Shown here: piece after piece, positions 1 through 64,000 of the stretch
How positions within the stretch are numbered: position 1 is the stretch's first letter
Layout: each line of letters starts with the position of its first letter
Source of the DNA: Pseudomonadota bacterium
Lineage (GTDB): Bacteria > Desulfobacterota > Binatia > Binatales > Binataceae
Assembly: GCA_021323675.1 (NCBI GenBank)
Contig: JAJPKP010000070.1
Coordinates: 147,887-211,886, forward strand
Direction of reading: 5' to 3'
Length of the DNA: 64,000 bases
Notes under the pieces: generated by a model
The model's input: only the letters and a program-made list of their open reading frames with translations
Database searches by the model: none
Told to the model about the DNA's origin: nothing
Program-made: the position numbers and the translations under genes

Positions 1-354
1 GTCGCGGGGCTGAAGCTCAATCTCGACGGATGTCCTCACGCGTGCGCGCAGCACTGGACCGGCGATATCGGGTTGCAGGGCACTACCGGCCGTGGAGCGA
101 GCGGCGAACCGCTCGAAGCGTTCGATATCATCCTGCGCGGCGGGCTGGGCCGCGATGCCGCTATCGGCAAGCCGCTTTTGCGCCGCGTCGCGTCCGAACG
201 GGTGGAAGATTACGTTTCGCGGCTGTTCCGAGGATATCTCGCCCGGCGCGAGAGCGGAGAATCGTTCACGCGCTTCTGCATGCGGATGCCGGACCAGGAA
301 TTGATCGCGATCGCGGAAGGAACCATGTCAGTCGGCTCGGAAGCCGCTGCTTAA
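1..354 (+). CDS. Ferredoxin-type sulfite (or nitrite) reductase, C-terminal fragment; the 5' end lies outside the window
   Basis: Frame 1 is open from position 1 and translates to VAGLKLNLDGCPHACAQHWTGDIGLQG..., which is the Cys-x-x-x-Cys siroheme/4Fe-4S motif of sulfite and nitrite reductases. The C-terminal tail matches Mycobacterium-type SirA. The stop is at 352-354, and cysH follows immediately. Confidence 0.7.
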   Translation, partial: VAGLKLNLDGCPHACAQHWTGDIGLQGTTGRGASGEPLEAFDIILRGGLGRDAAIGKPLLRRVASERVEDYVSRLFRGYLARRESGESFTRFCMRMPDQELIAIAEGTMSVGSEAAA

Positions 355-411
355 ATTTCGAAAGCGTACACAGCCGTGGAACAGGTATCGGAATTCCCCA
401 AGCCAAGCATC

Positions 412-1197
412 ATGATGGATGAGCTGGAAGCCGGCGAAGCGGCAATCGAGCTTGATGACAAAGAGCCCCAGGACGTCCTGGCGTGGGCGATCGAGCGCTT
501 CGGCCGCGAGCTCGCAATTTGTTCCAGCTTCCAGGCCGAAGGCTGTGTGCTCATCGACATGGCCCATCGGATCGATCCCAACGTCCGCGTGTTTACAATC
601 GACACGGGGCGGACCCCGCAGGAAACCTACGACCTCATCGATACCATCCGCACCCGCTACGGCATTCGCGTCGAAACGTTCATGCCCGATACGGAAGTCG
701 TGCAGAAGATGGTCACGCGTCACGGCAACAATCTTTTCTATCAGGATGTGAACCTGCGGCTGCTGTGCTGCCAGTTGCGCAAGGTGCTGCCGCTCCGTCG
801 CGCGCTCATGAATTACAGCGCATGGGTAACGGGGCTTCGGCGCGATCAGTGGGCGACGCGTTCCAATATCCGGAAGATCGAAATTGACCACGACCACGGC
901 GGAATCGTGAAGTTCGCGCCTCTGGCGGATTGGACCGAAGACGAGGTCTGGGATTACATCCGCGCCAACGACGTTCCCTATAACGCCCTCTACGACAAGG
1001 GCTACAAGTCGATTGGATGCGCTCCGTGCACGCGCGCCGTTGGCGAAGGCCAGGACCCCCGCTCCGGCCGGTGGTGGTGGGAAACCGGTGCGCCGAAGGA
1101 ATGCGGGATGCACTGCGCGATCGAAACCGGCGGCTTCGAGCATGAACTTGCCGCCTTGCTCGGCGGCCACGGCGCGAACGGCAACGGCAAACACTAA
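412..1197 (+). CDS. cysH: Adenylyl-sulfate (APS/PAPS) reductase, thioredoxin-dependent, of the Fe-S cluster type
   Basis: The ORF 376..1197 carries the PAPS-reductase fold. It has the diagnostic Cys pairs LLCCQLRKVLPL and SIGCAPCT of 4Fe-4S APS reductases, and the C-terminal catalytic KECGMH motif. The ATG at 412 (MMDELEAG...) is preferred over the GTG at 376. Confidence 0.9.
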   Translation: MMDELEAGEAAIELDDKEPQDVLAWAIERFGRELAICSSFQAEGCVLIDMAHRIDPNVRVFTIDTGRTPQETYDLIDTIRTRYGIRVETFMPDTEVVQKMVTRHGNNLFYQDVNLRLLCCQLRKVLPLRRALMNYSAWVTGLRRDQWATRSNIRKIEIDHDHGGIVKFAPLADWTEDEVWDYIRANDVPYNALYDKGYKSIGCAPCTRAVGEGQDPRSGRWWWETGAPKECGMHCAIETGGFEHELAALLGGHGANGNGKH

Positions 1198-1251
1198 TCC
1201 CGGCCATCTCCGGGCGGGAGTTGGCTATCGGGTCTCAAGGCAGCCAGCCAG

Positions 1252-1731
1252 ATGACGGCAGACGATTCCCAGCCCCTCAAGCTCGATGCGCTTCAGCGCG
1301 ATCTCCTGATCCCGCAAATCCAGGCTTTTGTTGATGCCACCTCGGATGCGGCTGCGCGTGAAGGCTACCAGGCGCTCAAGTCCGACGTGGAGGCGATGGC
1401 TGTCGCTCCCGAGAATCAGCAGCGTCTTGGTGTCATCCTCGAAGTAGCCCTGCAGAGTGGGCGAATCCGCCGGCTCTTCGGTCCCGGCGCGGAACTCTCG
1501 CTCAATGCCCTTTTCCAGAAGACTCCGCGAGGCCGCGAGATAGCGCAGTCGTTGCAGGAGTTGAATACCGCCCTTGCCAGACTCAAGGGCGGCACGGTCG
1601 AGGAGATGACCGCGGCGCTCCGCGCGCCGGGATCGTGGGGACTTACGGTCAAGACGAGCGGGTTCCACCTGGTCATTCGCTTCGGGCATGACGGAGTACG
1701 CGTCGAGTCGCTCGAAGTAGCACTGGCCTGA
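1252..1731 (+). CDS. Hypothetical protein of 159 aa
   Basis: This is a clean ORF with an ATG start that lies between cysH and the mscS-like gene and is on the same strand. I recognise no domain. No Cys or His cluster is present. Confidence 0.5.
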   Translation: MTADDSQPLKLDALQRDLLIPQIQAFVDATSDAAAREGYQALKSDVEAMAVAPENQQRLGVILEVALQSGRIRRLFGPGAELSLNALFQKTPRGREIAQSLQELNTALARLKGGTVEEMTAALRAPGSWGLTVKTSGFHLVIRFGHDGVRVESLEVALA

Positions 1732-1865
1732 TTCCTTCCGGGCGCTTTTCAGCCGCCTCGCCGTTCCGTTGGGGCATGAAAGTCTGATCGAACCGCCTCA
1801 CGCAGCGTGATAAGGTGCTTTCTTGTGCGGTTCAGCTCAATGCCGCCAATCTTCGGCCTTCTGTG

Positions 1866-3932
1866 ATGCTCAAAAAGACGGGTTCAAGTGGTTCGCGATG
1901 GGCCGCATTCGCGGCTGCGGTGATTGTAGTTGCCGCGCTTGCTACGGGAGGCCAGGTCGATGCCGCAACTGCGTCTCCTGCCGCATCCGCCGCTCCGCAA
2001 AGCATGGCGACGGCAAGCCCATCCGCCGCCGCGAGCGCATTGTCCTCGGGCGCCGCATTCATTGATGACTCGACCATCACCTCTTATTTGAGCGACGTGA
2101 TTTCCTGGTATCGGCATCTGGGCGCCGAAAGCCAGCTTGTCGATCATCCCGAGGAGGTAATCTTCTACGCCACCGACCAGCAAATCGCCAACGAGGTGTT
2201 GAATTTGGCGTTCGAGGCGGCTCGCCGCCAGGTGGCGCTTAACGCGAAGATAAATCCGTCGGCTGCAGAGCAGGAAGCGAATCGCACGCCGCTGCTTCGC
2301 GACATGGAGGCGAGGGCGGCGGAGGCGGAGGCGGGGCTCGGGCGTTCGCAGAACCGCCTCAAGGAGTTGCAGGCGAAGCTTAACGCGGCGCCACGGAGCC
2401 AACGCGCGTCAATCTCGGCGCAAATCGCCGCGGCTCAAGGCGAAGCGGAATTGGCGCAGGGACGCCTGGATGCGATTAAATCGCTGCTCCAGTACGCGAA
2501 TGGACTCGCGGCGGCGGACCACAAGTCCACCGGGGTTCTCGCGCAGATCGATCAGCTCCAGCAGACGATTTCCGACAGTGAAAAGACCGTGAAGCCGGCC
2601 ACCCTGGCGGAAAACGCGGCCAAAAGACCGTTGCAGGAGTCTCGCGGCATCATCGGACTTGCCTCCGCGTATTTTTCATTGAGCGGAGACTCGCGCACGT
2701 TGCACGACTCGAGCCAGCAGATCGACGATCTCACCGGCAAGATTAAGAGATTCAAGGCTCCTGCGCTTGCCCTGCTTAAGGCCATCAATGAGCGCGGCGC
2801 AAAGCTGGCAAGCGAGACCGCAACCGGCGACACGACCGCAATCAAGGACCGCGCCCGCGAATATCAGCAGCTAATCGAATTGCACGAACTCGCATCCGGT
2901 GTGGTGGCTCCGCTGAGCAAACAGGAAGTCCAGCTTTCGCTATATCGCGAAAGCCTCGCCCGCTGGCAGGCCTCGATAGATCGATATTCCTCGCGCGTGC
3001 TGAGGAGCCTTGGCGTTCGCTTGATGACGCTGTTCGGGCTGCTGGCGCTGGTGATCGCCGGAAACTACGTGTGGCGGAAGCTCAGCGATCGGTACATCAG
3101 CGATCAGCATCGCCGCCGCCAGCTTCAGCAATTCAGTCAGCCGATACTCTGGGCGCTGATTGCGTTTGTCGTAATCATCAACTTTGCGACAGAACTCGGT
3201 TCAATCGCCACGATCATAGGCTTCGGCGCGGCGGGCGTCGCGCTGGCGCTGCAGAACGTGATCCTCTCTGTGGCGGGTTACTTCTTCCTGATCGGCAAGT
3301 TCGGAATTCACGCGGGCGATCGCGTTCAGATCGGCAGCACCATCGGCGACGTTATCAGCATCGGCCTGGTCAAACTCACCCTGATGGAACTGAACCCGCA
3401 GGACCGCCAGCCGACCGGACGAGTGGTCGTCTATTCCAATGCGGTGGTATTTCAGCCCAACGGCAATTTCTTCAAGCAGGCTCCCGGGATGGGCTTTATC
3501 TGGAATGAGGTCCGCCTGACCCTGGCGCCCGATTGCGACTACCGCTTGGCCGAAAAGCGGGTTATCGACGCGGTTGATGAGGTGTTCGCCCGTTACCGAG
3601 ATCGCGTGCAGCGCGATTTTCGCTACCTGGAGGCTGACCTGCACGTGCTTCTCGAAACCCCGCGCCCCCAGTCGCGCCTCCAACTCACTTCGTCAGGGCT
3701 CGACATGATTATCCGCTATCCGGCCGATGTGCGCGCGGCAACCCAGATCGCCGACGAGGTCTCAAGGAGGGTGCTCGATGCGATCAGGCGGGAACCCGCG
3801 CTCAAGCTGGTCGCCCCCGCGCCGGCCAACATCCAGCCAATCGAACCTCCGGTCGAGGAAGATGGAACGGCGGCCGACGATAAACCGGCGATCGCGCCCA
3901 ACGGCGGCAAGCGCGTTCCCGGCAAATCCTGA
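1866..3932 (+). CDS. Mechanosensitive ion channel (MscS/MscK-like) with an N-terminal signal peptide and a periplasmic coiled-coil domain of about 400 aa
   Basis: The signal-like N-terminus is MLKKTGSSGSRWAAFAAAVIVVAALA. It is followed by a long Ala/Gln/Leu-rich coiled-coil region. The C-terminal MscS core has three TM helices plus the beta domain: ...ILSVAGYFFLIGKFGIHAGDRVQIGSTIGDVISIGLVKLTLMEL.... The track ORF begins at the GTG at 1815, and the in-frame ATG at 1866 is preferred. Confidence 0.8.
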   Translation: MLKKTGSSGSRWAAFAAAVIVVAALATGGQVDAATASPAASAAPQSMATASPSAAASALSSGAAFIDDSTITSYLSDVISWYRHLGAESQLVDHPEEVIFYATDQQIANEVLNLAFEAARRQVALNAKINPSAAEQEANRTPLLRDMEARAAEAEAGLGRSQNRLKELQAKLNAAPRSQRASISAQIAAAQGEAELAQGRLDAIKSLLQYANGLAAADHKSTGVLAQIDQLQQTISDSEKTVKPATLAENAAKRPLQESRGIIGLASAYFSLSGDSRTLHDSSQQIDDLTGKIKRFKAPALALLKAINERGAKLASETATGDTTAIKDRAREYQQLIELHELASGVVAPLSKQEVQLSLYRESLARWQASIDRYSSRVLRSLGVRLMTLFGLLALVIAGNYVWRKLSDRYISDQHRRRQLQQFSQPILWALIAFVVIINFATELGSIATIIGFGAAGVALALQNVILSVAGYFFLIGKFGIHAGDRVQIGSTIGDVISIGLVKLTLMELNPQDRQPTGRVVVYSNAVVFQPNGNFFKQAPGMGFIWNEVRLTLAPDCDYRLAEKRVIDAVDEVFARYRDRVQRDFRYLEADLHVLLETPRPQSRLQLTSSGLDMIIRYPADVRAATQIADEVSRRVLDAIRREPALKLVAPAPANIQPIEPPVEEDGTAADDKPAIAPNGGKRVPGKS

Positions 3933-3954
3933 TCGGCCGCGAAGCGATGCAGTT

Positions 3955-4323
3955 TCAGTGCGCGGCGGACTGTCCCGCGATGTTGTCGACGATGTCAGCG
4001 AGTTCGGGAATCCGATAGCGCTCGCCCGTGTAAGCTTTGTAAATCAGGAGCAGCCAGAAGATCGCGAGGGCGAGGTTCACCAGAACCTGGATACCGCTCA
4101 GGAGGCCTTTCAGCGGGCCCGGCAGGATCGCGATAAACACTCCGAAGACGATTTCGATCGCGAACCAGGCGACGGAGAAACCGATGGACTGGCGAGCGTG
4201 AAAGCGGACGAATTCGTCCTGATTGTAGGGCTCGAGGTAAAGGAAGATTATCCCGGTCACGAAAAAGCCGATGTAGGCAAGCGCGGCGATCGGCTTGGTT
4301 TGTTTGCCTGCTTCCCCATTCAT
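3955..4323 (-). CDS. Small integral membrane protein of the DUF4870 type
   Basis: The sequence IAALAYIGFFVTGIIFLYLE...DEFVRFHARQS is typical of DUF4870 (TM2-like) proteins. It has two or three predicted TM helices. The RBS AGGAGG lies 8 nt before the internal ATG (MNGEAGKQ...). The track ORF begins at a TTG at 4353. Confidence 0.6.
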   Translation of the reverse strand: MNGEAGKQTKPIAALAYIGFFVTGIIFLYLEPYNQDEFVRFHARQSIGFSVAWFAIEIVFGVFIAILPGPLKGLLSGIQVLVNLALAIFWLLLIYKAYTGERYRIPELADIVDNIAGQSAAH

Positions 4324-4444
4324 CGCATAGTCCTCCTTCTCACGGCGAAACAATCCTTGTCGCGCGCTTATCTGTAGTCAAATCCCGCCATCGGGCGCAA
4401 TCCGCCCGATGCAGTCCACCGATTGCTATAAGGGACGACCGCGG

Positions 4445-4917
4445 CTACCGGCCGTTCCGTTTCTGTTTTCCGTCGTCTTCGATGCGGCTCAGGGTGGCGG
4501 TCGTCTTGCGCTCCGTCGCCAGAACCTCCAGTTGGGCGCGGACGCAGGCAATGAGTTGGCGGCGAGAGAACGGCTTGCCGAGGAAGTCGGCAACCCCCAG
4601 GCGCATCCCTTCCGCGCGCGCCTCGATGTCGTCACGCGCGGTAATCAGAATGACCGGGATCGCCGCAGTCGCGGGATTTTCCTTTAGCGTGCGGCAGAGC
4701 TCAAATCCGTCCATATCCGGCATCATCAGGTCCAGCAGGATCACATCGATCGCGCCGTCGCGCACAAGGCGAAGACATTCGGAGCCCGAATTGGCGGCGA
4801 CCGGAACGAAACCTTCGCGTTCCAGATGCCGGACCAGGATCAAAGAAGTGTCGGGGTCGTCGTCGACGACCATTATTCGCGCCGACCGGTTCGGATCCAC
4901 GTGCCTTCCGCCCGTCG

Positions 4918-4921
<4 letters not shown>
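4445..4921 (-). CDS. Stand-alone response regulator (CheY-like receiver domain only) with a C-terminal tail of about 40 aa
   Basis: The receiver domain is complete: MVVDDDPD, ILLDLMMPDMDG, ILITA and FLGKPF. It has no output domain. Its ATG overlaps the stop of the upstream sigma-54 activator gene in an ATGA arrangement. Confidence 0.8.
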
Positions 4922-6006
<1,085 letters not shown>

Positions 6007-6053
6007 GCAAGAATCTTCTCACGCGATCCCTTCGGCTAACAAGCCGCTCACGG

Positions 6054-6551
6054 CTAAGGTGTGGTCTCCTTGCGAAAGATCGCGGCCTGCCCGGGTCCTT
6101 CGGCGACCGAGATTTCAATTGCGCTCACGTGATCGGCCGCGCCGCGGGCTTTCAATGCCGAATAAAGTTCGTCCCACAAATAGCGCGCGAGTTCCTCAGC
6201 CGAGCTGTGAACGATGGGAGCCAGAAAAACGTCAGCGGCTGGAAACAGGAATTCATCGTTCTCGTAGATGACCCGGACCTTTCCGGGCGGCAGCCGCTCA
6301 ATTTGAAGACAATCGCTGCGCTCCGGAATAATAGTTCGTTCATCGATTCGATCGACGATCTCTCTGGTCAGCTTCTTGATCAATCCGAAATCGACCACAT
6401 ATCCGGTCCCTGTCAGATCGCCTTCGACGCGCACTCCTACCTGGTAATTGTGGCCGTGAAGCGGCTCGCGGAAGCCGCGATAAGCGATGAAGTGAGCGGC
6501 TGAGAACTTGAGATTCTCCTTGGCGACATGGATGGAAAATTGGGAAGGCAC
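6054..6551 (-). CDS. 6-pyruvoyl-tetrahydropterin synthase family protein (PTPS/QueD-like)
   Basis: FSAAHF...EPLHGHNYQV is the PTPS zinc-binding His triad region. The Cys that is usual upstream of HGH in QueD is absent, which makes it more PTPS-III-like. Confidence 0.7.
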   Translation of the reverse strand: MPSQFSIHVAKENLKFSAAHFIAYRGFREPLHGHNYQVGVRVEGDLTGTGYVVDFGLIKKLTREIVDRIDERTIIPERSDCLQIERLPPGKVRVIYENDEFLFPAADVFLAPIVHSSAEELARYLWDELYSALKARGAADHVSAIEISVAEGPGQAAIFRKETTP

Positions 6552-6562
6552 GTCAGCAATCC

Positions 6563-7474
6563 TTACTCTACGCGCGCCAGTCTGAGAAGCGGGTCGAGAG
6601 AGCGGTCGCGACCGCGCGCTCCGAACCGTTCGCGATAGCGGTCGGCGGCAAGGGAAGTGGCGCCCACGAAATGCTCCGCCTCCTCATGCATCACTTCAGC
6701 GACGCGTTGCGCAAGCTCGGACGCCCACGGCGCGGCGGGATCGAAGCCGGCCATCAGATCCGCCATCGGCAATCCGTGTACTCCGCCCAGAAGGCATTCC
6801 GCGAAATAGCCTATCTGCCCGGCGCGATCGAGGTCGAGCGAGGTGACCTCCAGGGCGGACGCGAAGCTGTGCAAACGGTCGATTCCATGCCGGCGCCTTG
6901 CCGAGATGACGTCAGGGTCTCCACTGCCTTCGTAACCCGACCCAATCGCGATTATCGCCACTCGTCCGTCCTCGAGCGGCATCGGATGAAAAACATAGCC
7001 GGGCGAAGTATAACCGAGCAGGCGCCGGAGCGTCCTGCGATACGCAAGCAGGTTGAAATCGGCTTCACGCGCGAAACCGAGCAAGTATTCTCCCAGCGGC
7101 AACCCGGCGCGGTCGGCCAGATCGACCAGCCGGACGAAGACGTCGGGGTCGTATTCCTCGCGGCGTGCAATCAGCGGCGCCGCGGACCGATCGAATGTCA
7201 GCAAGAGCGCACCGAGCCCGGCGCCATCATGTGCGACGAATCCCGCGCGTGCGGTCATCGGAAGCCGAGCATCGCGAGGTTCGATATCCATGGCAAGGTA
7301 GTTGCCGTGGCTCGACGGCTTGGCCAGTCCCCGGCGGGCGTTGAGAATGAGAGCGGGCTCGGCGTCCAGAGCGACGAGCTTGCTTCGGCCGCCCCGCCGA
7401 GCAGCCAACAGTCCGTAGCCGCTGAGCAGCGATCCGTAGCCGATTACCAGAAGGGTCTGATTTGGTTTCGTCAC
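6563..7474 (-). CDS. Hypothetical protein of 303 aa; first gene of a sigma-54 operon
   Basis: It has a GTG start. The N-terminal LLVIGYGSLLSGYG resembles the GYGSL motif of gamma-glutamyl-cyclotransferase/ChaC-fold proteins. This is a weak inference. The rest of the protein matches nothing I recognise. Confidence 0.5.
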   Translation of the reverse strand: MTKPNQTLLVIGYGSLLSGYGLLAARRGGRSKLVALDAEPALILNARRGLAKPSSHGNYLAMDIEPRDARLPMTARAGFVAHDGAGLGALLLTFDRSAAPLIARREEYDPDVFVRLVDLADRAGLPLGEYLLGFAREADFNLLAYRRTLRRLLGYTSPGYVFHPMPLEDGRVAIIAIGSGYEGSGDPDVISARRRHGIDRLHSFASALEVTSLDLDRAGQIGYFAECLLGGVHGLPMADLMAGFDPAAPWASELAQRVAEVMHEEAEHFVGATSLAADRYRERFGARGRDRSLDPLLRLARVE

Positions 7475-7513
7475 GAAGCTTGCAATTAATTTTCGCAGCG
7501 CCGGCCAGCGCGG

Positions 7514-7528
7514 GCAAGGTGGCTGCCA
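7514..7528 (-). promoter_or_regulatory. Candidate sigma-54 (-24/-12) promoter
   Basis: The minus strand reads TGGCAGCCACCTTGC. This fits TGGCAC-N5-TTGC, with the GG and GC separated by exactly 10 nt. It lies about 40 nt upstream of the GTG start at 7474. The coordinates may be off by 1 or 2 nt. Confidence 0.55.
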
Positions 7529-7559
7529 CTGTCGCGCTTTGCGTTCCCTGCCGATCGCT

Positions 7560-10500
7560 TCAGATCCAGAGGATCACGCCTGACGCCTCCGATCCGGTCG
7601 CTTTCCGGATTCCCTCGACGTAAAGGCGCAGTTGAGCTCGATACTGGTCTAGACGGGACGCGAGATCGCGATCGGTTTTGAAGTCAACAATCGTCCAGCG
7701 CGATCCGCCGGGCGTGGCGCTCTCGAATGCGAGATCGGCAATTCCCTCGACCAGCGTGCTATCGCCGAGTCTGAACAGAATCGGATATTCGCGATGAACC
7801 CGCGAGGACGCGGCGGCGGCGCGCATGATTTTCGAGGCGAGGGCGCGTTCCACGGCGATCGCGGCCGCCTGCGCTTCGGCTTCATCCGCCCCCGTCAGTC
7901 GGGCGACGTGGTCCGCGATGCGGCGAATCTGTTCGTCGGTCGCATCAAAGGGCACGCGCAGAATCGTCTCGTGCACCAGTTGCCCGAAAGCGGCACTGCC
8001 TGGACGGCCGGGTTCATGCTGCGTCTGCTCCAGCCCGATTTCGGCGTCGGCCAGGCCTTCGATCGCCCGGCCGGCATGCGCGAGCGCCGTTGCCGTGTTG
8101 GTTACTATACTCGGCCGGGAGCCGGCGCCAAGAGTGGCGCCGCGCGTTTGGGCCCATTTTTCGTGCAGGTCTTTGCCGCGGGTTGAAGCCGCGCCACTCT
8201 CGTCAGCTTCAAGCAACTTGCTCTGCCGCAGACCCATCGCTTCCTTCACATCGAGGACAAGCCGCGAGGGATCCCACCATGCGACCAGATGCTGGCCCTG
8301 CGCGGGGCGGTGAAGTCCCGGCGCGACTGATTTGGTTCGGCCGGGCGCACGCGAGGGGCGGACGAGCACGCTGTCTTCGCCAAACTCCGGGCATCCGGGT
8401 GGCTGTTTGCTCAGCGGGGATCGCCCGGCGTTGGCCACTGGATACAAAACGGGATTGAGACGGCTTACCCATCCTTCGCGCTGCTCGTCGCCGACTACGG
8501 GCACCACCAGGAGGTCGCGGGCACGCGTCGTCGCGACATAGAGGAGGCGGATTGCTTCCTCTTCATCGCGCCGCCGCTCGGATTCGGCCTGATCGAGCAG
8601 CTCGCGCGGCGAGCATCCCGCCAGCCGAAGCGCGCACAGGTCACGCTCCGGATCGACGTAGCGGCCGGGTTCGCCGACCGTTTCCTTGCAGGTCATGTCG
8701 GCCAGGATAACCACGGGGAATTCGAGTCCCTTGGCGCGATGCACCGTCATGATGCGAACGCCTTCGGTGCCTTCTTCGGCGAGCGGCGTTTCGCTCGCCT
8801 CGTCGCGCTCCGCCCGTTCTTCGAGTTCATCGACGAACCCTCGGAAGGATGTCGCGGTGCTCCGCGTTTCATAGCGGCGCGCCTGGTCCATCAGGCGCAT
8901 GAGGTTGGCAAGCGCCTGATCGCCGGTCGGCCAGATCGCAATTCCCGCATACGCGCGAGTCTGCGCGAGAGCATCGGCGATGGTTTCAGCGATGGGGCGG
9001 CGGTTTCGCCGGCGGTGAAGGTCGCGCAGAATCTCCCGGGCGCGTACGACGGGCGCAAGGCGCTCGGGAAGGTTGTCGGGCAGCGGGCGGAAGAGATTCA
9101 GGCTTTTGCACGCCTCGTGGAACTCAAGCAGCAGGTCGTCCGGCAGTGCAAAGATCGGTCCCCGCAGAGTGGCGAATACCACAAGGTCGTCATCCGGACG
9201 CTCGACCGCGGCGAGCAGATTGCGGACGGCCTCGACTTCCTCGCGCTCGTTGAACGAACCACCCTTCACCAGCACATGTGGCAGATGGCGCGCTTCGAGC
9301 GCGCGCAGGTAGGGGCGAGTCACGTCGCGTCCGTGCGAATTAAGCCGGCGAAACAGTATGCAGATATGGCGGGGACGGATCGGAACGCGGCGATGCGGCG
9401 CTTCGCGTTCGGTCACCGTCCATCCGCTCTCGTTCACCAGCCAGCGCGCATACGCCGCGATCGCATCGGGAAGCGATTCTTCGATTCTCCACTCCGTCAC
9501 CCTGCCGAAGTCGCCGTAGGGCGCGGGCACCGGCAACGCGACCAGCGCGGGCTGCGTTTCGCAATCCTCGCGCGCGGGCAGAAGGGGCGCATAGGCAGGA
9601 TGCGTCGGGCCGTCGGTGCTCATCAGCGGCGCGAAGGCGGCGTTGATCGCCTGCTGCAAAGCGGGCGTCCCTCGGAAGCTCACGGTCAGGTAGTCGAGCC
9701 ATGCGCCGGCCTCTACCAGGCGGCGCTTCACGTCCTGATACAGGGCGACATCGGCGCGCCGAAAGCGATAGATCGATTGCTTGGGATCGCCGACGATTAA
9801 GAGCTTGCCCGGCATCGGCCTCGCTTTTCGCCAGTCGTGTTCCCCCGGATCGTCGGCCGCAAGCAGCATGATGATTTCGGCCTGAAGCGGGTCGGTGTCC
9901 TGGAACTCATCGACAAAGATATGCGTATAACGGCGTTGCAGCTCCGCCCGCACCGTCGCGTGATCCCGCACGAGGTTGCGCGCGATGAGCAGCAGATCGA
10001 GAAAATCCAGCGCTCCGGCCCGCCGCTTGATGCCCTCGTAAATGTCGATGACGGGCCACAGCTCGCGGCGCAGCTCGGGAGCGAGGTTGGCTCCGGCGCA
10101 TTCGCGAAACCGCTCAAGGCGCACGCGCAGCGCCTCCCGGCGCGCGAAGATCTCCTCGCGATCGACACCGCCGATAGCGTCGCCGAACCCTTTCCAGGAC
10201 CATCGCCGGCCGCTCGGCAGCCTGAGCAGCACCGCTTCAAGCGCGTCGTAGTCCCGCCCTCGAACCGGCTCCAGGCGAACCGCCTCCGACACGGGCCGCG
10301 AAATTTCGATCAGGCTTTTGCCGAGCCAGTCATCCGGCGCGGCTTCGCGCGCAAGCGCTCCGAGAGACAGCACCTCCGCGATCAGCGCGTCGATCTCGCG
10401 ATCGCGATCGAATGGTTGGGGATTCCACGGCGTCGTGAAGTCGCGCCATTCCAGGAGCTGGCGCGCGGCGTTGCGGAGGATGGTTCGCGGACCCTCGCGA

Positions 10501-11018
10501 TCGGCCGCATCGCGGCGCCGAAGCAGCCGGCGGACCGCCTCGCCCGGTCGGGCGAGAGCGCTTTCGAACCATTGATCGAAGGCGGCACCGAACATCGCGT
10601 CGGATGAATCTTCCGCGGCAACTTCGAACATCGGATCGACGCGCGCCTCGACCGGGCGCTCGCGCAGGAGATCGGAACAGAACGAATGAATCGTGCCGAT
10701 GCGCGCCTCTTCGAGCTGCGGCAGCGCGCGGTTGAGGCGCGCGCGCGAAGCTTCGTCGAGAGACAAATCCTTGCGCGCGTGTTCGATCTCCTCGCGCAGG
10801 CGAAGTTTGAGTTCTCCGGCGGCCTTTTCGGTGAAGGTCACCGCGACGATGCGCCCAAGCTCGGCGCGGCCCGAGGCGACCGTCGCGACGATGCGGCTTA
10901 CCAGGGCGCTGGTCTTGCCGGTGCCCGCGGCGGCTTCGATGATCATGGTCGAATCGAGATCGGACCGAATTCGATCGCGAACTTCCTGATCGGCGGGTTG
11001 GTGGGCCGCTACGTTCAT
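7560..11018 (-). CDS. addA: AddA-like helicase-nuclease (UvrD/Rep-type SF1 helicase with a C-terminal PD-(D/E)XK nuclease)
   Basis: The N-terminal Walker A is AAAGTGKT. UvrD-like helicase motifs run throughout. The protein is 1152 aa, and the C-terminal region is typical of the AddA nuclease domain. Its start overlaps the stop of the upstream addB-like gene. Confidence 0.8.
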   Translation of the reverse strand: MNVAAHQPADQEVRDRIRSDLDSTMIIEAAAGTGKTSALVSRIVATVASGRAELGRIVAVTFTEKAAGELKLRLREEIEHARKDLSLDEASRARLNRALPQLEEARIGTIHSFCSDLLRERPVEARVDPMFEVAAEDSSDAMFGAAFDQWFESALARPGEAVRRLLRRRDAADREGPRTILRNAARQLLEWRDFTTPWNPQPFDRDREIDALIAEVLSLGALAREAAPDDWLGKSLIEISRPVSEAVRLEPVRGRDYDALEAVLLRLPSGRRWSWKGFGDAIGGVDREEIFARREALRVRLERFRECAGANLAPELRRELWPVIDIYEGIKRRAGALDFLDLLLIARNLVRDHATVRAELQRRYTHIFVDEFQDTDPLQAEIIMLLAADDPGEHDWRKARPMPGKLLIVGDPKQSIYRFRRADVALYQDVKRRLVEAGAWLDYLTVSFRGTPALQQAINAAFAPLMSTDGPTHPAYAPLLPAREDCETQPALVALPVPAPYGDFGRVTEWRIEESLPDAIAAYARWLVNESGWTVTEREAPHRRVPIRPRHICILFRRLNSHGRDVTRPYLRALEARHLPHVLVKGGSFNEREEVEAVRNLLAAVERPDDDLVVFATLRGPIFALPDDLLLEFHEACKSLNLFRPLPDNLPERLAPVVRAREILRDLHRRRNRRPIAETIADALAQTRAYAGIAIWPTGDQALANLMRLMDQARRYETRSTATSFRGFVDELEERAERDEASETPLAEEGTEGVRIMTVHRAKGLEFPVVILADMTCKETVGEPGRYVDPERDLCALRLAGCSPRELLDQAESERRRDEEEAIRLLYVATTRARDLLVVPVVGDEQREGWVSRLNPVLYPVANAGRSPLSKQPPGCPEFGEDSVLVRPSRAPGRTKSVAPGLHRPAQGQHLVAWWDPSRLVLDVKEAMGLRQSKLLEADESGAASTRGKDLHEKWAQTRGATLGAGSRPSIVTNTATALAHAGRAIEGLADAEIGLEQTQHEPGRPGSAAFGQLVHETILRVPFDATDEQIRRIADHVARLTGADEAEAQAAAIAVERALASKIMRAAAASSRVHREYPILFRLGDSTLVEGIADLAFESATPGGSRWTIVDFKTDRDLASRLDQYRAQLRLYVEGIRKATGSEASGVILWI

Positions 11019-14000
11019 CGCATCGCGCGCAGCTTGCGCAAGTCCTTAAGCCGCCCCTCGGGCTTGATCGAGGCTCGCCTTTCTTCGTACGGACCGCATA
11101 CGCGGCGATAGTCGCACCACTGGCACTCGCCCGCCTCGGGGGCGGCCGGAAAAAAGCCCGATGTGAGGGCGGCCGAAAGAATCGACGCGAAATCACGCAG
11201 CGAGGCCCGTGATTCTTCGTCGATCGTTACAATTCGGTCCTCGTATCCGCCCGCCGCGGTGCAGTAGTAAAGCCGGCCGGCCTCGACCGGTGCGCCCAAC
11301 ATCTGTTCCGCGGCGAGCGCATAGATGACGGGCTGGAGAATCTTGCCGCCGCCGATTACGAAGCTCTTGTCGGCGCGCACCTTGCCAGTTTTATGGTCTG
11401 TCACGCGCAGCGCATGGCCCGGCGCGCTCTCCACCAGATCGATTGAGCCGCGAACCTTGAGCCCATCGAGCGCAATCGGCTGCGCCGAGCTTGCCGGGTC
11501 CGCCTGATCGCGATCCGGCAGGCCGAAAGCCAACTCGAAACGTTCGGGTTTCCATCGCGCGGGATCTTCGGCGGCTCGGCGGAGCCATTCACGCAGGTCG
11601 GCGCGAATCTCTTCCACGCCGTCGAGCCATACGCGTTCGATCGCGGGCGCCAGCTCTTCGCGCCATTTCGTCGCGACCAGGTCGAGTTTTTCGTCAAGAA
11701 CTTTTTCGCCGCGCGCCAGCGTGTGAGCATCGAGCGGCAGAAGTCCGGCCGCGCGCAGGGCGCATAGAACTTCATACTGCACTTCGTGGAACATTCCGCC
11801 GCGGGTCAGGGGATCGATCATCTCGATCGCCTCGGGTTCCTCGCGCGGCTCGAGACGATGGATGGCCTGGAGCAGGAATCGATACGGACATGCGCCGAAA
11901 TGCTGCAGCGCGGTTGGCGAATAGGATCGCGCGGAGAGCTGATGGCGTTCCAGGACCGCGAGCGTAGGGGCCTCCGGGTCGACCAGCCCGTCTGCCGGCG
12001 TCCATCGCTTGAGCCATCGGCGCGCCCGGGCGCGCAGCGCTCGTCCCAGGTATTCGTTCGCATCCAGCAGGTAGCGAGCGGCGCCGCGAGTGGTTTCCGG
12101 GTCGGCATCGACCACCTTTTCCAGCACCGCAAGATCGAATTCGGCCTCGTCGATAGCGTCTTCCGGCGATGCCGGCGCGGGCCATCCCAGCCGGATTGCC
12201 TGCTCGCACGCGGCGCGGCGAGCAAGCTCGTCGAAGCCGGGGAGCCGCCCTTCGGCGGCGCGCAGGATTTCGAGCGCATAGAAGGAGGGCACGCGCGGGC
12301 GGCCTTGATCGAGGTCGATGCGGGGATAGGAAAACATCACGCGCCGCTCCGCCGCTCCCGCGGCAATTCGCAGCGCCAGCCGCTCCGCTGACACCCGATT
12401 TTCGGTGCGCTTCAAGGCGGCGCTCACCGCGGAGCGCGCGGCGTCGGGCAGGATGGGGTCTTCGATGAGCTTTTGCGGAAACACCCGCTCGGCAAGGCCG
12501 GGGACGATCACGACCTCGAATGACAATCCGCGCGCGCGATGCGGTGGCGCCACCATCACCGCTCCGTATCGTCGCGGCTCGGGCGGGTCTTCCAGGCGCG
12601 AGAGCCGCTCCGCCAGCACCATCCGCACCTCGTCGAGACCGACCGGGCCTACCGGGGCCATCGGCTCGAGCTCGGCCAGAGTCGCGAGGACGGCTGCGCG
12701 ATCGCGAATGGCGCGGGCGACAATGCCGCGCAGGTGATGAAGCCATTCTCCCCACGAGGCGCTGGCCGGCAGAGCGGCCAGCATCGCGATATGTTCCAGT
12801 GCCACGCGCCTCAGGTCCTGAAGGTCGGCGAGTTGGCGTTCAAGCGCCTCGATGCCTTCCTTCTTTTCCAGCGCCTCGCGGCGGCGGCGCAACTCGTTCT
12901 CGAGGCCATCAAGGCGCCGTTTCCATCTGTCCGCGCTGCCGATGACCGCCGCATCGACGATAATCTTCTCCCATCGCCATGGCGCGCGGACCGGGCGCTC
13001 CGCCGCTTCCAGATCATCGCCGGCAGCGGCGTCTTCTTTTGTTTCGAGGTCAGGAGCAAGGCTCAACGCCAGCAATTCATCCGGGGTATGAATTCCGTCC
13101 GGCTCCGCGGAAGATTCTTCCATCGGCACTTGCGCGAGAGAGAGATATTCGGAGTAGCGGCGCGCGGACAGGTCTTCGGCTTTGCACGCAAGCAGGGCGA
13201 GCAGCGCGCGGCCCCCGGGCCGCGGACGGCGCGCTTCACGCGAAAAATGCGCGGGAATTTTGGCGCGCGCAAGCGCCTCCTGCAGATAGGGAACGTAGCG
13301 AACCGGATCGCGGAGCAGCACGGCAATTCGATCGAAACGGACGCCGGCGGCGGCTTCGCGCAAAATCTTGCGCGCGATTTCCACGCATTCGTGCATCTCG
13401 CCCGGCGCGGAAGTTACCGTCACCGTTTCATCCAGCGGCCGCTCGGGCGGGTTGGTATCGGAGAACAGATGACGCTGCAGGGAATCAAGCGAAGTCTCGT
13501 CCGCCGCATCCCTGCGGTTCAAGTCCTCGATCGCGACCCCCAGCGCTCGCGACAGCATGCCGGCGGTGCGTTCATCTCCCGTCGGCACAGTTGCCATGAA
13601 ACTCGGCGCGTGTCCGGCCAGAGCCGCGGCCAGTTCGCATTCGCGAGCCGTCTCGACCGGAACGTCCAGCAAAAGTGTGGGAATGCCGACGAAACGCGAT
13701 CCGGCGCGGGCGGCTTCCACGGCGATCGCCAGCATCCCGGCCCGATCGATCAGGCGCGCCGCGGCCAGTTCCTCGTTGAATCGCTCCAGCAGGGCGGCCA
13801 GCTCCGTTCCCGCTTCGCCGGTTTGCCCGAGTGCGGCCGCGTCCACGCCTTCGAGCCGCAACTCGGCGATGGTGCGAGCGAGGGCATCGGCAAACCCCGG
13901 ACGATCGACTACCGGAGCGAAGTGCTTCAGCCTGTTCAGCGGCGTGAGATGGAAAACGGCGCGCGCCGCGATGGCCTGGGCAGCGAGACCGGTTGCGGGC

Positions 14001-14248
14001 GCCAGGCCCGCGGCCGCCATCGCATCCGCCGCGAGCAGGCCCAACAGGCGATTGAATGTAAGCCGATGGATTCCGGCGAGAGCCCCGCGAGACAAGGCGA
14101 GATCGCGAACGAGATCGTCCGCGGCCTCGCGCGACGAAGCGACCACCAAAACTTCAGCGGATGGCTTGGCCGCCGCAAGCCAATCGCGAGCGGCTGCAAT
14201 TCGGTCAGCCGCGCGATTGGCGCGAATTATCTGAAGAGACAAAGGCAT
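11015..14248 (-). CDS. addB: AddB-like PD-(D/E)XK nuclease/helicase-like subunit with a C-terminal Fe-S Cys cluster
   Basis: The protein is about 1078 aa. The C-terminal CQWCDYRRVC cluster is typical of AddB-type nuclease domains. It lies upstream of addA and overlaps it in the classical addB-addA order. The ATG at 14248 is preferred over the TTG at 14293. Confidence 0.75.
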   Translation of the reverse strand: MPLSLQIIRANRAADRIAAARDWLAAAKPSAEVLVVASSREAADDLVRDLALSRGALAGIHRLTFNRLLGLLAADAMAAAGLAPATGLAAQAIAARAVFHLTPLNRLKHFAPVVDRPGFADALARTIAELRLEGVDAAALGQTGEAGTELAALLERFNEELAAARLIDRAGMLAIAVEAARAGSRFVGIPTLLLDVPVETARECELAAALAGHAPSFMATVPTGDERTAGMLSRALGVAIEDLNRRDAADETSLDSLQRHLFSDTNPPERPLDETVTVTSAPGEMHECVEIARKILREAAAGVRFDRIAVLLRDPVRYVPYLQEALARAKIPAHFSREARRPRPGGRALLALLACKAEDLSARRYSEYLSLAQVPMEESSAEPDGIHTPDELLALSLAPDLETKEDAAAGDDLEAAERPVRAPWRWEKIIVDAAVIGSADRWKRRLDGLENELRRRREALEKKEGIEALERQLADLQDLRRVALEHIAMLAALPASASWGEWLHHLRGIVARAIRDRAAVLATLAELEPMAPVGPVGLDEVRMVLAERLSRLEDPPEPRRYGAVMVAPPHRARGLSFEVVIVPGLAERVFPQKLIEDPILPDAARSAVSAALKRTENRVSAERLALRIAAGAAERRVMFSYPRIDLDQGRPRVPSFYALEILRAAEGRLPGFDELARRAACEQAIRLGWPAPASPEDAIDEAEFDLAVLEKVVDADPETTRGAARYLLDANEYLGRALRARARRWLKRWTPADGLVDPEAPTLAVLERHQLSARSYSPTALQHFGACPYRFLLQAIHRLEPREEPEAIEMIDPLTRGGMFHEVQYEVLCALRAAGLLPLDAHTLARGEKVLDEKLDLVATKWREELAPAIERVWLDGVEEIRADLREWLRRAAEDPARWKPERFELAFGLPDRDQADPASSAQPIALDGLKVRGSIDLVESAPGHALRVTDHKTGKVRADKSFVIGGGKILQPVIYALAAEQMLGAPVEAGRLYYCTAAGGYEDRIVTIDEESRASLRDFASILSAALTSGFFPAAPEAGECQWCDYRRVCGPYEERRASIKPEGRLKDLRKLRAMR

Positions 14249-14345
14249 CAAGCGACAGAGACATATCGTCCGCCCGGCCGCGCCGGGCAGCAAGAGCGCT
14301 CATCCGATGATGTCCACATCGCGCCGCTGCCATCATCGAAAGGCG

Positions 14346-15185
14346 CTAGCTCTCGATCACGACGGGGTCGCCGAGCCGGATAGTTCCCGCGGCGCCGACC
14401 TGCGCGAAGAGCCCGACGTTAACGCGATGATGCTGAGCGGCGGTGCGCAGCACGGCGTAGTCGCGCGGCAGATCGTCCTGGGGATGGGTGGTCATTACGC
14501 AGCGCAATGCGGCGCGAGGTTTGATGATCTTGAGGTCTTTGCCGATCGCGATCGTCGCTTCTTCCCATTCATCCTCGACGAAATGATCGGCGCCAAGCCC
14601 GGTATCGACGAAGATATTCGCGCGAAAACGCCGCGGGTCGAAGATCGATCCGGGGGCCAGCTTCGCCATATGGCGCAGGGTGCCGCTCGCCACGATGTGC
14701 ATTGGCGCCGAGTCGAAGAAGGTGCCAGGTGCGAGTCCGAAGTCGGGCGGCATGGTATCGGCCGTCAGTCCGGGAATCACTTTCTCCACGGGCACATCGG
14801 CAAACACGGTCTTTGGATCGATGCCGGCGCGCTCTCTGCCGGCCGCGTCGCAGCGCTCGATCCTGACCTTGGAACCCAGCGCGGCCCCGATCGCTTCCGG
14901 CGCATCGGGGTCTTCCGCCTGGATCCGCCTTCCATCCGGGAGTTTTATAAGAACGGGCATAAAGCTCCCGGCCAAGGGCGGATGCTCATATGCGGCGCGA
15001 AACCCGAACATCGCGGGAAACTTCTTGGCGCTGACGATTCGACCAGTCGCCAATTCGCGAAGCGCGTAGGCGCGATCGCCAACCGCCCCTCGAAGGCCGA
15101 CTTCCATTTCGGCGATTTGCTCGCCGAGCATCGACTTAACCGGGTAACGCCAGAGCCCGGCGACTATTCCGACCTGCCGTCGCAT
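14346..15185 (-). CDS. MOSC-domain protein (N-terminal MOSC beta-barrel plus MOSC domain)
   Basis: VGIVAGLWRYPVKSMLGE is the MOSC N-terminal beta-barrel signature. The ATG at 15185 is in-frame inside the longer track ORF. Confidence 0.75.
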   Translation of the reverse strand: MRRQVGIVAGLWRYPVKSMLGEQIAEMEVGLRGAVGDRAYALRELATGRIVSAKKFPAMFGFRAAYEHPPLAGSFMPVLIKLPDGRRIQAEDPDAPEAIGAALGSKVRIERCDAAGRERAGIDPKTVFADVPVEKVIPGLTADTMPPDFGLAPGTFFDSAPMHIVASGTLRHMAKLAPGSIFDPRRFRANIFVDTGLGADHFVEDEWEEATIAIGKDLKIIKPRAALRCVMTTHPQDDLPRDYAVLRTAAQHHRVNVGLFAQVGAAGTIRLGDPVVIES

Positions 15186-15297
15186 CGAATCTCTCCGTTT
15201 CTCCGCCCGCGAAGGGGCGGCCTTCGACCTGCTTGACGGGCAATGCCCGCGCGCGCTGCCGCGAAGATTATCATGGTCGAAGCGCCGCCGCAGGCGC

Positions 15298-15819
15298 TTA
15301 CGAGAAGGCCGCCAGCGTTCGGTTGAAGGTTTCGAGCGCCGGCGCATCGAACAGTACGAACTCTACCCGTTCCAGAGAAGTCGTCCCGCTCAGGTGATCG
15401 CGAACTTCTTCCAGCATCACTTCGGCGCATCGATTCATAGGGAAACCGGCAATTCCGGTGCCTACAGCGGGAAAAGCGATCGAGCGCAGCTTGTTTTCCT
15501 TTGCGCGCAGGAGAGAGTTGCGGGTCGAGGCGCGCAGATTTTCCTCCGTGGTTCGCCCGCCCAGGCGCATGCTCGCGGCGTGAATCACGTACCGGGCGCG
15601 AAGGTTGCCGGCAGTCGTGATTGCGGCCTCGCCAAGCGGAACCGGGCCGATTCGGTCGCATTCCTCCTGGATCGCCGGGCCGCCTTTTCTGCGGATTGCG
15701 CCGGCGACGCCGCCGCCGAGTTGCAAATCGTTGTTGGCGGCGTTGACGATGGCGTCAGTTGCCGCTTCGGTCAAATCGCCCTGGCGTACGATGACCTTGT
15801 CGCGCCATCCGGTGGACAT
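15298..15819 (-). CDS. Macro-domain protein (ADP-ribose / O-acetyl-ADP-ribose processing, YmdB-like)
   Basis: It carries AIVNAANNDLQLGGGVAGAI...VIHAASMRLGG...FPAVGTGIAGFP. Confidence 0.85.
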   Translation of the reverse strand: MSTGWRDKVIVRQGDLTEAATDAIVNAANNDLQLGGGVAGAIRRKGGPAIQEECDRIGPVPLGEAAITTAGNLRARYVIHAASMRLGGRTTEENLRASTRNSLLRAKENKLRSIAFPAVGTGIAGFPMNRCAEVMLEEVRDHLSGTTSLERVEFVLFDAPALETFNRTLAAFS

Positions 15820-15875
15820 GACACACCTCCCGCTCTGAACGGCTCAGCCATCTGGTATTATCTGACCTATCCGCG

Positions 15876-17450
15876 ATGATCCAAAGACCCGTGGGGGCGA
15901 GGATGGGGAGAGGCAGGCGCGCGGTTGGCGTGTTGATGCTGTGGGCCGCCGCGATCGGATGCGGGCGGCCGGCGCCGCCGCCGTCGCGGTACCTGCAGGT
16001 CGATATTGAGACTTCGCCGACCGCGACCGATCCGCGTTTCGCAACCGACGCGGTCTCCTCGCGCATCAACGAGCTGATCTTCGACTCGCTGGTGAAGGTG
16101 GACCGCAACGGCCGGTTCGTTGGCGATCTCGCCGAAAGCATCGAGCGTCCCGACGACACGCATATAATCTTCCATCTCAAGTCCGGGGTCCGATTCAGCG
16201 ATGGGCGCGAACTCGCCTCGCGCGATGTCAAATTCACCTACGATTCGGTTCGCGATCCTTCGTCAGCATCGCCCAAGCGCGCCGGCCTCGAACAACTCAA
16301 ATCGCTGGAGACGCCGGACGAGCGCACGGTGGTAATTACGACGGTGCGTCCCTATGCGCCGGTGATGGAGATGGCAACGTACGGGATCGTGCCGGCAGGA
16401 ACACCCTTGCCCCGCAAGAGCATCGCGCTCGCGCCGCCCGGCACGGGTGCGTTCCGGATGACGCGGTATGTGCGCGACGATTCTGTCTGGCTGGAGCGAA
16501 ACCCGTACCGGCCGGCCGGACCCGAAATGCCGCGCGGGATCTTGTTCAAGATCGTGCCGGACCCGACGGTGCGCGCGCTCGAACTGGCGGAGGGAATCTG
16601 CGACGTCGCTCCCAATAACATCGAGGCGGAAGTCATTCCGTACCTGATCGCGCGGTCCGACCTCGTCGTCAACGAGGCGCCGGGAGACACATATCAGTAC
16701 CTGATGTTCAACTTTCGCAACCGCGACCTGAGCGATCTTCGCGTGCGGCGCGCGATTGCGTATGCGATCGATCGCAGGGCGATCGCCGATTCATTTCTGC
16801 GCGGCACCGCGCGCATTGCCACCGGTATGATCGCGCCCGAGAACTGGGCATATGAAGGCGCGGTGACCACCTATGATTTCAATCCGGCGAAGTCAGGGCA
16901 GCTCCTCGATGAAGCGGGCTATCGCGCCGGAGACGACGGGATGCGCGATCTCAAGCTCATCTACAAAACCACGCCGGAGGGAGGGCGGCTTGCCGAGGTG
17001 ATACAGGCGATGCTGCGGCGGGTCGGAATTCGAGTCGAGATTCGCAGCAATGAGTGGGCGACGTTCCTGAGCGACCTCAATAGCGGCAACTTCGATCTTG
17101 CCTCGATGCGATGGATCGGAATTAACGATCCCAACCACTACTACCTGGTGTTCGATTCCCGGATGACGCCGCCGATCGGGCTGAACCGTGGTCGCTACAA
17201 CAACGCCGCCATGGACCTCCTCGTCGAAGAGGGCATGCGGACGATCGATCCCATCAGGCGGCGCGCGATCTACGCGAAGGTTCAGCAGCTTGCCGCGGAA
17301 GACCTTCCCTACGTGTCGCTCTGGTGGCTCAACAATGTGACCGTGCTGAATCGCGAAGTGGCCGGGTTCGAGCCGTATCCCAACGGGAGCCTGCGATCGC
17401 TTGCCAGCGTGAGGATCGTGGGCCGCTCCGGCGCGGAGACGTCGCAGTGA
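15876..17450 (+). CDS. ABC transporter substrate-binding protein of family 5 (Dpp/Opp-like)
   Basis: It has a signal peptide and the SBP_bac_5 architecture. Confidence 0.85.
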   Translation: MIQRPVGARMGRGRRAVGVLMLWAAAIGCGRPAPPPSRYLQVDIETSPTATDPRFATDAVSSRINELIFDSLVKVDRNGRFVGDLAESIERPDDTHIIFHLKSGVRFSDGRELASRDVKFTYDSVRDPSSASPKRAGLEQLKSLETPDERTVVITTVRPYAPVMEMATYGIVPAGTPLPRKSIALAPPGTGAFRMTRYVRDDSVWLERNPYRPAGPEMPRGILFKIVPDPTVRALELAEGICDVAPNNIEAEVIPYLIARSDLVVNEAPGDTYQYLMFNFRNRDLSDLRVRRAIAYAIDRRAIADSFLRGTARIATGMIAPENWAYEGAVTTYDFNPAKSGQLLDEAGYRAGDDGMRDLKLIYKTTPEGGRLAEVIQAMLRRVGIRVEIRSNEWATFLSDLNSGNFDLASMRWIGINDPNHYYLVFDSRMTPPIGLNRGRYNNAAMDLLVEEGMRTIDPIRRRAIYAKVQQLAAEDLPYVSLWWLNNVTVLNREVAGFEPYPNGSLRSLASVRIVGRSGAETSQ

Positions 17451-18367
17451 TGCGCTACCTTCTGCGAAGGTTGGGCACGCTCGTGCCGGTGGCTATCGGC
17501 GTCGCAACGCTTACGTTTGCGATGATCCACCTTGTGCCCGGCGATCCGGTGGTGGCGATGCTCGGGGAGACCGCGGCGCCGGCCGACGTCGCCGGCCTGC
17601 GCCATCAGCTCGGATTGGACCGTCCGATCGGCGAGCAATATGTGGATTTCCTGGCGGGCCTGATGCGCGGGAATCTCGGCGAGTCGATTTCGTATCATCG
17701 ACCGGTTGCCGGACTGATCGCGGAACGCTTTCCCGCCACCCTGGAATTGACCATCGCGGGACTCGTGGTTGGTGTGCTGGTCGCTTTTCCGCTTGGAATT
17801 GTCTCTGGCGCGAATCCTGGCGGTCCTGCCGACCTGGGTGCGATGGGATTCGCGATCCTCGGGATATCCATTCCCCATATCTACCTCGGGCCGCTGCTGA
17901 TGATCGTGTTCTCGCTCGACCTGCGATGGTTTCCGCTGACAGGGCGCGGCGGCCTGGCGCATCTGGTGCTGCCCGCCGTGACGCTCGGAACCGCGCTTGC
18001 CGCGGTAATCGCGCGGATGCTCCGCCAGAGCCTGGTTGTGGTTCGCGAAAGCGACTATATGCGCACCGCGCGGAGCAAAGGACGCGGCGCGATGGCGGCG
18101 CTGCTCATCCATGGACTTCGTAATGCGATGACCTCGGTCGTGACGCTGGTCGGCCTGCAGGCGGGCGCTCTGCTCACCGGCGCATTGATCACCGAAATGA
18201 TCTTTTCCTGGCCCGGGATCGGACGCTTGCTGATTGGCGCGATTGGCGCGCGTGACTACCCGCTGGTTGAAGGATGCGTTCTCACGTTCGCGTTCACTTA
18301 CGTAGTCGTGAACATGGCAACCGATCTGCTGTATGGGATCGTCGATCCGCGCGTGAGGCTCGAATGA
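17450..18367 (+). CDS. ABC transporter permease (DppB/OppB-like)
   Basis: The N-terminus is MRYLLRRLGTLVPVAIGVATLTFAMIHLVPGDP, as in DppB. It has six TM helices. Its ATG overlaps the stop of the substrate-binding-protein gene. Confidence 0.85.
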   Translation: MRYLLRRLGTLVPVAIGVATLTFAMIHLVPGDPVVAMLGETAAPADVAGLRHQLGLDRPIGEQYVDFLAGLMRGNLGESISYHRPVAGLIAERFPATLELTIAGLVVGVLVAFPLGIVSGANPGGPADLGAMGFAILGISIPHIYLGPLLMIVFSLDLRWFPLTGRGGLAHLVLPAVTLGTALAAVIARMLRQSLVVVRESDYMRTARSKGRGAMAALLIHGLRNAMTSVVTLVGLQAGALLTGALITEMIFSWPGIGRLLIGAIGARDYPLVEGCVLTFAFTYVVVNMATDLLYGIVDPRVRLE

Positions 18368-19176
18368 AAGGGATGGCGCGCAATCCGTCCCTGACCGTCG
18401 GAACGGCGATTGTCGCGATGCTGCTGCTGGTGGCAGCCTTGGGACCTCTGGCCGCGCGGTCGGACCCGACTGCGATCAATCTTGCCGAGTCCCTCGCGCG
18501 CCCCGGCATCGGGCATCCCTTCGGATGCGACGCGCTCGGGCGCGACGTATTCGCGCGGGTGATGTACGGCGCGCGGCTTTCGCTCGGCGTTTCGCTCTCA
18601 GTGGTCGCGCTTTCGCTTGTCGTCGGCAGCCTGGTCGGCGCCATCGCGGGACTTGCGGGCGGATGGATTGACGAGACGATCATGCGTGCCGTGGATATCG
18701 TGCTCGCGTTTCCCGGAATTCTGCTGGCGATTGCGCTGGCCGCGATCCTGGGCCCGGGAATAGTCGATCTGATCGTCGCGCTGTCGGCGATGGGATGGAC
18801 TACCTATGCGCGATTGGTGCGTGGGGAACTTCTGTCATTGCGCGAGCGCGATTACGTGCAGGCCGCGCATGTCCTCGGCGCGTCCCCGTCGCGGGTCGTG
18901 ATTCGCCATTTGCTGCCCGCGGTCGCGGGCCCGATGGCGGTGCAGGCGACATTCGGCGTCGGCGGCATCGTCGCGGCCGAAGCCGCCTTGTCGTTTCTCG
19001 GCCTGGGAGCGATGCCGCCGACGCCGAGCTGGGGCAACATGCTCGATGCGGGCCGGGCGTTCATGCTGGTCGCGCCATACCTGACGATGGCGCCGGGAAT
19101 TGCGATCGGCGTGACGATTCTCGGGTTCAATCTGCTCGGCGACGGCTTGGCGCAACTGGCGGGCACGCGCTCATGA
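18364..19176 (+). CDS. ABC transporter permease (DppC/OppC-like)
   Basis: It has the DppC-type permease fold. There is an ATGA overlap with the upstream permease gene. Confidence 0.85.
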   Translation: MKGMARNPSLTVGTAIVAMLLLVAALGPLAARSDPTAINLAESLARPGIGHPFGCDALGRDVFARVMYGARLSLGVSLSVVALSLVVGSLVGAIAGLAGGWIDETIMRAVDIVLAFPGILLAIALAAILGPGIVDLIVALSAMGWTTYARLVRGELLSLRERDYVQAAHVLGASPSRVVIRHLLPAVAGPMAVQATFGVGGIVAAEAALSFLGLGAMPPTPSWGNMLDAGRAFMLVAPYLTMAPGIAIGVTILGFNLLGDGLAQLAGTRS

Positions 19177-19216
19177 GGGAAGAGGATTTCGGAGAGACGC
19201 TCGGGACGGCGAAATG

Positions 19217-19642
19217 TCACCGCACGCCCAGGGTGCCGTCTTCGCGCAAGGGAGAATGAGGATTGAAAACCACCTCCCAGAGAAATCCATCCGGGTCCGC
19301 GAAGTAACCGCTGTGACCGCCCCAGCTCGCGGTTTGCGCGCTCTTGACGATCCTTGCTCCCGCCCCCTCCGCCTCTTTCAGGATCTGGTCAACCTGTTCA
19401 GGCCTGGCAACGTTGTGCGCAAGCGTAAAGCTTCGGAATCCTGAACCTTCGCCGGCAACCGCCGCATCCGCGGCGAGATCGTCCCGGGGAAACAGGGCAA
19501 GCAGAGTGCCGCGAGTCAGGAAAAACGCGATTTCATCCGACGAGCTTTTCGCAATTGGAAGATGCAAGCCGTCACGATAAAACTCGACGGAACGCTTCAA
19601 ATCCGAAACCCCCAGCGTGATTACCGTGATTACAGGTTCCAT
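19217..19642 (-). CDS. VOC/glyoxalase-family protein
   Basis: The protein is 141 aa with the glyoxalase/bleomycin-resistance fold. It is convergent with the permease gene. Confidence 0.75.
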   Translation of the reverse strand: MEPVITVITLGVSDLKRSVEFYRDGLHLPIAKSSSDEIAFFLTRGTLLALFPRDDLAADAAVAGEGSGFRSFTLAHNVARPEQVDQILKEAEGAGARIVKSAQTASWGGHSGYFADPDGFLWEVVFNPHSPLREDGTLGVR

Positions 19643-19771
19643 GCGCGCAGTTTATGGTCGAGGCTGGCTTCCGCCAAGCCGGGCGCTGGCCTAACGCTGG
19701 TTAGGCATAATCTTGCCGATGTGATAAACGGATCGCGACGGCCTTAAACGACTGTTCAAGGGAGACCGACG

Positions 19772-20779
19772 ATGGCTGAACGCAAGGTGGTCCTGCTCGA
19801 GCAAGACGATTTGATGCATCAGAACACGGGCGAATCGAATTACAACGAGAGCGCCTATTACAATTTCTTCGATCGCGGGCAGCGGTTGGGTGGGTTCGTC
19901 CGGCTGGGTAATCGTCCCAACGAAGGCTACGCCGAGATGACCGTATGCGTGTACTTGCCGGACGCGACGGTCGGCTTCATGTTCCAGCGTCCGGAAATAA
20001 AGAACAACGATGCGCACGATGCGGGCGGGCTCAAATTCCAGGTCATCAAACCGTTCGAGCATCATCGCGTTACCTATTCCGGGAAAGTATGCATGCTCAA
20101 AAATCCGCTGGAGATGGCGGATCCCGCCAAAGCGTTCAAGAGCAATCCCTACACGCGCGCAAGCATAGATCTCGATTATCGTGCGACCGCGCCCGGATGG
20201 GGCGGCGAACTGCGCGAGAAGGAGGGAGATCGATGGGTCTCTCCGAAAAATGACGGCGACCCCGGCATGCAGTTCGCCAAGGGCCATCTCGAACAGCTCG
20301 GGCACGCCACCGGGACAATCAAGATCGGAGACAAAGAATACAAATTCGACGGATTGGGCCTGCGCGACCATAGCTGGGGGCCTCGCTATTGGCAGGCGCC
20401 CAAATACTACCGATGGCTGACGATGAATTTCGATGAAGGGCTCGGCGGGATGGCTACTGTTACCGTGAATCGCGACGGCAGCCAGCATCCGGGCGGATTC
20501 ATCGCGCGAAAAGGACAGCCGACTCTGAACGTTCGTGAAGTCGAAATTGAGACGGAATTTGTCGGCGAACAAAAGCTGCACGACAAAATAAAGGCAACCA
20601 TCCGAACCGAGGCGAGCAACGACCCGATCGTCATCACGGGCAAGGTCATCTCGATGATTCCGCTGCGCAACCGCCGTGCGGGGATGGTGACGCGAATCGC
20701 CGAAGGCATGACCGAGTGGCGATGGGGAGACAAAGTGGGCTACGGTCTCGCCGAGTACCTCGATCATCTCGACGAGTAA
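19772..20779 (+). CDS. Hypothetical protein of 335 aa
   Basis: It has an ATG start with a GGGAGA RBS. No domain is recognised with confidence. It is rich in aromatic and Gly residues (HSWGPRYWQAPKYYRW). It may have a beta-rich lipocalin-like fold. Confidence 0.55.
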   Translation: MAERKVVLLEQDDLMHQNTGESNYNESAYYNFFDRGQRLGGFVRLGNRPNEGYAEMTVCVYLPDATVGFMFQRPEIKNNDAHDAGGLKFQVIKPFEHHRVTYSGKVCMLKNPLEMADPAKAFKSNPYTRASIDLDYRATAPGWGGELREKEGDRWVSPKNDGDPGMQFAKGHLEQLGHATGTIKIGDKEYKFDGLGLRDHSWGPRYWQAPKYYRWLTMNFDEGLGGMATVTVNRDGSQHPGGFIARKGQPTLNVREVEIETEFVGEQKLHDKIKATIRTEASNDPIVITGKVISMIPLRNRRAGMVTRIAEGMTEWRWGDKVGYGLAEYLDHLDE

Positions 20780-20849
20780 AATCAGGGAGCTGATAACAGG
20801 GGGCGCCCGGAAGGCGGAAGCCATCCGGGCGCCTTTATGCTTTCGGCGG

Positions 20850-21890
20850 TTAGCCCTTATCCTTCAATTCCCGCAGGCTCTGCGAATAAGGCGGGCGGGC
20901 GATTCCCCGTTCGGTTATGATCGCGGTGACAAGTTCGGCGGGAGTGACGTCGAAGGCCGGGTTGAATACCGCGACGCCGTTCGGAGCGACTCGTTTCCCG
21001 GCGAATTCGACAACTTCCTTCGGGTCTCGTTCCTCGATCGGAATCGACTCGCCTGATTCACAGTTCAGGTCGATAGAAGACAACGGCGCCGCCACATAGA
21101 AGGGCACGCCGTGGCGGCGCGCCATGACGGCAAGCGGATAGGTGCCTATCTTGTTGGCCACGTCGCCGTTGGCCGCGGTGCGGTCGGTTCCCACGATCAC
21201 GCAGTTCACGCGTCCCTTGGCAAGAACCGTAGCCGCCATGTTGTCGGCGATGACGGTGACGGGGATGTGATCCTTGCGCAGTTCCCACGCGGTGAGGCGG
21301 GAGCCCTGCAGGAAGGGCCGGGTCTCATCGGCATACACGGCCACCCTTTTGCCCGCCTCGCGCGCGGCGCGAATCACACCAAGCGCGGTGCCGTATCCGG
21401 CGGTGGCTAGAGCCCCGGCGTTGCAATGAGTAAGGACTGTAGCCGGGCTTGCCAGCAGTTCGGCGCCATAGCGGCCGAGCGATTTGTTCACCGCGAGGTC
21501 TTCACGATAGATCGCAAGCGCTTCCTCTCGCATCCGGCGGAACAGATGGTCTTTGTCGAGGTGCAGGTTGGCCTCAAGCACCCGTTCCATTCGGTCTACG
21601 GCCCAGGCGAGGTTGACCGCGGTCGGGCGAGTGGCGCGAAGAGTTTTGGACACCAGTTTGAAACGTGTCAGGGCCTTCTCACCCGCAAAACCTTTAAGAC
21701 CCAACGCGGCACCCATCGCGGCGGCGACGCCGATCGCCGGCGCCCCGCGAATAACCATCGTGCGAATCGCTTCCGCAACCCCTCGGAAATCGCGATAGGT
21801 CCGAACAACTTCGCGGCCCGGGAGCAATCGCTGATCGATCATCCGAACCGAATCGGCGCGCCATTCAATAGTCTTGACTGCCATGGTCAA
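20850..21890 (-). CDS. mtnA: S-methyl-5-thioribose-1-phosphate isomerase
   Basis: This is an eIF-2B alpha/beta/delta-family protein with full-length MtnA-like similarity. The start is either the TTG at 21890 or the in-frame ATG at 21884. Confidence 0.85.
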   Translation of the reverse strand: MTMAVKTIEWRADSVRMIDQRLLPGREVVRTYRDFRGVAEAIRTMVIRGAPAIGVAAAMGAALGLKGFAGEKALTRFKLVSKTLRATRPTAVNLAWAVDRMERVLEANLHLDKDHLFRRMREEALAIYREDLAVNKSLGRYGAELLASPATVLTHCNAGALATAGYGTALGVIRAAREAGKRVAVYADETRPFLQGSRLTAWELRKDHIPVTVIADNMAATVLAKGRVNCVIVGTDRTAANGDVANKIGTYPLAVMARRHGVPFYVAAPLSSIDLNCESGESIPIEERDPKEVVEFAGKRVAPNGVAVFNPAFDVTPAELVTAIITERGIARPPYSQSLRELKDKG

Positions 21891-22018
21891 AAGGTTCCGT
21901 CCCGCCGACTTAGACCGCGGGCAGGCCCGAAGTGCGGGAGTTCGATGGGGAAAGCCATTCGGCCTTCCTCCCGTCGATTGTTCAGGATGGCGAAGAACTA
22001 CTCAGAGTTGGCCACGGA

Positions 22019-22405
22019 CTATGAGCGCTCATAGATTCCGCGCGACTTGCGCTTGGCGAGACCCGCGTCTATCCATCGCGTTATCGCGGCAAAGATTTCC
22101 GAGGGACGTTTGTCCTTCAGCCCGCGGACCTTGCGTACATCTGACGCGGTGAACTGCTTGGGCATCTGCTTCAACACATTGCGCCAGTTGATACGTCCTT
22201 TTCCAACTCGTCCGGCTTCCGGCGCGGGCGCCGCTTCTCGGGACCCGCCGAGTAGACTACTTAGCCGAGCCTCTTCCTGCTTGAGCCGGCTGAGCTCACT
22301 TTCCTTGGCACGAATCTGTTCTCTCAAATTGGCAAGTACACTGCGAGCCTGACGCTGGATGCGCGCGAAAGCTGAAGTTACTCCGCCGAGACTGGCACGT
22401 GGCAT
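22019..22405 (-). CDS. Hypothetical coiled-coil protein of 128 aa
   Basis: It has an ATG start, and its codon usage is consistent with a real gene. The central heptad region is LREQIRAKESELSRLKQEEARLSSLL. Confidence 0.45.
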   Translation of the reverse strand: MPRASLGGVTSAFARIQRQARSVLANLREQIRAKESELSRLKQEEARLSSLLGGSREAAPAPEAGRVGKGRINWRNVLKQMPKQFTASDVRKVRGLKDKRPSEIFAAITRWIDAGLAKRKSRGIYERS

Positions 22406-23121
22406 TCAATTGACTCCTCATTCAGATCGAAAAACAAGATTCAACCTATATAATCTGTATCTTCATCACAAGCGCGATCTGGAATGAGATAAATTGAATA
22501 GCGGCGATGGCTCGATCTGAGATTGAACATCTCCACACATTAATTATTCGCTTACGCGATCATGCACGCCAAAACCGAACCCAGGCGGTTTTTCGATTGG
22601 CTTCGCGATGCAAATCGCTGAAAAGAGAAGAGCAGCTTTCCGGGGGCGATTTCCAGCGGAAGGATTCAGGCAATACCATCGCGCGATCGAGTGGGCGAAA
22701 AGGATGCAGGGGTGAAGCGCGGCGGGATTTGGTCGGCGCGCGGAGCGAGCGGGCGAGGGCGGTGACTCCGTACAAAATAAAACTTTGTTTCTTTTTGGCG
22801 TCGCCTTTAAGGCGGATTTGGCCGTTTTGGTTCGGTTACTTTCGCGTCTTTCGCTTCAAATTGGGGGCTGGAGTCCTAAATTTGCTCCTTTCCTGTGGCC
22901 ACTATCAACTCACAGTCAATGAACCCCCAAATTGCCGTCCGATTATGCCTGTATTTATCTCGATCACGATGGTATAAAAGAGTCAACTTTCGTAAGGTGC
23001 GCGCCGTCGACGTCTTTGTCCCACCGATCGGTCAAACGACACAATTTCCGTATTCGCGATAACCGGAAAGTGCGCGGGCGCTCGTGGGGCCAAGAATCTG
23101 GGGGGCGCCGGGGAGAAGGTA
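22406..23121. promoter_or_regulatory. A ~716-bp divergent non-coding region of lower GC; a probable promoter plus a long 5' leader for the RRM-protein gene
   Basis: The region has no credible ORF. The only candidate, 22507..22977, is low-complexity. It contains AT-rich stretches (TATATAATCTGTATCTTCA, TTAATTATTCGCTTACG, AAAATAAAACTTTGTTTCTTTTT) that are unusual for this genome. Confidence 0.4.
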
Positions 23122-23406
23122 ATGGGTCGCAGACTGTATGTTGGGAATCTGGCTTGGACTGTGACTGATCAAGACCTGCAGGAGGCATTTTCAGAAGCGG
23201 GTAAGGTAGACAGTTCACAAGTCATCATTGACCGGGCGACGAATCGCTCAAGAGGGTTTGGTTTCGTGGAGATGGCATCCGAGGAAGCCGCGGAGGCCGC
23301 TATCAAGAAACTGAACGGAAGAGACATCAAGGGAAGACCAATCAAGGTCAACGAAGCCCAAGCGCGAAACAACGATCGCAGGGGAGGACCGCGCGACCGC
23401 GCTTAG
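23122..23406 (+). CDS. RRM-type RNA-binding protein
   Basis: It has RNP2 (LYVGNL) and RNP1 (RGFGFVEM). The protein is 94 aa with a Gly/Arg tail. The RBS is GGAGAAGG. Confidence 0.9.
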   Translation: MGRRLYVGNLAWTVTDQDLQEAFSEAGKVDSSQVIIDRATNRSRGFGFVEMASEEAAEAAIKKLNGRDIKGRPIKVNEAQARNNDRRGGPRDRA

Positions 23407-23683
23407 TCTTCGGCCGCCGCGCCGGCAGGGAAGGGTTGTTCGCGAGGATCCTTCCTTCCGTGCCAGCGGCGGGCCGGCATCCTTCTGTCAGCGAAACAGA
23501 AACTGAATCAATCGCCACCACCACCGTCTTCGCAAAGGATCTTCGAGGTCCGAGCCGCGTATCTCGCGGCTTCATGTTCGCCGTTGCATTGACGGCATCT
23601 GCGGAACAGGAGAGGCCTGTATCAAAACGGCTTCCGTACGGGGCAGCGAGGCCTGAAATTGCTCGCTCTCGCCTCCTCGGCGG

Positions 23684-24655
23684 GTGGAGCTGAAGCGAAT
23701 CGTCCGTTACGCTGGGGCCGTGGAGTTCATAACGCTTGAAGCCCAGAGTGAGCGTGCGACAATCGCGCCCGATCTCGGATGCCAGTGCTTCGAGTACCGG
23801 GTCGCGTCGCTCGACGTGATCGCGGGTCCGCCCGACATCGAAACCTGGCGCGCCCATCCTTTTCGCAGCGGAATTCCATTTCTGTTTCCATGGCCCGGGC
23901 GGGTAGCGGGCGGCCGGTTCAGATTCGGTGGCAGGGAAATCGACTTGCCGATCAACGAGCCGGCGCGCGGCCACTCTATCCATGGCCTCACGTGGAATTG
24001 CGCGTTCGCGGTAACTCGGCGCGGTCCCTATTACGTACATACAGAGTTGGTTTCATCCTCGGATGCCGAGTTGCGCCGGATTTGGCCATGGCCATTCATT
24101 CTTGAAATCGACTACGAAGTCGGCAATGGCCTGCGCGTGCGCGCGAGGCTGAGGAACACCGGACAGGAGCCGATGCCGTTCGGCCTTGGAGCGCATCCGT
24201 ATTTTCATGCGCCGGCGGGAGGTGTGGGCGCGCGCGGAGAGCTGACGGTTCAGGTGCCGGCGGCACTCGCGCAATGGCCCCTGGATGACAAAATGATCCC
24301 GACGGGCTCTCCCGTTGCTCTGCGCGGAAAGAACGACCTCCGCCAGCCACGAAAGCTCGGCGTCGAGAGTTATGACGATGCGTTTCGGCTGGACCCCGCT
24401 CGGAGCCTCGCCGATCCCTGCGCGCGCCTGGTGAATCCCGCGAATCGGACCGCGATCGAAATTCGCGCCGAGGCGGAGTTCGGCGAATTCGTCGTGTATG
24501 CGCCCCCGGATCGCGAAGTAGTCGCTCTCGAGCCGTACACGTGCGGGCCCGATGCGTTCAACCTCGCGAACCGCGGGATTGAATCGGGCCTTCGTGTCGT
24601 CAAGCCGGGCGAGTCCTTCGAGACCGGCTTCGAGATACGGCTTAGCGCCCCTTGA
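23684..24655 (+). CDS. Aldose-1-epimerase (galactose mutarotase-like) family protein
   Basis: GIPFLFPWPGR, HGLTWN, PFGLGAHPYF and EPYTCGPDAFN match the mutarotase-family fold. Confidence 0.65.
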   Translation: MELKRIVRYAGAVEFITLEAQSERATIAPDLGCQCFEYRVASLDVIAGPPDIETWRAHPFRSGIPFLFPWPGRVAGGRFRFGGREIDLPINEPARGHSIHGLTWNCAFAVTRRGPYYVHTELVSSSDAELRRIWPWPFILEIDYEVGNGLRVRARLRNTGQEPMPFGLGAHPYFHAPAGGVGARGELTVQVPAALAQWPLDDKMIPTGSPVALRGKNDLRQPRKLGVESYDDAFRLDPARSLADPCARLVNPANRTAIEIRAEAEFGEFVVYAPPDREVVALEPYTCGPDAFNLANRGIESGLRVVKPGESFETGFEIRLSAP

Positions 24656-25451
24656 ACTTGGGCTCGCGCCTCTCCGCCAGGGCTCGGGCTCCCTCGCGGA
24701 AGTCCTCGGTCATCAGAAGCGAGCTTTGCGCGAGTATCTCCAGTTCCATGAAGGTCATCTTGTCGAGGCTGTGGCCGCGATCGATGATCCGTTTTGCGAG
24801 CCCGACGGCAGCCGGCGCGTTGCGGGCCATCTCGCGCGCCAACTCTTCAGCCGCGCGAACATGAGCGCCGGGTTCGACCACGCGGTTCGCAAGTCCGATT
24901 CGTTCCGCTTCATCGGCGTCGATAAGCCGCGCGGTCATGATCAGTTCCTTCGCGCGCGCGTATCCGACCGTGCGCGTCAGCCGTGTCGTTCCGCCGACGT
25001 CGGGCACCAGGCCGACGCGTACCTCCGGCATCCCCATCCGCGTGCCTTTCGCGACGATCCGCGCGTCACAGGCCAGCGCGATTTCCAGGCCGAGGCCGCC
25101 CGCATAGCCATGGATAGCGCCGATCACCGGTTTCTCGATCGTTTCAAGCCGGTTGAGCGCCGCCTGCGATTCGCCCACGAAGTGGCGAAAGCGCGCGAGG
25201 TCCGGACCCCCGCCCGATCCTGACGATGCGCCGGTGTCGCTGGTCAGAGATTTGAAATCGATGCCGGCCGAGAATACTTCGCCCTCTCCGTACAGAACGA
25301 TCGCGCGCACCTCGGGCTTGTTCACCTCGACTAGGGCGCGCGGCAAAGCTTCGAGCATCTCGCCGCTTACGGCGTTGCGCTTCTCAGGCCGGTTGAGTCC
25401 GATATAGGCGATCTCGCCTTCGATTCGGGTTTTTACAATTCCTTCAGCCAT
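24642..25451 (-). CDS. Enoyl-CoA hydratase/isomerase (crotonase) family protein
   Basis: It has the crotonase fold, including AVSGEMLEAL, a GEGEVFSAGIDFK oxyanion-hole region, and GYAGGLGLEIALACD. Confidence 0.85.
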   Translation of the reverse strand: MAEGIVKTRIEGEIAYIGLNRPEKRNAVSGEMLEALPRALVEVNKPEVRAIVLYGEGEVFSAGIDFKSLTSDTGASSGSGGGPDLARFRHFVGESQAALNRLETIEKPVIGAIHGYAGGLGLEIALACDARIVAKGTRMGMPEVRVGLVPDVGGTTRLTRTVGYARAKELIMTARLIDADEAERIGLANRVVEPGAHVRAAEELAREMARNAPAAVGLAKRIIDRGHSLDKMTFMELEILAQSSLLMTEDFREGARALAERREPKFKGR

Positions 25452-25466
25452 TGCCGGCTCCTTGGG

Positions 25467-26522
25467 TCAGGGTTTGATCAACACCTTGAGCGCGCCCTCG
25501 CTGCGCGCATCGAATATCTTGTAGCCATACGGCGTTTCGTCGAGCGCAAGGGTATGGCTGACGATCGGCCGCGGGTCGATCTTGCCGCGTTCCATGAGCT
25601 TGGCGAGATGCGGGATGTTGCTGCGGATGTTGGCGAGGCCAGTGCGGAAGGTGAGGTCCTTCATGAACGCCGCCATCATCGGAAAGCTGATTGATGGATC
25701 GCTGATCACGCCGACCATCGACAGCGTGCCGCCGCCGCGCACTGCCTGAAAGGCGGCTTCGAGGGCGGAAATATGGCCCACGGCCTCGATCGCCACATCG
25801 GCACCGCGCCCGTCAGTGCGCTCGAGGATGTACTTCTGCGCTTCGTCGACCTTTACGGCGGTTGCCCCGAGCTTTCGCGCGAGGTCGAGGCGATAGGGGA
25901 AATTATCGACCGCGATAACCTCGGCCGGCCCGAAAAGCTGCGCCGTGATAATCGAGCACAATCCAACCGGACCGCATCCGAAGATTGCGACGGTATCGCC
26001 CGGCTCTATGTCGCCATTGAGCGCGCCGAAGTAACCAGTAGGAAGGATGTCGGCCAGGAACACCGCCGCGTCGTCCGGGATGGAATCGGGAAGCGGAAAG
26101 CAGGTGTAGTCGGCAAGCGGGACAGTCACGGCCTCGGCCTGTTCGCCGCCGATCTCTCCGAAGGTGCCAGCGAAGTTCTTGCCGTAGCCGAACACGGCTG
26201 CTCCGCTTACCGAGCACTGTGCAACCTGGCCGCGGCGGCAGAAAAAGCATTCTCCACAAGCAACCGCGCCGGCGACGACAACGCGTTGGCCTTTTTTCAG
26301 ATGGCTTACGCCCTTTCCGAGTTCTTCCACCACCCCAACGCCCTCGTGTCCCAACACGAAGCCGGGCACGACCGGCTGGCTGCCGTGGTACGAGTGGAGG
26401 TCGGACCCGCAGATTGCGGCGCGCGTGATCCGGACAATTGCGTCGGTGGGGGATTTGATGGTTGGGTCGGGAACTGTTTCCACTCTGACATCGCGGGGAC
26501 CGTGAAAAACCGTTGCTTTCAT
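25467..26522 (-). CDS. Zn-dependent alcohol dehydrogenase family protein (formaldehyde-DH-like)
   Basis: It has CGSDLH zinc ligands, a GHEGVG motif, a structural-Zn Cys cluster (CGECFFCRRGQVAQC), and the GCGPVG Rossmann motif. Confidence 0.85.
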   Translation of the reverse strand: MKATVFHGPRDVRVETVPDPTIKSPTDAIVRITRAAICGSDLHSYHGSQPVVPGFVLGHEGVGVVEELGKGVSHLKKGQRVVVAGAVACGECFFCRRGQVAQCSVSGAAVFGYGKNFAGTFGEIGGEQAEAVTVPLADYTCFPLPDSIPDDAAVFLADILPTGYFGALNGDIEPGDTVAIFGCGPVGLCSIITAQLFGPAEVIAVDNFPYRLDLARKLGATAVKVDEAQKYILERTDGRGADVAIEAVGHISALEAAFQAVRGGGTLSMVGVISDPSISFPMMAAFMKDLTFRTGLANIRSNIPHLAKLMERGKIDPRPIVSHTLALDETPYGYKIFDARSEGALKVLIKP

Positions 26523-26647
26523 CTGGCAGCCTCTCCTGGCGCTTAATCGCGCCGTGTTCGATAACGGACGCGATAATTGCACAGTTTCGTTCGGGTTTGC
26601 AGCCGCGATGAATCCCGTGATAATTGCAGGAGTTCCCGGGAGGCATC

Positions 26648-27085
26648 ATGATTCAAAACGTAAAAAAGGTAATGGCGCCGCTTGATTTTTCAGATCATTC
26701 GGCCGAGGCATTGCGCAACGCGTGGGAACTGACTCGCGACGTCAACGGCGAACTGCACATCGTGCACGTCGTCGGCCACCACTTCAACATCCTCGAGGGA
26801 TCGCGGGAGTTGATGCGCGAGACCGCGATGCAGGAGCAGGCGGAGGAAGAACTCGCTCGCCTGAAAAAGGACGAGCTCGGCAACTCGGATAAGGTGACGA
26901 CCGCGGTTCTGACCGGACCGCCGGCCGCTCAGCTTGCTCAATACGCCCGAGAGCGCAACATCGATCTCATCGTGCTGCCCGCGTTCGGGCACAGCGGCTC
27001 GGAGTATGCGCTAATCGGCGGAGTTACCGAAAAGCTGGTCCGCAATGCGCCGTGCTCGGTGCTGGTGCTGCGCGCTCGCGGCTGA
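26648..27085 (+). CDS. Universal stress protein (UspA family)
   Basis: The protein has the Usp fold and ends with the ATP-binding motif GSVTEKLVRNAPCSVLVLR. The ATG at 26648 has a GGGAGG RBS. The track ORF begins at the TTG at 26624. Confidence 0.8.
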   Translation: MIQNVKKVMAPLDFSDHSAEALRNAWELTRDVNGELHIVHVVGHHFNILEGSRELMRETAMQEQAEEELARLKKDELGNSDKVTTAVLTGPPAAQLAQYARERNIDLIVLPAFGHSGSEYALIGGVTEKLVRNAPCSVLVLRARG

Positions 27086-27111
27086 TTTCGCGTCGCGACG
27101 GAGAATTGCCG

Positions 27112-27510
27112 ATGAATCTTCAGGAACAGAAAGACCGCGCGCTCACTTTTCTCAAGAATCTCGAAAAGCCCGATCCGCAGGTCCTCGACGGCTTGCTGGC
27201 CAACGAATTCGAATTCGAGATGATGGGGCGATTGCCCGGAGTCGCGCCGATGAAAGGCAAGGATACCTTTCTCAAGGCGATGCCTGCGACGCTGAAGGCG
27301 ATGTTCCCGAATGGACTGAATCTGAAGTTCCACACGGTAGTTGCGGAAGGCCCTCACGTCGCGATCCAGGCGGAGTCGGATACGACGGCCGCAAACGGAA
27401 AGAAGTACGCGAACCGATACCACTTTTATTTCCGCTTCGACGGCGATCGCATCGGGCAGGTGCGAGAGTACAACGACACCAATCACGTCCGCGAAGTTTT
27501 CATGAGTTGA
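27112..27510 (+). CDS. SnoaL-like / NTF2-fold protein
   Basis: The protein is about 133 aa with an NTF2-like fold pattern. The ATG at 27112 sits inside the longer track ORF. Confidence 0.6.
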   Translation: MNLQEQKDRALTFLKNLEKPDPQVLDGLLANEFEFEMMGRLPGVAPMKGKDTFLKAMPATLKAMFPNGLNLKFHTVVAEGPHVAIQAESDTTAANGKKYANRYHFYFRFDGDRIGQVREYNDTNHVREVFMS

Positions 27511-27683
27511 CCGAAGTTCGGCCGCGAGGAAAAAAAGGGGCCGAGCGAATTGCTCCGCCCGGCCCATTGCCAACCGGGAAAAGGGGGGCAAACCCCGGCC
27601 AGCACTTCGTATTTTACCCAATAGACGTCAGCTTGCAACGAAAAATCGCGGTCGCCGGGCCCAACTAAATCCCTCCCAGTTGA

Positions 27684-27956
27684 TTATTTTTCAACTCCCC
27701 CTCCGATAGCGGGAAGAAAATGGACTTCGCTTTCGTCGCCAACCGGCTCCATCGCGCCTCCAGGTCCGATTTCTCCATCGACCGAGACCGCCACTGACGG
27801 CTTGAGATCGTCTCCTTCCAGCAGATGCTGGGCAATTCCAGGAAATTGACGGTCCAGATCGGCAATTAACTCTCGCACGTTGCGGCCACGTGCAGTTATG
27901 CGCTCTTTACCGTCGGTAAATTTGCGCAAAAGAGCGGGAATCACCGCGATCGCCAT
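27684..27956 (-). CDS. MoaD/ThiS-family ubiquitin-like small protein whose C-terminus (...AIGGGVEK) extends beyond the Gly-Gly
   Basis: It shows full-length similarity to MoaD/CysO-type carriers (VIPALLRKFTDGKERIT...SVDGE...EVHFLPAIGGG). Three residues (VEK) follow the Gly run. I verified this by hand-translating the 3' end. Confidence 0.7.
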   Translation of the reverse strand: MAIAVIPALLRKFTDGKERITARGRNVRELIADLDRQFPGIAQHLLEGDDLKPSVAVSVDGEIGPGGAMEPVGDESEVHFLPAIGGGVEK

Positions 27957-28020
27957 AACTTAAAATACGGAGAGCCGGGCCTTCACGACCCGGCTCTCAT
28001 CCAGTTCGCTTCTGCGATGG

Positions 28021-30318
28021 TTAATCGGCCGCGGCCGACTGTGTTTCCTCAGCCGCGCGCTTCTTCAGGATCGCTTTGAGCAGCCGTGGCGGAGACATCG
28101 GCGTTTCAGTCATCCGTACTCCGACCGCGCGATAGATTGCGTTCGCCAGAGCCGCGGGCGGCGGAACAATCGAAACTTCGCCCACACCGCGAACTCCGAG
28201 AGGATGGCCGGGGTTGGGTACCTCGACCAAGATCGTCTCGATCAGCGGCAGATCGAGGCAGGTCGGCATCCGATAGTCGAGCAACCCAGTGTTACGCAGG
28301 ATTCCCTTTTGGTCGTAGAAGTACTCTTCGTTGAGACCCCATCCGATTCCCTGCGCGGTGCCGCCCTGCATCTGACCTTCGACATAACTTGGATGGATAG
28401 CTTTGCCGACGTCCTGAGCGATGGTGCATCGCAGGATCTGAACCTTGCCGGTATCCGGGTCGACCTCGACATCGACGCAGGTCGTGGCAAAAGCGGGACC
28501 GACGCCGCGCGCGTTTACGCTGGCGCGACCGATAATCGGACCGCCGGTACGAGCGAGCTTGGTTGCCATCTCCTTGATTGTCATCGGCGCCTTGCCTTCG
28601 GCCTTTTCTTTCAGGCTGAGCACGCCGTCGTGCAACTCAACGTCTTCAGGCTTGACCTCCCATACCTTGGCCGCACGCTCGCGCAGTTGCCGGGCGGCAT
28701 CCTGCGCCGCTTCGTACACCGCCATTCCTGTAGCGAAGGTGACGCGGCTTCCGCCGGTGACATCGGTATGTCCAATCGAATCCGTGTCGGCAACGAGCGG
28801 CCGAACGTCGGTTACCGGCAGGCCCAGCACTTCAGCCGTGATCATTGCCATCGAGGCTCGCGACCCCCCGATATCGGGCGAGCCGGTTACGACGCTGGCG
28901 GTGCCGTCGGTGTGGATGTTCACGGTGGCCGACGACTGCATGCCGGCATTGAACCAGAAGCCGGAGGCAACTCCGCGCCCGCGATAGGGGCCGCTGAGCG
29001 GAGATTTGTAATGGTCGCTGTTCTTGATCGCTTCGCAGGTTTCAATGAATCCAATGCGTCTGAACGGAGGCCCGACTACCTGCGGCGATCCCTCCTTGAC
29101 GCCGTTCTGGATTCGGAGGTCGAGCGGGTCGATTCCGCATTTCTCCGCGAGCTCATCGATCACGGTTTCGCTGGCCATCGCGGCGTTGCTGGCGCCGGGC
29201 GCGCGGTAGGCCGCGGTCTTCGGCCGGTTGACGACAACGTCGTACGCGTCGATCTGAAGGTTTTCGATGGTGTACGGAGCGAGGATGGTCATGGCGCCGG
29301 CGCCGACTGGAGATCCCGGGAAGGCGCCCGCTTCGTAAGCCATCCAGACTTGCGCGGCGACAATTTTGCCGTCGCGGGTCGCGCCCATTTTCACCTTGAT
29401 CTTCGAGCCCGAGGTCGGTCCGCTGGCGCGTAGAACCTCCGACCGCGTCATCACCAGCTTCACGGGATGACCGGTCTTCTTGGACAGCAGCACGGAAAGC
29501 GGCTCGAGGTAGATGGTGGTCTTTCCGCCGAATCCGCCGCCGATTTCCGCCGGGACAACCTTGATCTTGCCGACCGGAACGCCGAGCACCTGGGCGCTCA
29601 ACGAGCGGACATCGAAAGCTCCCTGCGTCGAGCAGTAAATCGTCGCTTGTCCGTCGGCGTTGTAGATGCCCACGGCGTTGTGGGGCTCGATGTACCCCTG
29701 ATGGACCATCGCGGTGTTGAACTCGCGCTCGACGACGTAATCGGCGGCCCTGAAGCCGGCTTCGACGTCGCCGCGCTTGAACTGGTAATGCTGCGCGACG
29801 TTGGTCTGTTTGTCGCCTTCCTCGCGATTGCGGAGATCCGGGAGCAGAATCGGCGCGCCGGGCTTCATCGCCGCGTCCACCGTCATCGCCGGTTCGAGGA
29901 CTTCGTAGTCGACTTCGATGAGCTTGAGTGCTTCTTCCGCGATATGCGGGCTGGTCGCGGCGACGGCGGCAATGGCATGGCCGTCGTAGAGCACCTTGTC
30001 GCGCGCGAGGATGTTCATCGACAAATAGTGCGGATTGATTGCCATCTCGCCCGCCTGCTCCAGCCGGTTGGCGGCCTCCGGCAGGTCGGCAGCGGTGACT
30101 ACCGCCTTCACACCCGGCAGCTTGAGGGCCTTGTCGGTCTTGATCGATTTGATCCGGGCGTGCGCGTGCGGGCTGCGCAGCACCTTGCCGAACAGCATGC
30201 CAGGGAAGGCATAGTCCGCGCCGTACTTGGCGCGGCCGATAACCTTGTCGATCCCATCGTGACGGATCGGCCGGGTGCCGATTACCTTGAACTTGCCGTT
30301 AGAAGTGGTCGCTTCCAT
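28021..30318 (-). CDS. Xanthine dehydrogenase / aldehyde oxidase-family molybdopterin-binding large subunit (CoxL-like, not form I)
   Basis: The protein is 765 aa with Mo-hydroxylase large-subunit domains. The active-site loop reads AYRAPGAS. It does not read AYXCSFR, so it is not a form-I CO dehydrogenase. Confidence 0.9.
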   Translation of the reverse strand: MEATTSNGKFKVIGTRPIRHDGIDKVIGRAKYGADYAFPGMLFGKVLRSPHAHARIKSIKTDKALKLPGVKAVVTAADLPEAANRLEQAGEMAINPHYLSMNILARDKVLYDGHAIAAVAATSPHIAEEALKLIEVDYEVLEPAMTVDAAMKPGAPILLPDLRNREEGDKQTNVAQHYQFKRGDVEAGFRAADYVVEREFNTAMVHQGYIEPHNAVGIYNADGQATIYCSTQGAFDVRSLSAQVLGVPVGKIKVVPAEIGGGFGGKTTIYLEPLSVLLSKKTGHPVKLVMTRSEVLRASGPTSGSKIKVKMGATRDGKIVAAQVWMAYEAGAFPGSPVGAGAMTILAPYTIENLQIDAYDVVVNRPKTAAYRAPGASNAAMASETVIDELAEKCGIDPLDLRIQNGVKEGSPQVVGPPFRRIGFIETCEAIKNSDHYKSPLSGPYRGRGVASGFWFNAGMQSSATVNIHTDGTASVVTGSPDIGGSRASMAMITAEVLGLPVTDVRPLVADTDSIGHTDVTGGSRVTFATGMAVYEAAQDAARQLRERAAKVWEVKPEDVELHDGVLSLKEKAEGKAPMTIKEMATKLARTGGPIIGRASVNARGVGPAFATTCVDVEVDPDTGKVQILRCTIAQDVGKAIHPSYVEGQMQGGTAQGIGWGLNEEYFYDQKGILRNTGLLDYRMPTCLDLPLIETILVEVPNPGHPLGVRGVGEVSIVPPPAALANAIYRAVGVRMTETPMSPPRLLKAILKKRAAEETQSAAAD

Positions 30319-30350
30319 AGGTATGACCTCTCTGAGCTTCGCAAGTCGTG

Positions 30351-30851
30351 TTAAGCGGCGCGGTTCGGGCGCGCTCCCGATTTCATCGCTTTGGCCGCAT
30401 CGAGCACCGCGCGAACTATCTTGTCATAGCCGGTGCACCGGCACAGGTTCCCGGCCAGCGCGTATCGGACTTCCTGTTCGGTCGGGTCGGGATTGCGGTT
30501 GAGCAGAGCGGTGGCAGACACCAGGATTCCCGGCGTGCAGATTCCGCACTGCAGGCTCGCATGTTCCAGGAACTTCTGCTGCAAGGGATGCAGCGCGGTG
30601 CCATCGGCGAGCCCCTCAACGGTACGAATATTCTTGCCCTGGGCCTCGACCCCGAGCATCAGGCACGAGCACACCGCACGCCCATCAACCAGCACGCTGC
30701 AGGCGCCGCAATCTCCGGTGAGGCATCCTTCCTTGCTGCCGGTCAGTTCGAGCACATCGCGCAGGCATTCGAGCAGGCTCTGGCGCGGTTCGCAGAGAAA
30801 CTCGACCGCTTCGCCATTGATGGTGGTTTCAACCAGCGTCTTCTTGGACAT
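30351..30851 (-). CDS. (2Fe-2S)-binding small subunit of the molybdenum hydroxylase (CoxS-like)
   Basis: It has two 2Fe-2S motifs, CLTGDCGACSV and CGICTPG...CRCTGY. Confidence 0.9.
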   Translation of the reverse strand: MSKKTLVETTINGEAVEFLCEPRQSLLECLRDVLELTGSKEGCLTGDCGACSVLVDGRAVCSCLMLGVEAQGKNIRTVEGLADGTALHPLQQKFLEHASLQCGICTPGILVSATALLNRNPDPTEQEVRYALAGNLCRCTGYDKIVRAVLDAAKAMKSGARPNRAA

Positions 30852-30872
30852 TCTTCTTTCGCCTCTTGCGCG

Positions 30873-31742
30873 TTAGCGTTTGCGGGCGCGTTCCGCCGCG
30901 ATTGTCAGGACACGCCGCGTCAGCACGCCGGTTACGTGACGTCGATATTCAGCCGTCCCGCGCATGTCATCGATGGGGGAGCTTGCCTCGCTGGCCAGCC
31001 GTGCGGCCGTCTCCAGCGCCGCGTCATCCAGCTTCTTTCCGGCCAGCGACTCCGATGCTTTCTGCGCGAACAGCGGAGTCGCGGCGACCGCGCCCAGACC
31101 GATTCGCGCGGCCTTAACCTTGTCGCCATCGAGCGTCACCGACGCGCCGACGCCGACGACGGCGATATCCATTTCGTTGCGCGGGATGAAACGCAGATAG
31201 GCATCGCTGGAGTGGGGCGCGGGAGCGGGGATCAGAAGCTGCACCAGCAGTTCCCCGGGCTTCAGCACCGTGCGTCCCGGGGACACGACGAATTCTTCAA
31301 CCGGCACTTCGCGCTCGCCGCGCGGCCCGGCGATTCGCGCCCGCGCCTTGAGCGCGATCAGCGCCGGCGTGCTGTCCGCCGCGGGGGAACCGTTGCAGAG
31401 ATTGCCTCCGACCGACGCGCGATTTTGAATCTGCAGCGATCCGATCAGGTGAGCCGCTTCGGTCAGGCCCGGGTAATTCCGGCGCATCTCCTCATTCTCG
31501 GCGATATCGATGCACGAGACTGCCGCGCCCAGCCGCAACCCTGCCCTGGCGCTAAACTTCAGCTCGCGCAACTCCTTGATCTTTTTGATATCGACGACGA
31601 ACTCGGGCTGGCGAACACCCGCGCGCATCTGGATCAGGAGGTCGGTGCCGCCGCACAACGGGCGGGCTTTCTCGCCATGCGCCTTCATCAACTTGAGCGC
31701 ATCGGCGAGCGTGGACGGAGATTCGTAGTTGAAAGCGTGCAA
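30873..31742 (-). CDS. FAD-binding medium subunit of the molybdenum hydroxylase (CoxM-like)
   Basis: It has the FAD_binding_5 and CO_deh_flav_C pattern (LCGGTDLL...). It has a GGAGG RBS. Confidence 0.85.
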   Translation of the reverse strand: MHAFNYESPSTLADALKLMKAHGEKARPLCGGTDLLIQMRAGVRQPEFVVDIKKIKELRELKFSARAGLRLGAAVSCIDIAENEEMRRNYPGLTEAAHLIGSLQIQNRASVGGNLCNGSPAADSTPALIALKARARIAGPRGEREVPVEEFVVSPGRTVLKPGELLVQLLIPAPAPHSSDAYLRFIPRNEMDIAVVGVGASVTLDGDKVKAARIGLGAVAATPLFAQKASESLAGKKLDDAALETAARLASEASSPIDDMRGTAEYRRHVTGVLTRRVLTIAAERARKR

Positions 31743-31931
31743 GGGAGAATTATCCTCCGGATAAGGCGTGGGTCAGTCCAGCCTTCGATCCCTTTAGATA
31801 GCGCAGTTTCCCCCGCCGCGAAAAGGGTGCGAAGGTCGCAAATTGAAACTTTTGCGCGATGCCGATTTCTCCATCAACCCGCAAAAACACCGGGTAGCAC
31901 GAAGGGCACGCTGTCCTTGCCCTGGCGGGGA

Positions 31932-33026
31932 CTAGTCCTTGAAGCCCAGCCTTCGCGCGATACGAGCTGCGGCGCAAGCAAGCGCTGGAGCGTGAGTGCC
32001 CATGTTGGCAAAACGCGGGTCGGTGGTCTGTCCGCGCACGTAGCGCACATATATCTGCTCAACCACGGTCGCGTTCTTCCAGTGCGCCCACGCCCAGTAA
32101 AAGGGGATATTGGCAAGGTCGCGTCCGGTCCGCTTCGCGTAACGCTGCATGAGCTCATCGCGCGACATAAAGCCCGGCGCAAGCGTGTGTACTTCGCCTT
32201 CTCCGGTGGCAAGCAAATCTTCGGGGTCGCTCTTCTCGCGCCAGTAGCCGAGCGAGGTTCCGAAATCCACCAGCGGGTCGCCGATGGTGGCCATCTCCCA
32301 ATCGAACACGCCGACGATCTTCCCCGGATCGTTGAAGTCGATCATCACGTTGTGCAGGTAGAAGTCGTTGTGGATAAGCGCCGGCGGCGGAGACTCGGGC
32401 ATATTCTCGAGAAACCATGCGCCGAGCTTTTCCATCAGCGGCACCTCGCGCGTTTTCGCCTTCTCCCACCTGCTCATCCATCCGGTGATCTGCCGCTTCA
32501 GAAATCCTTCCGGCTTGCCGAACTCGCCGAGGCCGATCTCTTTGTAGTCCACGGCGTGGAGGTCGGCGAGGGTATCTACGAACGCTTCGGACAACCGCCG
32601 CAGCGAAGGAGGATCCTTGGGGAGTTCAGGCGGAAGCGGCTGGCGCATCCTGACCAGCAGGCCTTTGCGGCGCTCCATCACAAAGAACGGCGCTCCGATT
32701 ACCGAGGTATCGTCGCAGAACACCATCGCGCGCGGCGCCGGCTTGAATGCCTGCCACACGCGGGAGAGGACGCGATACTCGCGGCTCATGTCGTGTCCGC
32801 CGACCGGCAGGGGCCCGAACGGCGGCCGGCGCATCACCCATTCCCGGTCGCCGAAGCGAAGGAGGTAGGTGAGGTTGGAATGTCCACCGCGAAACTGCTG
32901 CACGGTCAGCGGCCGGTCAGCGTCGGGCAACTTGTCGCGCAGATATGCGGCCAGCTTCGACCAATCGAGCTGTTCTTCCTCACGAACGTCGCCAAATTCC
33001 GGAGTTATGCCCACCGAGTTTGCCAT
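31932..33026 (-). CDS. Phosphotransferase-family protein (APH-like kinase) that is typically paired with acyl-CoA dehydrogenases
   Basis: It has the Brenner/APH motifs HNDFYLHNVMI and VFDWEMATIGDPLVD. It lies immediately downstream of an acyl-CoA dehydrogenase gene. The start is the ATG at 33026 inside the longer track ORF. Confidence 0.8.
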   Translation of the reverse strand: MANSVGITPEFGDVREEEQLDWSKLAAYLRDKLPDADRPLTVQQFRGGHSNLTYLLRFGDREWVMRRPPFGPLPVGGHDMSREYRVLSRVWQAFKPAPRAMVFCDDTSVIGAPFFVMERRKGLLVRMRQPLPPELPKDPPSLRRLSEAFVDTLADLHAVDYKEIGLGEFGKPEGFLKRQITGWMSRWEKAKTREVPLMEKLGAWFLENMPESPPPALIHNDFYLHNVMIDFNDPGKIVGVFDWEMATIGDPLVDFGTSLGYWREKSDPEDLLATGEGEVHTLAPGFMSRDELMQRYAKRTGRDLANIPFYWAWAHWKNATVVEQIYVRYVRGQTTDPRFANMGTHAPALACAAARIARRLGFKD

Positions 33027-33213
33027 TTGAAGATGTATGCCAAAAAAGCCGATGCCTGCGCTACACGCGCGAGTCCTGCCCTCGAGGTGGTGGTGCCTGG
33101 TCCGGCGGCAGCCGGGCGGCTGTGGCGAGAAGGTATGTGGAAGGCGGGAACCCTCGAGCAGGGCGCCGAGACTTCTCAGCGCCCTGCCCTGAGATGCTGA
33201 CTCGGTTATCGCG

Positions 33214-34404
33214 CTATTGCCACTGGCGGAGTTCGCGGCGCGCGATGGTCTGGCGATGGACTTCGTCAGGACCGTCTGCGATGCGCAGGGCGCGGCTGTC
33301 GCGCCAGAAGCGGGCGATCGGGAAATCGTCGCTGACGCCGGCGGCGCCGAAAAGCTGGATCGCGCGGTCAAGCACGCGCATCACCATGTTCGCCGCCATC
33401 ACCTTGATCATCGAGATTTCCTTGCGCGCTTCCTTCTTGCCCGCGGTGTCCATCTTCCACGCCGCGTTCATAACCATCAGGCGCGTCGAGTCGATCTCGA
33501 TTCTCGATTCGGCGATCCATTCCTGGATGTTCGACTTGTCGGCGAGCAGGCTGCCGTGGGTCCATCGCGTGTTGGCCCGCTTGCACATGAGTTCGAGCGC
33601 TCGCTCGGCGATGCCAATCGTTCGCATGCAGTGATGGATCCGCCCGGGGCCGAGACGGGCCTGCGAAATCGCGAAGCCGTCGCCTTCGCGGCCGAGGATG
33701 TTGGTCACCGGAACTTTGCAGTCCTTGTAAATGATCTCGCAGTGGCCGCCACCGCCGATATGCCCCATCACGGGAACCGGGCGTACCAGGTTGAAGCCGG
33801 GAGCATCGGTCGGAACGATAATCTGGCTGGCGCGACGATGAGGCTCGGCGTCCGGATCGGTCACCACCATCGCGATTGCGAAGGCCGCGCCGATTGCGCC
33901 AGAGGTGAACCACTTGTGCCCGTTGATCACATAGTAATCGCCCTCGCGGACGGCGCGGGTCTTGAGCTGAGTCGGGTCTGATCCCGGAGTATCCGGCTCG
34001 GTCATCGAGAAACAGGTGCGGATTTCACCATCGAGGCAGGGCTTGAGCCAGCGCTGTTTCTGCTCGTCAGTGCCGAACTCCGCAAGAATTTCCATGTTGC
34101 CGGTATCGGGCGCCATACAGTTGAAGGCGCGCGCGCCGAGCGGGCTGCGGCCCATCAGCTCGCAGAGCGGAGCGTACTCGTGGTTATTGAGGCCGGCGCC
34201 GAACTTTTTGTCGGGAAGGAAGAGGTTCCAAAGCCCTTCGGCTTTGGCCTTCTTCCTGATGTCTTTCATAATCGGATGTTCTTCGTGAGAGTCGGCGCGC
34301 TCGTGGGCCAGCACTTCCTTCTCGGCGGGATAGACGTACTGATCCATAAACGCGGCGACGCGTTTGCGGAGGTCTTCAGACTTCGGGCTTAGCGAAAAAT
34401 CCAT
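33214..34404 (-). CDS. Acyl-CoA dehydrogenase
   Basis: It has all three acyl-CoA dehydrogenase domains and a C-terminal catalytic-base region. Confidence 0.9.
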   Translation of the reverse strand: MDFSLSPKSEDLRKRVAAFMDQYVYPAEKEVLAHERADSHEEHPIMKDIRKKAKAEGLWNLFLPDKKFGAGLNNHEYAPLCELMGRSPLGARAFNCMAPDTGNMEILAEFGTDEQKQRWLKPCLDGEIRTCFSMTEPDTPGSDPTQLKTRAVREGDYYVINGHKWFTSGAIGAAFAIAMVVTDPDAEPHRRASQIIVPTDAPGFNLVRPVPVMGHIGGGGHCEIIYKDCKVPVTNILGREGDGFAISQARLGPGRIHHCMRTIGIAERALELMCKRANTRWTHGSLLADKSNIQEWIAESRIEIDSTRLMVMNAAWKMDTAGKKEARKEISMIKVMAANMVMRVLDRAIQLFGAAGVSDDFPIARFWRDSRALRIADGPDEVHRQTIARRELRQWQ

Positions 34405-34668
34405 CGGCTACTCTCAACTTGAGTGGTTTATTCCGGAATTCATAACTCACTTGGAAAACAAAGAGAAGTGGCGCGAGAGCGCGCCGATGCGCGCGCTTGC
34501 GTTTCGCGGATTCTTCCGTGTGAGGACGCCGAGTGCAGCGGTGTGCGCGCCGCGGACCGGTCGGCAGACCGGTCCATGCGCGCACGACTATCGCCGGACC
34601 GAATTGTCGCGGGTTGTCCGGCGGCTTTCCGCCGCGATCTGCCCCGCCACTTTGCGATACATTCCGAT

Positions 34669-35043
34669 TTACCCGGCTTGCTTTGCCATCGCTCGATGCG
34701 CGGCGGCGAGGATTTTGTCCTGTTCGGCGGCTTTCTGAAACGCCTTCGCCAGGTTCTCGCAATGATTGGCCATCCCGACCGGCTTCATCGACTTGAAGGC
34801 CTCGTAACTCTTGGCCGCCGAAAGATGCAGCTTGGCCTTCGCTTCGTTCTCAGCGGCCTCTTTGTCGTAATACTCGGCGATCGCTTCGTGGTCGGCCGGC
34901 GTTTTTGCATTAGCGATCGCCTGCGCCAGATTGTCATCGGTGACAGTAGTCTGCTGGCCCAAGGCCTGGTGAGAGGAAAACGTCCATACCCCAAGCATCA
35001 GCAAGAATGCGGTGGCCGCCAGAGTCACGATACGCGATTTCAT
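34669..35043 (-). CDS. Small secreted alpha-helical protein (signal peptide plus about 100 aa), hypothetical
   Basis: The signal peptide is MKSRIVTLAATAFLLMLGVWTFSSHQALG. The mature part is rich in A/K/E helices. Confidence 0.5.
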   Translation of the reverse strand: MKSRIVTLAATAFLLMLGVWTFSSHQALGQQTTVTDDNLAQAIANAKTPADHEAIAEYYDKEAAENEAKAKLHLSAAKSYEAFKSMKPVGMANHCENLAKAFQKAAEQDKILAAAHRAMAKQAG

Positions 35044-35226
35044 ACGTAATCCTCCTTTACCGGGTCATGTCTTTCGATTGCCACAATCCGCAACTGGTCC
35101 TAGCCTTTATACTATGCGGAGGGCCTTCATAGTTATCGGCTCGGCAGGCGCGATAGCGATTGCATGAACCGACGGATTCAAATGCGCGGCCCAAGCAAAT
35201 CAGATCGCGCCTCGCACGGAGCTTCG

Positions 35227-35619
35227 ATGTTGCGCGCGATCGTTGCCTCGAATACGCTCCGCTGTGTGATACGCCGGATTGTCACTTTTGCGCTGGCGTT
35301 CCTTCTGCTGATCAGCGCATACGGCCCGGCCTGCGCGGGGCTCCCCGGGTTCAATACGACCGCGTGCTGCGGTGCCGGGTGCGCGAGTGCGGGACAGTCG
35401 GCCAAAGCGCTGCACTGTTGTCAGACGGCGAGCGGCCAGAGCGCGCAGGAAGTTGTACCCGTTCACAACTTTGCGCCGGACCATTTCCAGCGGACAATCT
35501 CAAGCGGAATCGCCGTTTCGGTTCCTCATCTTCAAGCGGATCGATGGGCGTTCACGGAAGTCCACGCACCTCCCGGACTGGCGCCGTCCCCCGAAAATCT
35601 CTGTTGTCTCCAAATCTGA
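35227..35619 (+). CDS. Possible small Cys-rich exported or membrane protein; a weak call
   Basis: This frame gives a hydrophobic helix (IVTFALAFLLLISAYGPACAG) followed by three CC pairs (TACCGAGCASAG...HCCQTASG...NLCCLQI). The overlapping ORF 35160..35642 in another frame is Arg-rich junk. GC3 in this frame is only moderate. Confidence 0.3.
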   Translation: MLRAIVASNTLRCVIRRIVTFALAFLLLISAYGPACAGLPGFNTTACCGAGCASAGQSAKALHCCQTASGQSAQEVVPVHNFAPDHFQRTISSGIAVSVPHLQADRWAFTEVHAPPGLAPSPENLCCLQI

Positions 35620-35788
35620 TCTCGCCGATCGCGGTCCTTTAGCGCGTCGAGGCCGTTAGCGCCCGCCTGCCAGCGGCGCGAGAAGGTCCCCGATGCACAC
35701 GGCTGCCGGGCGCATGACGCGCCCGGTTCGAATTGCCATGCAGCGGGCAACGAGCCTTCCGCATGGCCGAGAACGATAGGTGAGAAAA

Positions 35789-37093
35789 ATGGCGTCGTAC
35801 GCAGGCTTTCAGCGTTCGATCTTCAGCTACGCGCTGGCGTCGCTGTTTGCGACGGTTTTGTTGACCGCGCCGGCTCGCGGACAGGCTTCGGCAGGCGATT
35901 CGAGTCTATCGCCGACGAGTGTCGATGCGCTGGTGGCGGAGGCGATGCGCTCAAATCCCGAGATTGCCGCGGCGCGCAGCCGATGGCGCGGAGCTTCCAA
36001 AATTCCGCGGCAGGTCGCAACGCTCGACGACCCGCAGGTGTTTGTGCAGGAGTTTACGGTCGGCAGCCCAGCGCCCGCTTCAGGCTACGAGACCAGCGAC
36101 TTTTACTACACCGGATTCGGCGCCGCCCAGGACATCCCCGGTCCCGGCAAACTTAAGCTTCGCGCGCAACGAGCGGAGAAGGATGCGGAATATGCGCGCG
36201 CGAGCCTCGAGTCGACGGAAAGGCGCATCGCGGAAAAAGTACGCGAGACCGCGTTCAACCTCTTTTATCTCGAACAATCCGCCCAGTTGCTTCAACAAAC
36301 ACGCGACGAGCTTTTGACGATCGAACAGACCGCCGAGCAGCAGTACCGCACGGGGATGGGCCAGCAGCAGGACGTGCTCAAGGCTCAGCTTGCCGCGACC
36401 TCCATCGTCAAGGACCTCGAGACAAATCGCGAAGATATCGAGTCGGCCGAGGCGAGCCTGAAGGCGATGCTGGGACGGGAGGGAGACTCGCGCGATATCG
36501 AGATCGCATCCGTGACGCCTACCGCTCTGAAGCTCGACGACGCGCAGCTTGGCCAAGCAGCCGACACTGCATCGTCAGAGGTCAGGATGGCGCGGGCGAT
36601 GGTTTCGAGCAGCCAGGCTTCGCTTGAACTGGCGCATCGCAACTACTGGCCCGACTTCAGCATCGGCTACCAATACGACAAAACCGGTCCGGGTTTCCGC
36701 GACTACTACATGCTGACCGTGGGCGCGAAAATTCCCCTGTATTTCTGGCGCAAACAGACTCCTGCGGTCGAACAGGCGGCGGAAGAAAAAGCCGCGGCCC
36801 ATAGCCAGCTCCACGCGACCAGGCTGGCCGCGTTGTCCGACCTGCGGAGCAACATGGTCGCAGTCCACACCCAGGATCGGATTGTGACGCTCTATCGCGA
36901 CGGGTTGATTCCGCAGGGCGAGGCGACGCTGGAATCCGCGCGCGCAGCCTATCGAACCGGCAAGGTCGATTTTCAAACGCTGCTGTCGGCGGTCAACGAC
37001 CTGCTGAATCTGCGCGAGGGCTATTACCGCGCGGTTGCGGATCACGAAATCGCGGTCGCGCGGGTCAAGCAGATAATTGGTGAACAGTCATGA
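35789..37093 (+). CDS. Outer-membrane efflux protein (TolC/CusC/CzcC family) of a heavy-metal RND system
   Basis: It has a signal peptide and OEP-family repeats. The ATG at 35789 follows an AGGTGA RBS. It overlaps the adaptor gene in an ATGA arrangement. Confidence 0.85.
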   Translation: MASYAGFQRSIFSYALASLFATVLLTAPARGQASAGDSSLSPTSVDALVAEAMRSNPEIAAARSRWRGASKIPRQVATLDDPQVFVQEFTVGSPAPASGYETSDFYYTGFGAAQDIPGPGKLKLRAQRAEKDAEYARASLESTERRIAEKVRETAFNLFYLEQSAQLLQQTRDELLTIEQTAEQQYRTGMGQQQDVLKAQLAATSIVKDLETNREDIESAEASLKAMLGREGDSRDIEIASVTPTALKLDDAQLGQAADTASSEVRMARAMVSSSQASLELAHRNYWPDFSIGYQYDKTGPGFRDYYMLTVGAKIPLYFWRKQTPAVEQAAEEKAAAHSQLHATRLAALSDLRSNMVAVHTQDRIVTLYRDGLIPQGEATLESARAAYRTGKVDFQTLLSAVNDLLNLREGYYRAVADHEIAVARVKQIIGEQS

Positions 37094-38550
37094 AATATCC
37101 GTCGAGGGCATTGGCTTTCGCGATCGCGATTCTGCTGGGGCTGACAGCGAGAATCGTCCTCGCGCAAACGAGCCTGGCGCCGATCCGCCTTTCTCCGGAG
37201 CGCCGCCAGCTTATCGGCCTGCAGACGGCCGTAGTCGAGGAAAAGGATCTGGACGGACGAATGGAAACCACGGGCCTGGTCGAGCCGGACGAGCAACTTG
37301 AAAGCACGGTGCAGACCCGGTTTTCGGGATGGATCAGGCAGGTATTCGTAAATCAGACCTATCAGCCCGTGCATGCCGGCCAGCCGCTCTTCACCATCTA
37401 CAGTCCGGACCTCCTTAACACCGAGAATGAATATCTCATCGCGCTTAATGCCGCCGATCGGTTGCGCACCAGCACGGTTAGCGGTGTTGCGGATGGAGCG
37501 GCTTCACTTTCGGGCGATGCGCTGGAGCGCCTTAAGCACTTTGGCGTGCCGGCGACCGAGATTGCGCGGCTCAAGCGCGAGCGCACCGTGCGCGATGCGA
37601 TTGAGATCGATTCGCCTCTCACCGGCTACGTGGTCGAGCGCAATGTCCTGCCCAACATGTACGCACAGCCGGACGCCCGGCTCTACGCGATCACCACTCT
37701 GTCGAGCGTGTGGATCTACGCGGCGGTGTTCCAGGACCAGATCGCGCAGGTGAGAGTTGGCGACCCGGTTACCGTGACCGTTGATGGCTATCCGGGGCGA
37801 AGCTTTCCGGGCCGGGTCGATTTCATCTGGGAGGCGATGGATCCGGCGACGCGCACCGTGCGCGTCCGATGCAGCTTCGCCAATCCCGATCGCCTGCTCA
37901 AGCTCGGTATGTACGTCAACGTCGCCATCACTCGCCGGTTGGGCCGGGGGCTGGTGATACCGGACTCGGGGGTGTTGCGCACGGGCCTGCGCAATGTCGC
38001 GTTTGTCGATCGCGGCGACGGTTACCTGACGCCGGTCGAGGTCGAGCTGGGCGCGCACCTCGGTCACAGTTTCGAGGTCCTGAAGGGGCTGCGCGCGGGC
38101 GATCGAATCGTGAGCTCGGCGAATTTTCTCATCGATTCAGAGAGCCAGTTGCAAGCCGCGGCCAGCACCTTCGCTCCGCCTCCACCCGGCGTGGGCGTTC
38201 CCGCGGGTGATGCGCAGGAAGGCGCGTCCAGCGCGACCTTAACTACCGATCCAAGTCCTCCGATCCGGGGCTCGAACAAGCTGGTGGTCGCGCTTCGCGA
38301 TGGCCTGGGCAAGCCGATAACGGGAGCGCGGGTCTCGGTGACGTTCTATATGGCCGCGATGCCGGCGATGGGAATGGCGGCGATGCGCGCGCAAGCGAAT
38401 CTTTCGGACCGCGGCGACGGCACGTACTCCGGCGCGATCGAGCTCGCAAGCGGCGGTTCATGGCAGGTCACCATAGCGGCATCAAAAGAAGGACGGCCGA
38501 TCGCCGGCAAACAATTCAACCTCTCAGTCTCCGGATCGATGGCGATGTAA
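37090..38550 (+). CDS. Periplasmic adaptor (membrane fusion protein, CusB/CzcB family) with an extra Met-rich C-terminal domain
   Basis: It has the HlyD/CusB fold. About 120 aa of extra C-terminal sequence contain MAAMPAMGMAAMRA. Confidence 0.85.
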   Translation: MKYPSRALAFAIAILLGLTARIVLAQTSLAPIRLSPERRQLIGLQTAVVEEKDLDGRMETTGLVEPDEQLESTVQTRFSGWIRQVFVNQTYQPVHAGQPLFTIYSPDLLNTENEYLIALNAADRLRTSTVSGVADGAASLSGDALERLKHFGVPATEIARLKRERTVRDAIEIDSPLTGYVVERNVLPNMYAQPDARLYAITTLSSVWIYAAVFQDQIAQVRVGDPVTVTVDGYPGRSFPGRVDFIWEAMDPATRTVRVRCSFANPDRLLKLGMYVNVAITRRLGRGLVIPDSGVLRTGLRNVAFVDRGDGYLTPVEVELGAHLGHSFEVLKGLRAGDRIVSSANFLIDSESQLQAAASTFAPPPPGVGVPAGDAQEGASSATLTTDPSPPIRGSNKLVVALRDGLGKPITGARVSVTFYMAAMPAMGMAAMRAQANLSDRGDGTYSGAIELASGGSWQVTIAASKEGRPIAGKQFNLSVSGSMAM

Positions 38551-38566
38551 GCCGGAGGGAAGCGCG

Positions 38567-41500
38567 ATGATCGAACGAACCATCGATTGGTGCAATGAAA
38601 ACCGCTTCCTGGTTTTTGCCGCCGTCGCCGCGCTGGTGTTCGGCGGAATCTGGTCGCTCGGCAGAATTCCGCTCGATGCGCTGCCGGATATATCCGACGT
38701 GCAGGTCATCGTTCACACCGAGTGGAAGGGGCAGCCGCCCAACCTGATTGAAGACCAGGTGACTTATCCGATCGTCACCGCGATGCTGGCGGCGCCGCGG
38801 GTCAAGGCGGTCCGCGGGCAGACGATGTTCAATGACTCGTACGTGTTCGTGGTGTTCGAGGATGGCACCGACATCTATTGGGCACGAAGCCGCGTGGTCG
38901 AGTATCTGCAGCAGATCCAGGGCCAGCTTCCTCTCGGAGCAAATCCGGTGATCGGCCCGGATGCGACGGGAGCGGGATGGGTTTACGAGTACCTGCTCAT
39001 CGATCGCCGCCATAATCTCAACCTCGCCGACTTGCGCAGTCTGCAGGATTGGCAGGTTCGCTACGCGCTGGAGACGGTCCCCGGCGTTGCCGAAGTCGCG
39101 ACGATCGGAGGATTCGTCAGGCAATATCAGGTGAAGCTCGATCCGAGCCGCCTGCTCGCTCTCCACGTTCCGTTGCAAACCGTCATCGACAGGATCCGCG
39201 AGAGCAGCAACGAAGTCGGCGGCCGGATGCTCGAGATGAGCGGCGCCGGCTACCTGGTACGAGGCACCGGATATATCAAGTCGCTCGACGATCTCGAGAA
39301 GATCGCGGTCGCGACCAACAACGGCACCCCTGTGCTGGTGCGTGACCTTGGGGTCGTGACCTATGGGCCCGACCTGCGCGAGGGTGTCGCGGAATGGAAC
39401 GGCGAAGGCGAGGCCGTCGGCGGAATCGTGGTGATGCGCTACGGGCAGAACGCGCTCAACGTCATCAACGGCGTCAAGGCGCGAATCGAGGAGATCAGCA
39501 AGAGCCTGCCGGCGGGCGTCGAGATCGTGGCCGGCTACGATCGGTCGGGGCTCATCGAGGCTTCAATCGACACCCTCAAGCGCGAACTGTACGAAGAAGC
39601 GATCATCGTGAGCCTGGTGATTGTCGTGTTTCTGTTTCATCTGCGGTCGGCGCTCATACCGATTCTGACGCTGCCGATCGCGGTTCTGGCGACATTCATT
39701 CCGATGTACTTCTTCCAGGTCAGCTCCAACATCATGTCCCTCGGCGGATTGGCGCTGGCGATCGGCGTGCTGGTCGATGCGTCGATCGTGATGGTGGAGA
39801 ATGGCTACCGGCATCTGTCGGAGCGGCAGCGGTCGGAGGGGGCGGTCGGCGAGGCGGACCGCCGGAAGATCCTGCTCGAGGCGGCCAAGCAGGTCGGGCG
39901 CCCGATCTTCTTCTCATTGATAATCATCGTGGTGTCATTTCTCCCCGTGTTTCTGCTGGAAGCGCAGGAGGGAAGGATGTTCCGGCCGCTGGCGGACGCC
40001 AAGACGCTGGCGATCACGTTCTCATCGGTGCTCGCGATTACGGTCGTGCCGGTGCTGATGATCCTGCTGGTCAGGGGGCGGCGGCTCAGGCCCGAGTCGG
40101 AAAATCCGGTTTCGCGTTTTTTTCAGCGGCTCTATCTGCCGATAATCAAGTGGTGCCTCAGGCATCGGGGGGCAACGATCGCCGCGAACCTGGTTTTTCT
40201 GGCGGCAACTCTACCGCTGGCGTTCAGGCTCGGAAGCCAGTTCATGCCGCCTCTATTCGAGGAATCGGCGCTTTTTATGCCGACCGCGCTGCCGGGCATT
40301 TCGATTACGTCCGCCAGCGACCTGCTGCAAAAGCAGGATCAGATCATCCGCGATTTTCCCGAAGTGACGAGCGTCTTCGGAACCGCGGGAAGATCGAACA
40401 GCGCGACCGACAACGCGCCTATCGACATGTTTGATACCACGATCATGCTCAAGCCGCGCGACCAGTGGCCGCCGGGAGTGACATACGAAAGCCTGATCGC
40501 CGACATGGACGGCAAACTCCAGTTTCCCGGGCTGTCGAACAGTTGGACGATGCCGGTTGAGAACCGGCTTGACATGGAGCTTACCGGAATAAAAACCCCG
40601 GTAGGGCTCAAGGTGCAGGGACCCGACATCAATGAGATTCAACGCATCGGATCGGAGATCGAGGAGCTGCTGAGCTCCGTAAAGGATACGCGCGCGGTTT
40701 TCGCCGAGCGCGTCTCCCAGGGCTTCTACATCGATGTCGAGCCGGATCGCGACGCGGCGGCGCGCTACGGGCTTACGGTTGGCGATATCCAACTCGCAGT
40801 CAGCTCGGGAATCGGCGGCGAGGATATCGCGACTACGGTGCGCGGGCGCGAGCGATATCCCATAAACGTGCGCTATCTCCAGGACTATCGCGACAATCTC
40901 GATTCGCTCAGGTCGGTCCTGATCGCGACGCCGGCCGGAGCCCAGATTCCGCTGGGAGAAGTCGCTAAAGTGCGCATCGACCAGGGACCGTCGATGATAC
41001 GCGACGAGGACGGCCGCCTGACCGGTTACGTGTACCTCGATCTGGCGACCACCGACTACGGCGATTACGTCAAACGGGCACAGGAGGTGCTCGATGCGAA
41101 GCTGCATCTGCCGCCCGGTTACACGGTGCGATGGTCGGGCGAGTATGAATTCGAGCTGCGCGCGCGAAGGCGCCTGGCCTTTATCCTGCCGATCGTGTTT
41201 GGGGTGATATTCGTCCTGCTCTATGCCCTGTTCAATTCCGCGCTCGAGGCTGCGGTGCTGATCCTGCCGTGTCTGTACGCGATGACGGGAGGGCTGCTGC
41301 TCCAATATTTCATGGGATTCAACTTCAGCGTCGCGGTCTGGGTTGGGTACATCGCGCTGTTCGGAATCGCGGTGGAAACCGGAGTTGTGATGGTCATCTA
41401 CCTGCACGAGGCTCTGAACCGCCGCGCCGCCGCCGGACCGCTCGACCGCCGCGCCATCGAAGAGGCGGCCATCGAAGGCGCCGTACACCGGCTCAGGCCA

Positions 41501-41704
41501 AAGCTGATGACCGTAGCGGTGGTGATGTTGAGTCTTGCGCCGATCCTGTGGGCGAGCGGCGTCGGTTCGGACGTGATGAAGCCGATCGCCGCGCCGATTG
41601 TGGGCGGGATGGTCACCTCAACGATTCATGTTCTTATCCTGGTGCCTGTGTTCTTCGCGATGATGAAGGAGCGGGGCTTGATCAAAGCGCACCCGCTAGA
41701 CTGA
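38567..41704 (+). CDS. Heavy-metal efflux RND pump (CusA/CzcA family)
   Basis: The protein is 1045 aa with 12 TM helices and the HME-RND architecture. It has a GGAGGGAAG RBS. Confidence 0.9.
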   Translation: MIERTIDWCNENRFLVFAAVAALVFGGIWSLGRIPLDALPDISDVQVIVHTEWKGQPPNLIEDQVTYPIVTAMLAAPRVKAVRGQTMFNDSYVFVVFEDGTDIYWARSRVVEYLQQIQGQLPLGANPVIGPDATGAGWVYEYLLIDRRHNLNLADLRSLQDWQVRYALETVPGVAEVATIGGFVRQYQVKLDPSRLLALHVPLQTVIDRIRESSNEVGGRMLEMSGAGYLVRGTGYIKSLDDLEKIAVATNNGTPVLVRDLGVVTYGPDLREGVAEWNGEGEAVGGIVVMRYGQNALNVINGVKARIEEISKSLPAGVEIVAGYDRSGLIEASIDTLKRELYEEAIIVSLVIVVFLFHLRSALIPILTLPIAVLATFIPMYFFQVSSNIMSLGGLALAIGVLVDASIVMVENGYRHLSERQRSEGAVGEADRRKILLEAAKQVGRPIFFSLIIIVVSFLPVFLLEAQEGRMFRPLADAKTLAITFSSVLAITVVPVLMILLVRGRRLRPESENPVSRFFQRLYLPIIKWCLRHRGATIAANLVFLAATLPLAFRLGSQFMPPLFEESALFMPTALPGISITSASDLLQKQDQIIRDFPEVTSVFGTAGRSNSATDNAPIDMFDTTIMLKPRDQWPPGVTYESLIADMDGKLQFPGLSNSWTMPVENRLDMELTGIKTPVGLKVQGPDINEIQRIGSEIEELLSSVKDTRAVFAERVSQGFYIDVEPDRDAAARYGLTVGDIQLAVSSGIGGEDIATTVRGRERYPINVRYLQDYRDNLDSLRSVLIATPAGAQIPLGEVAKVRIDQGPSMIRDEDGRLTGYVYLDLATTDYGDYVKRAQEVLDAKLHLPPGYTVRWSGEYEFELRARRRLAFILPIVFGVIFVLLYALFNSALEAAVLILPCLYAMTGGLLLQYFMGFNFSVAVWVGYIALFGIAVETGVVMVIYLHEALNRRAAAGPLDRRAIEEAAIEGAVHRLRPKLMTVAVVMLSLAPILWASGVGSDVMKPIAAPIVGGMVTSTIHVLILVPVFFAMMKERGLIKAHPLD

Positions 41705-43289
41705 GGTTGAACTGATTCAAAGCCAGCACCGCCAGAAACGGCACCTCGGTCGTATGGTCGACTTCCGACGCCGAAAAAAATCCCGGCACCAGGAAGTTGG
41801 CGTTATCGACCAGAAATTCCTGGTAAGGCCCGTTGGGATTCTGCGTGGTGAAGTAAGAGAAGGCGACGTCGGTGTTGATCCGAGTAACTACCGAGTCCTG
41901 TTTCAGCGAAACCAGCGCGAGCGGAAATTTGGGAGTGAACAGGTAGGTGTCAGATGAGAGCAGCTTGGCGTACAGAGGATTGGACGGATCTCCATTCATC
42001 AGAGCTTGCGCATAGGTGGTGGTCAGCAGCGGCTGAACGGAGTTGTTGTCAGTTGTCCACGATGTCTGTGAAGCCTGCACCACCATCGTCAGTATCACCT
42101 GCGTGTCCTGGAGATCGACCTGGTAGTAGAGACCATCGATATTTCCGCTCGAGCCGCAAAGTGGCAGATTGCCCTGAGTGCAAACATAAACTGGCGACAC
42201 GAAGATGTCGGTCGGGGCGATGTTCTGGTAATGGGAGAAGCTCAGCACGAGGTCTCCGCCCAGATACGGTTTCGACAGCGCGGAAACGCTCGGATCGAGC
42301 GAGAACCAGGGATTGTTCGCCGAGGAGATGTTGAAAAACAGATACGGCACCATCGTTCCGGTAAGGTCGAACACGCCCGACATCGGAACCACGTCCGCCA
42401 GCTTTACTTTGAGCGAACTCGCGTAGCGCGGATTATCCTGCATCAGGTGCGCCGCCTGAAGCGCGTAAGCTCCGCCTTCCGAGTAGCCCGCGATGAAAAG
42501 TGGCACCCGTCCCTGAACCCGCTTGCCAAGATAGCTTCGCGCCGCCTTCACCATCGCCAGCCCGCTCTGCGCGTTTTCCACCGGGTAGACTACATAAGGA
42601 TGCGGATCGGCGGTGTCGTCGCCGAGTCCGATATAGTCCGGCATCACCACGACATATCCTTGCGCAGCCCACAGCGCCGCCAGCAGCGGTCCCGTGCCGT
42701 TACCAGTCGAGTTGTTCGCGGTTATGAAGTTCGACGGTATGTTGTTTCGCTGCACGGTGGTGCCATGAAAGAAAAGCACGATTCCTTTGATTGAACTCGA
42801 GGCCAGCTCCGGGACGACGATACCGCCCGATACCGTCACGGGAACGCCGCCAACGTTGAGCGCGCCGTAGGTGATCTTGACCGCATCGACGTTCTGAATG
42901 CCGAGGGGATTGTTGGAAATCGGATTGGCGGTCACATCGAAGTTGCCGAATTGCGGCGTGTTCAGATTGGCTTCGTTTTGCTGGCAGTCAGTCTGAGAAA
43001 AGCCGCTCGGGCAGATGGTTTGGACATAGTACGTCTGGAGATCCGGGATGCCGGGGGCGTCCTGGGCCGCGACATTCGATCCGGCCGCTGATGGGCCGGT
43101 TGGATAAGTCGTGATCAGGTTGCTGCTGAGCAGCGTTCCTTCACCCTTGGCGGTGTCGAACGGAGCCGGCGATGTCGTGCCGGAGCTGGTCCCTGAGCCG
43201 CCGCAGGCGCTCAGAGCAATGCTCAGAGCCAGCGCCAGCAGCGTGGCCGCGACACGATGGCACACCTTCGCCAAGGTTTTGGGATTCAC
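41682..43289 (-). CDS. Secreted lipase/esterase-family lipoprotein (alpha/beta hydrolase, LIP/secretory-lipase-like)
   Basis: The lipobox is LSAC and the nucleophile elbow is GYSEGG. The gene has a noticeably lower GC and an N/S/T/Q/Y-rich composition unlike its neighbours. Its 3' end overlaps the end of the pump gene convergently by about 23 bp. Confidence 0.7.
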   Translation of the reverse strand: MNPKTLAKVCHRVAATLLALALSIALSACGGSGTSSGTTSPAPFDTAKGEGTLLSSNLITTYPTGPSAAGSNVAAQDAPGIPDLQTYYVQTICPSGFSQTDCQQNEANLNTPQFGNFDVTANPISNNPLGIQNVDAVKITYGALNVGGVPVTVSGGIVVPELASSSIKGIVLFFHGTTVQRNNIPSNFITANNSTGNGTGPLLAALWAAQGYVVVMPDYIGLGDDTADPHPYVVYPVENAQSGLAMVKAARSYLGKRVQGRVPLFIAGYSEGGAYALQAAHLMQDNPRYASSLKVKLADVVPMSGVFDLTGTMVPYLFFNISSANNPWFSLDPSVSALSKPYLGGDLVLSFSHYQNIAPTDIFVSPVYVCTQGNLPLCGSSGNIDGLYYQVDLQDTQVILTMVVQASQTSWTTDNNSVQPLLTTTYAQALMNGDPSNPLYAKLLSSDTYLFTPKFPLALVSLKQDSVVTRINTDVAFSYFTTQNPNGPYQEFLVDNANFLVPGFFSASEVDHTTEVPFLAVLALNQFNLSLAGAL

Positions 43290-43573
43290 TCTAACTCCTC
43301 CCTGATTCGGTTGGACGATTTGCGCGAACTTCTATGCAGACGCACGTTCGAAGTCGCGAGCTGTCTATTCGCGATTCCGCTGCGGCGTAATTTTTTCAGG
43401 ACGTCGACCGATAAGGCAAGAGCAAAAGTATGCGGGGATTAGACAATCTTATCTGCGAGACTTGTCGCGGCGAATACTCCTTCGCGCGACAGCCTTGCAT
43501 TCCCGCGGCGCGGGAAATCGCCATTTGATCGCGCGCACCGCGCGACGCGGATGGTCGCGCGATCCGCGCGATG

Positions 43574-45829
43574 CTAGCTGGCGACCGTCTCTATTCGCGC
43601 CGCAACATGCTTATGGAACGGAGTGCCGGCGAACCAGTCACGATCTTCCGTGGCAGTCAGCTCATTGGGCGCAACGCCGCTCTGAAATTCCTGCCCTTCG
43701 CGATCGGGGTACCAGAGCCCGGTTCCGTTAGGCAGCGCGACGTGACCGGGCAGCATCGTGTCGCTCAACTCGACGACGGCCTCAGCGGTGCCGCGCTTCG
43801 TGATCACGCGCACGCGTCCTCCCGTTCGTACTCCGAGCCGCGAGCCATCCTCGGGATTCATCCACAGCGAGCCGTGCGGATCTTTTGGCCGCCATTTGGG
43901 GTCACGAATGATCGTGTTGGCGGTCGAAGAGCGCCTCTGTCCCGCGGACAGCACAAACGGAAATTCCGGATCGGCGGCGGGTTGCTCGTCGCGAAGCGAC
44001 CGAAGCTCGGGAATGAGCTCGGGGATAGTGAAGTCGATGCGACCGCGATGAATTCGGCGCCAGGTCTCCCCATAGGGATCGACGCTGACTACCACTCCGG
44101 AAGGATTTTTCAGAATCGCGTCGAACAGCGCCTCGCCAAGCGCCGGACCCTCGCCGCTGAAACCGGCTCGCCGCACCGAATCGGCATAGCGTCGCGCGAA
44201 TTCCTGCGCGATGCCCCATACTGACGCGCCGTTCTGGTAGGCGGCGCCCAGGACGGGCCCGAGCGTTTCGTAGAGCAGCACGGTCATTACCGCGCCGAGG
44301 CGCGGACGTTCAGAGAGTACACGCTGCAGCTCGAGCGCATATGCCAGCCGGCCCTTGGCCGCCGCCGCATGCAGCGGCGCGACGTCATCGTCGGTCATCG
44401 CGCCAAGAGCGCGGACCAGGCGGCGATGGATTTCGCCTTCAGGTAGCGTTCCGGGCAACGGCTCGAGAATCGGCGCGCGGAGCGTGAACGAGTTGGCGAA
44501 ATCGGTGCCGGTGTCGAATCCCGAGCCGAAAAAGGTCGCCTCGGATTTCTCGTATTGGGAGCAGGCGGGCAGCACGTAGTGTGCCTCGCGCGCCGTCTCC
44601 GTCATCGCAACGTCGATGACAACGACAAATTCCAGGGCGCGCAGCGCCTCGCGCATCCGCGCGCTGTCGGCCACCGAATGGGCGGGATTCTCGCTTTCGA
44701 TCAGCATCGCCCGAAAACGCCTGGGATGGTCGGTCAGAATCTCGTCGGGTATCACATTGGCCGGAATCAGATTGCCGATAATGCGATGGCCCCCGACCGG
44801 GCTGGTCCGGTCCGAAAGCGCCCCGCTGAACATCCCGGTCAGACTGGTTGCGGCATTCATCGCGCCGCGCTTGCCGACATTTCCGGTCAACGCGTAAAGC
44901 AGCTTCTCGAGATATGAATTGAGCGTGCTGTGAGGCGCCTGCTCAATCCCCAGATCCTCGAAGAACGACACGCTCGATGCGCGCGCGATCCGGTGCACCA
45001 CGTTGCGTACCAGGCTCTCGCTGACCCCGGCGCGTGCGCAATAGTCGGCGATCGGAACTTCACTCAACGCGGCGAGGATTTCGGAACTGTTTTCGCCGTG
45101 ATCGCGAATGAAGGCGCGATCGACCAGGTCTTCCTGCACCAGGACACCCAGCATCGCGGCCAGACAGAAGGCGTCGGTGCCCGGCCGCACCCGCAAATGA
45201 TAGTCCGCCATCTCCGCCGTCTCGGTGCGGCGCGGATCGATTACAACCAGGGCGCGATTGGGGTCCGCGGCAAGATCGCGCAGAATGGGGCGGGCTCGCT
45301 GAAAACCGTGCGACTGCCACGGATTCTTCCCCACGAATACCGCGACCTCGGCATGCTCAAAGCCCGCGCGCACTGCGGTTCCAAACATCCGGTGTTCGAC
45401 CCAGAACTCGCCGGTTTTTTCCTGCGCGAGCGCATTCGAGCTGTAAACGCATCCCAGCGCCCGCCGGGTCGAGGCTCCGTAGCTTCCCACCAGATGATTT
45501 CCCTGGCCGCCACCGCCGTAATAGAAAATGCTCTCCCCGCCCCATTTGTCGCGGACCTTGAGGAATCCCGCGGCGACTTCGCGGATCGCCGTGTCCCAAT
45601 CAATCTCCTCGAACGTGCCGTCCGCCCTTCGGCGCATCGGCGCAGTCAGGCGATCGCGCCCGTTCTGATAGAAGTCGATTCGTTGCGCCTTTTCGCAAGC
45701 GTAGCCGCGAGAAGCGACGTGGGCGCGGTCTCCGCGCACGCGCGCGATGCGGCGGCCGTCGACCTTCACTTCGATTCCGCAGTTGACCGAACAGAGGATG
45801 CACGCGGTCTTGAGCCATTCGTCAGCCAT
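43574..45829 (-). CDS. Molybdopterin (bis-MGD) oxidoreductase, cytoplasmic, with an N-terminal 4Fe-4S site; assimilatory nitrate reductase (NarB/NasA)-like
   Basis: It has CILCSVNCG (C-x2-C-x3-C) plus RGYACEKA, and no Tat signal. The protein is about 751 aa with MGD-binding domains. The nitrate-reductase assignment is an inference from its size and from the neighbouring nitrate-reductase-associated-like gene. Confidence 0.8.
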   Translation of the reverse strand: MADEWLKTACILCSVNCGIEVKVDGRRIARVRGDRAHVASRGYACEKAQRIDFYQNGRDRLTAPMRRRADGTFEEIDWDTAIREVAAGFLKVRDKWGGESIFYYGGGGQGNHLVGSYGASTRRALGCVYSSNALAQEKTGEFWVEHRMFGTAVRAGFEHAEVAVFVGKNPWQSHGFQRARPILRDLAADPNRALVVIDPRRTETAEMADYHLRVRPGTDAFCLAAMLGVLVQEDLVDRAFIRDHGENSSEILAALSEVPIADYCARAGVSESLVRNVVHRIARASSVSFFEDLGIEQAPHSTLNSYLEKLLYALTGNVGKRGAMNAATSLTGMFSGALSDRTSPVGGHRIIGNLIPANVIPDEILTDHPRRFRAMLIESENPAHSVADSARMREALRALEFVVVIDVAMTETAREAHYVLPACSQYEKSEATFFGSGFDTGTDFANSFTLRAPILEPLPGTLPEGEIHRRLVRALGAMTDDDVAPLHAAAAKGRLAYALELQRVLSERPRLGAVMTVLLYETLGPVLGAAYQNGASVWGIAQEFARRYADSVRRAGFSGEGPALGEALFDAILKNPSGVVVSVDPYGETWRRIHRGRIDFTIPELIPELRSLRDEQPAADPEFPFVLSAGQRRSSTANTIIRDPKWRPKDPHGSLWMNPEDGSRLGVRTGGRVRVITKRGTAEAVVELSDTMLPGHVALPNGTGLWYPDREGQEFQSGVAPNELTATEDRDWFAGTPFHKHVAARIETVAS

Positions 45830-45962
45830 GATGCTTCTCCCGACGAGCGGGCCGGCGACCGGCCGAGTGTTGTTGACTAAGTTCTATTTTGGAACTTACT
45901 ATTGAGTCAAGGCTTGTCTGAGCTGCGGGGATTTCGGCTTGCGCTGGTCGGAAATAAGCGAG

Positions 45963-46436
45963 ATGAAATGTTCGGTTGCCCGGACCCTTTCGGTCATCGG
46001 CGACCGCTGGACGATGCTGATTGTGCGCGATGCGTTCCTCGGCAAGCGCCGGTTTGCGGACTTTCAGGATGACCTGGGCATGACGCGCCATCGCCTGTCG
46101 GCGCGGCTGGGCAAGCTTATCGACGAAGGCATTCTGATGCGCGTGCGATACCAGGATCGGCCGCCGCGATTTGAATATCGGCTGACCGAGAAGGGCATCG
46201 ACCTTTATCCGGTGATCGTGGCGATGCTGCGATGGGGCGACCGATGGATGGCGGGCGCGGACGGCCCGCCCATCGAGCTCGTGCACAAAAATTGCGGAAA
46301 GCACGTAATGCCGGCGCTTACCTGTCCAGCGTGCAAAGAGGAAGTGAATGCACGTACGATGTCTGCACGGCCCGGGCCAGGCTTGAGAAGGCGATCGCAT
46401 CCGCCTGTCGCCCGGATTAGTTCACGCAAGGAGTAG
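45963..46436 (+). CDS. HxlR-family winged-helix transcriptional regulator with a Cys-containing C-terminal extension
   Basis: CSVARTLSVIGDRWTMLIVRDAF...RFEYRLTEKG is the HxlR signature. The C-terminus carries C-x9-C-x2-C. The ATG at 45963 lies inside a TTG-initiated track ORF. It is divergent from the molybdoenzyme gene. Confidence 0.7.
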   Translation: MKCSVARTLSVIGDRWTMLIVRDAFLGKRRFADFQDDLGMTRHRLSARLGKLIDEGILMRVRYQDRPPRFEYRLTEKGIDLYPVIVAMLRWGDRWMAGADGPPIELVHKNCGKHVMPALTCPACKEEVNARTMSARPGPGLRRRSHPPVARISSRKE

Positions 46437-46445
46437 AGCGCAGTC

Positions 46446-46895
46446 ATGATTCGCCAGTTTCAGTTCGAGGCGGAGATTTACCAGTCGCTGGCCTGCCTGC
46501 CGATGCAGGCGCGGCGCAAACTCGACGCGATCGGGGTCAAGATCGGGCTCGCCCAATGGCAGCAGCTCGGGCGCGGCGAGCGGCTCATGATCTGCCATGC
46601 GCCGGCAAACTCGCCGGAAGAACGCGCCGCGCTCAAGCTGTTCATCGAGGAGGCAACGATGGCGCGCGCGGGCAGCCCTCCAAAAGAGCTGCCGGAAGAA
46701 AAGCGGCGGGTGGCGATTCCGCCGAAATCGCCGCCGGATCGGCTCGTCGCGCACGCGCGCCGGTTCGGCACCGAATTGACGCAGGAGAAATGGGATCGGC
46801 TCGACGACGACGAACGCTACGCGCTGGTGAAGCTCGGCGACGTCGAGCGGCCGAGCCACAACCTGCCATCGGCGCTCAAGGAATTCTTCGCGTAG
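46446..46895 (+). CDS. Small protein resembling the nitrate-reductase-associated protein family (from recall), otherwise hypothetical
   Basis: The N-terminal FQFEAEIYQSLACLPMQARRKLD matches my memory of the family found next to nasA-type genes. The assignment is from recall, not from a database check. Confidence 0.45.
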   Translation: MIRQFQFEAEIYQSLACLPMQARRKLDAIGVKIGLAQWQQLGRGERLMICHAPANSPEERAALKLFIEEATMARAGSPPKELPEEKRRVAIPPKSPPDRLVAHARRFGTELTQEKWDRLDDDERYALVKLGDVERPSHNLPSALKEFFA

Positions 46896-46931
46896 CGGTC
46901 GCTCCAAAAGCCGGCGCCATCCGAAGCCGCG

Positions 46932-48140
46932 CTATTTGATCTCACGCGGATGCAAAACTCCCGCCTGCTTCAGGCGTTCGATCGATTCTTTTGAATAGCC
47001 GAGCTCGGCGAGGATGGGTTCGTTGTGCTCGCCGAGCGCAGGCGCCATCGTTCGCACGTTCGCCGGCGTGCGATCGAAGCGGGCCGCGGGACGCGGCAGG
47101 CGTATGCGGCCGAGGTGCTCGGTATCGTGTTCTTGCAGGATTCCGCTTTCGCGCACCTGCGGATCCTGAAGAAGCTCGATACGCCGGCGGACCGGTGCGG
47201 AAGGAACGTCGTTGGCCAAAAGCCGCGGCAGGATTTCATCCGCCCTCCACTTTTCCAGCTCGGCGGACATGATTTCGCGCCGCGCAACCGCGTTGATGGT
47301 GCGGTCGCGCGCGGTCTTGAAACGCGGATCGTTGATCAAGTCCTCGCGCCCAAACGCCCGGCACATCCCCGTCCATTCTTCATCCGAAAGCGCGCCGGCG
47401 GTCACGTATCGGTCCTGCGTGGCGAAGATCAGGTCGGGCCCGACTTCGCCATCGGATGGGTCGCGCTCCTCGCCGACAAACGTGAGACTCGGCATCGCCT
47501 CCGGCCATAGGTAGGAGATCATCGCGTCGAGCATCGCGATGCGCACGTGCTGGCCTTCTCCGGTGCGCTGCCGATGGAAGAGCGCGGCGGTTATCGCCTG
47601 CGCGGTGGTGAGCGCGGTCGTGTAGTCGGCGATGATAGTACGGACCATCCGCGGGCGCCCCGTATCGCGATCGCGCTGCACATCGGCAAGTCCCGAAAGC
47701 GCCTGGATCACGGGATCGTAGGCGCGCTGCCCGGAATACGGGCCGCGTTCGCCGAAGCCGCTGACCGACACATATATGATGTCGGGGCGAATTTCGCGGA
47801 CGGTATCTTCGCCCAGCCCCAGACGTTCGGGAGCGCCGGCGCGGAAGTTATGCACCAGGACATCCGCCGCGGCAACGAGCCTGCCAAGGATCGCTCGGCC
47901 TTCGGCGGTTTTGAGATCGAGCGCGATCGACCGCTTGTTGCGATTGCTTGCTAGAAACGATGGGTTCATGCCGCGGCGGCCGCGCGCCAGCCGGCGCATC
48001 AGGTCGCCTTCGGGGTTCTCGACCTTGATAACGTCCGCACCCTGATCGGCGAGCATCATGGTGGCGACCGGCCCGGCCACCATCGTGCTCAGGTCTAGAA
48101 CCCGCACGCCTTTGAGAGGTCCGTGGTTGTCGCTGTTCAC
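46932..48140 (-). CDS. CoA-transferase of family III (CaiB/BaiF)
   Basis: The N-terminal Rossmann-like motif is GVRVLDLSTMVAGPVATMMLADQGADVIKVE. It has a GTG start. Confidence 0.85.
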   Translation of the reverse strand: MNSDNHGPLKGVRVLDLSTMVAGPVATMMLADQGADVIKVENPEGDLMRRLARGRRGMNPSFLASNRNKRSIALDLKTAEGRAILGRLVAAADVLVHNFRAGAPERLGLGEDTVREIRPDIIYVSVSGFGERGPYSGQRAYDPVIQALSGLADVQRDRDTGRPRMVRTIIADYTTALTTAQAITAALFHRQRTGEGQHVRIAMLDAMISYLWPEAMPSLTFVGEERDPSDGEVGPDLIFATQDRYVTAGALSDEEWTGMCRAFGREDLINDPRFKTARDRTINAVARREIMSAELEKWRADEILPRLLANDVPSAPVRRRIELLQDPQVRESGILQEHDTEHLGRIRLPRPAARFDRTPANVRTMAPALGEHNEPILAELGYSKESIERLKQAGVLHPREIK

Positions 48141-48151
48141 AGTCTGCTCCG

Positions 48152-48784
48152 TCAGTCAGCGTAGTTCCGCGCGAATGCGTCCCGGTAGGCCGGGCGCCTT
48201 GTCATCCGCCTCCGATATTCCATCACACTATCGGGAAGCGCGAGCCCCTCCGCGATTGCCCAATCTAGGCAGGTCGTCAGGAGAATGTCCGCCGCGCTCA
48301 ACCGGCTGCCGAGCAGAAACGGAGTCTCGATGCCGATTCGCGGCGCCATCGCTTCGAGGTTGTGCGCGAAGTACTTTTTCGCCGCGTCCACCGCGGTCGG
48401 CGCTTCTCCATAGATGTGCTTCAAACCCAGATGCCTGCGCACGGTGTACAGTGAGGCGGCATCCAACTCGGTCATGATGAAGTAGCACCACTCGTTCAGG
48501 ACCGCGCGGCCCGCCGCATCGACCGGCGCGTGGATCGACGGACTTGGAAAGGTGTCGGCCAGGTACTGCACGATTGCGGCGCTTTCGGCAATCGTGAACG
48601 ATCCGTGCCGCAGCACCGGAATCTTGTGGCGCGGGTTGATGCGCCTGAACTCCGGGGCGAGCGTCTCTCCGGTCCGTGCCTTGATCGGACGGGTGATGTA
48701 TTCCTGGCCGAGCTCCAGCAACATCCAATGCGGACGCATCGTACGCGAGGTCCCGGTTCCCCACAGAATCAAATCATCAGCCAT
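48152..48784 (-). CDS. Glutathione S-transferase
   Basis: It has the GST N-terminal thioredoxin-like domain and C-terminal helical domain (ESAAIVQYL). The ATG at 48784 lies inside the longer track ORF. Confidence 0.8.
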   Translation of the reverse strand: MADDLILWGTGTSRTMRPHWMLLELGQEYITRPIKARTGETLAPEFRRINPRHKIPVLRHGSFTIAESAAIVQYLADTFPSPSIHAPVDAAGRAVLNEWCYFIMTELDAASLYTVRRHLGLKHIYGEAPTAVDAAKKYFAHNLEAMAPRIGIETPFLLGSRLSAADILLTTCLDWAIAEGLALPDSVMEYRRRMTRRPAYRDAFARNYAD

Positions 48785-48959
48785 GGTCCTGTTTCGCTCC
48801 TGTCTTACAGCGGCGGCTAGTGGCCATTTGGCCGCCTGCTGGACACAACGGCGCGGGTATTCGAAGAGACCTGGGTTGCATCCCATTGATTGGGATCTTA
48901 AAGTCGATCCTATTCGTGACGCTCGTAATCAAACGAGTCAAGAGTTGGAGCTGGGCCGC

Positions 48960-49553
48960 ATGCGAGTATCCAGGGAACAGGTCTCCGAAAATCGCCGCCA
49001 GATCCTCTCCGCCGCCGCGCGGCTGTTTCGCGAGAACGGGATCGCCGCCACCGGCGTTGACGAAATTGCCGAGCGCGCCGGACTGACCCACGGCAGCGTC
49101 TACAGCCAGTTCGGCTCCAAGGATGCCGTAGCGGCGGCGGCAATCCTGTTCGCCTCCGCCGGGTCCCTGCGAAGATGGGGGCGCGCCGCCGAGCGCGCGC
49201 CGGGAAAGCCGGCCTTGCGCGAGATCGTCAAAGGCTACCTGTCCCGCGATCATCGCGATGCTCCCGGCCACGGATGCGTGCTCGCCGCGCTCGGTCCGGA
49301 CGCCGGCCGTGGGCCGCGAGCGACCCGCAATGCGTTTACCCGGGCGTTGCGGGGGGCGGTGGATTTCATCGCGGGCCTCATGCCCGATCGTGTCGCGTCG
49401 AAGCGCGAGGAGCGGGCCCTCGCCCTGTTCTCGCAAATGGTCGGAGCATTGATTCTGGCCCGCGCCGTCGATGACGAAGCTCTGTCGGATCGAATCCTGC
49501 GCGCGTCGTCCCGGCACGCGATCGCCGTCGCCGATCATTCTCCGAATCGATAG
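48960..49553 (+). CDS. TetR/AcrR-family transcriptional regulator
   Basis: The N-terminal HTH is GIAATGVDEIAERAGLTHGSVYSQFGSKD. The ATG at 48960 lies inside a long spurious upstream extension. Confidence 0.8.
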   Translation: MRVSREQVSENRRQILSAAARLFRENGIAATGVDEIAERAGLTHGSVYSQFGSKDAVAAAAILFASAGSLRRWGRAAERAPGKPALREIVKGYLSRDHRDAPGHGCVLAALGPDAGRGPRATRNAFTRALRGAVDFIAGLMPDRVASKREERALALFSQMVGALILARAVDDEALSDRILRASSRHAIAVADHSPNR

Positions 49554-49563
49554 GAGAGGTCTT

Positions 49564-50307
49564 GTGGAATTCAGGAACGCAACCGCCGTGGTCATTGGCG
49601 CCGGGGACTATATCGGCGCCGCAATCGCCAGGAAATTCGCCGCCGAAGGATTCACTGTCTTTGCCGGCAGGCGGCAGGGCAACAAGCTCGCGCCGCTGGT
49701 CTCCGAAGTCGAGGCGGCCGGCGGAAGGATCTTCGCGCGCGGGCTCGATGCGCGCAAGGAAGAGGACATCACCGCGTTTCTGAACGAAGCTGAGCGGCAG
49801 GCGCCGCTTGAAGTGTGCATCTTCAACATCGGCGCCAACGTCAATTTTCCGCTGGTGGAAACCACCGAACGGGTGTTTCGCAAGGTCTGGGAGATGGCCT
49901 GTTACTCCGGCTTTCTTGCGGGGCGCGAGGCCGCCCGCCTGATGCTGCCGCGCGGCCGCGGCGCGATCTTTTTCACCGGCGCGACTGCGAGCCTCCGCGG
50001 CGGCATCGGATACGCGGCGTTTGCCGCGGCGAAATTCGGCCTGCGCGCGGTCGCGCAGAGCGCGGCGCGCGAACTCGGGCCCAGGAATATCCACGTCGCG
50101 CATCTGATCATCGATGCCGGGGTGGATACCGCCTGGGTCCGCGACCGCATCCGGGAACGCGAGGGCGAGGACGCGATCAAAAATCTGGACCTGACCCGCC
50201 TGATGACGCCGGCTTCGGTGGCCGAGACGTATTGGCAGCTCTATCGGCAGCCGCGCGACGCGTGGACCTTCGAGATGGAGATTCGTCCATTCCGCGAAAA
50301 ATGGTGA
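49564..50307 (+). CDS. Short-chain dehydrogenase/reductase (SDR)
   Basis: It has the VIGAGDYIG Rossmann motif and the catalytic Y-x3-K (YAAFAAAK). The GTG at 49564 follows a GGAGAGG RBS. Confidence 0.75.
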   Translation: MEFRNATAVVIGAGDYIGAAIARKFAAEGFTVFAGRRQGNKLAPLVSEVEAAGGRIFARGLDARKEEDITAFLNEAERQAPLEVCIFNIGANVNFPLVETTERVFRKVWEMACYSGFLAGREAARLMLPRGRGAIFFTGATASLRGGIGYAAFAAAKFGLRAVAQSAARELGPRNIHVAHLIIDAGVDTAWVRDRIREREGEDAIKNLDLTRLMTPASVAETYWQLYRQPRDAWTFEMEIRPFREKW

Positions 50308-50921
50308 GCCAAATGAAAACCGTGGAATTTCATTTCGACTTCGGCAGCCCCAACGCCTATCTGAGTCACCTGGTAATCCCCGAGATCGAGAAGCGCACCG
50401 GAGCCAAATTCGAGTATGTTCCCGTCCTGCTCGGCGGCGTCTTCAAGATGACCAACAACCGCTCGCCCGCGGAGACTCTGAGAGGCATCAAAAACAAGCC
50501 CGAGTACGAGCGCCTTGAGACGCAGCGCTTCATCAAGCGCCACGGCATCACGAAGTTTCAAAGCAACCCCTTCTTTCCGGTAAACACCCTGATGATCATG
50601 CGCGGCGCCATCGCCGCGAAATCGATGGGCATCTTCGATCGCTACATCGATGAGGTCTACCGCCATATGTGGGCCGAGCCAAAGAAGATGGACGATCCCG
50701 CCGTCGTTCGGAAGGTCCTGGAGGGCGCCGGATTCGATTCCGCGATCTTGTTCGAGTTGATTCAAACCCAGCCGGTCAAAGACGAGCTGATTCGCAACAC
50801 CGAGCGCTCGGTCGCGCGCGGCACTTTCGGTTCTCCCACTTTCTATGTCGATGAGGAGATCTTCTTTGGCAAGGACCGCCTGCGCGACGTCGAGGAGATG
50901 CTGGGCGGCCCGAACAAGTGA
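50301..50921 (+). CDS. 2-hydroxychromene-2-carboxylate isomerase / DsbA-like thioredoxin-fold protein
   Basis: VEFHFDFGSPNAYLSH matches the HCCA-isomerase family N-terminus, which has Ser in place of the DsbA Cys. The start is the ATG at 50301 or at 50313. Confidence 0.7.
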   Translation: MVSQMKTVEFHFDFGSPNAYLSHLVIPEIEKRTGAKFEYVPVLLGGVFKMTNNRSPAETLRGIKNKPEYERLETQRFIKRHGITKFQSNPFFPVNTLMIMRGAIAAKSMGIFDRYIDEVYRHMWAEPKKMDDPAVVRKVLEGAGFDSAILFELIQTQPVKDELIRNTERSVARGTFGSPTFYVDEEIFFGKDRLRDVEEMLGGPNK

Positions 50922-51019
50922 TAGGTCTGGATTGATTGCCGCACGGTAGTCATTGTAGAGCGTGGTGGACAGGACCAGTCAGGCCGCGATCGAAATCGAC
51001 AACTCGACGAGGACCATCA

Positions 51020-52204
51020 ATGGACTTCAACTACTCACCTGAAGACGAGGCGTTTCGGCAGGAAGTGCGCCAATGGCTGGAAGCGAACCGGGAGTTCGCT
51101 CCGGCCTCGGTCAGCATCCTCGCGAATGAATCGGATGAGCAATGGAAGGCGCGCGTCCGATGGCACAAGAAGCTCCACGAGGGCGGCTGGGTGGCCGTCA
51201 ATTGGCCGAAGGAATACGGCGGGCGTGGCGCAACCGTGATGCAACGCCTGATCTTTCGCGAAGAGCTTGCGCGTCTCAATCTGAGCGAGCCCGGCATTGG
51301 GATGGGCATCAGTCTGCTCGGTCCGACCTTGATGCATTGGGGGACCGATGAGCAAAAGCGCCGCCATCTCCCGGCCATCCTGCGCGGAGAAGAGATCTGG
51401 TGCCAGGGCTACAGCGAGCCCGGCTCGGGGTCCGATCTCGCCTCAATTCAGACGCGCGCCGTCGAGGAAGGCGACTACTTCGTGGTCAACGGGCAGAAAG
51501 TGTGGACCTCGATGGCGCAGCATGCGGACTGGATCTTCGCGCTGGTGCGAACCGACCCGGATGCACCCAGGCACAAGGGGATCACCTATCTGCTCATCGA
51601 CATGCACAGCACCGGCATCACGGTCCGCCCGCTGGTCCAGATGACCGGAGGCAAGGGCTTCAACGAAGTGTTCTTCGAGGACGTCCGCGTGCCGAAAAAG
51701 AACGTCGTGGGCGAGAAGAACAACGGATGGCAGGTCGCGATGACGACGCTGATGTTCGAGCGCGGGGGCGGCGCCGGGATGGGCGGCCCGATGCAGGAAG
51801 TCAGGGAGCTCGTCGACCTGGCAAAGCGGCTGCCGCGCGATGGCGGCGTGGCGTGGGACGATCCCGGAGTGCGCCAGAAGATCGTCGAGTTTGCGTCCGA
51901 TGCGATGGCGCTGAAGTACACGGGCTATCGCCAGCTCACCCGCCAGCTCAAGGGTCTGCCGCCCGGGCCGGAAGGTTCGATGATGAAGTTGTGCAATACG
52001 GAACTGGCGCTGCGAATCGCGTTGTTCGCGATGGAGCTGCTGGGTCCGTACAGCCAGCTCGAATTTGGCGCGCCGTTCGCGATCGACAAGGGCAAGTGGT
52101 CGTTCCGGATGCTGGCGGCGCGCGGTCCCACAATTTACGCCGGCACCAACCAAATCCAGCACAACATCATTGGCGAACGGGTCCTCGGTCTGCCGAAGGG
52201 GTGA
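51020..52204 (+). CDS. Acyl-CoA dehydrogenase
   Basis: It has the acyl-CoA dehydrogenase domains. The start is the ATG at 51020 (MDFNYSPEDEAFRQ...). Confidence 0.85.
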   Translation: MDFNYSPEDEAFRQEVRQWLEANREFAPASVSILANESDEQWKARVRWHKKLHEGGWVAVNWPKEYGGRGATVMQRLIFREELARLNLSEPGIGMGISLLGPTLMHWGTDEQKRRHLPAILRGEEIWCQGYSEPGSGSDLASIQTRAVEEGDYFVVNGQKVWTSMAQHADWIFALVRTDPDAPRHKGITYLLIDMHSTGITVRPLVQMTGGKGFNEVFFEDVRVPKKNVVGEKNNGWQVAMTTLMFERGGGAGMGGPMQEVRELVDLAKRLPRDGGVAWDDPGVRQKIVEFASDAMALKYTGYRQLTRQLKGLPPGPEGSMMKLCNTELALRIALFAMELLGPYSQLEFGAPFAIDKGKWSFRMLAARGPTIYAGTNQIQHNIIGERVLGLPKG

Positions 52205-52280
52205 TCGCTTGAGGCCGGCGACAGCGTGAGACATTGCCGGAGATTGAGTTCACTCTCGCCCGACCGCTTGAAGGTATGCC

Positions 52281-52997
52281 ATGGAACTGGCGAAGAATTG
52301 TATTGACGTAGGATTGTTCACCAATCGGCTTGACGAGATGAAGGCCTTCTATGGCGATCGTCTGCGATTGCCATACGAGGAGATGCTGCCGCTCGGCGGC
52401 GGCCTGCAGCAGCATCGCTACGGTCTGCTCGGCTCGGTGCTGAAGATCAACCATTCGCGCGACCCGTTGCCACCGCGTGTTGCCGGCGGCTACCTGCGAA
52501 TCACCATCTCCGATCCGCGCACCCCGATGCCGTTCGAGCTGACGGATCCCGACGGCAATTCGATCGAGCTGGTTCCTTCGGGCCAGCGCGGCATCCGGCA
52601 GATCGAAGTTCAAATCGGCGTAACCGACGAGCGCGAGTTTGCGAGGTTTTATGGCGAGGTGCTCGGGGGCGAGCGTCTCGACGATCGCCGCTATCGAATC
52701 GGCGAGACTATCGTCAGCTTCGCGCACGATCCGGAGGCCCGCCGCGCCGAGAGATCGGGATCGGCGACCGCGGCTGAGGTAATCGCGACGATGCGCGCCG
52801 TCGGCTTCCGGTACATTACGATCCAGGTTCGCGGTTGCGACGCGGAACACAGGCGGTTTCTTTCGATGGGAGTATGGGAAGGAGCGCCGCCGGTGACCCT
52901 GGGAAAGGTCGCCAGAATCTCCTTCATCCGCGACCCGGACGGAAACTGGATCGAAATTTCGCAGCGCGCGTCGCTGACCGGCGCGCTGCCCGAGTAA
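52281..52997 (+). CDS. Two-domain VOC (glyoxalase/dioxygenase-fold) protein
   Basis: It has tandem beta-alpha-beta-beta-beta modules. Confidence 0.65.
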   Translation: MELAKNCIDVGLFTNRLDEMKAFYGDRLRLPYEEMLPLGGGLQQHRYGLLGSVLKINHSRDPLPPRVAGGYLRITISDPRTPMPFELTDPDGNSIELVPSGQRGIRQIEVQIGVTDEREFARFYGEVLGGERLDDRRYRIGETIVSFAHDPEARRAERSGSATAAEVIATMRAVGFRYITIQVRGCDAEHRRFLSMGVWEGAPPVTLGKVARISFIRDPDGNWIEISQRASLTGALPE

Positions 52998-53013
52998 GCC
53001 TCGGATATCGGCG

Positions 53014-54219
53014 TCAGGCCCAGCGCGATCTGGGCCTGCTGCGCGATCGCGAACGATCCGAAGAAAAGAGCTTGACCGGCTTGGGCGCGGTGATCTGAAT
53101 CTTTTCGAATCCCTCGACGTGTTCGCGTTCGAGTTGCTCGCCGAGGACGCGCTCCAGGCGGGCCAGAGTGACGCGCTCTTCCGGAGTCACCAGGCTGATC
53201 GCTTCGCCCGACTTGCCCATCCGCGCCGTGCGGCCCACGCGATGGATGTAACTTTCGGTTTCCTCGGGAAGGTCGAAGTTGATCACGTGAGAGACATCGG
53301 GGATGTCCAGTCCGCGCGCGGCCAGGTCGGTTGCGACCATCACGCGAAACCGGCGCGCCCGGAACCCGGCCAGCGCGGCATTGCGTTGTCCCTGAGAGCG
53401 GTCGCCGTGAATCTGCACCGCGCGAATATGCGCATGCTGGAGCATCCGCGCGATCCGGTCCGCGCGGCTTTTGGTCCTCGTAAAGACGATCGCTCGTTCG
53501 ATTTCGGGCCGTTTGAGAATCTCGAGCAGCATCTTGCTCTTGTCTTCAAGCGCCACCGGGTAGATTGACTGCCGAACCGTGGACGGCGGCGCGGTTTTTT
53601 CCCCGATGGTGACGCGCGCGGGATTATGGAGGAACTCGCGCGCGAGCATCTCCGGCCCGGATGCCATCGTTGCCGAAAACATCATGGTCTGCCGATGCCG
53701 AGGCACCATCTTCATGATCCGCTTGAGCTGCGGCAGAAAGCCCATGTCGAGCAGGCGATCCGCCTCGTCGATGACGACGACTTCGATGCGGTCGAGCTTT
53801 ACGATGTGCCTTTCGAGGTAGTCGATGAGCCTGCCGGGGCATGCGACCAGAACCTGCGCACCCGAGCGAATTTCCTCGATCTGCCGCTTCTCCGATTCTC
53901 CTCCCATCACGACTGCGGCGCGCAGCCGCGTATGGCGCGCGAGCAGGGTGAACTCCCGCGCAACCTGGGTGGCCAATTCGCGGGTCGGAGTAATTATCAG
54001 GGCGGCCAGATGATCGCTGTGGCTGCGATGCAGGCGATCCAGCGTCGGCGCGAGAAATGCGCAGGTCTTGCCGCTGCCGGTTTCGGCGGTTGCTACCACA
54101 TCGCGCCCTTCCAGTGCGACCGGAATGGTCTCAGCCTGAACCGGTGTTGGCTGGTGATGTCCCCGATCGGAGAGAGCGCGCTGAATTTCGGGCGCGAGAT
54201 GAAATTCGGAAAAAAGCAA
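53014..54219 (-). CDS. DEAD-box ATP-dependent RNA helicase
   Basis: It has the Q motif, Walker A (AETGSGKT), DEAD (VIDEAD), SAT, and HRVGRTAR. It has an Arg/Ser-rich C-terminal tail. It has a TTG start. Confidence 0.9.
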   Translation of the reverse strand: MLFSEFHLAPEIQRALSDRGHHQPTPVQAETIPVALEGRDVVATAETGSGKTCAFLAPTLDRLHRSHSDHLAALIITPTRELATQVAREFTLLARHTRLRAAVVMGGESEKRQIEEIRSGAQVLVACPGRLIDYLERHIVKLDRIEVVVIDEADRLLDMGFLPQLKRIMKMVPRHRQTMMFSATMASGPEMLAREFLHNPARVTIGEKTAPPSTVRQSIYPVALEDKSKMLLEILKRPEIERAIVFTRTKSRADRIARMLQHAHIRAVQIHGDRSQGQRNAALAGFRARRFRVMVATDLAARGLDIPDVSHVINFDLPEETESYIHRVGRTARMGKSGEAISLVTPEERVTLARLERVLGEQLEREHVEGFEKIQITAPKPVKLFSSDRSRSRSRPRSRWA

Positions 54220-54360
54220 TGGTGCTTTCAGATACCAGTATTAATGATACCGGTCGGATGACGACCTGACAACGCGGGTTTTTCAGGCTCCACGGATGCC
54301 GAGGATGCGGGTCCGTCCGGCCTGAGCGGTCGCTTTCCCAGGGGCGGCGGCAAGCACATT

Positions 54361-55125
54361 CTAAAATTTCCCGTGGCGGCCGGCCCCGGCGGCAAAGCGC
54401 TGCGCGCCCTCGCGTGTCTCCCCTGAATTGATGGTCGCGATGCCGTGACGGTACTCGTTGGCGAGCGCATCGCCGAGCGGCATTGTCCACGCCTCATAGG
54501 CCGACATCCGGTCCGACCGAACGCATCGCTGCGGAAATGCGGCGATGCGGCCCGCAAGTTCGCGCGCTCCCGCCAGCGCCTCGCCTTTCTCCGTCAGGCG
54601 GTTCGCCAGCCCCATCCGGAGCGCTTCGTCACCCGACACGCCGCGTCCGGTGAGAATCATGTCCATCGCGTGGCTCATCCCGATGAGCCGGGGCAAGCGG
54701 ACTGTTCCCCCATCGACCAGCGGAACGCCCCATCGCCTGCAGAACACGCCGAAGACGGCGTCGCGCGCGGCGACGCGCATATCGCACCAGAGGGCGAGTT
54801 CGAGTCCTCCCGCCACCGCGAACCCTTCGACCGCGGCGATCACCGGCTTGCTGAGCAGCATACGGGTGCATCCCAGCGGTCCATCGCCGGTCTCCGTGAC
54901 GCGGTTGCCCCGGTCGGTCGCGACCGCTTTCAGGTCCGCGCCGGCGCAAAAGAACCCGCCTTTGCCGGTGAGGATGGCGACGTTCAGATTCGGGTCGGCA
55001 TCGAAGCGCCGGAAGGCGGCGACGAGTTCGGCCGCGGTCGGCCGGTCGACCGCATTTCTGGCCTCGGGGCGATTGATGGTCACAATCGCGAGGTTGGCGT
55101 CCGTTTCGTACTCAACCAGGCTCAT
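54361..55125 (-). CDS. Enoyl-CoA hydratase/isomerase family protein
   Basis: It has the crotonase fold (GGFFCAGADLK). It has a GGAGAA RBS. Confidence 0.85.
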   Translation of the reverse strand: MSLVEYETDANLAIVTINRPEARNAVDRPTAAELVAAFRRFDADPNLNVAILTGKGGFFCAGADLKAVATDRGNRVTETGDGPLGCTRMLLSKPVIAAVEGFAVAGGLELALWCDMRVAARDAVFGVFCRRWGVPLVDGGTVRLPRLIGMSHAMDMILTGRGVSGDEALRMGLANRLTEKGEALAGARELAGRIAAFPQRCVRSDRMSAYEAWTMPLGDALANEYRHGIATINSGETREGAQRFAAGAGRHGKF

Positions 55126-55246
55126 CGGAAGGTTCTCCCTAAGTTAACGCGGGGGCGAGCGTGGCGGATCCGGCGCTCGCCCTTCCGGCCAGATTATGCC
55201 AACTATGGCGTGACGCAAGATCGTCGTAGGTCTCGGAGCGTTCCTG

Positions 55247-57838
55247 ATGAGCGAACGAAAGCGGCCCCGAGTTGCGAGTCGACAGCCCAAGCTTGAAGAA
55301 TGGATTCGCGCCGCACTCCGTGTTGGAGCGATAATCACGGCCCTTGCGCGCGTCGGTGACCTTTACCTGATGAGAGCGGCGACGCCGCACCATTTCGCAG
55401 TCGTCTCCCTGTTGCTGTTTTCGCTGACCGCGAGTTCGCTGGCAGTCGTTGCGACTTATCTGCGCTGGTTCGACCCCCACTGGCGAGAGCTGACGTTGGG
55501 GGTTTGCGCGTTGTCCAGCCTGAGCGCGACGGTATTCGGCGTCGCAACCGGCCGCGATGAACTCATTTTCGTGTCGCTGATCCTGATGATCATCGGGAGC
55601 AGCGCGATGCTGCCGTGGTCGTCTGGATGGCAGGCATCGTTGAGCGGATTCTGCTTTTCGCTGTGGGCGATTCCATTGGCGTTCGGGCACGGTTCCGCAA
55701 CCGATCTCCTGCACTGGATGGCGATTGCGGCCGCCGCCGTTCTGGCCCAGATGGCGGTGATAATCCGCAGCCATCAGATGGCGGAACAGGCGGAGGCAAA
55801 CCGCAAGATTCGTGAGAGCGAAACCAACCTGCGCAAAGTGTACGAAGCGAGCCCCGCCGCGATCGCCGTTGTCCACCTGCCGGATTGCACATACACCGAC
55901 GTAAATCGGACGTTTGAACAGTCGAGCGGATATTCGCGCGAAGACGCTATCGGCGCCACCGACATTGACCTGCGACTGTGGAGCGATCTCGGGGCGCGCG
56001 AGAAGTTTTTCGAACTCCTGAGAAAGCGCGGCGAGGTGCAGGGGTTCGAGGCCGAAATGCGGCTACGAGACGGCACCCTGGTCCCCACCCTGATCTCGGC
56101 CGTGGAAGTCGAGATTGATGGCCAACCCTGCGCCATCAGCATCACGCGCGGAATCATGCGTATCAAGCGGACCGAGCAGGAGCTGGTGCAGGCGCGCGAG
56201 GAAGCCCTGGCCGCGTCGCGCGCGAAGACCGAATTCCTGAGCAGCGTGTCGCATGAAATTCGCACTCCGCTCAACGCCATCCTCGGCATGGCCGATCTTC
56301 TAATGGAAACGCCGCTCAACGACGAGCAGCGACGCTACCTGGAATCGATGGTGGACAACGGCAACACGCTGCTCGAGCTGATCAATGCGGTGCTGGATCT
56401 GGCCCGGGTCGAGAGCGGCCGGCTTTCGCTGGAAAGCGTCGCGTTCGACCTGGAGGGATTGGTCGATCGCGTGGTCGATACCCTCGGCCTGCGCGCTCAC
56501 GAAAAGGGGCTGGAACTGGTGGCGCGAATCGCGCCCGAGGTGCCGACTCTGCTCGTCGGCGATCCGCTGAGGCTTCGCCAGGTCCTGATCAACCTGGTCG
56601 GCAACGCGACCAAGTTCACCGAGCGCGGCGAAGTCAGCCTGGTGGTGGAGTCCTGTGTGGCGCCGCCCGTTCCATCCGGCGAGGCGGTGATTCGCTTCAC
56701 CGTGCGAGACACGGGAATCGGCATCTCCGCCAATCAACTCGAGCGGATTTTTTCCAACTTCTCCCAGGCGGACTCGTCTACCACGCGCAAGTACGGAGGC
56801 ACCGGACTCGGCCTGGCCATCTCGCGCCGGCTGGTGGAGATGATGGGCGGGAGTGTCAATGTCGAGAGCGAACTCGGCCGCGGCAGCACCTTCTGGTTCA
56901 CCGCTCGCTTCAAGACCCAGCCCGGGGCCACTCGCCCCGCCGCCGGCGATACGCCGGACCTGGCGGGAACGCGCGTTCTGATCGTGGAGGATTCGGCGAT
57001 GAACCGCGCGGTGCTGAACGAGATTCTTACCGCGCGCGGGGCGCGAGTAACCGCGGTGAGTTCATCCGACGACGCGACTTTGGAACTCGAAAAAGCCAAA
57101 GACGCGGACGATCGCTATCGCCTGATCCTGATCGACGCGCACCAGCCGAACCGCGATGGTTTTGCGCTGGCCCGCGCGATCAGGACGACTGCGGGACGGA
57201 ACGCAAAAATCATCATGATGCTGACGTCGGGCGACCTTACCAGCCAGTTGCAGCGCCTGCGCGAAACCGGCTTGTCGCATCATCTCGTCAAGCCCATCAA
57301 GCGCGCCGACGTGATGAATGCGATCGCTCGGGCGCTGGCTCTTCGCCCGGCGCCGCCGAAACCGGTCCTGGTTTCAGACGGGACGCAGCCCGAAGTACGC
57401 CCGCTGAGAATTCTGGCGGCCGATGATTCCGCCGACAATCGCGCGCTTATCGCCGCGTTCCTGAAGGACGAGCCCTATGTCATTGACGAAGCGGAGAATG
57501 GCGCGCTGGCGGTCGAGCGGTTTAAGCGTGAACATTACGACCTGGTCCTGATGGACGTCCAGATGCCGGTGATGGATGGAGACGAAGCGACTCGCGAGAT
57601 TCGGCGATTCGAACTCGAAAGTGCCCGCCCGCGCACTCCGATCGTCGCCCTGTCCGCCGCGGTCTTTTCTGAATCGATCGCGCAGAGCCTCACCGCGGGA
57701 TGCGACGCGCACGTAGGCAAGCCGGTAAAGCGCGCGATGTTGCTGGATGTGATTAGGCGGCTTACGGCGAAGCCGCAGGCGGCCGACGGCGAGGCTGAGA
57801 TCGGGCCGCTTGCGCCCGCTCGCCAGCATACGAGGTAA
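55247..57838 (+). CDS. Hybrid sensor histidine kinase with an N-terminal membrane domain, PAS, HisKA and HATPase domains, and two C-terminal receiver domains
   Basis: The N-terminus has multiple TM helices. The H-box is [14 protein letters not shown] and the G-box is [12 protein letters not shown]. The first receiver carries DSAMNRAVL...[13 protein letters not shown]. The second receiver carries [10 protein letters not shown]...[13 protein letters not shown]. Confidence 0.85.
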
Positions 57839-57902
57839 CCGGCGGACAGGCGGTGATTCGCTTGTTATTTTCGCGCCGCTTGCGCTATGCGAAGAGGCGG
57901 CC

Positions 57903-59072
57903 ATGAGCGAATTTACCGTTAAAGACAAGGCTGCGATCGTCGGGGTCGGAGAGACCAAATACTACAAGCGCGGACAGGCGCCGGTCAGCGAATTTCGCCT
58001 CGCGCTGGAGGCAATCCTGCGGGCATGTGACGACGCGGGAATTCGTCCCACCGACATCGACGGAATCGCCTCGTACAGCAACGATCGCAACGACTCCGTG
58101 CGCGTCGCGACCGCGCTCGGACTGCCCGAGTTGCGCTTTTCCAACATGTTCTGGGGTGGCGGAGGCGGCGGCGGTTCCGGCGCGATCGGCAACGCCGCGG
58201 CCGCAATCGCCGCAGGCTATGCGAACTGCGTGGTGGTGTACCGCGCGCTGGCGCAGGGACAGTTCGGACGCTTCGGCCAGACCCCCGCCCTCAAGACCAT
58301 CTCGGGAAATCCCGCTTACACCTGGCCGTACGGAATGTCGACGCCGGCGCAATGGATCGCGCTCCGAACGCGCCGCTTCATGCACGAGCACAACGTCACG
58401 CAGGATGCGATCGCGGCGATCGCGCTTGCCTGCTACCATCACGCGCAGTTCAATCCCCGCGCGGTCATGTACGGCCGTCCCCTGACGCGCAAGATGTATG
58501 ACGAGTCGCGATGGATCGTCGAGCCGTTTCATCTTTATGACTGCTGCATGGAGAACGACGGTGCGGCAGCGGTGATCCTGGCCACCCGCGATCGCGCGCG
58601 CGACATGAAGCAGCGGCCCGCCTGGGTAATGGCGGCGGCGCAGGGCTCGGACTTTCGCCAGGGCGCGGGGGCGGAAAACAATCCCGATTACGCCACCTCG
58701 AACTTCAAGACGCTGGCGCCGCGCCTGTACGCGATGGCGGGAATCGAACCTAAAGACGTTGACGTAGCGCAGGTCTACGAAAATTTCACCGGCGCGGTCA
58801 TGACCAGCCTCGTCGAGCACGGCTTCTGCGCGCCCGACGGCGTGATGGAATTCTGCACCTTCGAGAACCTGACCTGGCCCAACGGCAAGCTTCCCATCAA
58901 CACCAGCGGCGGCAATCTGGCCGAGTGCTACATGCACGGACTGGAATTGATCATTGAAGCGGCCCGCCAGATTCGCGGCACATCCACCTGCCAGGTCAAG
59001 GATGCGGAGATATCGATGGTCGTGTCGGGGCCGATGGTCGCGCCCGTGAGCGACCTGATTCTCCATCGATAG
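57903..59072 (+). CDS. Thiolase-like lipid-transfer protein (SCP-x/Ltp-type, non-condensing thiolase fold)
   Basis: Its thiolase fold lacks the classical N-terminal Cys motif. It is followed by its usual DUF35 partner. It contains a run of seven Gly residues. Confidence 0.8.
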   Translation: MSEFTVKDKAAIVGVGETKYYKRGQAPVSEFRLALEAILRACDDAGIRPTDIDGIASYSNDRNDSVRVATALGLPELRFSNMFWGGGGGGGSGAIGNAAAAIAAGYANCVVVYRALAQGQFGRFGQTPALKTISGNPAYTWPYGMSTPAQWIALRTRRFMHEHNVTQDAIAAIALACYHHAQFNPRAVMYGRPLTRKMYDESRWIVEPFHLYDCCMENDGAAAVILATRDRARDMKQRPAWVMAAAQGSDFRQGAGAENNPDYATSNFKTLAPRLYAMAGIEPKDVDVAQVYENFTGAVMTSLVEHGFCAPDGVMEFCTFENLTWPNGKLPINTSGGNLAECYMHGLELIIEAARQIRGTSTCQVKDAEISMVVSGPMVAPVSDLILHR

Positions 59073-59085
59073 AGCGAGCGCACAA

Positions 59086-59538
59086 ATGAGCGAAACCGAG
59101 ACCAGCCGAAAGACTTATCTGCCCGCCGGGATGCCGGTGCCGGCCCCCGCGCACGATGGCGTCGATCGGGAGTTCTATGAAGCCGCGCGCCGCCACGAAC
59201 TGGCTGTGCAGCGATGCGGCAAATGCGGCACGTTCCAATTCCCCGCGGAATGGATTTGCCACAAATGTCACGCGACGGAGCCGGGATGGCATCGCGTGTC
59301 AGGCCGCGGACGAATCTACAGTTGGGAGCGCGTCTGGCACCCCGCGCATCCCGCTCTCAAGAACGCTTGTCCCTACCTGGTCGTGGTAGTGGAATTGCCC
59401 GACGCCGGAAACATAAGGATGGTGGGGAACCTGCTCGGGGATCCGATGCAGGAAGTAAAGATCGACTCCGAGGTCGAGGCGGTATTCGAGGACCACGAGC
59501 ACGCCACCCTGGTGCAGTGGAGACTCGTGGAGTCCTGA
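59086..59538 (+). CDS. Zn-ribbon/OB-fold protein (DUF35), partner of the Ltp-type thiolase
   Basis: It has the CGKCG...CHKCH rubredoxin-like Zn ribbon followed by an OB fold. Confidence 0.8.
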   Translation: MSETETSRKTYLPAGMPVPAPAHDGVDREFYEAARRHELAVQRCGKCGTFQFPAEWICHKCHATEPGWHRVSGRGRIYSWERVWHPAHPALKNACPYLVVVVELPDAGNIRMVGNLLGDPMQEVKIDSEVEAVFEDHEHATLVQWRLVES

Positions 59539-59571
59539 CGATCGAATCCGCAGGCCGCGCGCTTGCGCCGC

Positions 59572-60183
59572 TCAGACCTTTTCGCCGTCCGGTTTTACGA
59601 ACTGCAGGGCGGCCGAGTTCATGCAATAGCGAAGACCCGTCGGCGGCGGTCCGTCATCGAAGACGTGCCCCAGATGCGCATCGCATCGCGCGCACACGAC
59701 TTCCGTGCGGGTCATGAAGAACGACCGATCCTTCGCGGTGCGGATATTTTCCGGAGCGATCGGCTCCCAGAAACTGGGCCATCCGGTTCCCGAATCGAAC
59801 TTTGTGTCGGAGGAGAACAGCGCGTTGCCGCAACAGATGCATCGAAACAGGCCTTTGTCATGCCAATTCGCGTATTTGTTGGTGAACGGCCGTTCCGTGC
59901 CTTTCTGCCGCGTGACTTTGTACTGTTCGGAGGTCAATTGCTTTCGCCACTCTTCGTCAGATTTGACTACCTTTTCCACGGTCACGAGTCCCTTCCTTTT
60001 CCCGTCGTCGCTGAACTCGACGATGGTAACGGTGCCCGGTCCTGCGTCAGCCAGCGCATCGTCCTTCTTTGAATTTGCGCCGTACAGGAAGTCAAGCGCA
60101 ACCAGGGCCGGAATCGCGACCAACCCGGCAATCATCGTGCGGCGGCTTACCGAACAGGCCGAGCGCCTCAATTGAGGATCCAC
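59572..60183 (-). CDS. msrB: Peptide-methionine (R)-S-oxide reductase MsrB with an N-terminal signal- or Tat-like extension
   Basis: The SelR domain is RCICCG...[16 protein letters not shown]...RYC. The roughly 50-aa N-terminus contains [19 protein letters not shown], which has a twin-Arg and a hydrophobic core. It has a GTG start. Confidence 0.85.
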
Positions 60184-60261
60184 TTGCCTCGCTCCTTTCC
60201 TGCCATCCTATATTACGAAACCGGGAAGAGGGGCGGATGGTTCCGCACGGTGTGCGGCGTG

Positions 60262-61332
60262 TCAGGCTTCGTAAACGAAGACGCGGTTTTCCTTCGGCGA
60301 GAGAAAGACTTTAGCGCCCGGTGCGAGCTCCAGGGTCGTGAAGCGATCATGGCCTAGATCCACGCTTACCGGATCGCCCCATTCAGCGACCAGCTCGATG
60401 CGGACCTGAGGTCCTGCAGCGTTGACGCTTTTGACCGTCGCGGGAAAGCTCCCGGGTCCCGCTGAAACTCTGTCGATTTCCAGCAGATGCGGCCGCACGT
60501 ACAGCATCGCGCGCCCCGAAGCGCTTGCGACACTTCCGTTCGCCGCGCCGACTTCGAGGGAAGTATTACCGAGATAGACTCGGCCGTCCTCGATCCGCCC
60601 GTGGAACAGGTTCACGTTGCCCAAAAAGCTCGCCACGAAGGCGTTGGCGGGATGGTGATAAACATCCTCGGGGCTTCCGATCTGTTCGATCCTGCCGGCA
60701 TTCATCACGACGACCCTGTCGGCCAGCTCCAGCGCTTCATCCTGGTCGTGGGTAACGAAGACGCAAGTGATGCCCAGTTGGCGATGAAGCCGGCGCAGCC
60801 ATCGCCGCAGTTCCTGCCGTACCCGCGCATCCAGCGAGCCGAACGGTTCATCAAGCAGCAGGATCCGCGGTTCGATGGCGAGAGTGCGCGCCAGTGCGAC
60901 TCTCTGGCGCTGTCCGCCCGAAAGCTGCGACGGATAGCGATGGGCCATGAAGTCAAGCTGGACCATCCGCAGCAACTCGTGCACCTTGGCGCGGATCGCG
61001 CTTTCGGAAGGGCGCGATCCGCGCGGTTGGACGCGCAGGCCGAAAGCCACATTCTCGAATACGGTCATGTGCCGAAAAAGCGCGTAATGCTGAAAGACAA
61101 ACCCGATTCGACGGTCGCGGACGCTCAGCGAACCAGCATCCGCGCCGCGGAAGTGAATCGATCCCGCGTCGGGCGCCTCAAGACCCGCGATTATTCTGAG
61201 CAGCGTGGTCTTGCCCGAGCCCGACAGCCCCAGCAGCGCGACGAGTTCGCCCTCCTTTATTGCGAGGTCGATGTTGTCGAGGGCGACGAATCCGCCAAAA
61301 ATCTTTCGGAGGTTTCGGATTTCGATGCTCAT
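60262..61332 (-). CDS. cysA: Sulfate/thiosulfate ABC transporter ATP-binding protein
   Basis: It has Walker A (GLSGSGKTT), the signature LSGGQRQR, Walker B (LLLDEP), and a C-terminal TOBE/MOP-like domain. The ATG at 61332 overlaps the cysW stop. Confidence 0.9.
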
Positions 61333-62231
61333 GCGGCAAGCCTCGGGAGTTCTTCTCCGGCGTGTTTGATTTGCGAGGCGACGCGCCGGCCCACCGCGTG
61401 CTTGAGGGTGAGCGTTACGATCGAAAGCAGGGCGAGCAGCGACGCGACCGCGAACGCCGCGGAGAACTCGTAGTCGTTGTAGAGAATCTCGACGTACAGC
61501 GGCATCGTGTTGGTCGCTCCGCGGATGTGCCCCGAAACGACGGAAACCGCCCCGAATTCGCCCATCGCCCGCGCCGCGCAAAGCACTACGCCATAAACGA
61601 CTCCCCATCGAACATTGGGCAGGGTGACGCGCGTGAACATCTGAAACCCGCTTGCGCCCAGCACGATCGCCGCTTCCTCTTCGTCTTGCCCGCTTGCCTG
61701 CATGACCGGAATCAATTCCCGCGCGGCGATAGGAAAGGTCACGAAGATGGTGGCGAGCACGATCCCGGGCTCGGCGAAAATGATTCGGAGACCGTGATCT
61801 GCGAGCCATTCCCCCATGGGCGTTCGAACTCCCAGCAGGAGCACGAACAGCATTCCCGAGATCACCGGCGATACCGAGAACGGCAAATCAATCAGTGTGG
61901 CGAGGAACTGTTTTCCGGGAAATTCGAAACGGGCGACCAGCCACGCCGCGGCCAGCCCAAAACCAACATTCAGCGGGACGGCGATGGCGGCAGTCGTCAA
62001 GGTAAGCCTGATCGCGGCGCGGGCTTCCTGCGACGAGATCGCTGCCAGATAAACGCCAAGGCCTTTCGCGAAAGCTTCGGTAAACACCGCCGCGAGCGGA
62101 AGAAAGAGGAACAACCCGAGGAACGCGAAAGTGATCGCCAGCAGAGCTCGCCTCACGCCGGGAGGTTCACCGACCCCCACGCGCCGGGAGTGCGGGGCAT
62201 TCGCGCCTGTAAATCCGAAATTTTCGAACAT
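61329..62231 (-). CDS. cysW: Sulfate ABC transporter permease
   Basis: It has the CysW-type permease fold, and the EAA-like loop contains ...[18 protein letters not shown].... The ATG at 62231 lies inside the longer track ORF. Confidence 0.85.
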
Positions 62232-62242
62232 CGATGGCCTTC

Positions 62243-63064
62243 CTATGCTGTGAGCCGCCGCGCGCTCCAGCGCTGGAGCACATTTGCGGCGAACAGCAGA
62301 ACGGCGGAAATCAACAGCGTAACCATCGCGATCGCCGCGGCTCCCGCATAGTCGAACTGCTCGAGCTTGCTCATGATCAGCAGCGGCAGCACTTCCGTGC
62401 GCATCGGCAGGTTGCCCGAAATGAACACCACCGAGCCGTACTCGCCAATGGCGCGCGCGAACGCCAGGGTGAAGCCGGCGAGAATGGCTGGAAGCAGGGC
62501 CGGCAAAGTCACGCGAGTGAAGGCCTGGAGACGGCTCGCGCCCAACGTTGCCGCCGCTTCCTCCAGCTCGGGATCCAGATCTTCGAGGACCGGCTGCAGC
62601 GTTCGTACCACGAACGGAAGGCCGACGAAGGTCAGCGCAACCACGACTCCGGCGGGCGCGAACGCGACTTTGACTCCGAATGGAGTCAGCCATCGCCCTA
62701 TCCATCCGTTGCCGGCATAGAGCGCGGTAAGGATGATGCCCGCCACGGAAGTGGGCAGCGCGAATGGCAGGTCAACCATCGCGTCGATTGCCCCTCGCAT
62801 CGGAAAGTCGTAACGGACCAGCGTCCAGGCCACCGCCACGCCGAACGCGGAATTGATGATCGCCGCGATCGTCGCGGCGAAGAAGCTCAGCCGGCAGGCC
62901 GCCAGCGTCCTGGGAGCGGCAACGACCGCGAAGAATTCGTGAATGCCGATCGCAGCGGTCTTGAAAAAGATCGTTGACAAGGGGATCAGCACAATCACGC
63001 TCAGATACGCGACCGTGATGCCCAAAGTCAGGCCGAAGCCGGGAATTGCATGGACGCGCTTCAT
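62243..63064 (-). CDS. cysT: Sulfate ABC transporter permease
   Basis: It has the CysT/CysU-type permease fold ([21 protein letters not shown]). Its ATG overlaps the sbp stop. Confidence 0.85.
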
Positions 63065-64000
63065 TTTGCGCCCTGGACGATCTGATCGAAGATGGCGCCG
63101 TCAGCGAAGAATTTTTTCTGTGCGGCGCTCCATCCCCCGAAAACCTCATCGACGGTAAACAGCGGCAAGTCCGGGAATTGCGCGCGATATTTCTCCCGAA
63201 TCGAAGCCAGCCGCGGACGATAGAAGTTGCGCGCAATCACCGACTGTCCCTCCGGCGTGTAAAGGTACTCGAGGTACGACCTGGCAATCCTGGCAGTACC
63301 GTGCCGTTCGACGACCTTGTCCACCCAGGCGACCGGCGGTTCGGCCAATACGCTCACCGAGGGCGTGATCACCTCGAAGCGCGATGGGCCGAATTCCTTG
63401 AGCGACATGAGCGCTTCGTTTTCCCACGCGATCAGCACATCGCCGATGCCGCGCTCGGCAAAAGTGGTCGTCGAGCCGCGCGCGCCGGAATCCAGCACCG
63501 GCACATTGCGATAGAGCCGAGCCACAAAGTCGCGCGCCTTGGCTTCATCTCCGTTGTCTTTCTTGAGCGCGTAGCCCCAGGCCGCGAGAAAATTCCATCG
63601 CGCGCCACCCGACGTCTTGGGGTTTGGAGTTATTACTTCCACTCCCGGCTTTACCAGGTCATCCCAATCGTGAATTCCCTTGGGATTTCCCTTGCGCACC
63701 AGCAGAACGATGGTCGAGGTGTACGGGCAGCTGTTCTCTGGCAATCGCTTCTGCCAGTCGGCGGGGAGGAGCTGCGCCTTGGCGGCGATCGAGTCGACAT
63801 CGTAGGCAAGGCCCAGCGTGACCACGTCGGCATCGAGCCCGTCGATCACCGCGCGAGCCTGCTTTCCCGAGCCGCCATGAGACTGATTGATCGTCACATC
63901 CTGGCCGGTCCTGGCTTTCCAATACTTTACGAAGACCGAGTTGTAGTCCTGGTAGAGCTCGCGGGTCGGATCATAGGAGACGTTAAGGATGGCCTGTGCG
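63061..64000 (-). CDS. sbp: Sulfate-binding periplasmic protein (Sbp/CysP); the 5' end lies outside the window
   Basis: The frame remains open upstream of the track ORF. I translated it by hand as ...[55 protein letters not shown]..., which closely resembles the E. coli Sbp N-terminal region. Confidence 0.85.

Follow-up and report, generated by a model that had tools for sequence, protein, structure and literature searches.

Does the small sulfur-carrier-like gene that closes a xanthine dehydrogenase (XDH)-family operon belong to the enzyme encoded before it, and does the extension of its product past a C-terminal Gly-Gly carry meaning? The locus lies in a 64-kb window (the whole stretch of DNA that was analysed) from a member of the Binataceae. 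On the minus strand, the genes for the M, S, and L subunits are followed by the carrier gene, with a gap of 64 bp between the L stop and the carrier ATG, and the carrier protein ends in ...FLPAIGGGVEK (Table 1). The ORF listing and a reading of the sequence agree with the first-pass annotation on the four ORFs, their coordinates and strand, this gap, and the PAIGGG-VEK end. The observation is thus confirmed, and its interpretation is partly supported: the VEK tail is an unconserved lineage quirk, and what is worth following up is the conserved pairing of carrier and enzyme.

Table 1 Features of the carrier locus, in window coordinates.
Feature	Position	Strand	Basis
Weak sigma-70-like promoter match directly upstream of M	31749-31776	minus	Consensus scan only, 9/12 matches
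M subunit, FAD-binding, 289 aa, first gene of module	30873-31742	minus	Pfam FAD_binding_5 7e-48, CO_deh_flav_C 4e-29
S subunit, two [2Fe-2S] domains, 166 aa	30351-30851	minus	Pfam Fer2_2 6e-31, Fer2 4e-6
L subunit, Mo-pterin binding, 765 aa, AAYRAPGAS loop and catalytic Glu in GVGE	28021-30318	minus	Pfam Ald_Xan_dh_C, MoCoBD_1, MoCoBD_2
GC-rich 12-bp hairpin and T-rich tract (to about 27960), between L and carrier	27970-27998	minus	Terminator scan
CysO/MoaD-type sulfur-carrier (beta-grasp) protein, 90 aa, fourth gene of module	27684-27956	minus	Pfam ThiS, PDB profile matches, AF2 model
Gly85-Gly86-Gly87 codons, with the invariant GG of the carrier family	27696-27704	minus	Sequence reading and alignments
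Val-Glu-Lys tail codons after GG	27687-27695	minus	Sequence reading; stop codon at 27684-27686
Second terminator-like hairpin and T run, about 120 nt 3' of carrier	27538-27565	minus	Terminator scan: 12 pairs, 9 GC, tail CTTTTTTTCC

M-S-L is a three-subunit XDH-family molybdoenzyme of a widespread, uncharacterised clade. The nearest solved relative of L is the alpha subunit of 4-hydroxybenzoyl-CoA reductase (1rm6, 5e-98), and L meets no NCBIfam equivalog cutoff; the top NCBIfam match of S, glyceraldehyde-DH gamma, scores 189 bits, below the cutoff of 290. When L is aligned with the CO dehydrogenase loop VAYRCSFR, its AAYRAPGA places Ala at the Cu-binding Cys, which rules out a form-I CO dehydrogenase, and the catalytic Glu (GVGE) is retained. 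The Pfam domains and this alignment uphold the earlier assignment to the XDH family outside the true CO dehydrogenases. The window also encodes a second pterin-requiring molybdoenzyme at 43574-45829.

Since the carrier has 416 homologs, an ungapped core of 87 aa, and a dN/dS of about 0.2 (median 0.19-0.27; core and ratio from 81 Binataceae orthologs), its ORF is a real gene under selection, encoding a beta-grasp fold with an invariant Gly-Gly. It matches Pfam ThiS (PF02597, E 1.4e-9, 38.8 bits, cutoff 22.5), and because this profile match stops at residue 87, VEK lies beyond the C-terminus of the ThiS family. A carrier-family profile searched against the PDB reaches CysO (4n6e_B at 1e-13, 3dwg_C at 1.6e-11) and does not reach MoaD at E<=1. 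The AF2 model (pLDDT 87.5; below 50 and disordered at residues 87-90) superposes on CysO with Foldseek TM 0.86-0.87, followed in the ranking by a Thermus MoaD-related protein, SAMP1, and MoaD (TM 0.65-0.72). Scores against NCBIfam moaD_arch and SAMP1 fall far under the cutoffs, and a tblastn query with E. coli MoaD did not detect the carrier family at its loci. Judged from sequence and modelled fold, the carrier is nearer to CysO than to MoaD. The ThiS and CysO matches bear out the description of a MoaD/CysO-like beta-grasp protein running past its GG. JGI pipelines label the homologs molybdopterin synthase sulfur carrier.

The top profile and fold matches are CysO of Mycobacterium tuberculosis (Rv1335, 3dwg/3dwm) and of Amycolatopsis orientalis (complex with BexX, 4n6e), which share with the carrier a length of 89-93 aa, an N-terminal IPxxLR..T.G, and a C-terminal LPA(V/I)xGG. 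However, CysO has no residues after GG and its gene neighbours are cysM and mec, whereas the carrier adds VEK and sits with M, S, and L. Neighbourhoods of cysteine synthase and JAB genes are listed in PMC1779556. MoaD (E. coli 1fm0), the small subunit of molybdopterin synthase with a role in Mo-cofactor sulfur chemistry, also has the beta-grasp fold and the C-terminal GG, but neither tblastn nor the PDB profile links it to the carrier, which has no adjacent MoaE.

The linkage of the carrier to M-S-L is a stronger result than the tail. Of 80 representatives of Binataceae species, 76 have an orthologous L (72-92% identity) that ends directly upstream on the same strand, and M is present upstream in 68 Binataceae loci; a SnoaL/Usp flank follows the carrier in only 31-39 of 71. 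Outside the Binataceae, L ends directly upstream in 57 of 82 assessable loci (55-77% identical to the L of the window). This count takes in five picked contigs (one Anaerolineae genome, one Planctomycetes MAG, two Chloroflexi-type contigs, and one metagenome contig), all of which carry M-S-L-carrier or S-L-carrier between unrelated flanks. The spacing between L and carrier is 10-24 nt in many Chloroflexi-type loci, and no L-carrier fusion was found among the 120 best L homologs. The genes on either side vary, but the M-S-L-carrier block itself is kept in many metagenome contigs as well as in Binataceae, Planctomycetota, and Chloroflexota (SAR202-type included), and the carrier is a conserved fourth gene of an XDH-family operon in at least three phyla. 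About 30% of the wider carrier family does not adjoin an XDH operon and occurs beside TPR, DUF1501, DEAD helicase, TrpA, or integrase genes. A functional link to the enzyme, which the first-pass annotation had called speculative, gains strong support from this linkage across phyla. The case named there as contrary, homologs that lack a conserved GG and never lie near molybdoenzymes, is not what we found, since GG is invariant and most homologs adjoin a molybdoenzyme.

The GG is invariant in the 81 Binataceae orthologs (GGG in 72, AGG in 5, SGG in 4) and in a 45-member cross-phylum alignment. By contrast, the residues after it vary from 0 to 12 aa among Binataceae orthologs (0 aa in 29, 1 aa in 23, 2 aa in 18, longer in 11), with no common sequence; the single-residue tails are Ala, Ser, Arg, Thr, and others. 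Thus homologs with an extension past GG exist, but VEK as a special feature does not stand: 29 of the 81 (36%) end exactly at GG, the other 64% encode a blocked C-terminus, and outside the Binataceae 72 of 85 relatives (85%) end at GG. Existing tails are nevertheless far shorter than the neutral expectation, with 79% at 2 aa or less against 2.5% expected after loss of the present stop, for which the expected median is 20 codons. Carriers with residues encoded after GG are already known in QbsE-CF/QbsD and in CxnE, whose decapeptide tail is removed by CxnF; in these pairs, trimming by a JAMM protease precedes adenylation (PMC5925218). The QbsE and CxnE clusters encode their own JAMM protease, whereas for the carrier none is found in the window, nor in the 5-10 kb or so around each of 177 related loci. 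HcyS-Ala/HcyD is a further pair of precursor carrier and JAMM protease.

Validated tblastn queries for MoaE and MoeB/ThiF and a regex for the JAMM motif gave no hit in the window or around 177 family loci (1.53 Mb in all, about 5-10 kb around each). All frames of the window lack a JAMM or E1-like motif, and those of its unrecognised ORFs that were scanned with Pfam are no such proteins. The earlier remark that no JAMM protease is encoded nearby therefore extends to the family loci, and likewise to E1 genes. The 150 ORFs neighbouring carrier loci match 93 Pfam families. Families for Moco biosynthesis, rhodanese, desulfurase, or XdhC are absent from the 25 most frequent of these, and no XdhC-family protein appears among the genes listed for ten contigs that were inspected. 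No CysM, ThiG, BexX-like, AMP-ligase, or JAMM gene recurs among these 25 families or in the 1.53-Mb search. The invariable neighbours of the carrier are M, S, and L only.

The hairpin between L and carrier ends 13 nt before the carrier ATG (MFE -34.2 kcal/mol, z = -4.98) and resembles an intrinsic terminator or attenuator. It is found in most Binataceae loci and matches no Rfam family; in an RNAalifold consensus of 40 loci, 11 of its 13 pairs carry compensatory changes. The hairpin 3' of the carrier is probably the end of the transcription unit. M, S, and L each have a Shine-Dalgarno sequence whereas the carrier gene has none, and carrier GC3 is below L GC3 in 76 of 76 Binataceae loci. These sequence signals, the conserved hairpin in front among them, suggest that carrier output in Binataceae lies much below enzyme output, and a recycling maturation factor therefore fits better than a stoichiometric subunit.

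We consider that the carrier may be a dedicated accessory of one M-S-L clade, a thiocarboxylate carrier for sulfur-dependent Mo cofactor maturation, and give this reading about an even chance. An E1-like enzyme of the MoeB/MoeZ type, encoded elsewhere, would adenylate the Gly-Gly carboxylate and convert it to a thiocarboxylate, which would provide sulfur for cofactor maturation of the co-encoded enzyme, either at the pterin dithiolene, the carrier then being a private MoaD of the kind proposed for AOR-linked MoaD, or at the terminal Mo=S ligand. VEK would be a short precursor tail, trimmed before activation by a peptidase encoded elsewhere, and selection would hold such tails very short. With its putatively low output, the carrier could act as a recycling maturation factor. 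A likeness is offered by MoaD genes lying immediately next to those of tungsten AOR and proposed to supply its pterin (PMC1779556), these being MoaD/ThiS-type genes fixed in one pterin-dependent oxidoreductase operon in distant lineages; the MoaD-like aorD and aorE products of Aromatoleum aromaticum are not part of purified AOR and are putative maturation factors of its cofactor (PMC1779556, PMC6365974). The partner differs (Mo pterin in the XDH family, W bis-pterin in AOR), and the carrier subfamily, unlike AOR-linked MoaD, is CysO-like and under the moaD_arch cutoff. AOR clusters often hold MoeB and sometimes MoaA or MoaE (PMC1779556), whereas none was found around carrier loci. This lack of a MoaE, MoeB/ThiF, or JAMM partner near 177 loci counts against the accessory reading, as do the family members off XDH operons, the CysO-like rather than MoaD-like sequence, and the absence of L-carrier fusions.

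A sub-case of this reading, which we regard as unlikely, is that the thiocarboxylate sulfurates or re-sulfurates the terminal Mo=S ligand, replacing the route through XdhC/PaoD plus a desulfurase; it matches the link to the sulfido ligand that the first-pass annotation offered as speculation. The fourth-gene slot that the carrier holds belongs to the XdhC or PaoD chaperones in xdhABC and paoABCD operons. XdhC/PaoD/CoxF-type chaperones act once per enzyme molecule in inserting the sulfurated cofactor; their likeness to the carrier is one of position at the operon end and presumed role only, since their fold is unrelated and Moco binding is not attributed to the carrier. The absence of XdhC from the frequent neighbour families and the ten contig lists is consistent with such a replacement, as are the linkage to the M-S-L clade rather than to Moco genes, the catalytic Glu of L, typical of sulfido-type hydroxylases, and the lack near the loci of MoaE, which a MoaD role would predict in at least some cases. 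However, these genomes may encode XdhC at another site, many XDH-family operons without adjacent xdhC need no carrier, and we found no relevant precedent in the literature on thiocarboxylate sulfur for the Mo sulfido ligand. The carrier could instead act in metabolite chemistry, providing sulfide, as CysO does, for a thiol or thioacid product, or with a GG-X adduct as intermediate, in a pathway sharing the XDH-family enzyme. Among characterised proteins, the nearest relatives are CysO proteins that serve in making cysteine and 2-thiosugars, one-residue tails resemble JAMM hydrolase substrates of the CysO-Cys or HcyS-Ala type, and the window holds sulfate-assimilation genes (CysH at 376-1197, and sulfate transporter genes, identified by eye, at 62243-63897). 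These lie 26-35 kb off and outside the conserved block, and M, S, and L are constant where no CysM, ThiG, BexX-like, AMP-ligase, or JAMM partner recurs, making this pathway role improbable.

We think it quite improbable that the carrier works without thiocarboxylate chemistry, as a non-catalytic beta-grasp subunit (cf. TmoB of toluene monooxygenase) or a ubiquitin-like modifier (cf. SAMP/Urm1/TtuB). The close L-carrier spacing in Chloroflexi-type loci, the lack of E1 near 177 loci, and the blocked C-terminus of most Binataceae orthologs would suit such a role, but conjugation would itself require E1, AorD and AorE are not in purified AOR (PMC6365974), and the Binataceae expression signals speak against stoichiometric amounts. 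Since GG is invariant and many members end in a free GG, pointing to C-terminal activation, the non-carrier ubiquitin-fold role offered in the first-pass annotation is disfavoured. A general-purpose housekeeping MoaD/CysO merely inherited beside the operon would account for the relatives in unrelated contexts and for the JGI name, and the other molybdoenzyme of the window needs pterin too. We hold this very improbable: the canonical MoaD partners MoaE, MoaA, and MoaC (PMC1779556) were not seen at these loci, and adjacency to L outlasts complete turnover of the flanks in at least three phyla.

The main result is the conserved linkage of the small fourth gene to the genes of one molybdoenzyme, not the C-terminal tail of its product. 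The minus-strand operon encodes the FAD, [2Fe-2S] and Mo-pterin subunits of a xanthine dehydrogenase (XDH)-family enzyme (hereafter M, S and L), followed by a ThiS/MoaD-family protein (hereafter the carrier). ORF listing, Pfam and the sequence itself confirmed the first-pass annotation of these genes in all details. By Pfam, the FAD, two [2Fe-2S] and Mo-pterin domains are split over three adjacent genes, the arrangement that marks the XDH/aldehyde oxidase family, and the catalytic Glu near the C-terminus of L is present in a GVGE motif aligned with the GVGE Glu of CoxL. The CoxL loop VAYRCSFR reads AAYRAPGA in L, with Ala in place of the Cu-binding Cys, which bears out the earlier statement that the enzyme is not a true CO dehydrogenase; the form-I model TIGR02416 scored 312 bits against a cutoff of 991. 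The 4-hydroxybenzoyl-CoA reductase models were likewise rejected (alpha, 445 vs 995 bits; beta, 172 vs 405; gamma, 166 vs 258), and the alpha subunit of that enzyme is the nearest solved relative of L (5e-98), a likeness that carries no membership assignment. None of M, S or L attained an NCBIfam equivalog cutoff.

Features of the window discussed in the text (coordinates on the forward strand)
Feature	Coordinates	Strand	Description and basis
M	30873-31742	-	289 aa; FAD_binding_5 + CO_deh_flav_C (Pfam)
S	30351-30851	-	166 aa; Fer2 + Fer2_2 (Pfam)
L	28021-30318	-	765 aa; Ald_Xan_dh_C + MoCoBD_1/2 (Pfam)
Hairpin between L and carrier gene	27998-27970	-	12-bp, GC-rich; followed by a T-rich tract ending 13 nt before the ATG
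Carrier	27684-27956	-	90 aa, ending FLPAIGGGVEK; starts 64 bp past the L stop
Second terminator, past carrier gene	27565-27538	-	Terminator scan
APH-type phosphotransferase	31932-33371	-	Pfam; directly upstream of XDH operon
Acyl-CoA dehydrogenase	33214-34404	-	Pfam; directly upstream of XDH operon
MOSC_N+MOSC protein	14346-15347	-	Pfam; adjacent to macro-domain gene, ~12 kb from XDH operon
Macro-domain protein	15298-15819	-	Pfam; adjacent to MOSC gene, ~12 kb from XDH operon
Second molybdoenzyme, bis-MGD type	43574-45829	-	Molybdopterin/Molydop_binding/Fe4S4 (Pfam)
PAPS/APS reductase after sulfite-reductase-like fragment	73-1197	+	Reductase by Pfam; fragment by eye
Sulfate ABC permease/binding-protein-like ORFs	62243-63897	-	By eye only
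Two large adjacent ORFs	7560-14293	-	1152 and 1092 aa; AddA/AddB-type helicase-nuclease look, by eye
Heavy-metal-type efflux operon	35780-41704	+	Outer-membrane factor, CusB/CzcB-like adaptor, 1045-aa RND pump

All 80 genome loci returned for the carrier family belong to Binataceae/Binatia MAGs. In 76 of these 80, the carrier gene directly follows the end of an L ortholog (72-92% identical) in the same orientation, and S and M also lie upstream. The downstream flank of the window, which comprises SnoaL, Usp, ADH and ECH genes, is shared by no more than 31-39 of 71 loci, and the four-gene block is thus the conserved unit. The carrier family itself extends much further: a whole-library HMMER search found 3,046 representatives of 50%-identity clusters (E≤1e-3), and a cross-phylum profile matched 3,707 proteins, with named entries from MAGs of Anaerolineae, Chloroflexi and Planctomycetes. 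Three long cluster representatives (291-372 aa) that contain a carrier domain resemble read-through products or mis-called genes. In all five non-Binataceae contigs examined, (M-)S-L is followed directly by the carrier gene, and the flanks are wholly different. Among loci outside Binataceae with adequate upstream sequence, drawn from a metagenome scan with a 12-member alignment, 57 of 82 have an L gene (55-77% identical to that of the window) just upstream; the sample behind this linkage of about 70% was ranked by likeness to a single query. Where the neighbours of loci without an upstream L were inspected, the contexts were unrelated and non-recurrent. M-S-L and a CysO-like carrier thus form a self-contained four-gene module, which occurs in Binatia, Planctomycetota and Chloroflexota (SAR202-type lineages included) as well as in many metagenomes from soil and marine samples. 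Complete or near-complete examples of genomes with the module are Anaerolineae CP070818.1 and the Binataceae chromosome OY970324.1.

The surroundings of the module differ between lineages. In one Binataceae clade (L008, 8353-12670, on the same contig as locus L037, and about 25 other loci), the carrier gene is followed by genes for an FAD_binding_3 monooxygenase, a glyoxalase-fold protein and a second L paralog, which is ~67-71% identical to the L of the window and has no M, S or carrier of its own; the carriers of this clade mostly terminate exactly at GGG. In Chloroflexi-type loci (L096, 10466-13983; L097, 10354-12631), the module precedes genes for an aldolase of the DHDPS family, a hydrolase and a member of the enolase superfamily (MR_MLE). 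We also took a Pfam census of the 150 ORFs that flank 45 XDH-linked loci. Its commonest families, with 4-5 members each, were DHDPS, MR_MLE, Ala_racemase_N with D-ser_dehydrat, Dabb, Exo_endo_phos and alpha/beta hydrolases. The DHDPS, MR_MLE, Ala_racemase_N/D-ser_dehydrat and Dabb neighbours may be a hint of aldehyde substrates that arise in the catabolism of acid sugars or amino acids, and the DHDPS and enolase-superfamily neighbours in Chloroflexi suggest aldolase cleavage as their source. Together with a sub-cutoff likeness to glyceraldehyde dehydrogenase subunits, these Chloroflexi neighbours do no more than hint at aldehyde oxidation.

The carrier matches the ThiS profile PF02597 with 38.8 bits (cutoff 22.5, E 1.4e-9), and its residues 6-87 cover profile positions 3-76 of 76. 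Since the profile stops at residue 87, the VEK residues lie past the normal C-terminus of the family. An AlphaFold2 model shows a beta-grasp fold (pLDDT 87.5, pTM 0.79) with disordered tail residues 87-90. The best Foldseek matches of this model are CysO, a MoaD-related protein, SAMP1, MoaD and Urm1, with CysO first (TM 0.86-0.87 at 29-31% identity) and MoaD lower (TM 0.65-0.72). The family profile searched against solved structures gave the same first rank to CysO of A. orientalis (4n6e_B, 1e-13) and M. tuberculosis (3dwg_C, 1.6e-11), followed by a Thermus MoaD-related protein and SAMP1; E. coli MoaD was out of reach of this search. Among the NCBIfam models listed, which include no bacterial MoaD, TIGR01687 (moaD_arch) scored 27 bits against a cutoff of 49.5 and the SAMP1 equivalog NF041918 29.9 against 60, and both assignments were rejected. 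The carrier has 416 homologs at E≤1e-3. The only plasmid-borne cultured or annotated examples were MoaD/ThiS proteins of Burkholderia and Piscinibacter, which are 33-35% identical and fall outside the carrier family.

Gly86 and Gly87 are invariant in the carrier-family alignments A1 and A3 (the latter a 45-member cross-phylum set) and in 81 Binataceae orthologs, where their context is GGG in 72, AGG in 5 and SGG in 4. The copy in the window is encoded as GGG-VEK, and its encoded product therefore lacks a free C-terminal Gly-Gly. The first-pass annotation had treated this tail as a special feature. The homologs argue against that reading, since their tails, of 0 to 12 aa, have no sequence in common and Gly-Gly is often terminal. 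The 81 orthologs comprise 29 with no tail and 52 with one: 23 with 1 aa, 18 with 2 aa, 10 with 3-12 aa, and one 77-aa read-through. Outside Binataceae, 72 of 85 relatives stop at Gly-Gly; among the best 120 database homologs, 64 end at GGG, 39 carry one added residue, and the remaining ones have unrelated tails of at most 10 aa, except one of 24 aa. Tails of at most 2 aa make up 79% of those that exist. On loss of the present stop codon, the next in-frame stop is expected a median of 20 codons on, with only 2.5% of the resulting tails this short, which indicates that the tails are kept short. An invariant Gly-Gly with short, freely varying tails is as expected for a carrier whose Gly carboxylate is exposed by trimming. 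The comparison shows that the tail is a minor, lineage-variable precursor feature, a result that guards annotators against over-reading carriers of the Gly-Gly-plus-tail type. The read-through belongs to L048 (6001 onward), a Binataceae ortholog that has lost its stop and continues for 77 residues beyond Gly-Gly; a sequencing error or decay of this copy may explain it, and the L match at this locus is also below the coverage filter.

The hairpin between L and the carrier gene has a folding energy of -34.2 kcal/mol (z = -4.98). An equivalent hairpin lies 6-15 nt before the ATG in most Binataceae loci, and 11 of its 13 pairs show compensatory changes in a 40-locus alignment. Shine-Dalgarno sequences precede M, S and L and are missing for the carrier gene, whose GC3 is below that of L in 76/76 loci. 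The terminator, the lack of a Shine-Dalgarno sequence and the low GC3 raise the possibility of a pseudogene or non-expressed ORF. We reject it because the tails are short, dN/dS is around 0.2 (median 0.19-0.27), and an ungapped 87-aa core is fixed in 80 of 81 sequences (the window copy plus 80 species-representative orthologs). On this sequence evidence, the small ORF is a real gene for a predicted CysO-like carrier. A leaderless transcript starting in the T-rich tract would need its own promoter, and we found no -35 element there and no promoter in the promoter scan. No Rfam family, including the Moco riboswitch, was detected in or upstream of the operon; the sole match, SorY (E 0.14), overlaps the 3' terminator and is due to chance. 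We infer that terminator read-through probably yields the Binataceae carrier, in low amounts compared with the enzyme. Such low-level production would suit a maturation factor that is recycled better than a subunit needed in stoichiometric amounts. Many Chloroflexi-type loci have just 10-24 nt from the end of the L match to the carrier gene and lack a hairpin.

We searched the neighbourhoods, to about 5-10 kb around each locus, for genes of known carrier systems. In a six-frame search of the window, the JAMM motif H-x-H...S-x-x-D matched only in non-coding frames, and a regex search found no ORF of at least 100 aa carrying it near 177 related loci; the earlier remark that no JAMM protease is encoded nearby thus stands, and extends to those loci. 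Six-frame motif searches and Pfam on unrecognised ORFs detected no E1-like gene in the window. Likewise, we queried the 1.53 Mb of the window and the 177 loci by tblastn with MoaE and MoeB of E. coli, both validated (against 1fm0_E and 1jw9_B), and found neither MoaE nor MoeB/ThiF; a query with E. coli MoaD gave nothing recurrent near these loci. Among the 25 commonest of the 93 Pfam families in the census, no family for Moco biosynthesis, rhodaneses, desulfurases, JAMM or XdhC recurs; rarer partners could escape such a list. PALP/cysteine synthase was absent from the same 25 families and from ten gene lists. CysO is the closest match of the carrier in sequence and structure, but its neighbourhood (CysM and the Mec JAMM hydrolase) was not found here, with neither JAMM nor PALP near the carrier loci. 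A MoaD-type linkage to MoaE or other moa genes was rejected on the lack of any MoaE match in the 1.53 Mb. As in a QbsE/QbsD-type system, residues follow Gly-Gly (VEK), but the cluster-encoded JAMM/MPN+ protease was not found. The 120 best homologs of a Chloroflexi L subunit include no fusion of L with the carrier.

What sulfur step might such a carrier serve? XDH-family enzymes need a terminal sulfido ligand and are inactive without it, and the fourth-gene slot of their operons is usually occupied by XdhC or PaoD. To our knowledge, the sole described bacterial route to this ligand uses XdhC-type chaperones with cysteine desulfurases, and we know of no organism with an XdhC-independent route of Mo=S sulfuration. 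The best supported of the readings, to which we give roughly even confidence, has the carrier dedicated to one clade of XDH-family enzymes and providing sulfur for maturation of their Mo cofactor. In carriers that have a tail, it would be trimmed off; Gly-Gly would then be adenylated and thiocarboxylated by an E1 encoded elsewhere, no MoeB/ThiF homolog lying in the window or the flanks of the 177 loci; and the sulfur would be spent on maturing the Mo cofactor of the enzyme. The case for a private-MoaD role is made weaker by the likeness of the sequence to CysO and by the lack of any MoaE or MoeB in the neighbourhoods. The idea in the first-pass annotation that the carrier supplies the terminal Mo=S ligand suits the fourth-gene position and the lack of XdhC/PaoD chaperones in the neighbourhoods seen, but it is without precedent in the literature searched, and we regard it as unlikely. 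Its mechanism, similarly doubtful, would have the flexible thiocarboxylated Gly-Gly tail enter the substrate funnel of the assembled enzyme and install or repair the essential Mo=S independently of XdhC. In a more extreme version, the carrier would re-supply sulfur at each turnover for Mo-dependent C-S bond formation.

Other readings are less likely than dedicated cofactor maturation or Mo=S donation. Use of the carrier in metabolite sulfur chemistry seems improbable. A non-catalytic subunit or a ubiquitin-like modifier is quite improbable, since Gly-Gly is invariant and mostly free. We give very little credence to a housekeeping carrier that is merely co-located, because the linkage outlasts complete turnover of the flanks across phyla.

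Some pterin enzymes, the tungsten aldehyde:ferredoxin oxidoreductases (AORs), have private MoaD genes. These AOR-linked MoaD genes are the nearest precedent for the XDH-linked carrier. MoaD genes that strictly adjoin tungsten AOR genes were proposed to make pterin for AOR (PMC1779556), and the MoaD-like products of aorD/aorE in Aromatoleum, which are missing from the purified enzyme, are considered putative maturation factors (PMC6365974). Gly-Gly-plus-tail precursors cut by JAMM proteases are represented by QbsE-CF with QbsD and by CxnE, which bears a decapeptide, with CxnF (PMC5925218). Enzyme-linked MoaD-type genes and Gly-Gly-plus-tail precursors are both already known, and we found no description of an XDH-family-linked CysO-like carrier module in the literature searched. 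The module is compact and suited to direct co-expression tests of the sulfur step.

Several other genes of the window touch on cofactor or sulfur metabolism. The MOSC protein contains what we take to be the domain of Moco sulfurase C-termini. The bis-MGD molybdoenzyme indicates that the organism needs the pterin cofactor beyond the XDH-family enzyme. Each end of the window carries genes for sulfate assimilation, outside the conserved block. The phosphotransferase and acyl-CoA dehydrogenase pair, kept upstream in many Binataceae loci, presumably resembles the kinase and ACAD domains of ACAD10/11 split over two genes; since the longest-ORF call of the kinase runs into the ACAD gene, the kinase probably begins further downstream. 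The Pfam families of the efflux operon were taken from the syntenic contig L005, and its RND pump was identified by eye.

Follow-up and report, generated by a model that had tools for sequence, protein, structure and literature searches.

A codon-adapted LipA/LesA-type esterase lipoprotein gene beside cusA in a Binataceae genome, with a convergent overlap that is probably a junction scar

In this study, we analysed a 64-kb stretch of DNA (the window, 64,000 nucleotides) and a gene within it for which a sequence-only reading had suggested a lipase function and horizontal acquisition. The gene (41682-43289, minus strand) is an ORF for a predicted 535-aa alpha/beta-hydrolase lipoprotein of the LipA/LesA type (LIP-like), hereafter the esterase. 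We consider it probable, at roughly 0.75 for the three statements jointly, that the gene is native in composition, that its product would be a LipA/LesA-type esterase, and that an ancestral rearrangement placed it beside cusA, with the convergent overlap of the two genes as the scar of the junction.

Results

The esterase gene and its signals

The esterase ORF was read from the sequence, with a GTG start codon at 43289 and a stop codon at 41682-41684. A Shine-Dalgarno-like sequence, GGGAGGAG (43295-43302, minus strand), lies 5 nt 5' of the GTG, and AGGAGG was found at the matching position in an independent assembly (L066). The 284-bp intergenic region 5' of the gene (43290-43573, minus strand) was searched by blastn. 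The results showed that its esterase-proximal 139 bp (43290-43428) falls within one alignment with L066, which has about 82-86% identity along its full length. No sigma-70-like promoter site was found in the esterase upstream region, where 0.8 were expected by chance. Scans for terminators, promoters and repeats around the gene, as well as an Rfam scan of the same surroundings, gave chance-level or empty results, and no paralogue of the esterase was found in the 64-kb window. This is a real gene, and its product an ordinary membrane-anchored secreted esterase by prediction, a further member of an already known family.

Lipoprotein features and catalytic residues of the esterase

The translation begins with a predicted type II (lipoprotein) signal peptide at residues 1-28, followed by the lipidation residue Cys29 (43203-43289, minus strand); it reads (V/M)NPKTLAKVCHRVAATLLALALSIALSA up to the cleavage position and C after it. 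The peptide follows the lipoprotein pattern, with a positive n-region (K4, K8 and R12), a hydrophobic h-region (residues 13-25) and a canonical lipobox, L26-S27-A28-C29, that fits [LVI][ASTVI][GAS]C. Cys29 was kept in at least 90% of 30 homologues and Gly30 was nearly invariant too. The LSAC lipobox seen in the sequence-only reading is present at residues 26-29 with a conserved cysteine, and its conservation in the esterase subfamily leads us to predict membrane anchoring. Residues 28-36 of the predicted model (pLDDT 92 and pTM 0.89 for the esterase) had low pLDDT, which fits a flexible tether. After export by Sec, Cys29 would be lipidated, signal peptidase II would remove the signal peptide, and a flexible Gly/Ser/Thr linker would hold the protein at a membrane, on either its periplasmic or its cell-surface side. 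Under the E. coli sorting rule, which comes from another organism than the host, Gly at +2 predicts the outer membrane.

A LipA-type triad was found in the esterase, with Ser270 and Asp465 placed by alignment and His512 by position. The catalytic triad of Xanthomonas oryzae pv. oryzae (Xoo) LipA is numbered Ser176/Asp336/His377, within G-X-S-X-G (PMC4709584). In the phmmer alignment, Ser270 (codon 42480-42482) corresponds to the catalytic Ser176 of Xoo LipA; it lies in the nucleophile elbow GYSEGG (residues 268-273; 42471-42488, minus strand), in which G268, S270, E271, G272 and G273 were invariant among the 30 homologues. The catalytic Asp465 (codon 41895-41897, minus strand), in the motif LKQDSVV, aligns with LipA Asp336, and both D465 and S466 were invariant among homologues. 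HMMER alignments to LipA end short of the triad histidine, and His512 (codon 41754-41756, minus strand), in the motif VDHTTE, is the probable candidate by conservation and position. D511 and H512 were conserved in at least 90% of homologues, and in the predicted model His512 lies in the loop preceding the C-terminal helix (residues 516-531), which is the canonical position. Carboxylic ester hydrolysis would proceed via the Ser270-His512-Asp465 triad beneath a helical cap domain. Disulfides are probable between C93 and C102 and between C370 and C378, two Cys pairs that are conserved.

The Pfam LIP family (PF03583) matched the esterase with a score of 27.0 bits (E = 3.5e-6), above its gathering threshold of 23, and a precomputed PF03583 match was present in most esterase homologues. 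The match is weak and partial, covering profile positions 24-114 of 286, about one third. The earlier assignment to LIP-type lipases from the GYSEGG elbow thus stands, with invariant elbow residues and a family match that is real though weak and partial. Within the joint probability given above, we regard the protein as a predicted LipA/LesA-type serine esterase/lipase that is related to the CalA/LIP lipases.

A variable slot between the oxidoreductase gene and cusA

The gene that converges on the esterase gene is cusA (38567-41704, plus strand), which encodes a 1045-aa CusA/CzcA heavy-metal RND pump (TIGR00914, 1082 bits) and is the last gene of cusCBA, together with cusC (35780-37093) and cusB (37090-38550); the family matches of cusCBA were PF00873, HlyD_D23 and OEP. 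The other neighbour is a 751-aa molybdopterin oxidoreductase gene (43574-45829, minus strand; Pfam and NCBIfam matches), a conserved backbone gene with a variable slot downstream. Its orthologues shared 80-93% identity and had differing downstream neighbours. The window arrangement, in which the oxidoreductase gene is followed by the esterase gene and the latter faces cusA, was found again in GCA_037025425.1, where Nitr_red_assoc, HxlR and oxidoreductase genes lead into the esterase gene and cusA faces it. Between this genome and the window, the esterases were 83% identical, the CusA proteins 92% and the oxidoreductases 93%, and the rearrangement is older than the separation of two genomes with a difference of about 17% between their esterases.

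In three more distant Binataceae, the slot between the oxidoreductase gene and cusA (or acyl-CoA dehydrogenase) lacked the esterase and held other genes, namely a GH1 glycosidase and a 92-aa ORF (L070/L071), GH1 in a genome where cusCBA is absent (L069), and a DUF3303 gene (L073). Four slot states were seen in five genomes, and by these sequence comparisons the slot 3' of the oxidoreductase appears hypervariable. Esterase homologues at 64-75% identity had unrelated surroundings, in which no neighbouring gene was conserved. When the flanking ORFs at 24 homologue loci were clustered in a search for conserved operon partners, only generic short-chain dehydrogenases recurred. No remnant of GH1 or of the 92-aa ORF and no tRNA was found in the window, and no integrase, IS element or flanking repeat was found at the esterase gene, repeats being at chance level; its neighbours in the window are metabolic and efflux genes. 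At one locus (L078), a 64% esterase homologue has, about 1.4 kb upstream, a 54-codon internal cusA fragment that abuts a tRNA-Ser; the fragment may mark the end of a chimeric contig or be what is left of an island.

The convergent overlap as a probable junction scar

The convergent overlap with the pump gene, estimated at about 23 bp in the sequence-only reading, is exactly 23 bp (41682-41704, both strands), from the esterase stop to the cusA stop at 41702-41704. Within it, the esterase tail reads S-L-A-G-A-L-stop on the minus strand and the CusA tail I-K-A-H-P-L-D-stop on the plus strand. The homology of cusA to other Binataceae ends at 41675-41679. About 80 of 119 CusA orthologues carry (R/K)xGTL after KERAL, and the window CusA is without the RKGTL tail. 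The esterase tail, N-L-x-x-G-A-L-stop, is common to paralogues (L067) that do not adjoin cusA. The metagenome scan gave a further esterase (L098) that ends normally, with cusA not adjacent.

We propose that, in the common ancestor with the MAG GCA_037025425.1, a rearrangement put the esterase gene into the slot, its source being judged most likely to lie within Binataceae. This event would have joined the esterase 3' end to a cusA cut short by about 11 codons, so that the last 7 codons of cusA would now be read antisense to the native esterase tail, giving the 23-bp overlap. The analysis gave no donor locus and no mobility signature by which movement within the genome, transfer inside the lineage and differential loss could be cleanly told apart. 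The reverse course, in which the CusA tail arose from an RKGTL tail by indels and the esterase was extended into cusA, was rejected because the L067 paralogues, away from cusA, share the esterase tail. A 19-nt inverted repeat around the overlap (41637-41655 / 41776-41794) was judged coincidental, both proteins encoding LVP(V/G)FF there.

We also considered whether the slot held the esterase gene from the start and the gene was passed on by vertical descent, with GH1, the 92-aa ORF and DUF3303 as later replacements and the overlap formed by a small spacer deletion. With four slot states in five genomes the polarity is not obvious, and the divergence of the esterase relative to that of CusA is similar in close and in more distant comparisons; both points speak for such a history. 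However, the 64-75% homologues are scattered over unrelated contexts, the widespread RKGTL tail of CusA implies that the window tail is derived, and GH1 fills the slot whether cusCBA is present or absent. We therefore regard an ancestral occupant as unlikely, and prefer the rearrangement beside cusA.

Composition and lineage of the esterase gene

To assess composition, we used the ORFs of the 64-kb window as the baseline. The results confirmed the low GC and the unusual protein on which the sequence-only reading had built its case. The GC of the esterase gene was 0.581 compared with 0.624 for the window, and N, S, T, Q and Y together made up 33.3% of the protein compared with 17.6 ± 3.5% in the 27 other window proteins, which also differed in Arg (1.3% in the esterase, 9.1% in the others) and Glu (1.5% and 6.5%). 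The GC was the lowest among window genes of more than 400 aa, yet only about 1.3 SD under the mean of the ORF set. GC3 was 0.721 compared with 0.713 ± 0.062 for the window ORFs, and synonymous codon usage gave a log-likelihood z of +0.81 on the window baseline, while wrong-strand ORFs gave -4 to -7. The deficit sits at codon position 1 (GC1 0.576 compared with about 0.65 in neighbour genes), and the GC predicted from amino-acid composition alone was 0.584, compared with 0.582 observed. The lower GC follows wholly from the protein, which has little Arg, Glu and Ala and much Asn, Ser, Thr, Gln and Tyr.

The same pattern was found in 21 of the 22 homologues examined in other genomes, with GC below that of the flanks, GC1 of about 0.55 and GC3 near the value of the flanking ORFs. 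The skewed amino-acid composition is common to the esterase family. By the window baseline, the gene is codon-adapted and native. Since GC3 and codon usage are typical of the window, the compositional argument for transfer fails by a refuting criterion that the sequence-only reading had set itself, and the contrast that had suggested horizontal acquisition is explained by the amino-acid composition of the protein. The case is of use mainly as a warning: where GC3 and codon usage are native, a GC dip combined with an odd amino-acid composition does not count as evidence for horizontal transfer.

The named close homologues of the flanking genes were all from Candidatus Binataceae or Binatus. In the neighbour-joining tree, the esterase fell inside a clade made up of sequences from Binataceae and 'delta proteobacterium' MAGs (taxon labels as deposited). 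Its top matches came from Binataceae or 'delta proteobacterium' MAGs, with copies from Acidobacteriaceae MAGs more distant, and the metagenome scan for closer relatives gave none above 75%. The donor of the esterase looks like a member of the same lineage, not a foreign one.

A recent gain from a lower-GC, phylogenetically foreign donor, still unameliorated, would agree with a GC 4 points under the window, the atypical amino-acid composition, the presence of genes other than the esterase in the syntenic slot of three relatives and the occurrence of homologues in Acidobacteriaceae MAGs. However, amino acids account wholly for the GC deficit in a gene with native GC3 and codon usage, nearly all homologues show the same deficit in their own genomes, the nearest relatives come from the host's lineage (MAG labels as deposited), and no tRNA, integrase, IS element or flanking repeat accompanies the gene. 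An orthologue in the same synteny, a finding that the sequence-only reading had itself named as counter-evidence, was also seen, since the closest relative, with an esterase 17% diverged, shares the arrangement. Such a foreign gain is largely refuted already and highly improbable; the earlier idea of an insert at this position is upheld by the synteny comparison, with other genes in the slot in three more distant Binataceae genomes, but the foreign donor is not. Finally, an assembly, sequencing or ORF-calling artefact, for which nothing specific speaks beyond both tails lying outside conserved domains, can be dismissed, as the sequence leaves no doubt about either reading frame and in L066, an independent assembly, the two ORFs are intact and overlap by 26 bp (a 3-bp indel) in surrounding DNA that is 92% identical.

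Discussion

The preferred reading, a native LipA/LesA-type esterase gene brought beside cusA by an ancestral rearrangement, offers a small, clean example of a convergent overlap as a junction scar that rewrites the C-terminal tail of a pump. Two wider readings, overprinting of the CusA tail at a recombination junction and a distinct lipid-anchored LipA-like subfamily, are tentative when taken jointly, and we would sooner expect the pair to fail than to hold. If they are true, the CusA tail IKAHPLD arose de novo from the antisense of the esterase tail, as a small, datable case of overprinting with a dual-coding constraint; the slot is a recombination hot spot in Binataceae; and the LipA-like subfamily is confined to Binataceae and Acidobacteriaceae, with about 120 extra residues that include a disulfide-bearing insertion. 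A distinct subfamily of this kind may act on soil or plant polyesters. The findings leave current understanding unchanged; they document, for uncultured Binataceae and Acidobacteriaceae, a subfamily of LipA/LesA-like esterases that could be mined as a source of lipid-anchored esterase.

Like other bacterial 3'-3' (convergent) overlaps, this one has the last codons shared on opposite strands and no space for an intergenic terminator. It stands apart in that comparative data here indicate an origin, a junction that would have swapped the conserved cusA tail for antisense read-through.

Among known enzymes, the Candida albicans secretory lipases and Candida antarctica CalA (PDB 2VEO/3GUU; Pfam LIP) shared 13-16% identity with the esterase and are clearly more distant from it than LipA and lpg1103. 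The Legionella pneumophila protein lpg1103 (PDB 4EZI), a structural-genomics 'putative hydrolase', matched with a phmmer E of 9e-15 and a profile E of 2e-27; it is shorter (377 aa) and functionally uncharacterised, and so gives the esterase no function. Xoo LipA (PDB 3H2G-3H2K) matched with a phmmer E of 7e-12 and profile E values of 1e-22 to 3e-22 (3h2g/3h2h). In Foldseek searches with the predicted model, LipA was the best match (E = 1.6e-19), followed by CalA-like lipases, and the overall fold of the model, including the cap (ligand-binding) domain, was the same as that of LipA (3H2G). Identity to LipA and its Xylella fastidiosa orthologue LesA was about 20-23%. In LipA, N228 and G231 are residues that bind carbohydrate. 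Esterases of the LipA/LesA type hydrolyse short-chain esters such as pNP-butyrate and tributyrin. Compared with LipA/LesA, the mature esterase is about 120 residues longer, with an insertion at residues 64-132 that carries a conserved Cys pair and with a larger cap, and its host is an uncultured soil Binataceae, whereas the hosts of LipA and LesA are plant pathogens. LipA and LesA are soluble and type II secreted, whereas the window esterase is a predicted lipoprotein, so that it would differ from them in localisation and not in catalysis.

Esterase gene and predicted product

On the minus strand, 41682-43289 holds an ORF of 535 codons that begins with GTG at 43289; upstream of this start, GGGAGGAG was read from the sequence at 43295-43302 (-). 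The encoded esterase begins with a basic n-region and a hydrophobic core, followed by the lipobox L-S-A-C and, after Cys29, a Gly/Ser/Thr-rich stretch; residues 268-273 are GYSEGG. Across 30 homologues, G268, S270, E271, G272, G273, D465, S466, H175-x-T177, the cysteine pair C93/C102 and C370 were invariant, and C378, C29, G30, D511 and H512 were at least 90% conserved. These results confirmed the sequence-only reading of a real ORF with an LSAC lipobox and a GYSEGG motif; its convergent overlap of about 23 bp, lower GC and richness in N, S, T, Q and Y were likewise confirmed.

Composition of the esterase gene

The GC content of the gene was 0.581 versus 0.624 for the window. N+S+T+Q+Y made up 33.3% of the protein versus 17.6 ± 3.5% in 27 other window proteins, while Arg (1.3% versus 9.1%) and Glu (1.5% versus 6.5%) were scarce. 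GC was computed separately for the three codon positions in 50 long window ORFs. The results showed that GC3 was 0.720, within the window distribution (mean 0.713, SD 0.062), and that GC1 was low (0.576 versus about 0.65 elsewhere in the window). Synonymous codon usage was modelled leave-one-out, with the 64-kb window as baseline. The GC predicted from amino-acid composition alone was 0.584, compared with 0.582 observed, and the synonymous codon choices were typical of the window (log-likelihood z = +0.81). Wrong-strand shadow ORFs, such as that of 192 aa at 45822-46400 (-) opposite the real HxlR gene at 45939-46436 (+), scored strongly negative z values of -4 to -7, indicating that the statistic discriminates. 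The gene had been called compositionally foreign; with GC3 in the normal range on the 64-kb baseline, typical codon usage and GC predicted by amino acids, it was not.

We compared GC at 22 loci of other genomes carrying close homologues of 50-84% identity. The homologue fell below its flanks in 21 of them, by 0.3 to 5.7 points; GC1 of these 21 was about 0.49-0.60 versus about 0.56-0.69 in flanking ORFs, and in most of them GC3 was close to that of the flanking ORFs. Because 21 of 22 loci repeat the low GC1, most of them with flank-like GC3, the GC dip belongs to the protein family itself, which has few charged and many polar residues, and is not the signature of a donor genome.

The window's compositional low is in fact at 22400-23121, away from the esterase gene (GC 0.528 over 22001-23000). 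Among the ORFs there, GC3 was 0.54-0.60 and codon usage was strongly atypical (z -4 to -7); none matched Pfam, and the region had no Rfam match. A long leader or intergenic stretch of higher AT content is the probable explanation; directly downstream is a gene for a 94-aa RRM_1 RNA-binding protein (23122-23406, +). Another shadow ORF with strongly negative z (30348-33200, +; 950 aa) lies opposite an APH-like gene, and such long shadow ORFs can mislead naive ORF calling in a GC-rich genome such as this. A pair of large genes at 7560-14293 (-), of 1152 and 1092 aa, encodes UvrD-helicase and PD-(D/E)XK nuclease domains and is AddAB/RecBCD-like.

Lineage of the esterase

For the flanking oxidoreductase and CusA, every close homologue with a named source belonged to Candidatus Binataceae or Binatus, and the window is therefore from a Binataceae genome. 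The close esterase subfamily (at least 49% identity) was found in Acidobacteriaceae and in MAGs carrying the labels Binataceae, Deltaproteobacteria or "uncultured delta proteobacterium"; Neisseriales and Burkholderiales had copies that were about 30% identical. When 1.84 billion representatives clustered at 50% identity were searched, essentially one full-length cluster took in the close subfamily, and the esterase query retrieved 73 clusters at E <= 1e-30 and 2439 at E <= 1e-3. A neighbour-joining tree placed the window esterase deep within a Binataceae/"delta" clade (MAG labels), with the Acidobacteriaceae copies more basal; it was sister to the copy on contig L066 of MAG GCA_037025425.1 and then to the tandem pair of L067, a JGI metagenome contig. 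These L067 paralogues, P0008 and P0003 (with 66% and 73% identity to the query), lie side by side at 8159-11647, indicating that the family duplicates locally. Acquisition by horizontal transfer from a source of foreign composition was thus unsupported: GC3 and codons are native, and the esterase nests among Binataceae/"delta" relatives, not in a foreign lineage, with no sign of a foreign donor.

A variable slot downstream of the oxidoreductase gene

The closest relative, GCA_037025425.1, has the same order, Nitr_red_assoc - HxlR - oxidoreductase -> esterase <- cusA, across two contigs overlapping by 141 nt, with identities of 93% (oxidoreductase), 83% (esterase) and 92% (CusA). More distant Binataceae keep the backbone of acyl-CoA dehydrogenase (91-92%), oxidoreductase (80-85%), HxlR and Nitr_red_assoc. 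The slot downstream of the oxidoreductase gene (43574-45829, -), to which window positions 43290-43573 and 41680 refer, showed four contents in five related Binataceae genomes. It holds the esterase gene, then cusCBA, in the window and GCA_037025425.1; a GH1 glycosidase gene without cusCBA at locus L069; GH1 and a 92-aa Cys-rich secreted ORF, then cusCBA, at L070/L071; and a DUF3303 gene of 94 aa (L073) or 68 aa (the contig carrying P0242), then cusCBA. Esterase homologues of 64-75% identity lay in unrelated contexts without a conserved neighbour. Given this differing slot content and these unrelated contexts, sequence comparison points to the esterase gene as a lineage-specific occupant of a hypervariable slot, and its placement is older than the split of the window genome and GCA_037025425.1. 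In the proposed check of relatives for the locus without this gene, L069, L070/L071 and L073 had no esterase in the slot, and GCA_037025425.1 shared the arrangement. No tRNA, integrase, IS element or flanking repeat marking the event was found at the locus. A within-lineage rearrangement that put the esterase into the variable slot is supported, and the slot looks like a local recombination hot spot.

Separately, the metagenome contig L078 opens (1-301) with an internal piece of cusA, 54 codons long and sharing 93% identity with residues ~125-178 of window CusA. The piece ends abruptly beside tRNA-Ser(GCT), and about 1.3 kb further downstream lies an esterase homologue of 64% identity (1592-3193); a chimeric contig end, or a remnant of a cus-bearing island at the tRNA, may account for it. 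Between the acyl-CoA dehydrogenase gene and cusC, the window has a 1.4-kb stretch (34405-35779) whose only ORFs (34423-35049 and 35164-35619) showed poor codon usage and no Pfam match, and L073 has two small unannotated ORFs there. Small cus accessory or regulatory genes at 34405-35779 are possible.

Convergent overlap with cusA

The cusA ORF (38567-41704, +) ends with a stop at 41702-41704 and the esterase ORF with a stop at 41682-41684, so that the overlap is exactly 23 bp; in GCA_037025425.1 it is 26 bp, a 3-bp indel relative to the window. Nucleotide homology of cusA ended at 41679 (versus L070) and 41675 (versus L073), 2-6 bases from the esterase stop. About 80 of 119 CusA orthologues carry (R/K)xGTL after MMKERAL; the tails are MMKERGL-IKAHPLD-stop in the window and MMKERAL-VKARRTED-stop in L066. 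The esterase tails are N-L-S-L-A-G-A-L-stop and N-L-N-L-P-S-G-A-L-stop, respectively. Since the two L067 paralogues, neither adjoining cusA, have similar tails (NSVPAGGL-stop and NSPSGGM-stop), the esterase 3' end appears native. By this comparison, cusA appears to have lost about 11 codons and gained 7 from the antisense strand of the esterase tail, and the 23-bp overlap is most likely a junction scar. The loss was probably tolerated, because the CusA tail is naturally short in several orthologues (ALRRS-stop, ELRK-stop, ALKKL-stop). The case documents how a convergent overlap can come about through overprinting of a tail, a mildly novel aspect.

No terminator-like or promoter-like signals above chance were found in or near the junction, and to ascribe a regulatory effect to convergent transcription is speculation. 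The overlap is flanked by an inverted repeat of 19 nt with 79% complementarity (41637-41655 and 41776-41794); it looks coincidental, as it reflects the LVPxFF that CusA (LILVPVFFA) and the esterase (FLVPGFFSA) share close to their C-termini.

Relationship to LipA-like esterases

The Pfam LIP match was weak and partial (27 bits versus a cut-off of 23; profile positions 24-114 of 286), which makes the esterase a distant, partial member of that family. PDB sequence searches retrieved Legionella lpg1103 (4EZI; E = 9e-15, profile 2e-27) and Xanthomonas oryzae LipA (3H2G-K; E = 7e-12, profile 1e-22), a rice cell-wall-degrading esterase. An AlphaFold model built on 30 homologues was confident (pLDDT 92, pTM 0.89). 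Its best Foldseek match was LipA (E = 1.6e-19), with lpg1103 second and the CalA-like fungal lipases, which define Pfam LIP, after that. The HMMER alignment placed Ser270 on LipA Ser176 and Asp465 on LipA Asp336, both experimentally defined triad residues (PMC4709584). LipA and LesA are reported to cleave pNP-butyrate and tributyrin, not long-chain triglycerides (PMC4709584).

From family knowledge, the esterase would be exported by Sec and then lipidated at Cys29, its disulfides would form, and Ser-His-Asp would hydrolyse carboxylic esters; a flexible linker (pLDDT <50 at residues 28-36) would anchor it. Sequence similarity and the predicted fold place it in the LipA/LesA/lpg1103 esterase group, whose mode of action it probably shares; it differs from that group in its larger size and predicted lipid anchor. 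Compared with LipA, the mature esterase is about 120 residues longer, with an insertion at ~64-132 and an enlarged helical cap; it is a predicted lipoprotein, whereas LipA is a soluble type II secreted enzyme. A soil-bacterial subfamily of LipA-like esterases that are predicted lipoproteins is the other mildly novel aspect.

Follow-up and report, generated by a model that had tools for sequence, protein, structure and literature searches.

Genes and palindrome at the locus

The DNA analysed here is a 64-kb stretch, referred to throughout as the window, in which the gene for a cytoplasmic Mo-bisPGD oxidoreductase of 751 residues diverges from that of an HxlR-family regulator (hxlR), the latter followed after 9 nt by a NarM-like gene with which it is probably co-transcribed (Table 1). 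An earlier, sequence-only reading had placed a candidate operator, an AT-rich nested palindrome, between the two divergent genes. Its assignment of the plus-strand gene to the HxlR family is confirmed by the Pfam match. Its description of the enzyme as NarB-like holds only as far as the Mo-bisPGD superfamily: the protein scores below every NCBIfam equivalog cut-off, including those for nitrate reductases and formate dehydrogenases (Fdh-alpha, the best, 223 against 666; NasC, 155.3 against 1100; haloarchaeal NasA, 122.8 against 1000), so the NarB label is only loosely right and the assignment is to the superfamily alone. Alignment with NapA to locate the Mo-ligand residue was unreliable around LGCVYSSNAL. 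The NarM-like gene is confined to the nearest relatives (loci L001, L002, L027 and L049) and is found here outside the cyanobacteria, beside a molybdoenzyme that is not NarB. In a cluster look-up none of the three proteins had a source-given name.

Translation of hxlR probably starts at a TTG codon (45939), eight codons upstream of the ATG chosen by gene callers (45963). The resulting N-terminal extension, MRWxEIxxM (45939-45965), is kept by the orthologues, whose DNA opens it with ATG or GTG, and the TTG is preceded by GGGGA. With this orthologue-supported start the intergenic spacer measures 109 bp, in line with the roughly 110 bp first given for it, but with the gene callers' ATG it measures 133 bp.

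Table 1. Features of the hxlR-molybdoenzyme region; coordinates are those of the window unless another locus is named.
Feature	Coordinates	Strand	Basis or remark
Mo-bisPGD oxidoreductase gene	43574-45829	-	PF04879, PF00384 and PF01568; N-terminal 4Fe-4S domain
GC-rich hairpin GGCCGGCGACCGGCC	45850-45864		Presumed 5' leader of the molybdoenzyme mRNA; terminator-like in a simple scan
Putative hxlR -35, TTGACT	45873-45878	+	Promoter scan; left arm of outer repeat; invariant in 10 orthologues
Extended inverted repeat, TAAGTTC-N7-GAACTTA	45878-45898 (arms 45878-45884 and 45892-45898)		Perfect 7-bp arms, 7-nt gap
Predicted operator core AGTTCTATTTTGGAACT	45880-45896		17 bp; 7-3-7 dyad AGTTCTA / TTT / TGGAACT, arms matching at 6 of 7 positions
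Candidate molybdoenzyme -10, TAGAAC	45881-45886	-	Inside operator; weak, without the final T; read by eye
Putative hxlR -10, TACTAT	45897-45902	+	Promoter scan; 18-nt -35/-10 spacer contains the operator
Putative molybdoenzyme -35, TTGACT	45905-45910	-	Right arm of outer repeat; predicted assignment
HxlR-family regulator gene	45939-46436	+	PF01638, 82.7 bits (cut-off 20.8), residues 11-97
NarM-like gene	46446-46895	+	PF09655, 119.8 bits (cut-off 25); TIGR02664, 101 (cut-off 110)
CoA-transferase III gene	46932-48140
TetR gene	48960-49553
SDR gene	49564-50307
DsbA-like gene	50313-50921
17-mer without hxlR, L156	4865-4900 of L156		Low-GC contig
17-mer without hxlR, L133	1470-1486 of L133		Low-GC contig
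17-mer without hxlR, L157	4882-4898 of L157		Low-GC contig

The palindrome lies within the 38-nt string TTGACTAAGTTCTATTTTGGAACTTACTATTGAGTCAA at 45873-45910, whose end had been put one base short, at 45909. It was originally portrayed as a 35% GC spacer in a 68% GC genome; the window measures 62.4% GC and the 133-bp spacer (45830-45962) 55%, but the 38-bp core is indeed AT-rich, at 29% GC. Just two places in the 64 kb have 38-mers at or below this value, the other being an AT-rich stretch of about 600 bp at 22400-23000. The perfect 7-bp repeat TAAGTTC-N7-GAACTTA is present exactly as described, and so is the outer TTGAC...GTCAA repeat, which actually extends to 6 bp (TTGACT/AGTCAA). The inner repeat is nested in the outer as claimed but the two are not concentric, and since their centres differ (45888 and 45891.5) they do not form one dyad.

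The predicted operator is the inner dyad only, which is better put as a 7-3-7 arrangement and is broader than the original repeat when read inward. The outermost positions of TAAGTTC-N7-GAACTTA differ between orthologues, and the 7-3-7 reading explains why the supposed spacer, TATTTTG, is invariant. Symmetry by itself carries little weight: the window has 115 perfect 7-bp inverted repeats with gaps of 3-12 nt, a density of about 0.24 per 133 bp, so the 7-bp repeat alone is not significant and owes its significance to being conserved. Three more AT-rich repeats of this kind were seen, AATTCAT-N7 at 13074, AAATGAA-N11 at 50311 (the SDR/DsbA junction) and GAATTTC-N11 at 54183.

Exact AGTTC-N7-GAACT occurs once in the window, at the operator core. 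A window-wide scan for further copies gave only two matches with one mismatch (6190 and 59785); each is GC-rich at its centre and has long ORFs running across it. Chance alone would give 1.05 such matches, and both were rejected as regulon members. No additional regulon member was found within the 64 kb. A literature search with the core sequence matched only unrelated plastome and pneumococcus papers, and one combining HxlR with molybdopterin found nothing relevant.

Conservation of the motif and its association with hxlR

A molybdoenzyme scan using one genome per species gave 80 loci, the closest of which (77-85% identity) come from Candidatus Binataceae/Binatus MAGs. Nine orthologous loci share a divergent hxlR, at 62-79% identity, and ten spacers were aligned: those of the window, L001, L002, L049, L018, L021, L022, L023 and L027, and that of L085, which was found through the regulator. 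The only invariant stretch across the ten is 45873-45911. Conservation in orthologous intergenic regions had been proposed as a check on the operator, and the outcome is strongly positive: mean pairwise identity is 90% in this block and 93% in the 17-mer, against 28% in the left flank and 20% in the right flank. Elsewhere in the spacer, the GC-rich hairpin GGCCGGCGACCGGCC shares only GGCCGGC, and only with the three nearest relatives; at the corresponding position L018 and L021 have a second copy of the dyad, GTTCCAAAATGGAAGT.

The same alignment bears on the outer repeat, whose two arms are more likely to be -35 hexamers facing each other than to belong to the operator. On the hxlR side TAnTAT is kept at a fixed distance in 9 of the 10 aligned spacers, with TAGTGT in L018, and on the molybdoenzyme side GTCAAG at the right arm is invariant in all ten. 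The candidate TAGAAC lies 17-18 nt from its -35 in all group A loci (18 nt in the window), and the promoter scan did not call it. All of these hexamers are putative, being consensus matches in a host phylum, Binatota, without mapped promoters. So placed, the dyad lies between the putative hxlR -35 and -10 and overlaps core promoter elements, with its centre 59 nt from the molybdoenzyme ATG. A -35/-10 spacer of 17-18 nt is taken up by the dyad not only in the window but also in L124, L129, L146, L149 and L157, in the last of which the 17-mer occupies a TTTACA-17-TAGGAT spacer of the molybdoenzyme promoter.

Across the 80 loci, exact AGTTC-N7-GAACT is present in 27, always within 200 nt upstream of the enzyme start and in one copy per locus (except at an artefactual contig end in L008), and it is absent from the other 570 kb of these loci. 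Positions 1-94 of the L008 contig are a long inverted duplication of promoter sequence (TAATCTGGTCAGTTCATCTATCGAACTACATAGTTCA...TGAACTATGTAGTTCGTTAGATGAACTGACCAGATTA), probably a fold-back assembly artefact. When up to two mismatches are allowed in the upstream 200 nt, the motif is found in 35 of the 40 loci with a nearby hxlR (either divergent and no more than 400 nt upstream, or no more than 500 nt downstream) and in none of the 32 that lack an hxlR homologue in the fetched stretch, all of which differ from it at three or more positions. Motif presence thus correlates with hxlR presence, the exceptions being three metagenome loci (L133, L156 and L157). Many of the related loci come from close relatives, so these counts do not represent independent events.

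Furthermore, the AGTTC/GAACT half-sites track the hxlR-molybdoenzyme pair through three gene orders. hxlR is divergent in the window, L001 and L085, and in L084 it precedes the molybdoenzyme gene on the same strand, with CAGTTCTGTTTTGGAACTG 4 nt before the hxlR start codon. In most Binatus genomes (L003-L017, L019, L020, L024-L026, L028, L030 and L053) the molybdoenzyme gene is instead followed, 33 nt further on, by an hxlR paralogue of 45-50% identity, and ATAGTTCATTCTCTTGTTGAACTATGTAGTTCGnTAGATGAACT stands upstream of the enzyme, with AGTTC-N11-GAACT and then AGTTC-N7-GAACT about 60 nt before the start; this site stops about 13 nt short of the ribosome-binding site. The sequence CATTCTCTTGTTGAACT is retained even in the Acidimicrobiia/Actinomycetes loci L033 and L037, although these have lost the left arm. 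The recognition helix of the downstream paralogues is PRAVLARRL, and these proteins lack the Cys motif of the window regulator (see below), yet are associated with the same half-sites, which weakens any simple helix-to-operator code. In a distant group from Myxococcota and others (L069, L070, L074 and L079), the hxlR near the molybdoenzyme is about 41-43% identical where full-length, has the recognition helix IAKNIL without the Cys motif, and is immediately divergent in L069, L074 and L079; the enzyme gene is preceded by a different dyad, GGTTGC-N5-GCAACC, which keeps to the GTTnC-N5-GnAAC frame. No recognisable dyad was found in L075 and L080, where an hxlR with another recognition helix lies upstream on the same strand.

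Beyond the molybdoenzyme loci, scanning metagenomes for the exact 17-mer gave about 16 loci in which it adjoins a homologue of hxlR (40-80% identity), of the molybdoenzyme (26-83%) or of both. In L103 (44% GC) two inverted copies stand 30 bp apart between divergent molybdoenzyme and hxlR genes. Six loci (L106, L110, L124, L129, L144 and L146) carry the 17-mer without a molybdoenzyme gene, and the genes across the site from hxlR, identified in all of these but L144, are SDR, DsbA-like and nitronate-monooxygenase (NMO) genes, the adjoining regulators being 47-67% identical to that of the window. In L106 and L124, SDR and DsbA-like homologues are part of the run of genes leading away from the site, with a CoA-transferase gene after the DsbA-like gene in L124. 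The window has its own relatives of these genes (CoA-transferase III 56%, SDR 80% and DsbA-like 59-62% identical to the L106/L124 genes); none has the 17-mer before it there, and the SDR and DsbA-like genes come after a TetR gene.

The same scan also gave many chance or coding matches in low-GC contigs. Several of these contigs come from aquatic metagenomes, and in L088, L096, L104, L123, L126, L127, L130, L131, L160, L164 and others the 17-mer appears as ATGAAGTTCTATTTTGGAACTAA (MKFYFGTN in translation, should a gene start there) and looks unrelated to the operator; the 17-mer by itself is therefore not diagnostic. The exact 17-mer also precedes molybdoenzyme homologues of 38-42% identity in L133, L156 and L157, with no hxlR in the fetched DNA, so that the binder there is either encoded elsewhere or a different protein. 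In L156 and L133 this homologue is preceded by a gene for a nasA-like nitrate reductase with a BFD domain and by mobA, and the L133 copy consists of the C-terminal domain only. Taken together, the operator reading is supported: nothing in the spacer is conserved except the block, whose half-sites follow the hxlR-molybdoenzyme pair, and the 17-mer recurs beside other hxlR genes.

The regulator and comparable systems

Counted from the TTG start, residue 11 of the regulator is a cysteine (Cys11) that lines up with the sensing Cys of YodB, HypR and HxlR, and this residue is invariant in 14 orthologues and 13 diverse homologues. All regulators that adjoin the exact 17-mer share the N-terminal Cys, a recognition helix of the form (T/S/P)RHxLxxRL and a C-terminal H-x2-C-x9-C-x2-C motif. 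The last of these (residues 116-132, window 46284-46334) is invariant in the subfamily, is missing from the solved structures 2f2e and 4gcv, the paralogue group and the distant group, and could be a metal or redox site. An AlphaFold model of the regulator has a winged helix-turn-helix core with pLDDT of 83-93 and a C-terminal domain at 53-73, too weak for His/Cys geometry.

Relatives in the PDB include HypR, HxlR and YodB (5hs7, E = 1.6e-8). The closest solved ones are long-form HxlR proteins, PA1607 (2f2e, E = 2.7e-27) and 4gcv (E = 1.3e-23); 4gcv aligns through the C-terminal extension of the window regulator and PA1607 part-way into it. Both lack the His/Cys motif, with ERDSGQPV and ERTSGRPV aligned to HKNCGKHV, and the PA1607 recognition helix, LAKNILAARL, differs from that of the window regulator. 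To our knowledge, no operator is known for either protein.

Thiol-switch repression of adjacent or divergent oxidoreductase genes is familiar from YodB, QsrR and QorR, which bind dyads in the target promoters and leave the DNA once the conserved N-terminal Cys is alkylated or oxidised. This is also the mechanism proposed below. Their targets are azoreductase, nitroreductase and quinone reductase genes, whereas here the target would be a Mo-bisPGD enzyme and elsewhere SDR, DsbA-like or NMO genes, and their operator sequences are not known to be related to that of the window. Bacillus subtilis HypR (YybR), a MarR/DUF24 (that is, HxlR-family) protein, protects a 7-2-7 repeat, GTATCAAAATTGATAC. 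The repeat is also found within the HypR promoter itself (+24 to +39), and the authors suggest that HypR probably represses its own transcription from there (PMC3351151). HypR resembles the window regulator in Pfam family, in its N-terminal Cys (redox-active in HypR) and in the AT-centred dyad (7-2-7 against 7-3-7). It differs in half-site sequence and in activating its target from -53 to -95, whereas the site described here overlaps both core promoters; it is also a short form, whereas the window regulator has a C-terminal extension of about 60 residues with H-x2-C-x9-C-x2-C. The neighbouring genes, meanwhile, recall cyanobacterial NarB/NarM in that a NarM-family gene stands beside a cytoplasmic Mo-bisPGD enzyme with an N-terminal Fe-S domain, but by equivalog scores the window enzyme is no orthologue of NasC or Fdh-alpha.

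Predicted regulation and its significance

The 17-bp near-palindrome is very probably the binding site of the adjacent HxlR-type regulator, and the Mo-bisPGD enzyme gene is a probable target. What the data show directly is the sequence, the way it is conserved and its repeated occurrence alongside hxlR; the promoter hexamers and repression combined with a thiol switch are inferred, as a model that we consider reasonably probable. A winged-helix HxlR dimer would bind AGTTCTATTTTGGAACT inside two fully overlapping divergent sigma-70-type promoters, filling the spacer between -35 TTGACT and -10 TACTAT on the hxlR(-narM-like) side and covering the putative -10 on the molybdoenzyme side. Since the operator lies within both promoters, one bound dimer would shut off both transcripts, giving autoregulation as well as target repression. 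Modification of the invariant N-terminal Cys by an oxidant or electrophile would then release the protein and induce both genes. Repression is favoured by the occluding positions of the site, which fills promoter spacers and, in the paralogue loci, abuts the ribosome-binding site. Counting against it, two well-studied members of the family, HxlR and HypR, are activators.

The same protein at the same site might therefore act as an activator or dual regulator, its modified form activating a weak molybdoenzyme promoter, in the manner of B. subtilis HxlR and HypR, while the protein represses its own gene, although we regard this as unlikely. The putative molybdoenzyme -10, TAGAAC, which was read by eye, is poor, as is typical of activator-dependent promoters, and this counts against simple repression. 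There is also the precedent of HypR, which activates hypO from a 7-2-7 box and, according to its authors, probably represses its own gene (PMC3351151). The HypR activating box, however, is well upstream, whereas the dyad here overlaps the core promoter, and the sites in the paralogue loci and in L157 are likewise in occluding positions. Nor do the 17-18-nt spacers fit activation from within the spacer, for which MerR-type regulators typically use 19-20 nt. That a different transcription factor, encoded elsewhere, binds the dyad, with the adjacency of hxlR incidental, is decidedly unlikely. The hxlR-free sites upstream of molybdoenzyme homologues in L133, L156 and L157 would suit such a factor, but hxlR is the sole gene common to the SDR/DsbA/NMO and molybdoenzyme contexts, and the motif is missing from every one of the 32 molybdoenzyme loci whose fetched stretch lacks an hxlR homologue.

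Conservation could in principle reflect the promoters only, two overlapping and divergent, with no regulator and with symmetry as a by-product: TTGACT, TAnTAT and the opposed TTGACT make up 18 of the 38 conserved bases. Promoter spacers are not normally conserved, but the invariant TTTTGGAA sits in just such a spacer; moreover, the same half-sites occur in other promoter settings (the paralogue loci and L084), where they either follow the promoter or sit against the start codon, and L103 has its two copies. This explanation is accordingly very improbable. Least credible is an RNA or DNA hairpin, such as a leader structure or terminator, and this reading was rejected. The 38-mer does fold, at -9.4 kcal/mol (z = -2.7), but that stability is modest and expected of any palindrome, and no U-tract follows. 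An Rfam scan of 45500-46300 at E <= 1 had nothing at the palindrome, its only hit being a chance symR match at 45691-45748. By the promoter assignment the dyad would lie upstream of both transcription starts, and arm changes in L021-L023 break pairs with no compensation.

The repressor model thus describes an element of the kind expected for an HxlR-family regulator, and its mechanism, a thiol-switch repressor on overlapping divergent promoters, is conventional. Less ordinary are the near-invariance of a 17-bp predicted operator across organisms of 40% to 64% GC, distantly related bacteria included, an uncharacterised long-form HxlR subfamily with a His/Cys motif, and an uncharacterised molybdoenzyme clade as its recurrent target. 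A bolder proposal, rather improbable at present, is that this subfamily (RHxL helix, Cys and His/Cys motif) spans phyla and uses one almost invariant 17-bp operator to control a shared response module, made up of a new clade of cytoplasmic Mo-bisPGD enzyme with NMO, SDR, DsbA-like and CoA-transferase genes, that could deal with nitro, nitronate or other nitrogen-oxide electrophiles. If true, the Mo enzyme, together with the NarM-like protein, could handle an N-oxyanion product.

The locus offers a testable regulator-operator-target triplet for a molybdoenzyme clade without an assigned substrate and a long-form HxlR subfamily without a known signal. Because the same 17 bases mark the regulon over so wide a range of base composition, the motif can serve to list genes under common control in metagenomes. 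Candidates to date encode the molybdoenzyme and NMO, SDR and DsbA-like proteins, and one locus adds a more distal CoA-transferase gene; such a list of co-regulated genes should aid guesses at both the inducer and the substrate of the enzyme.
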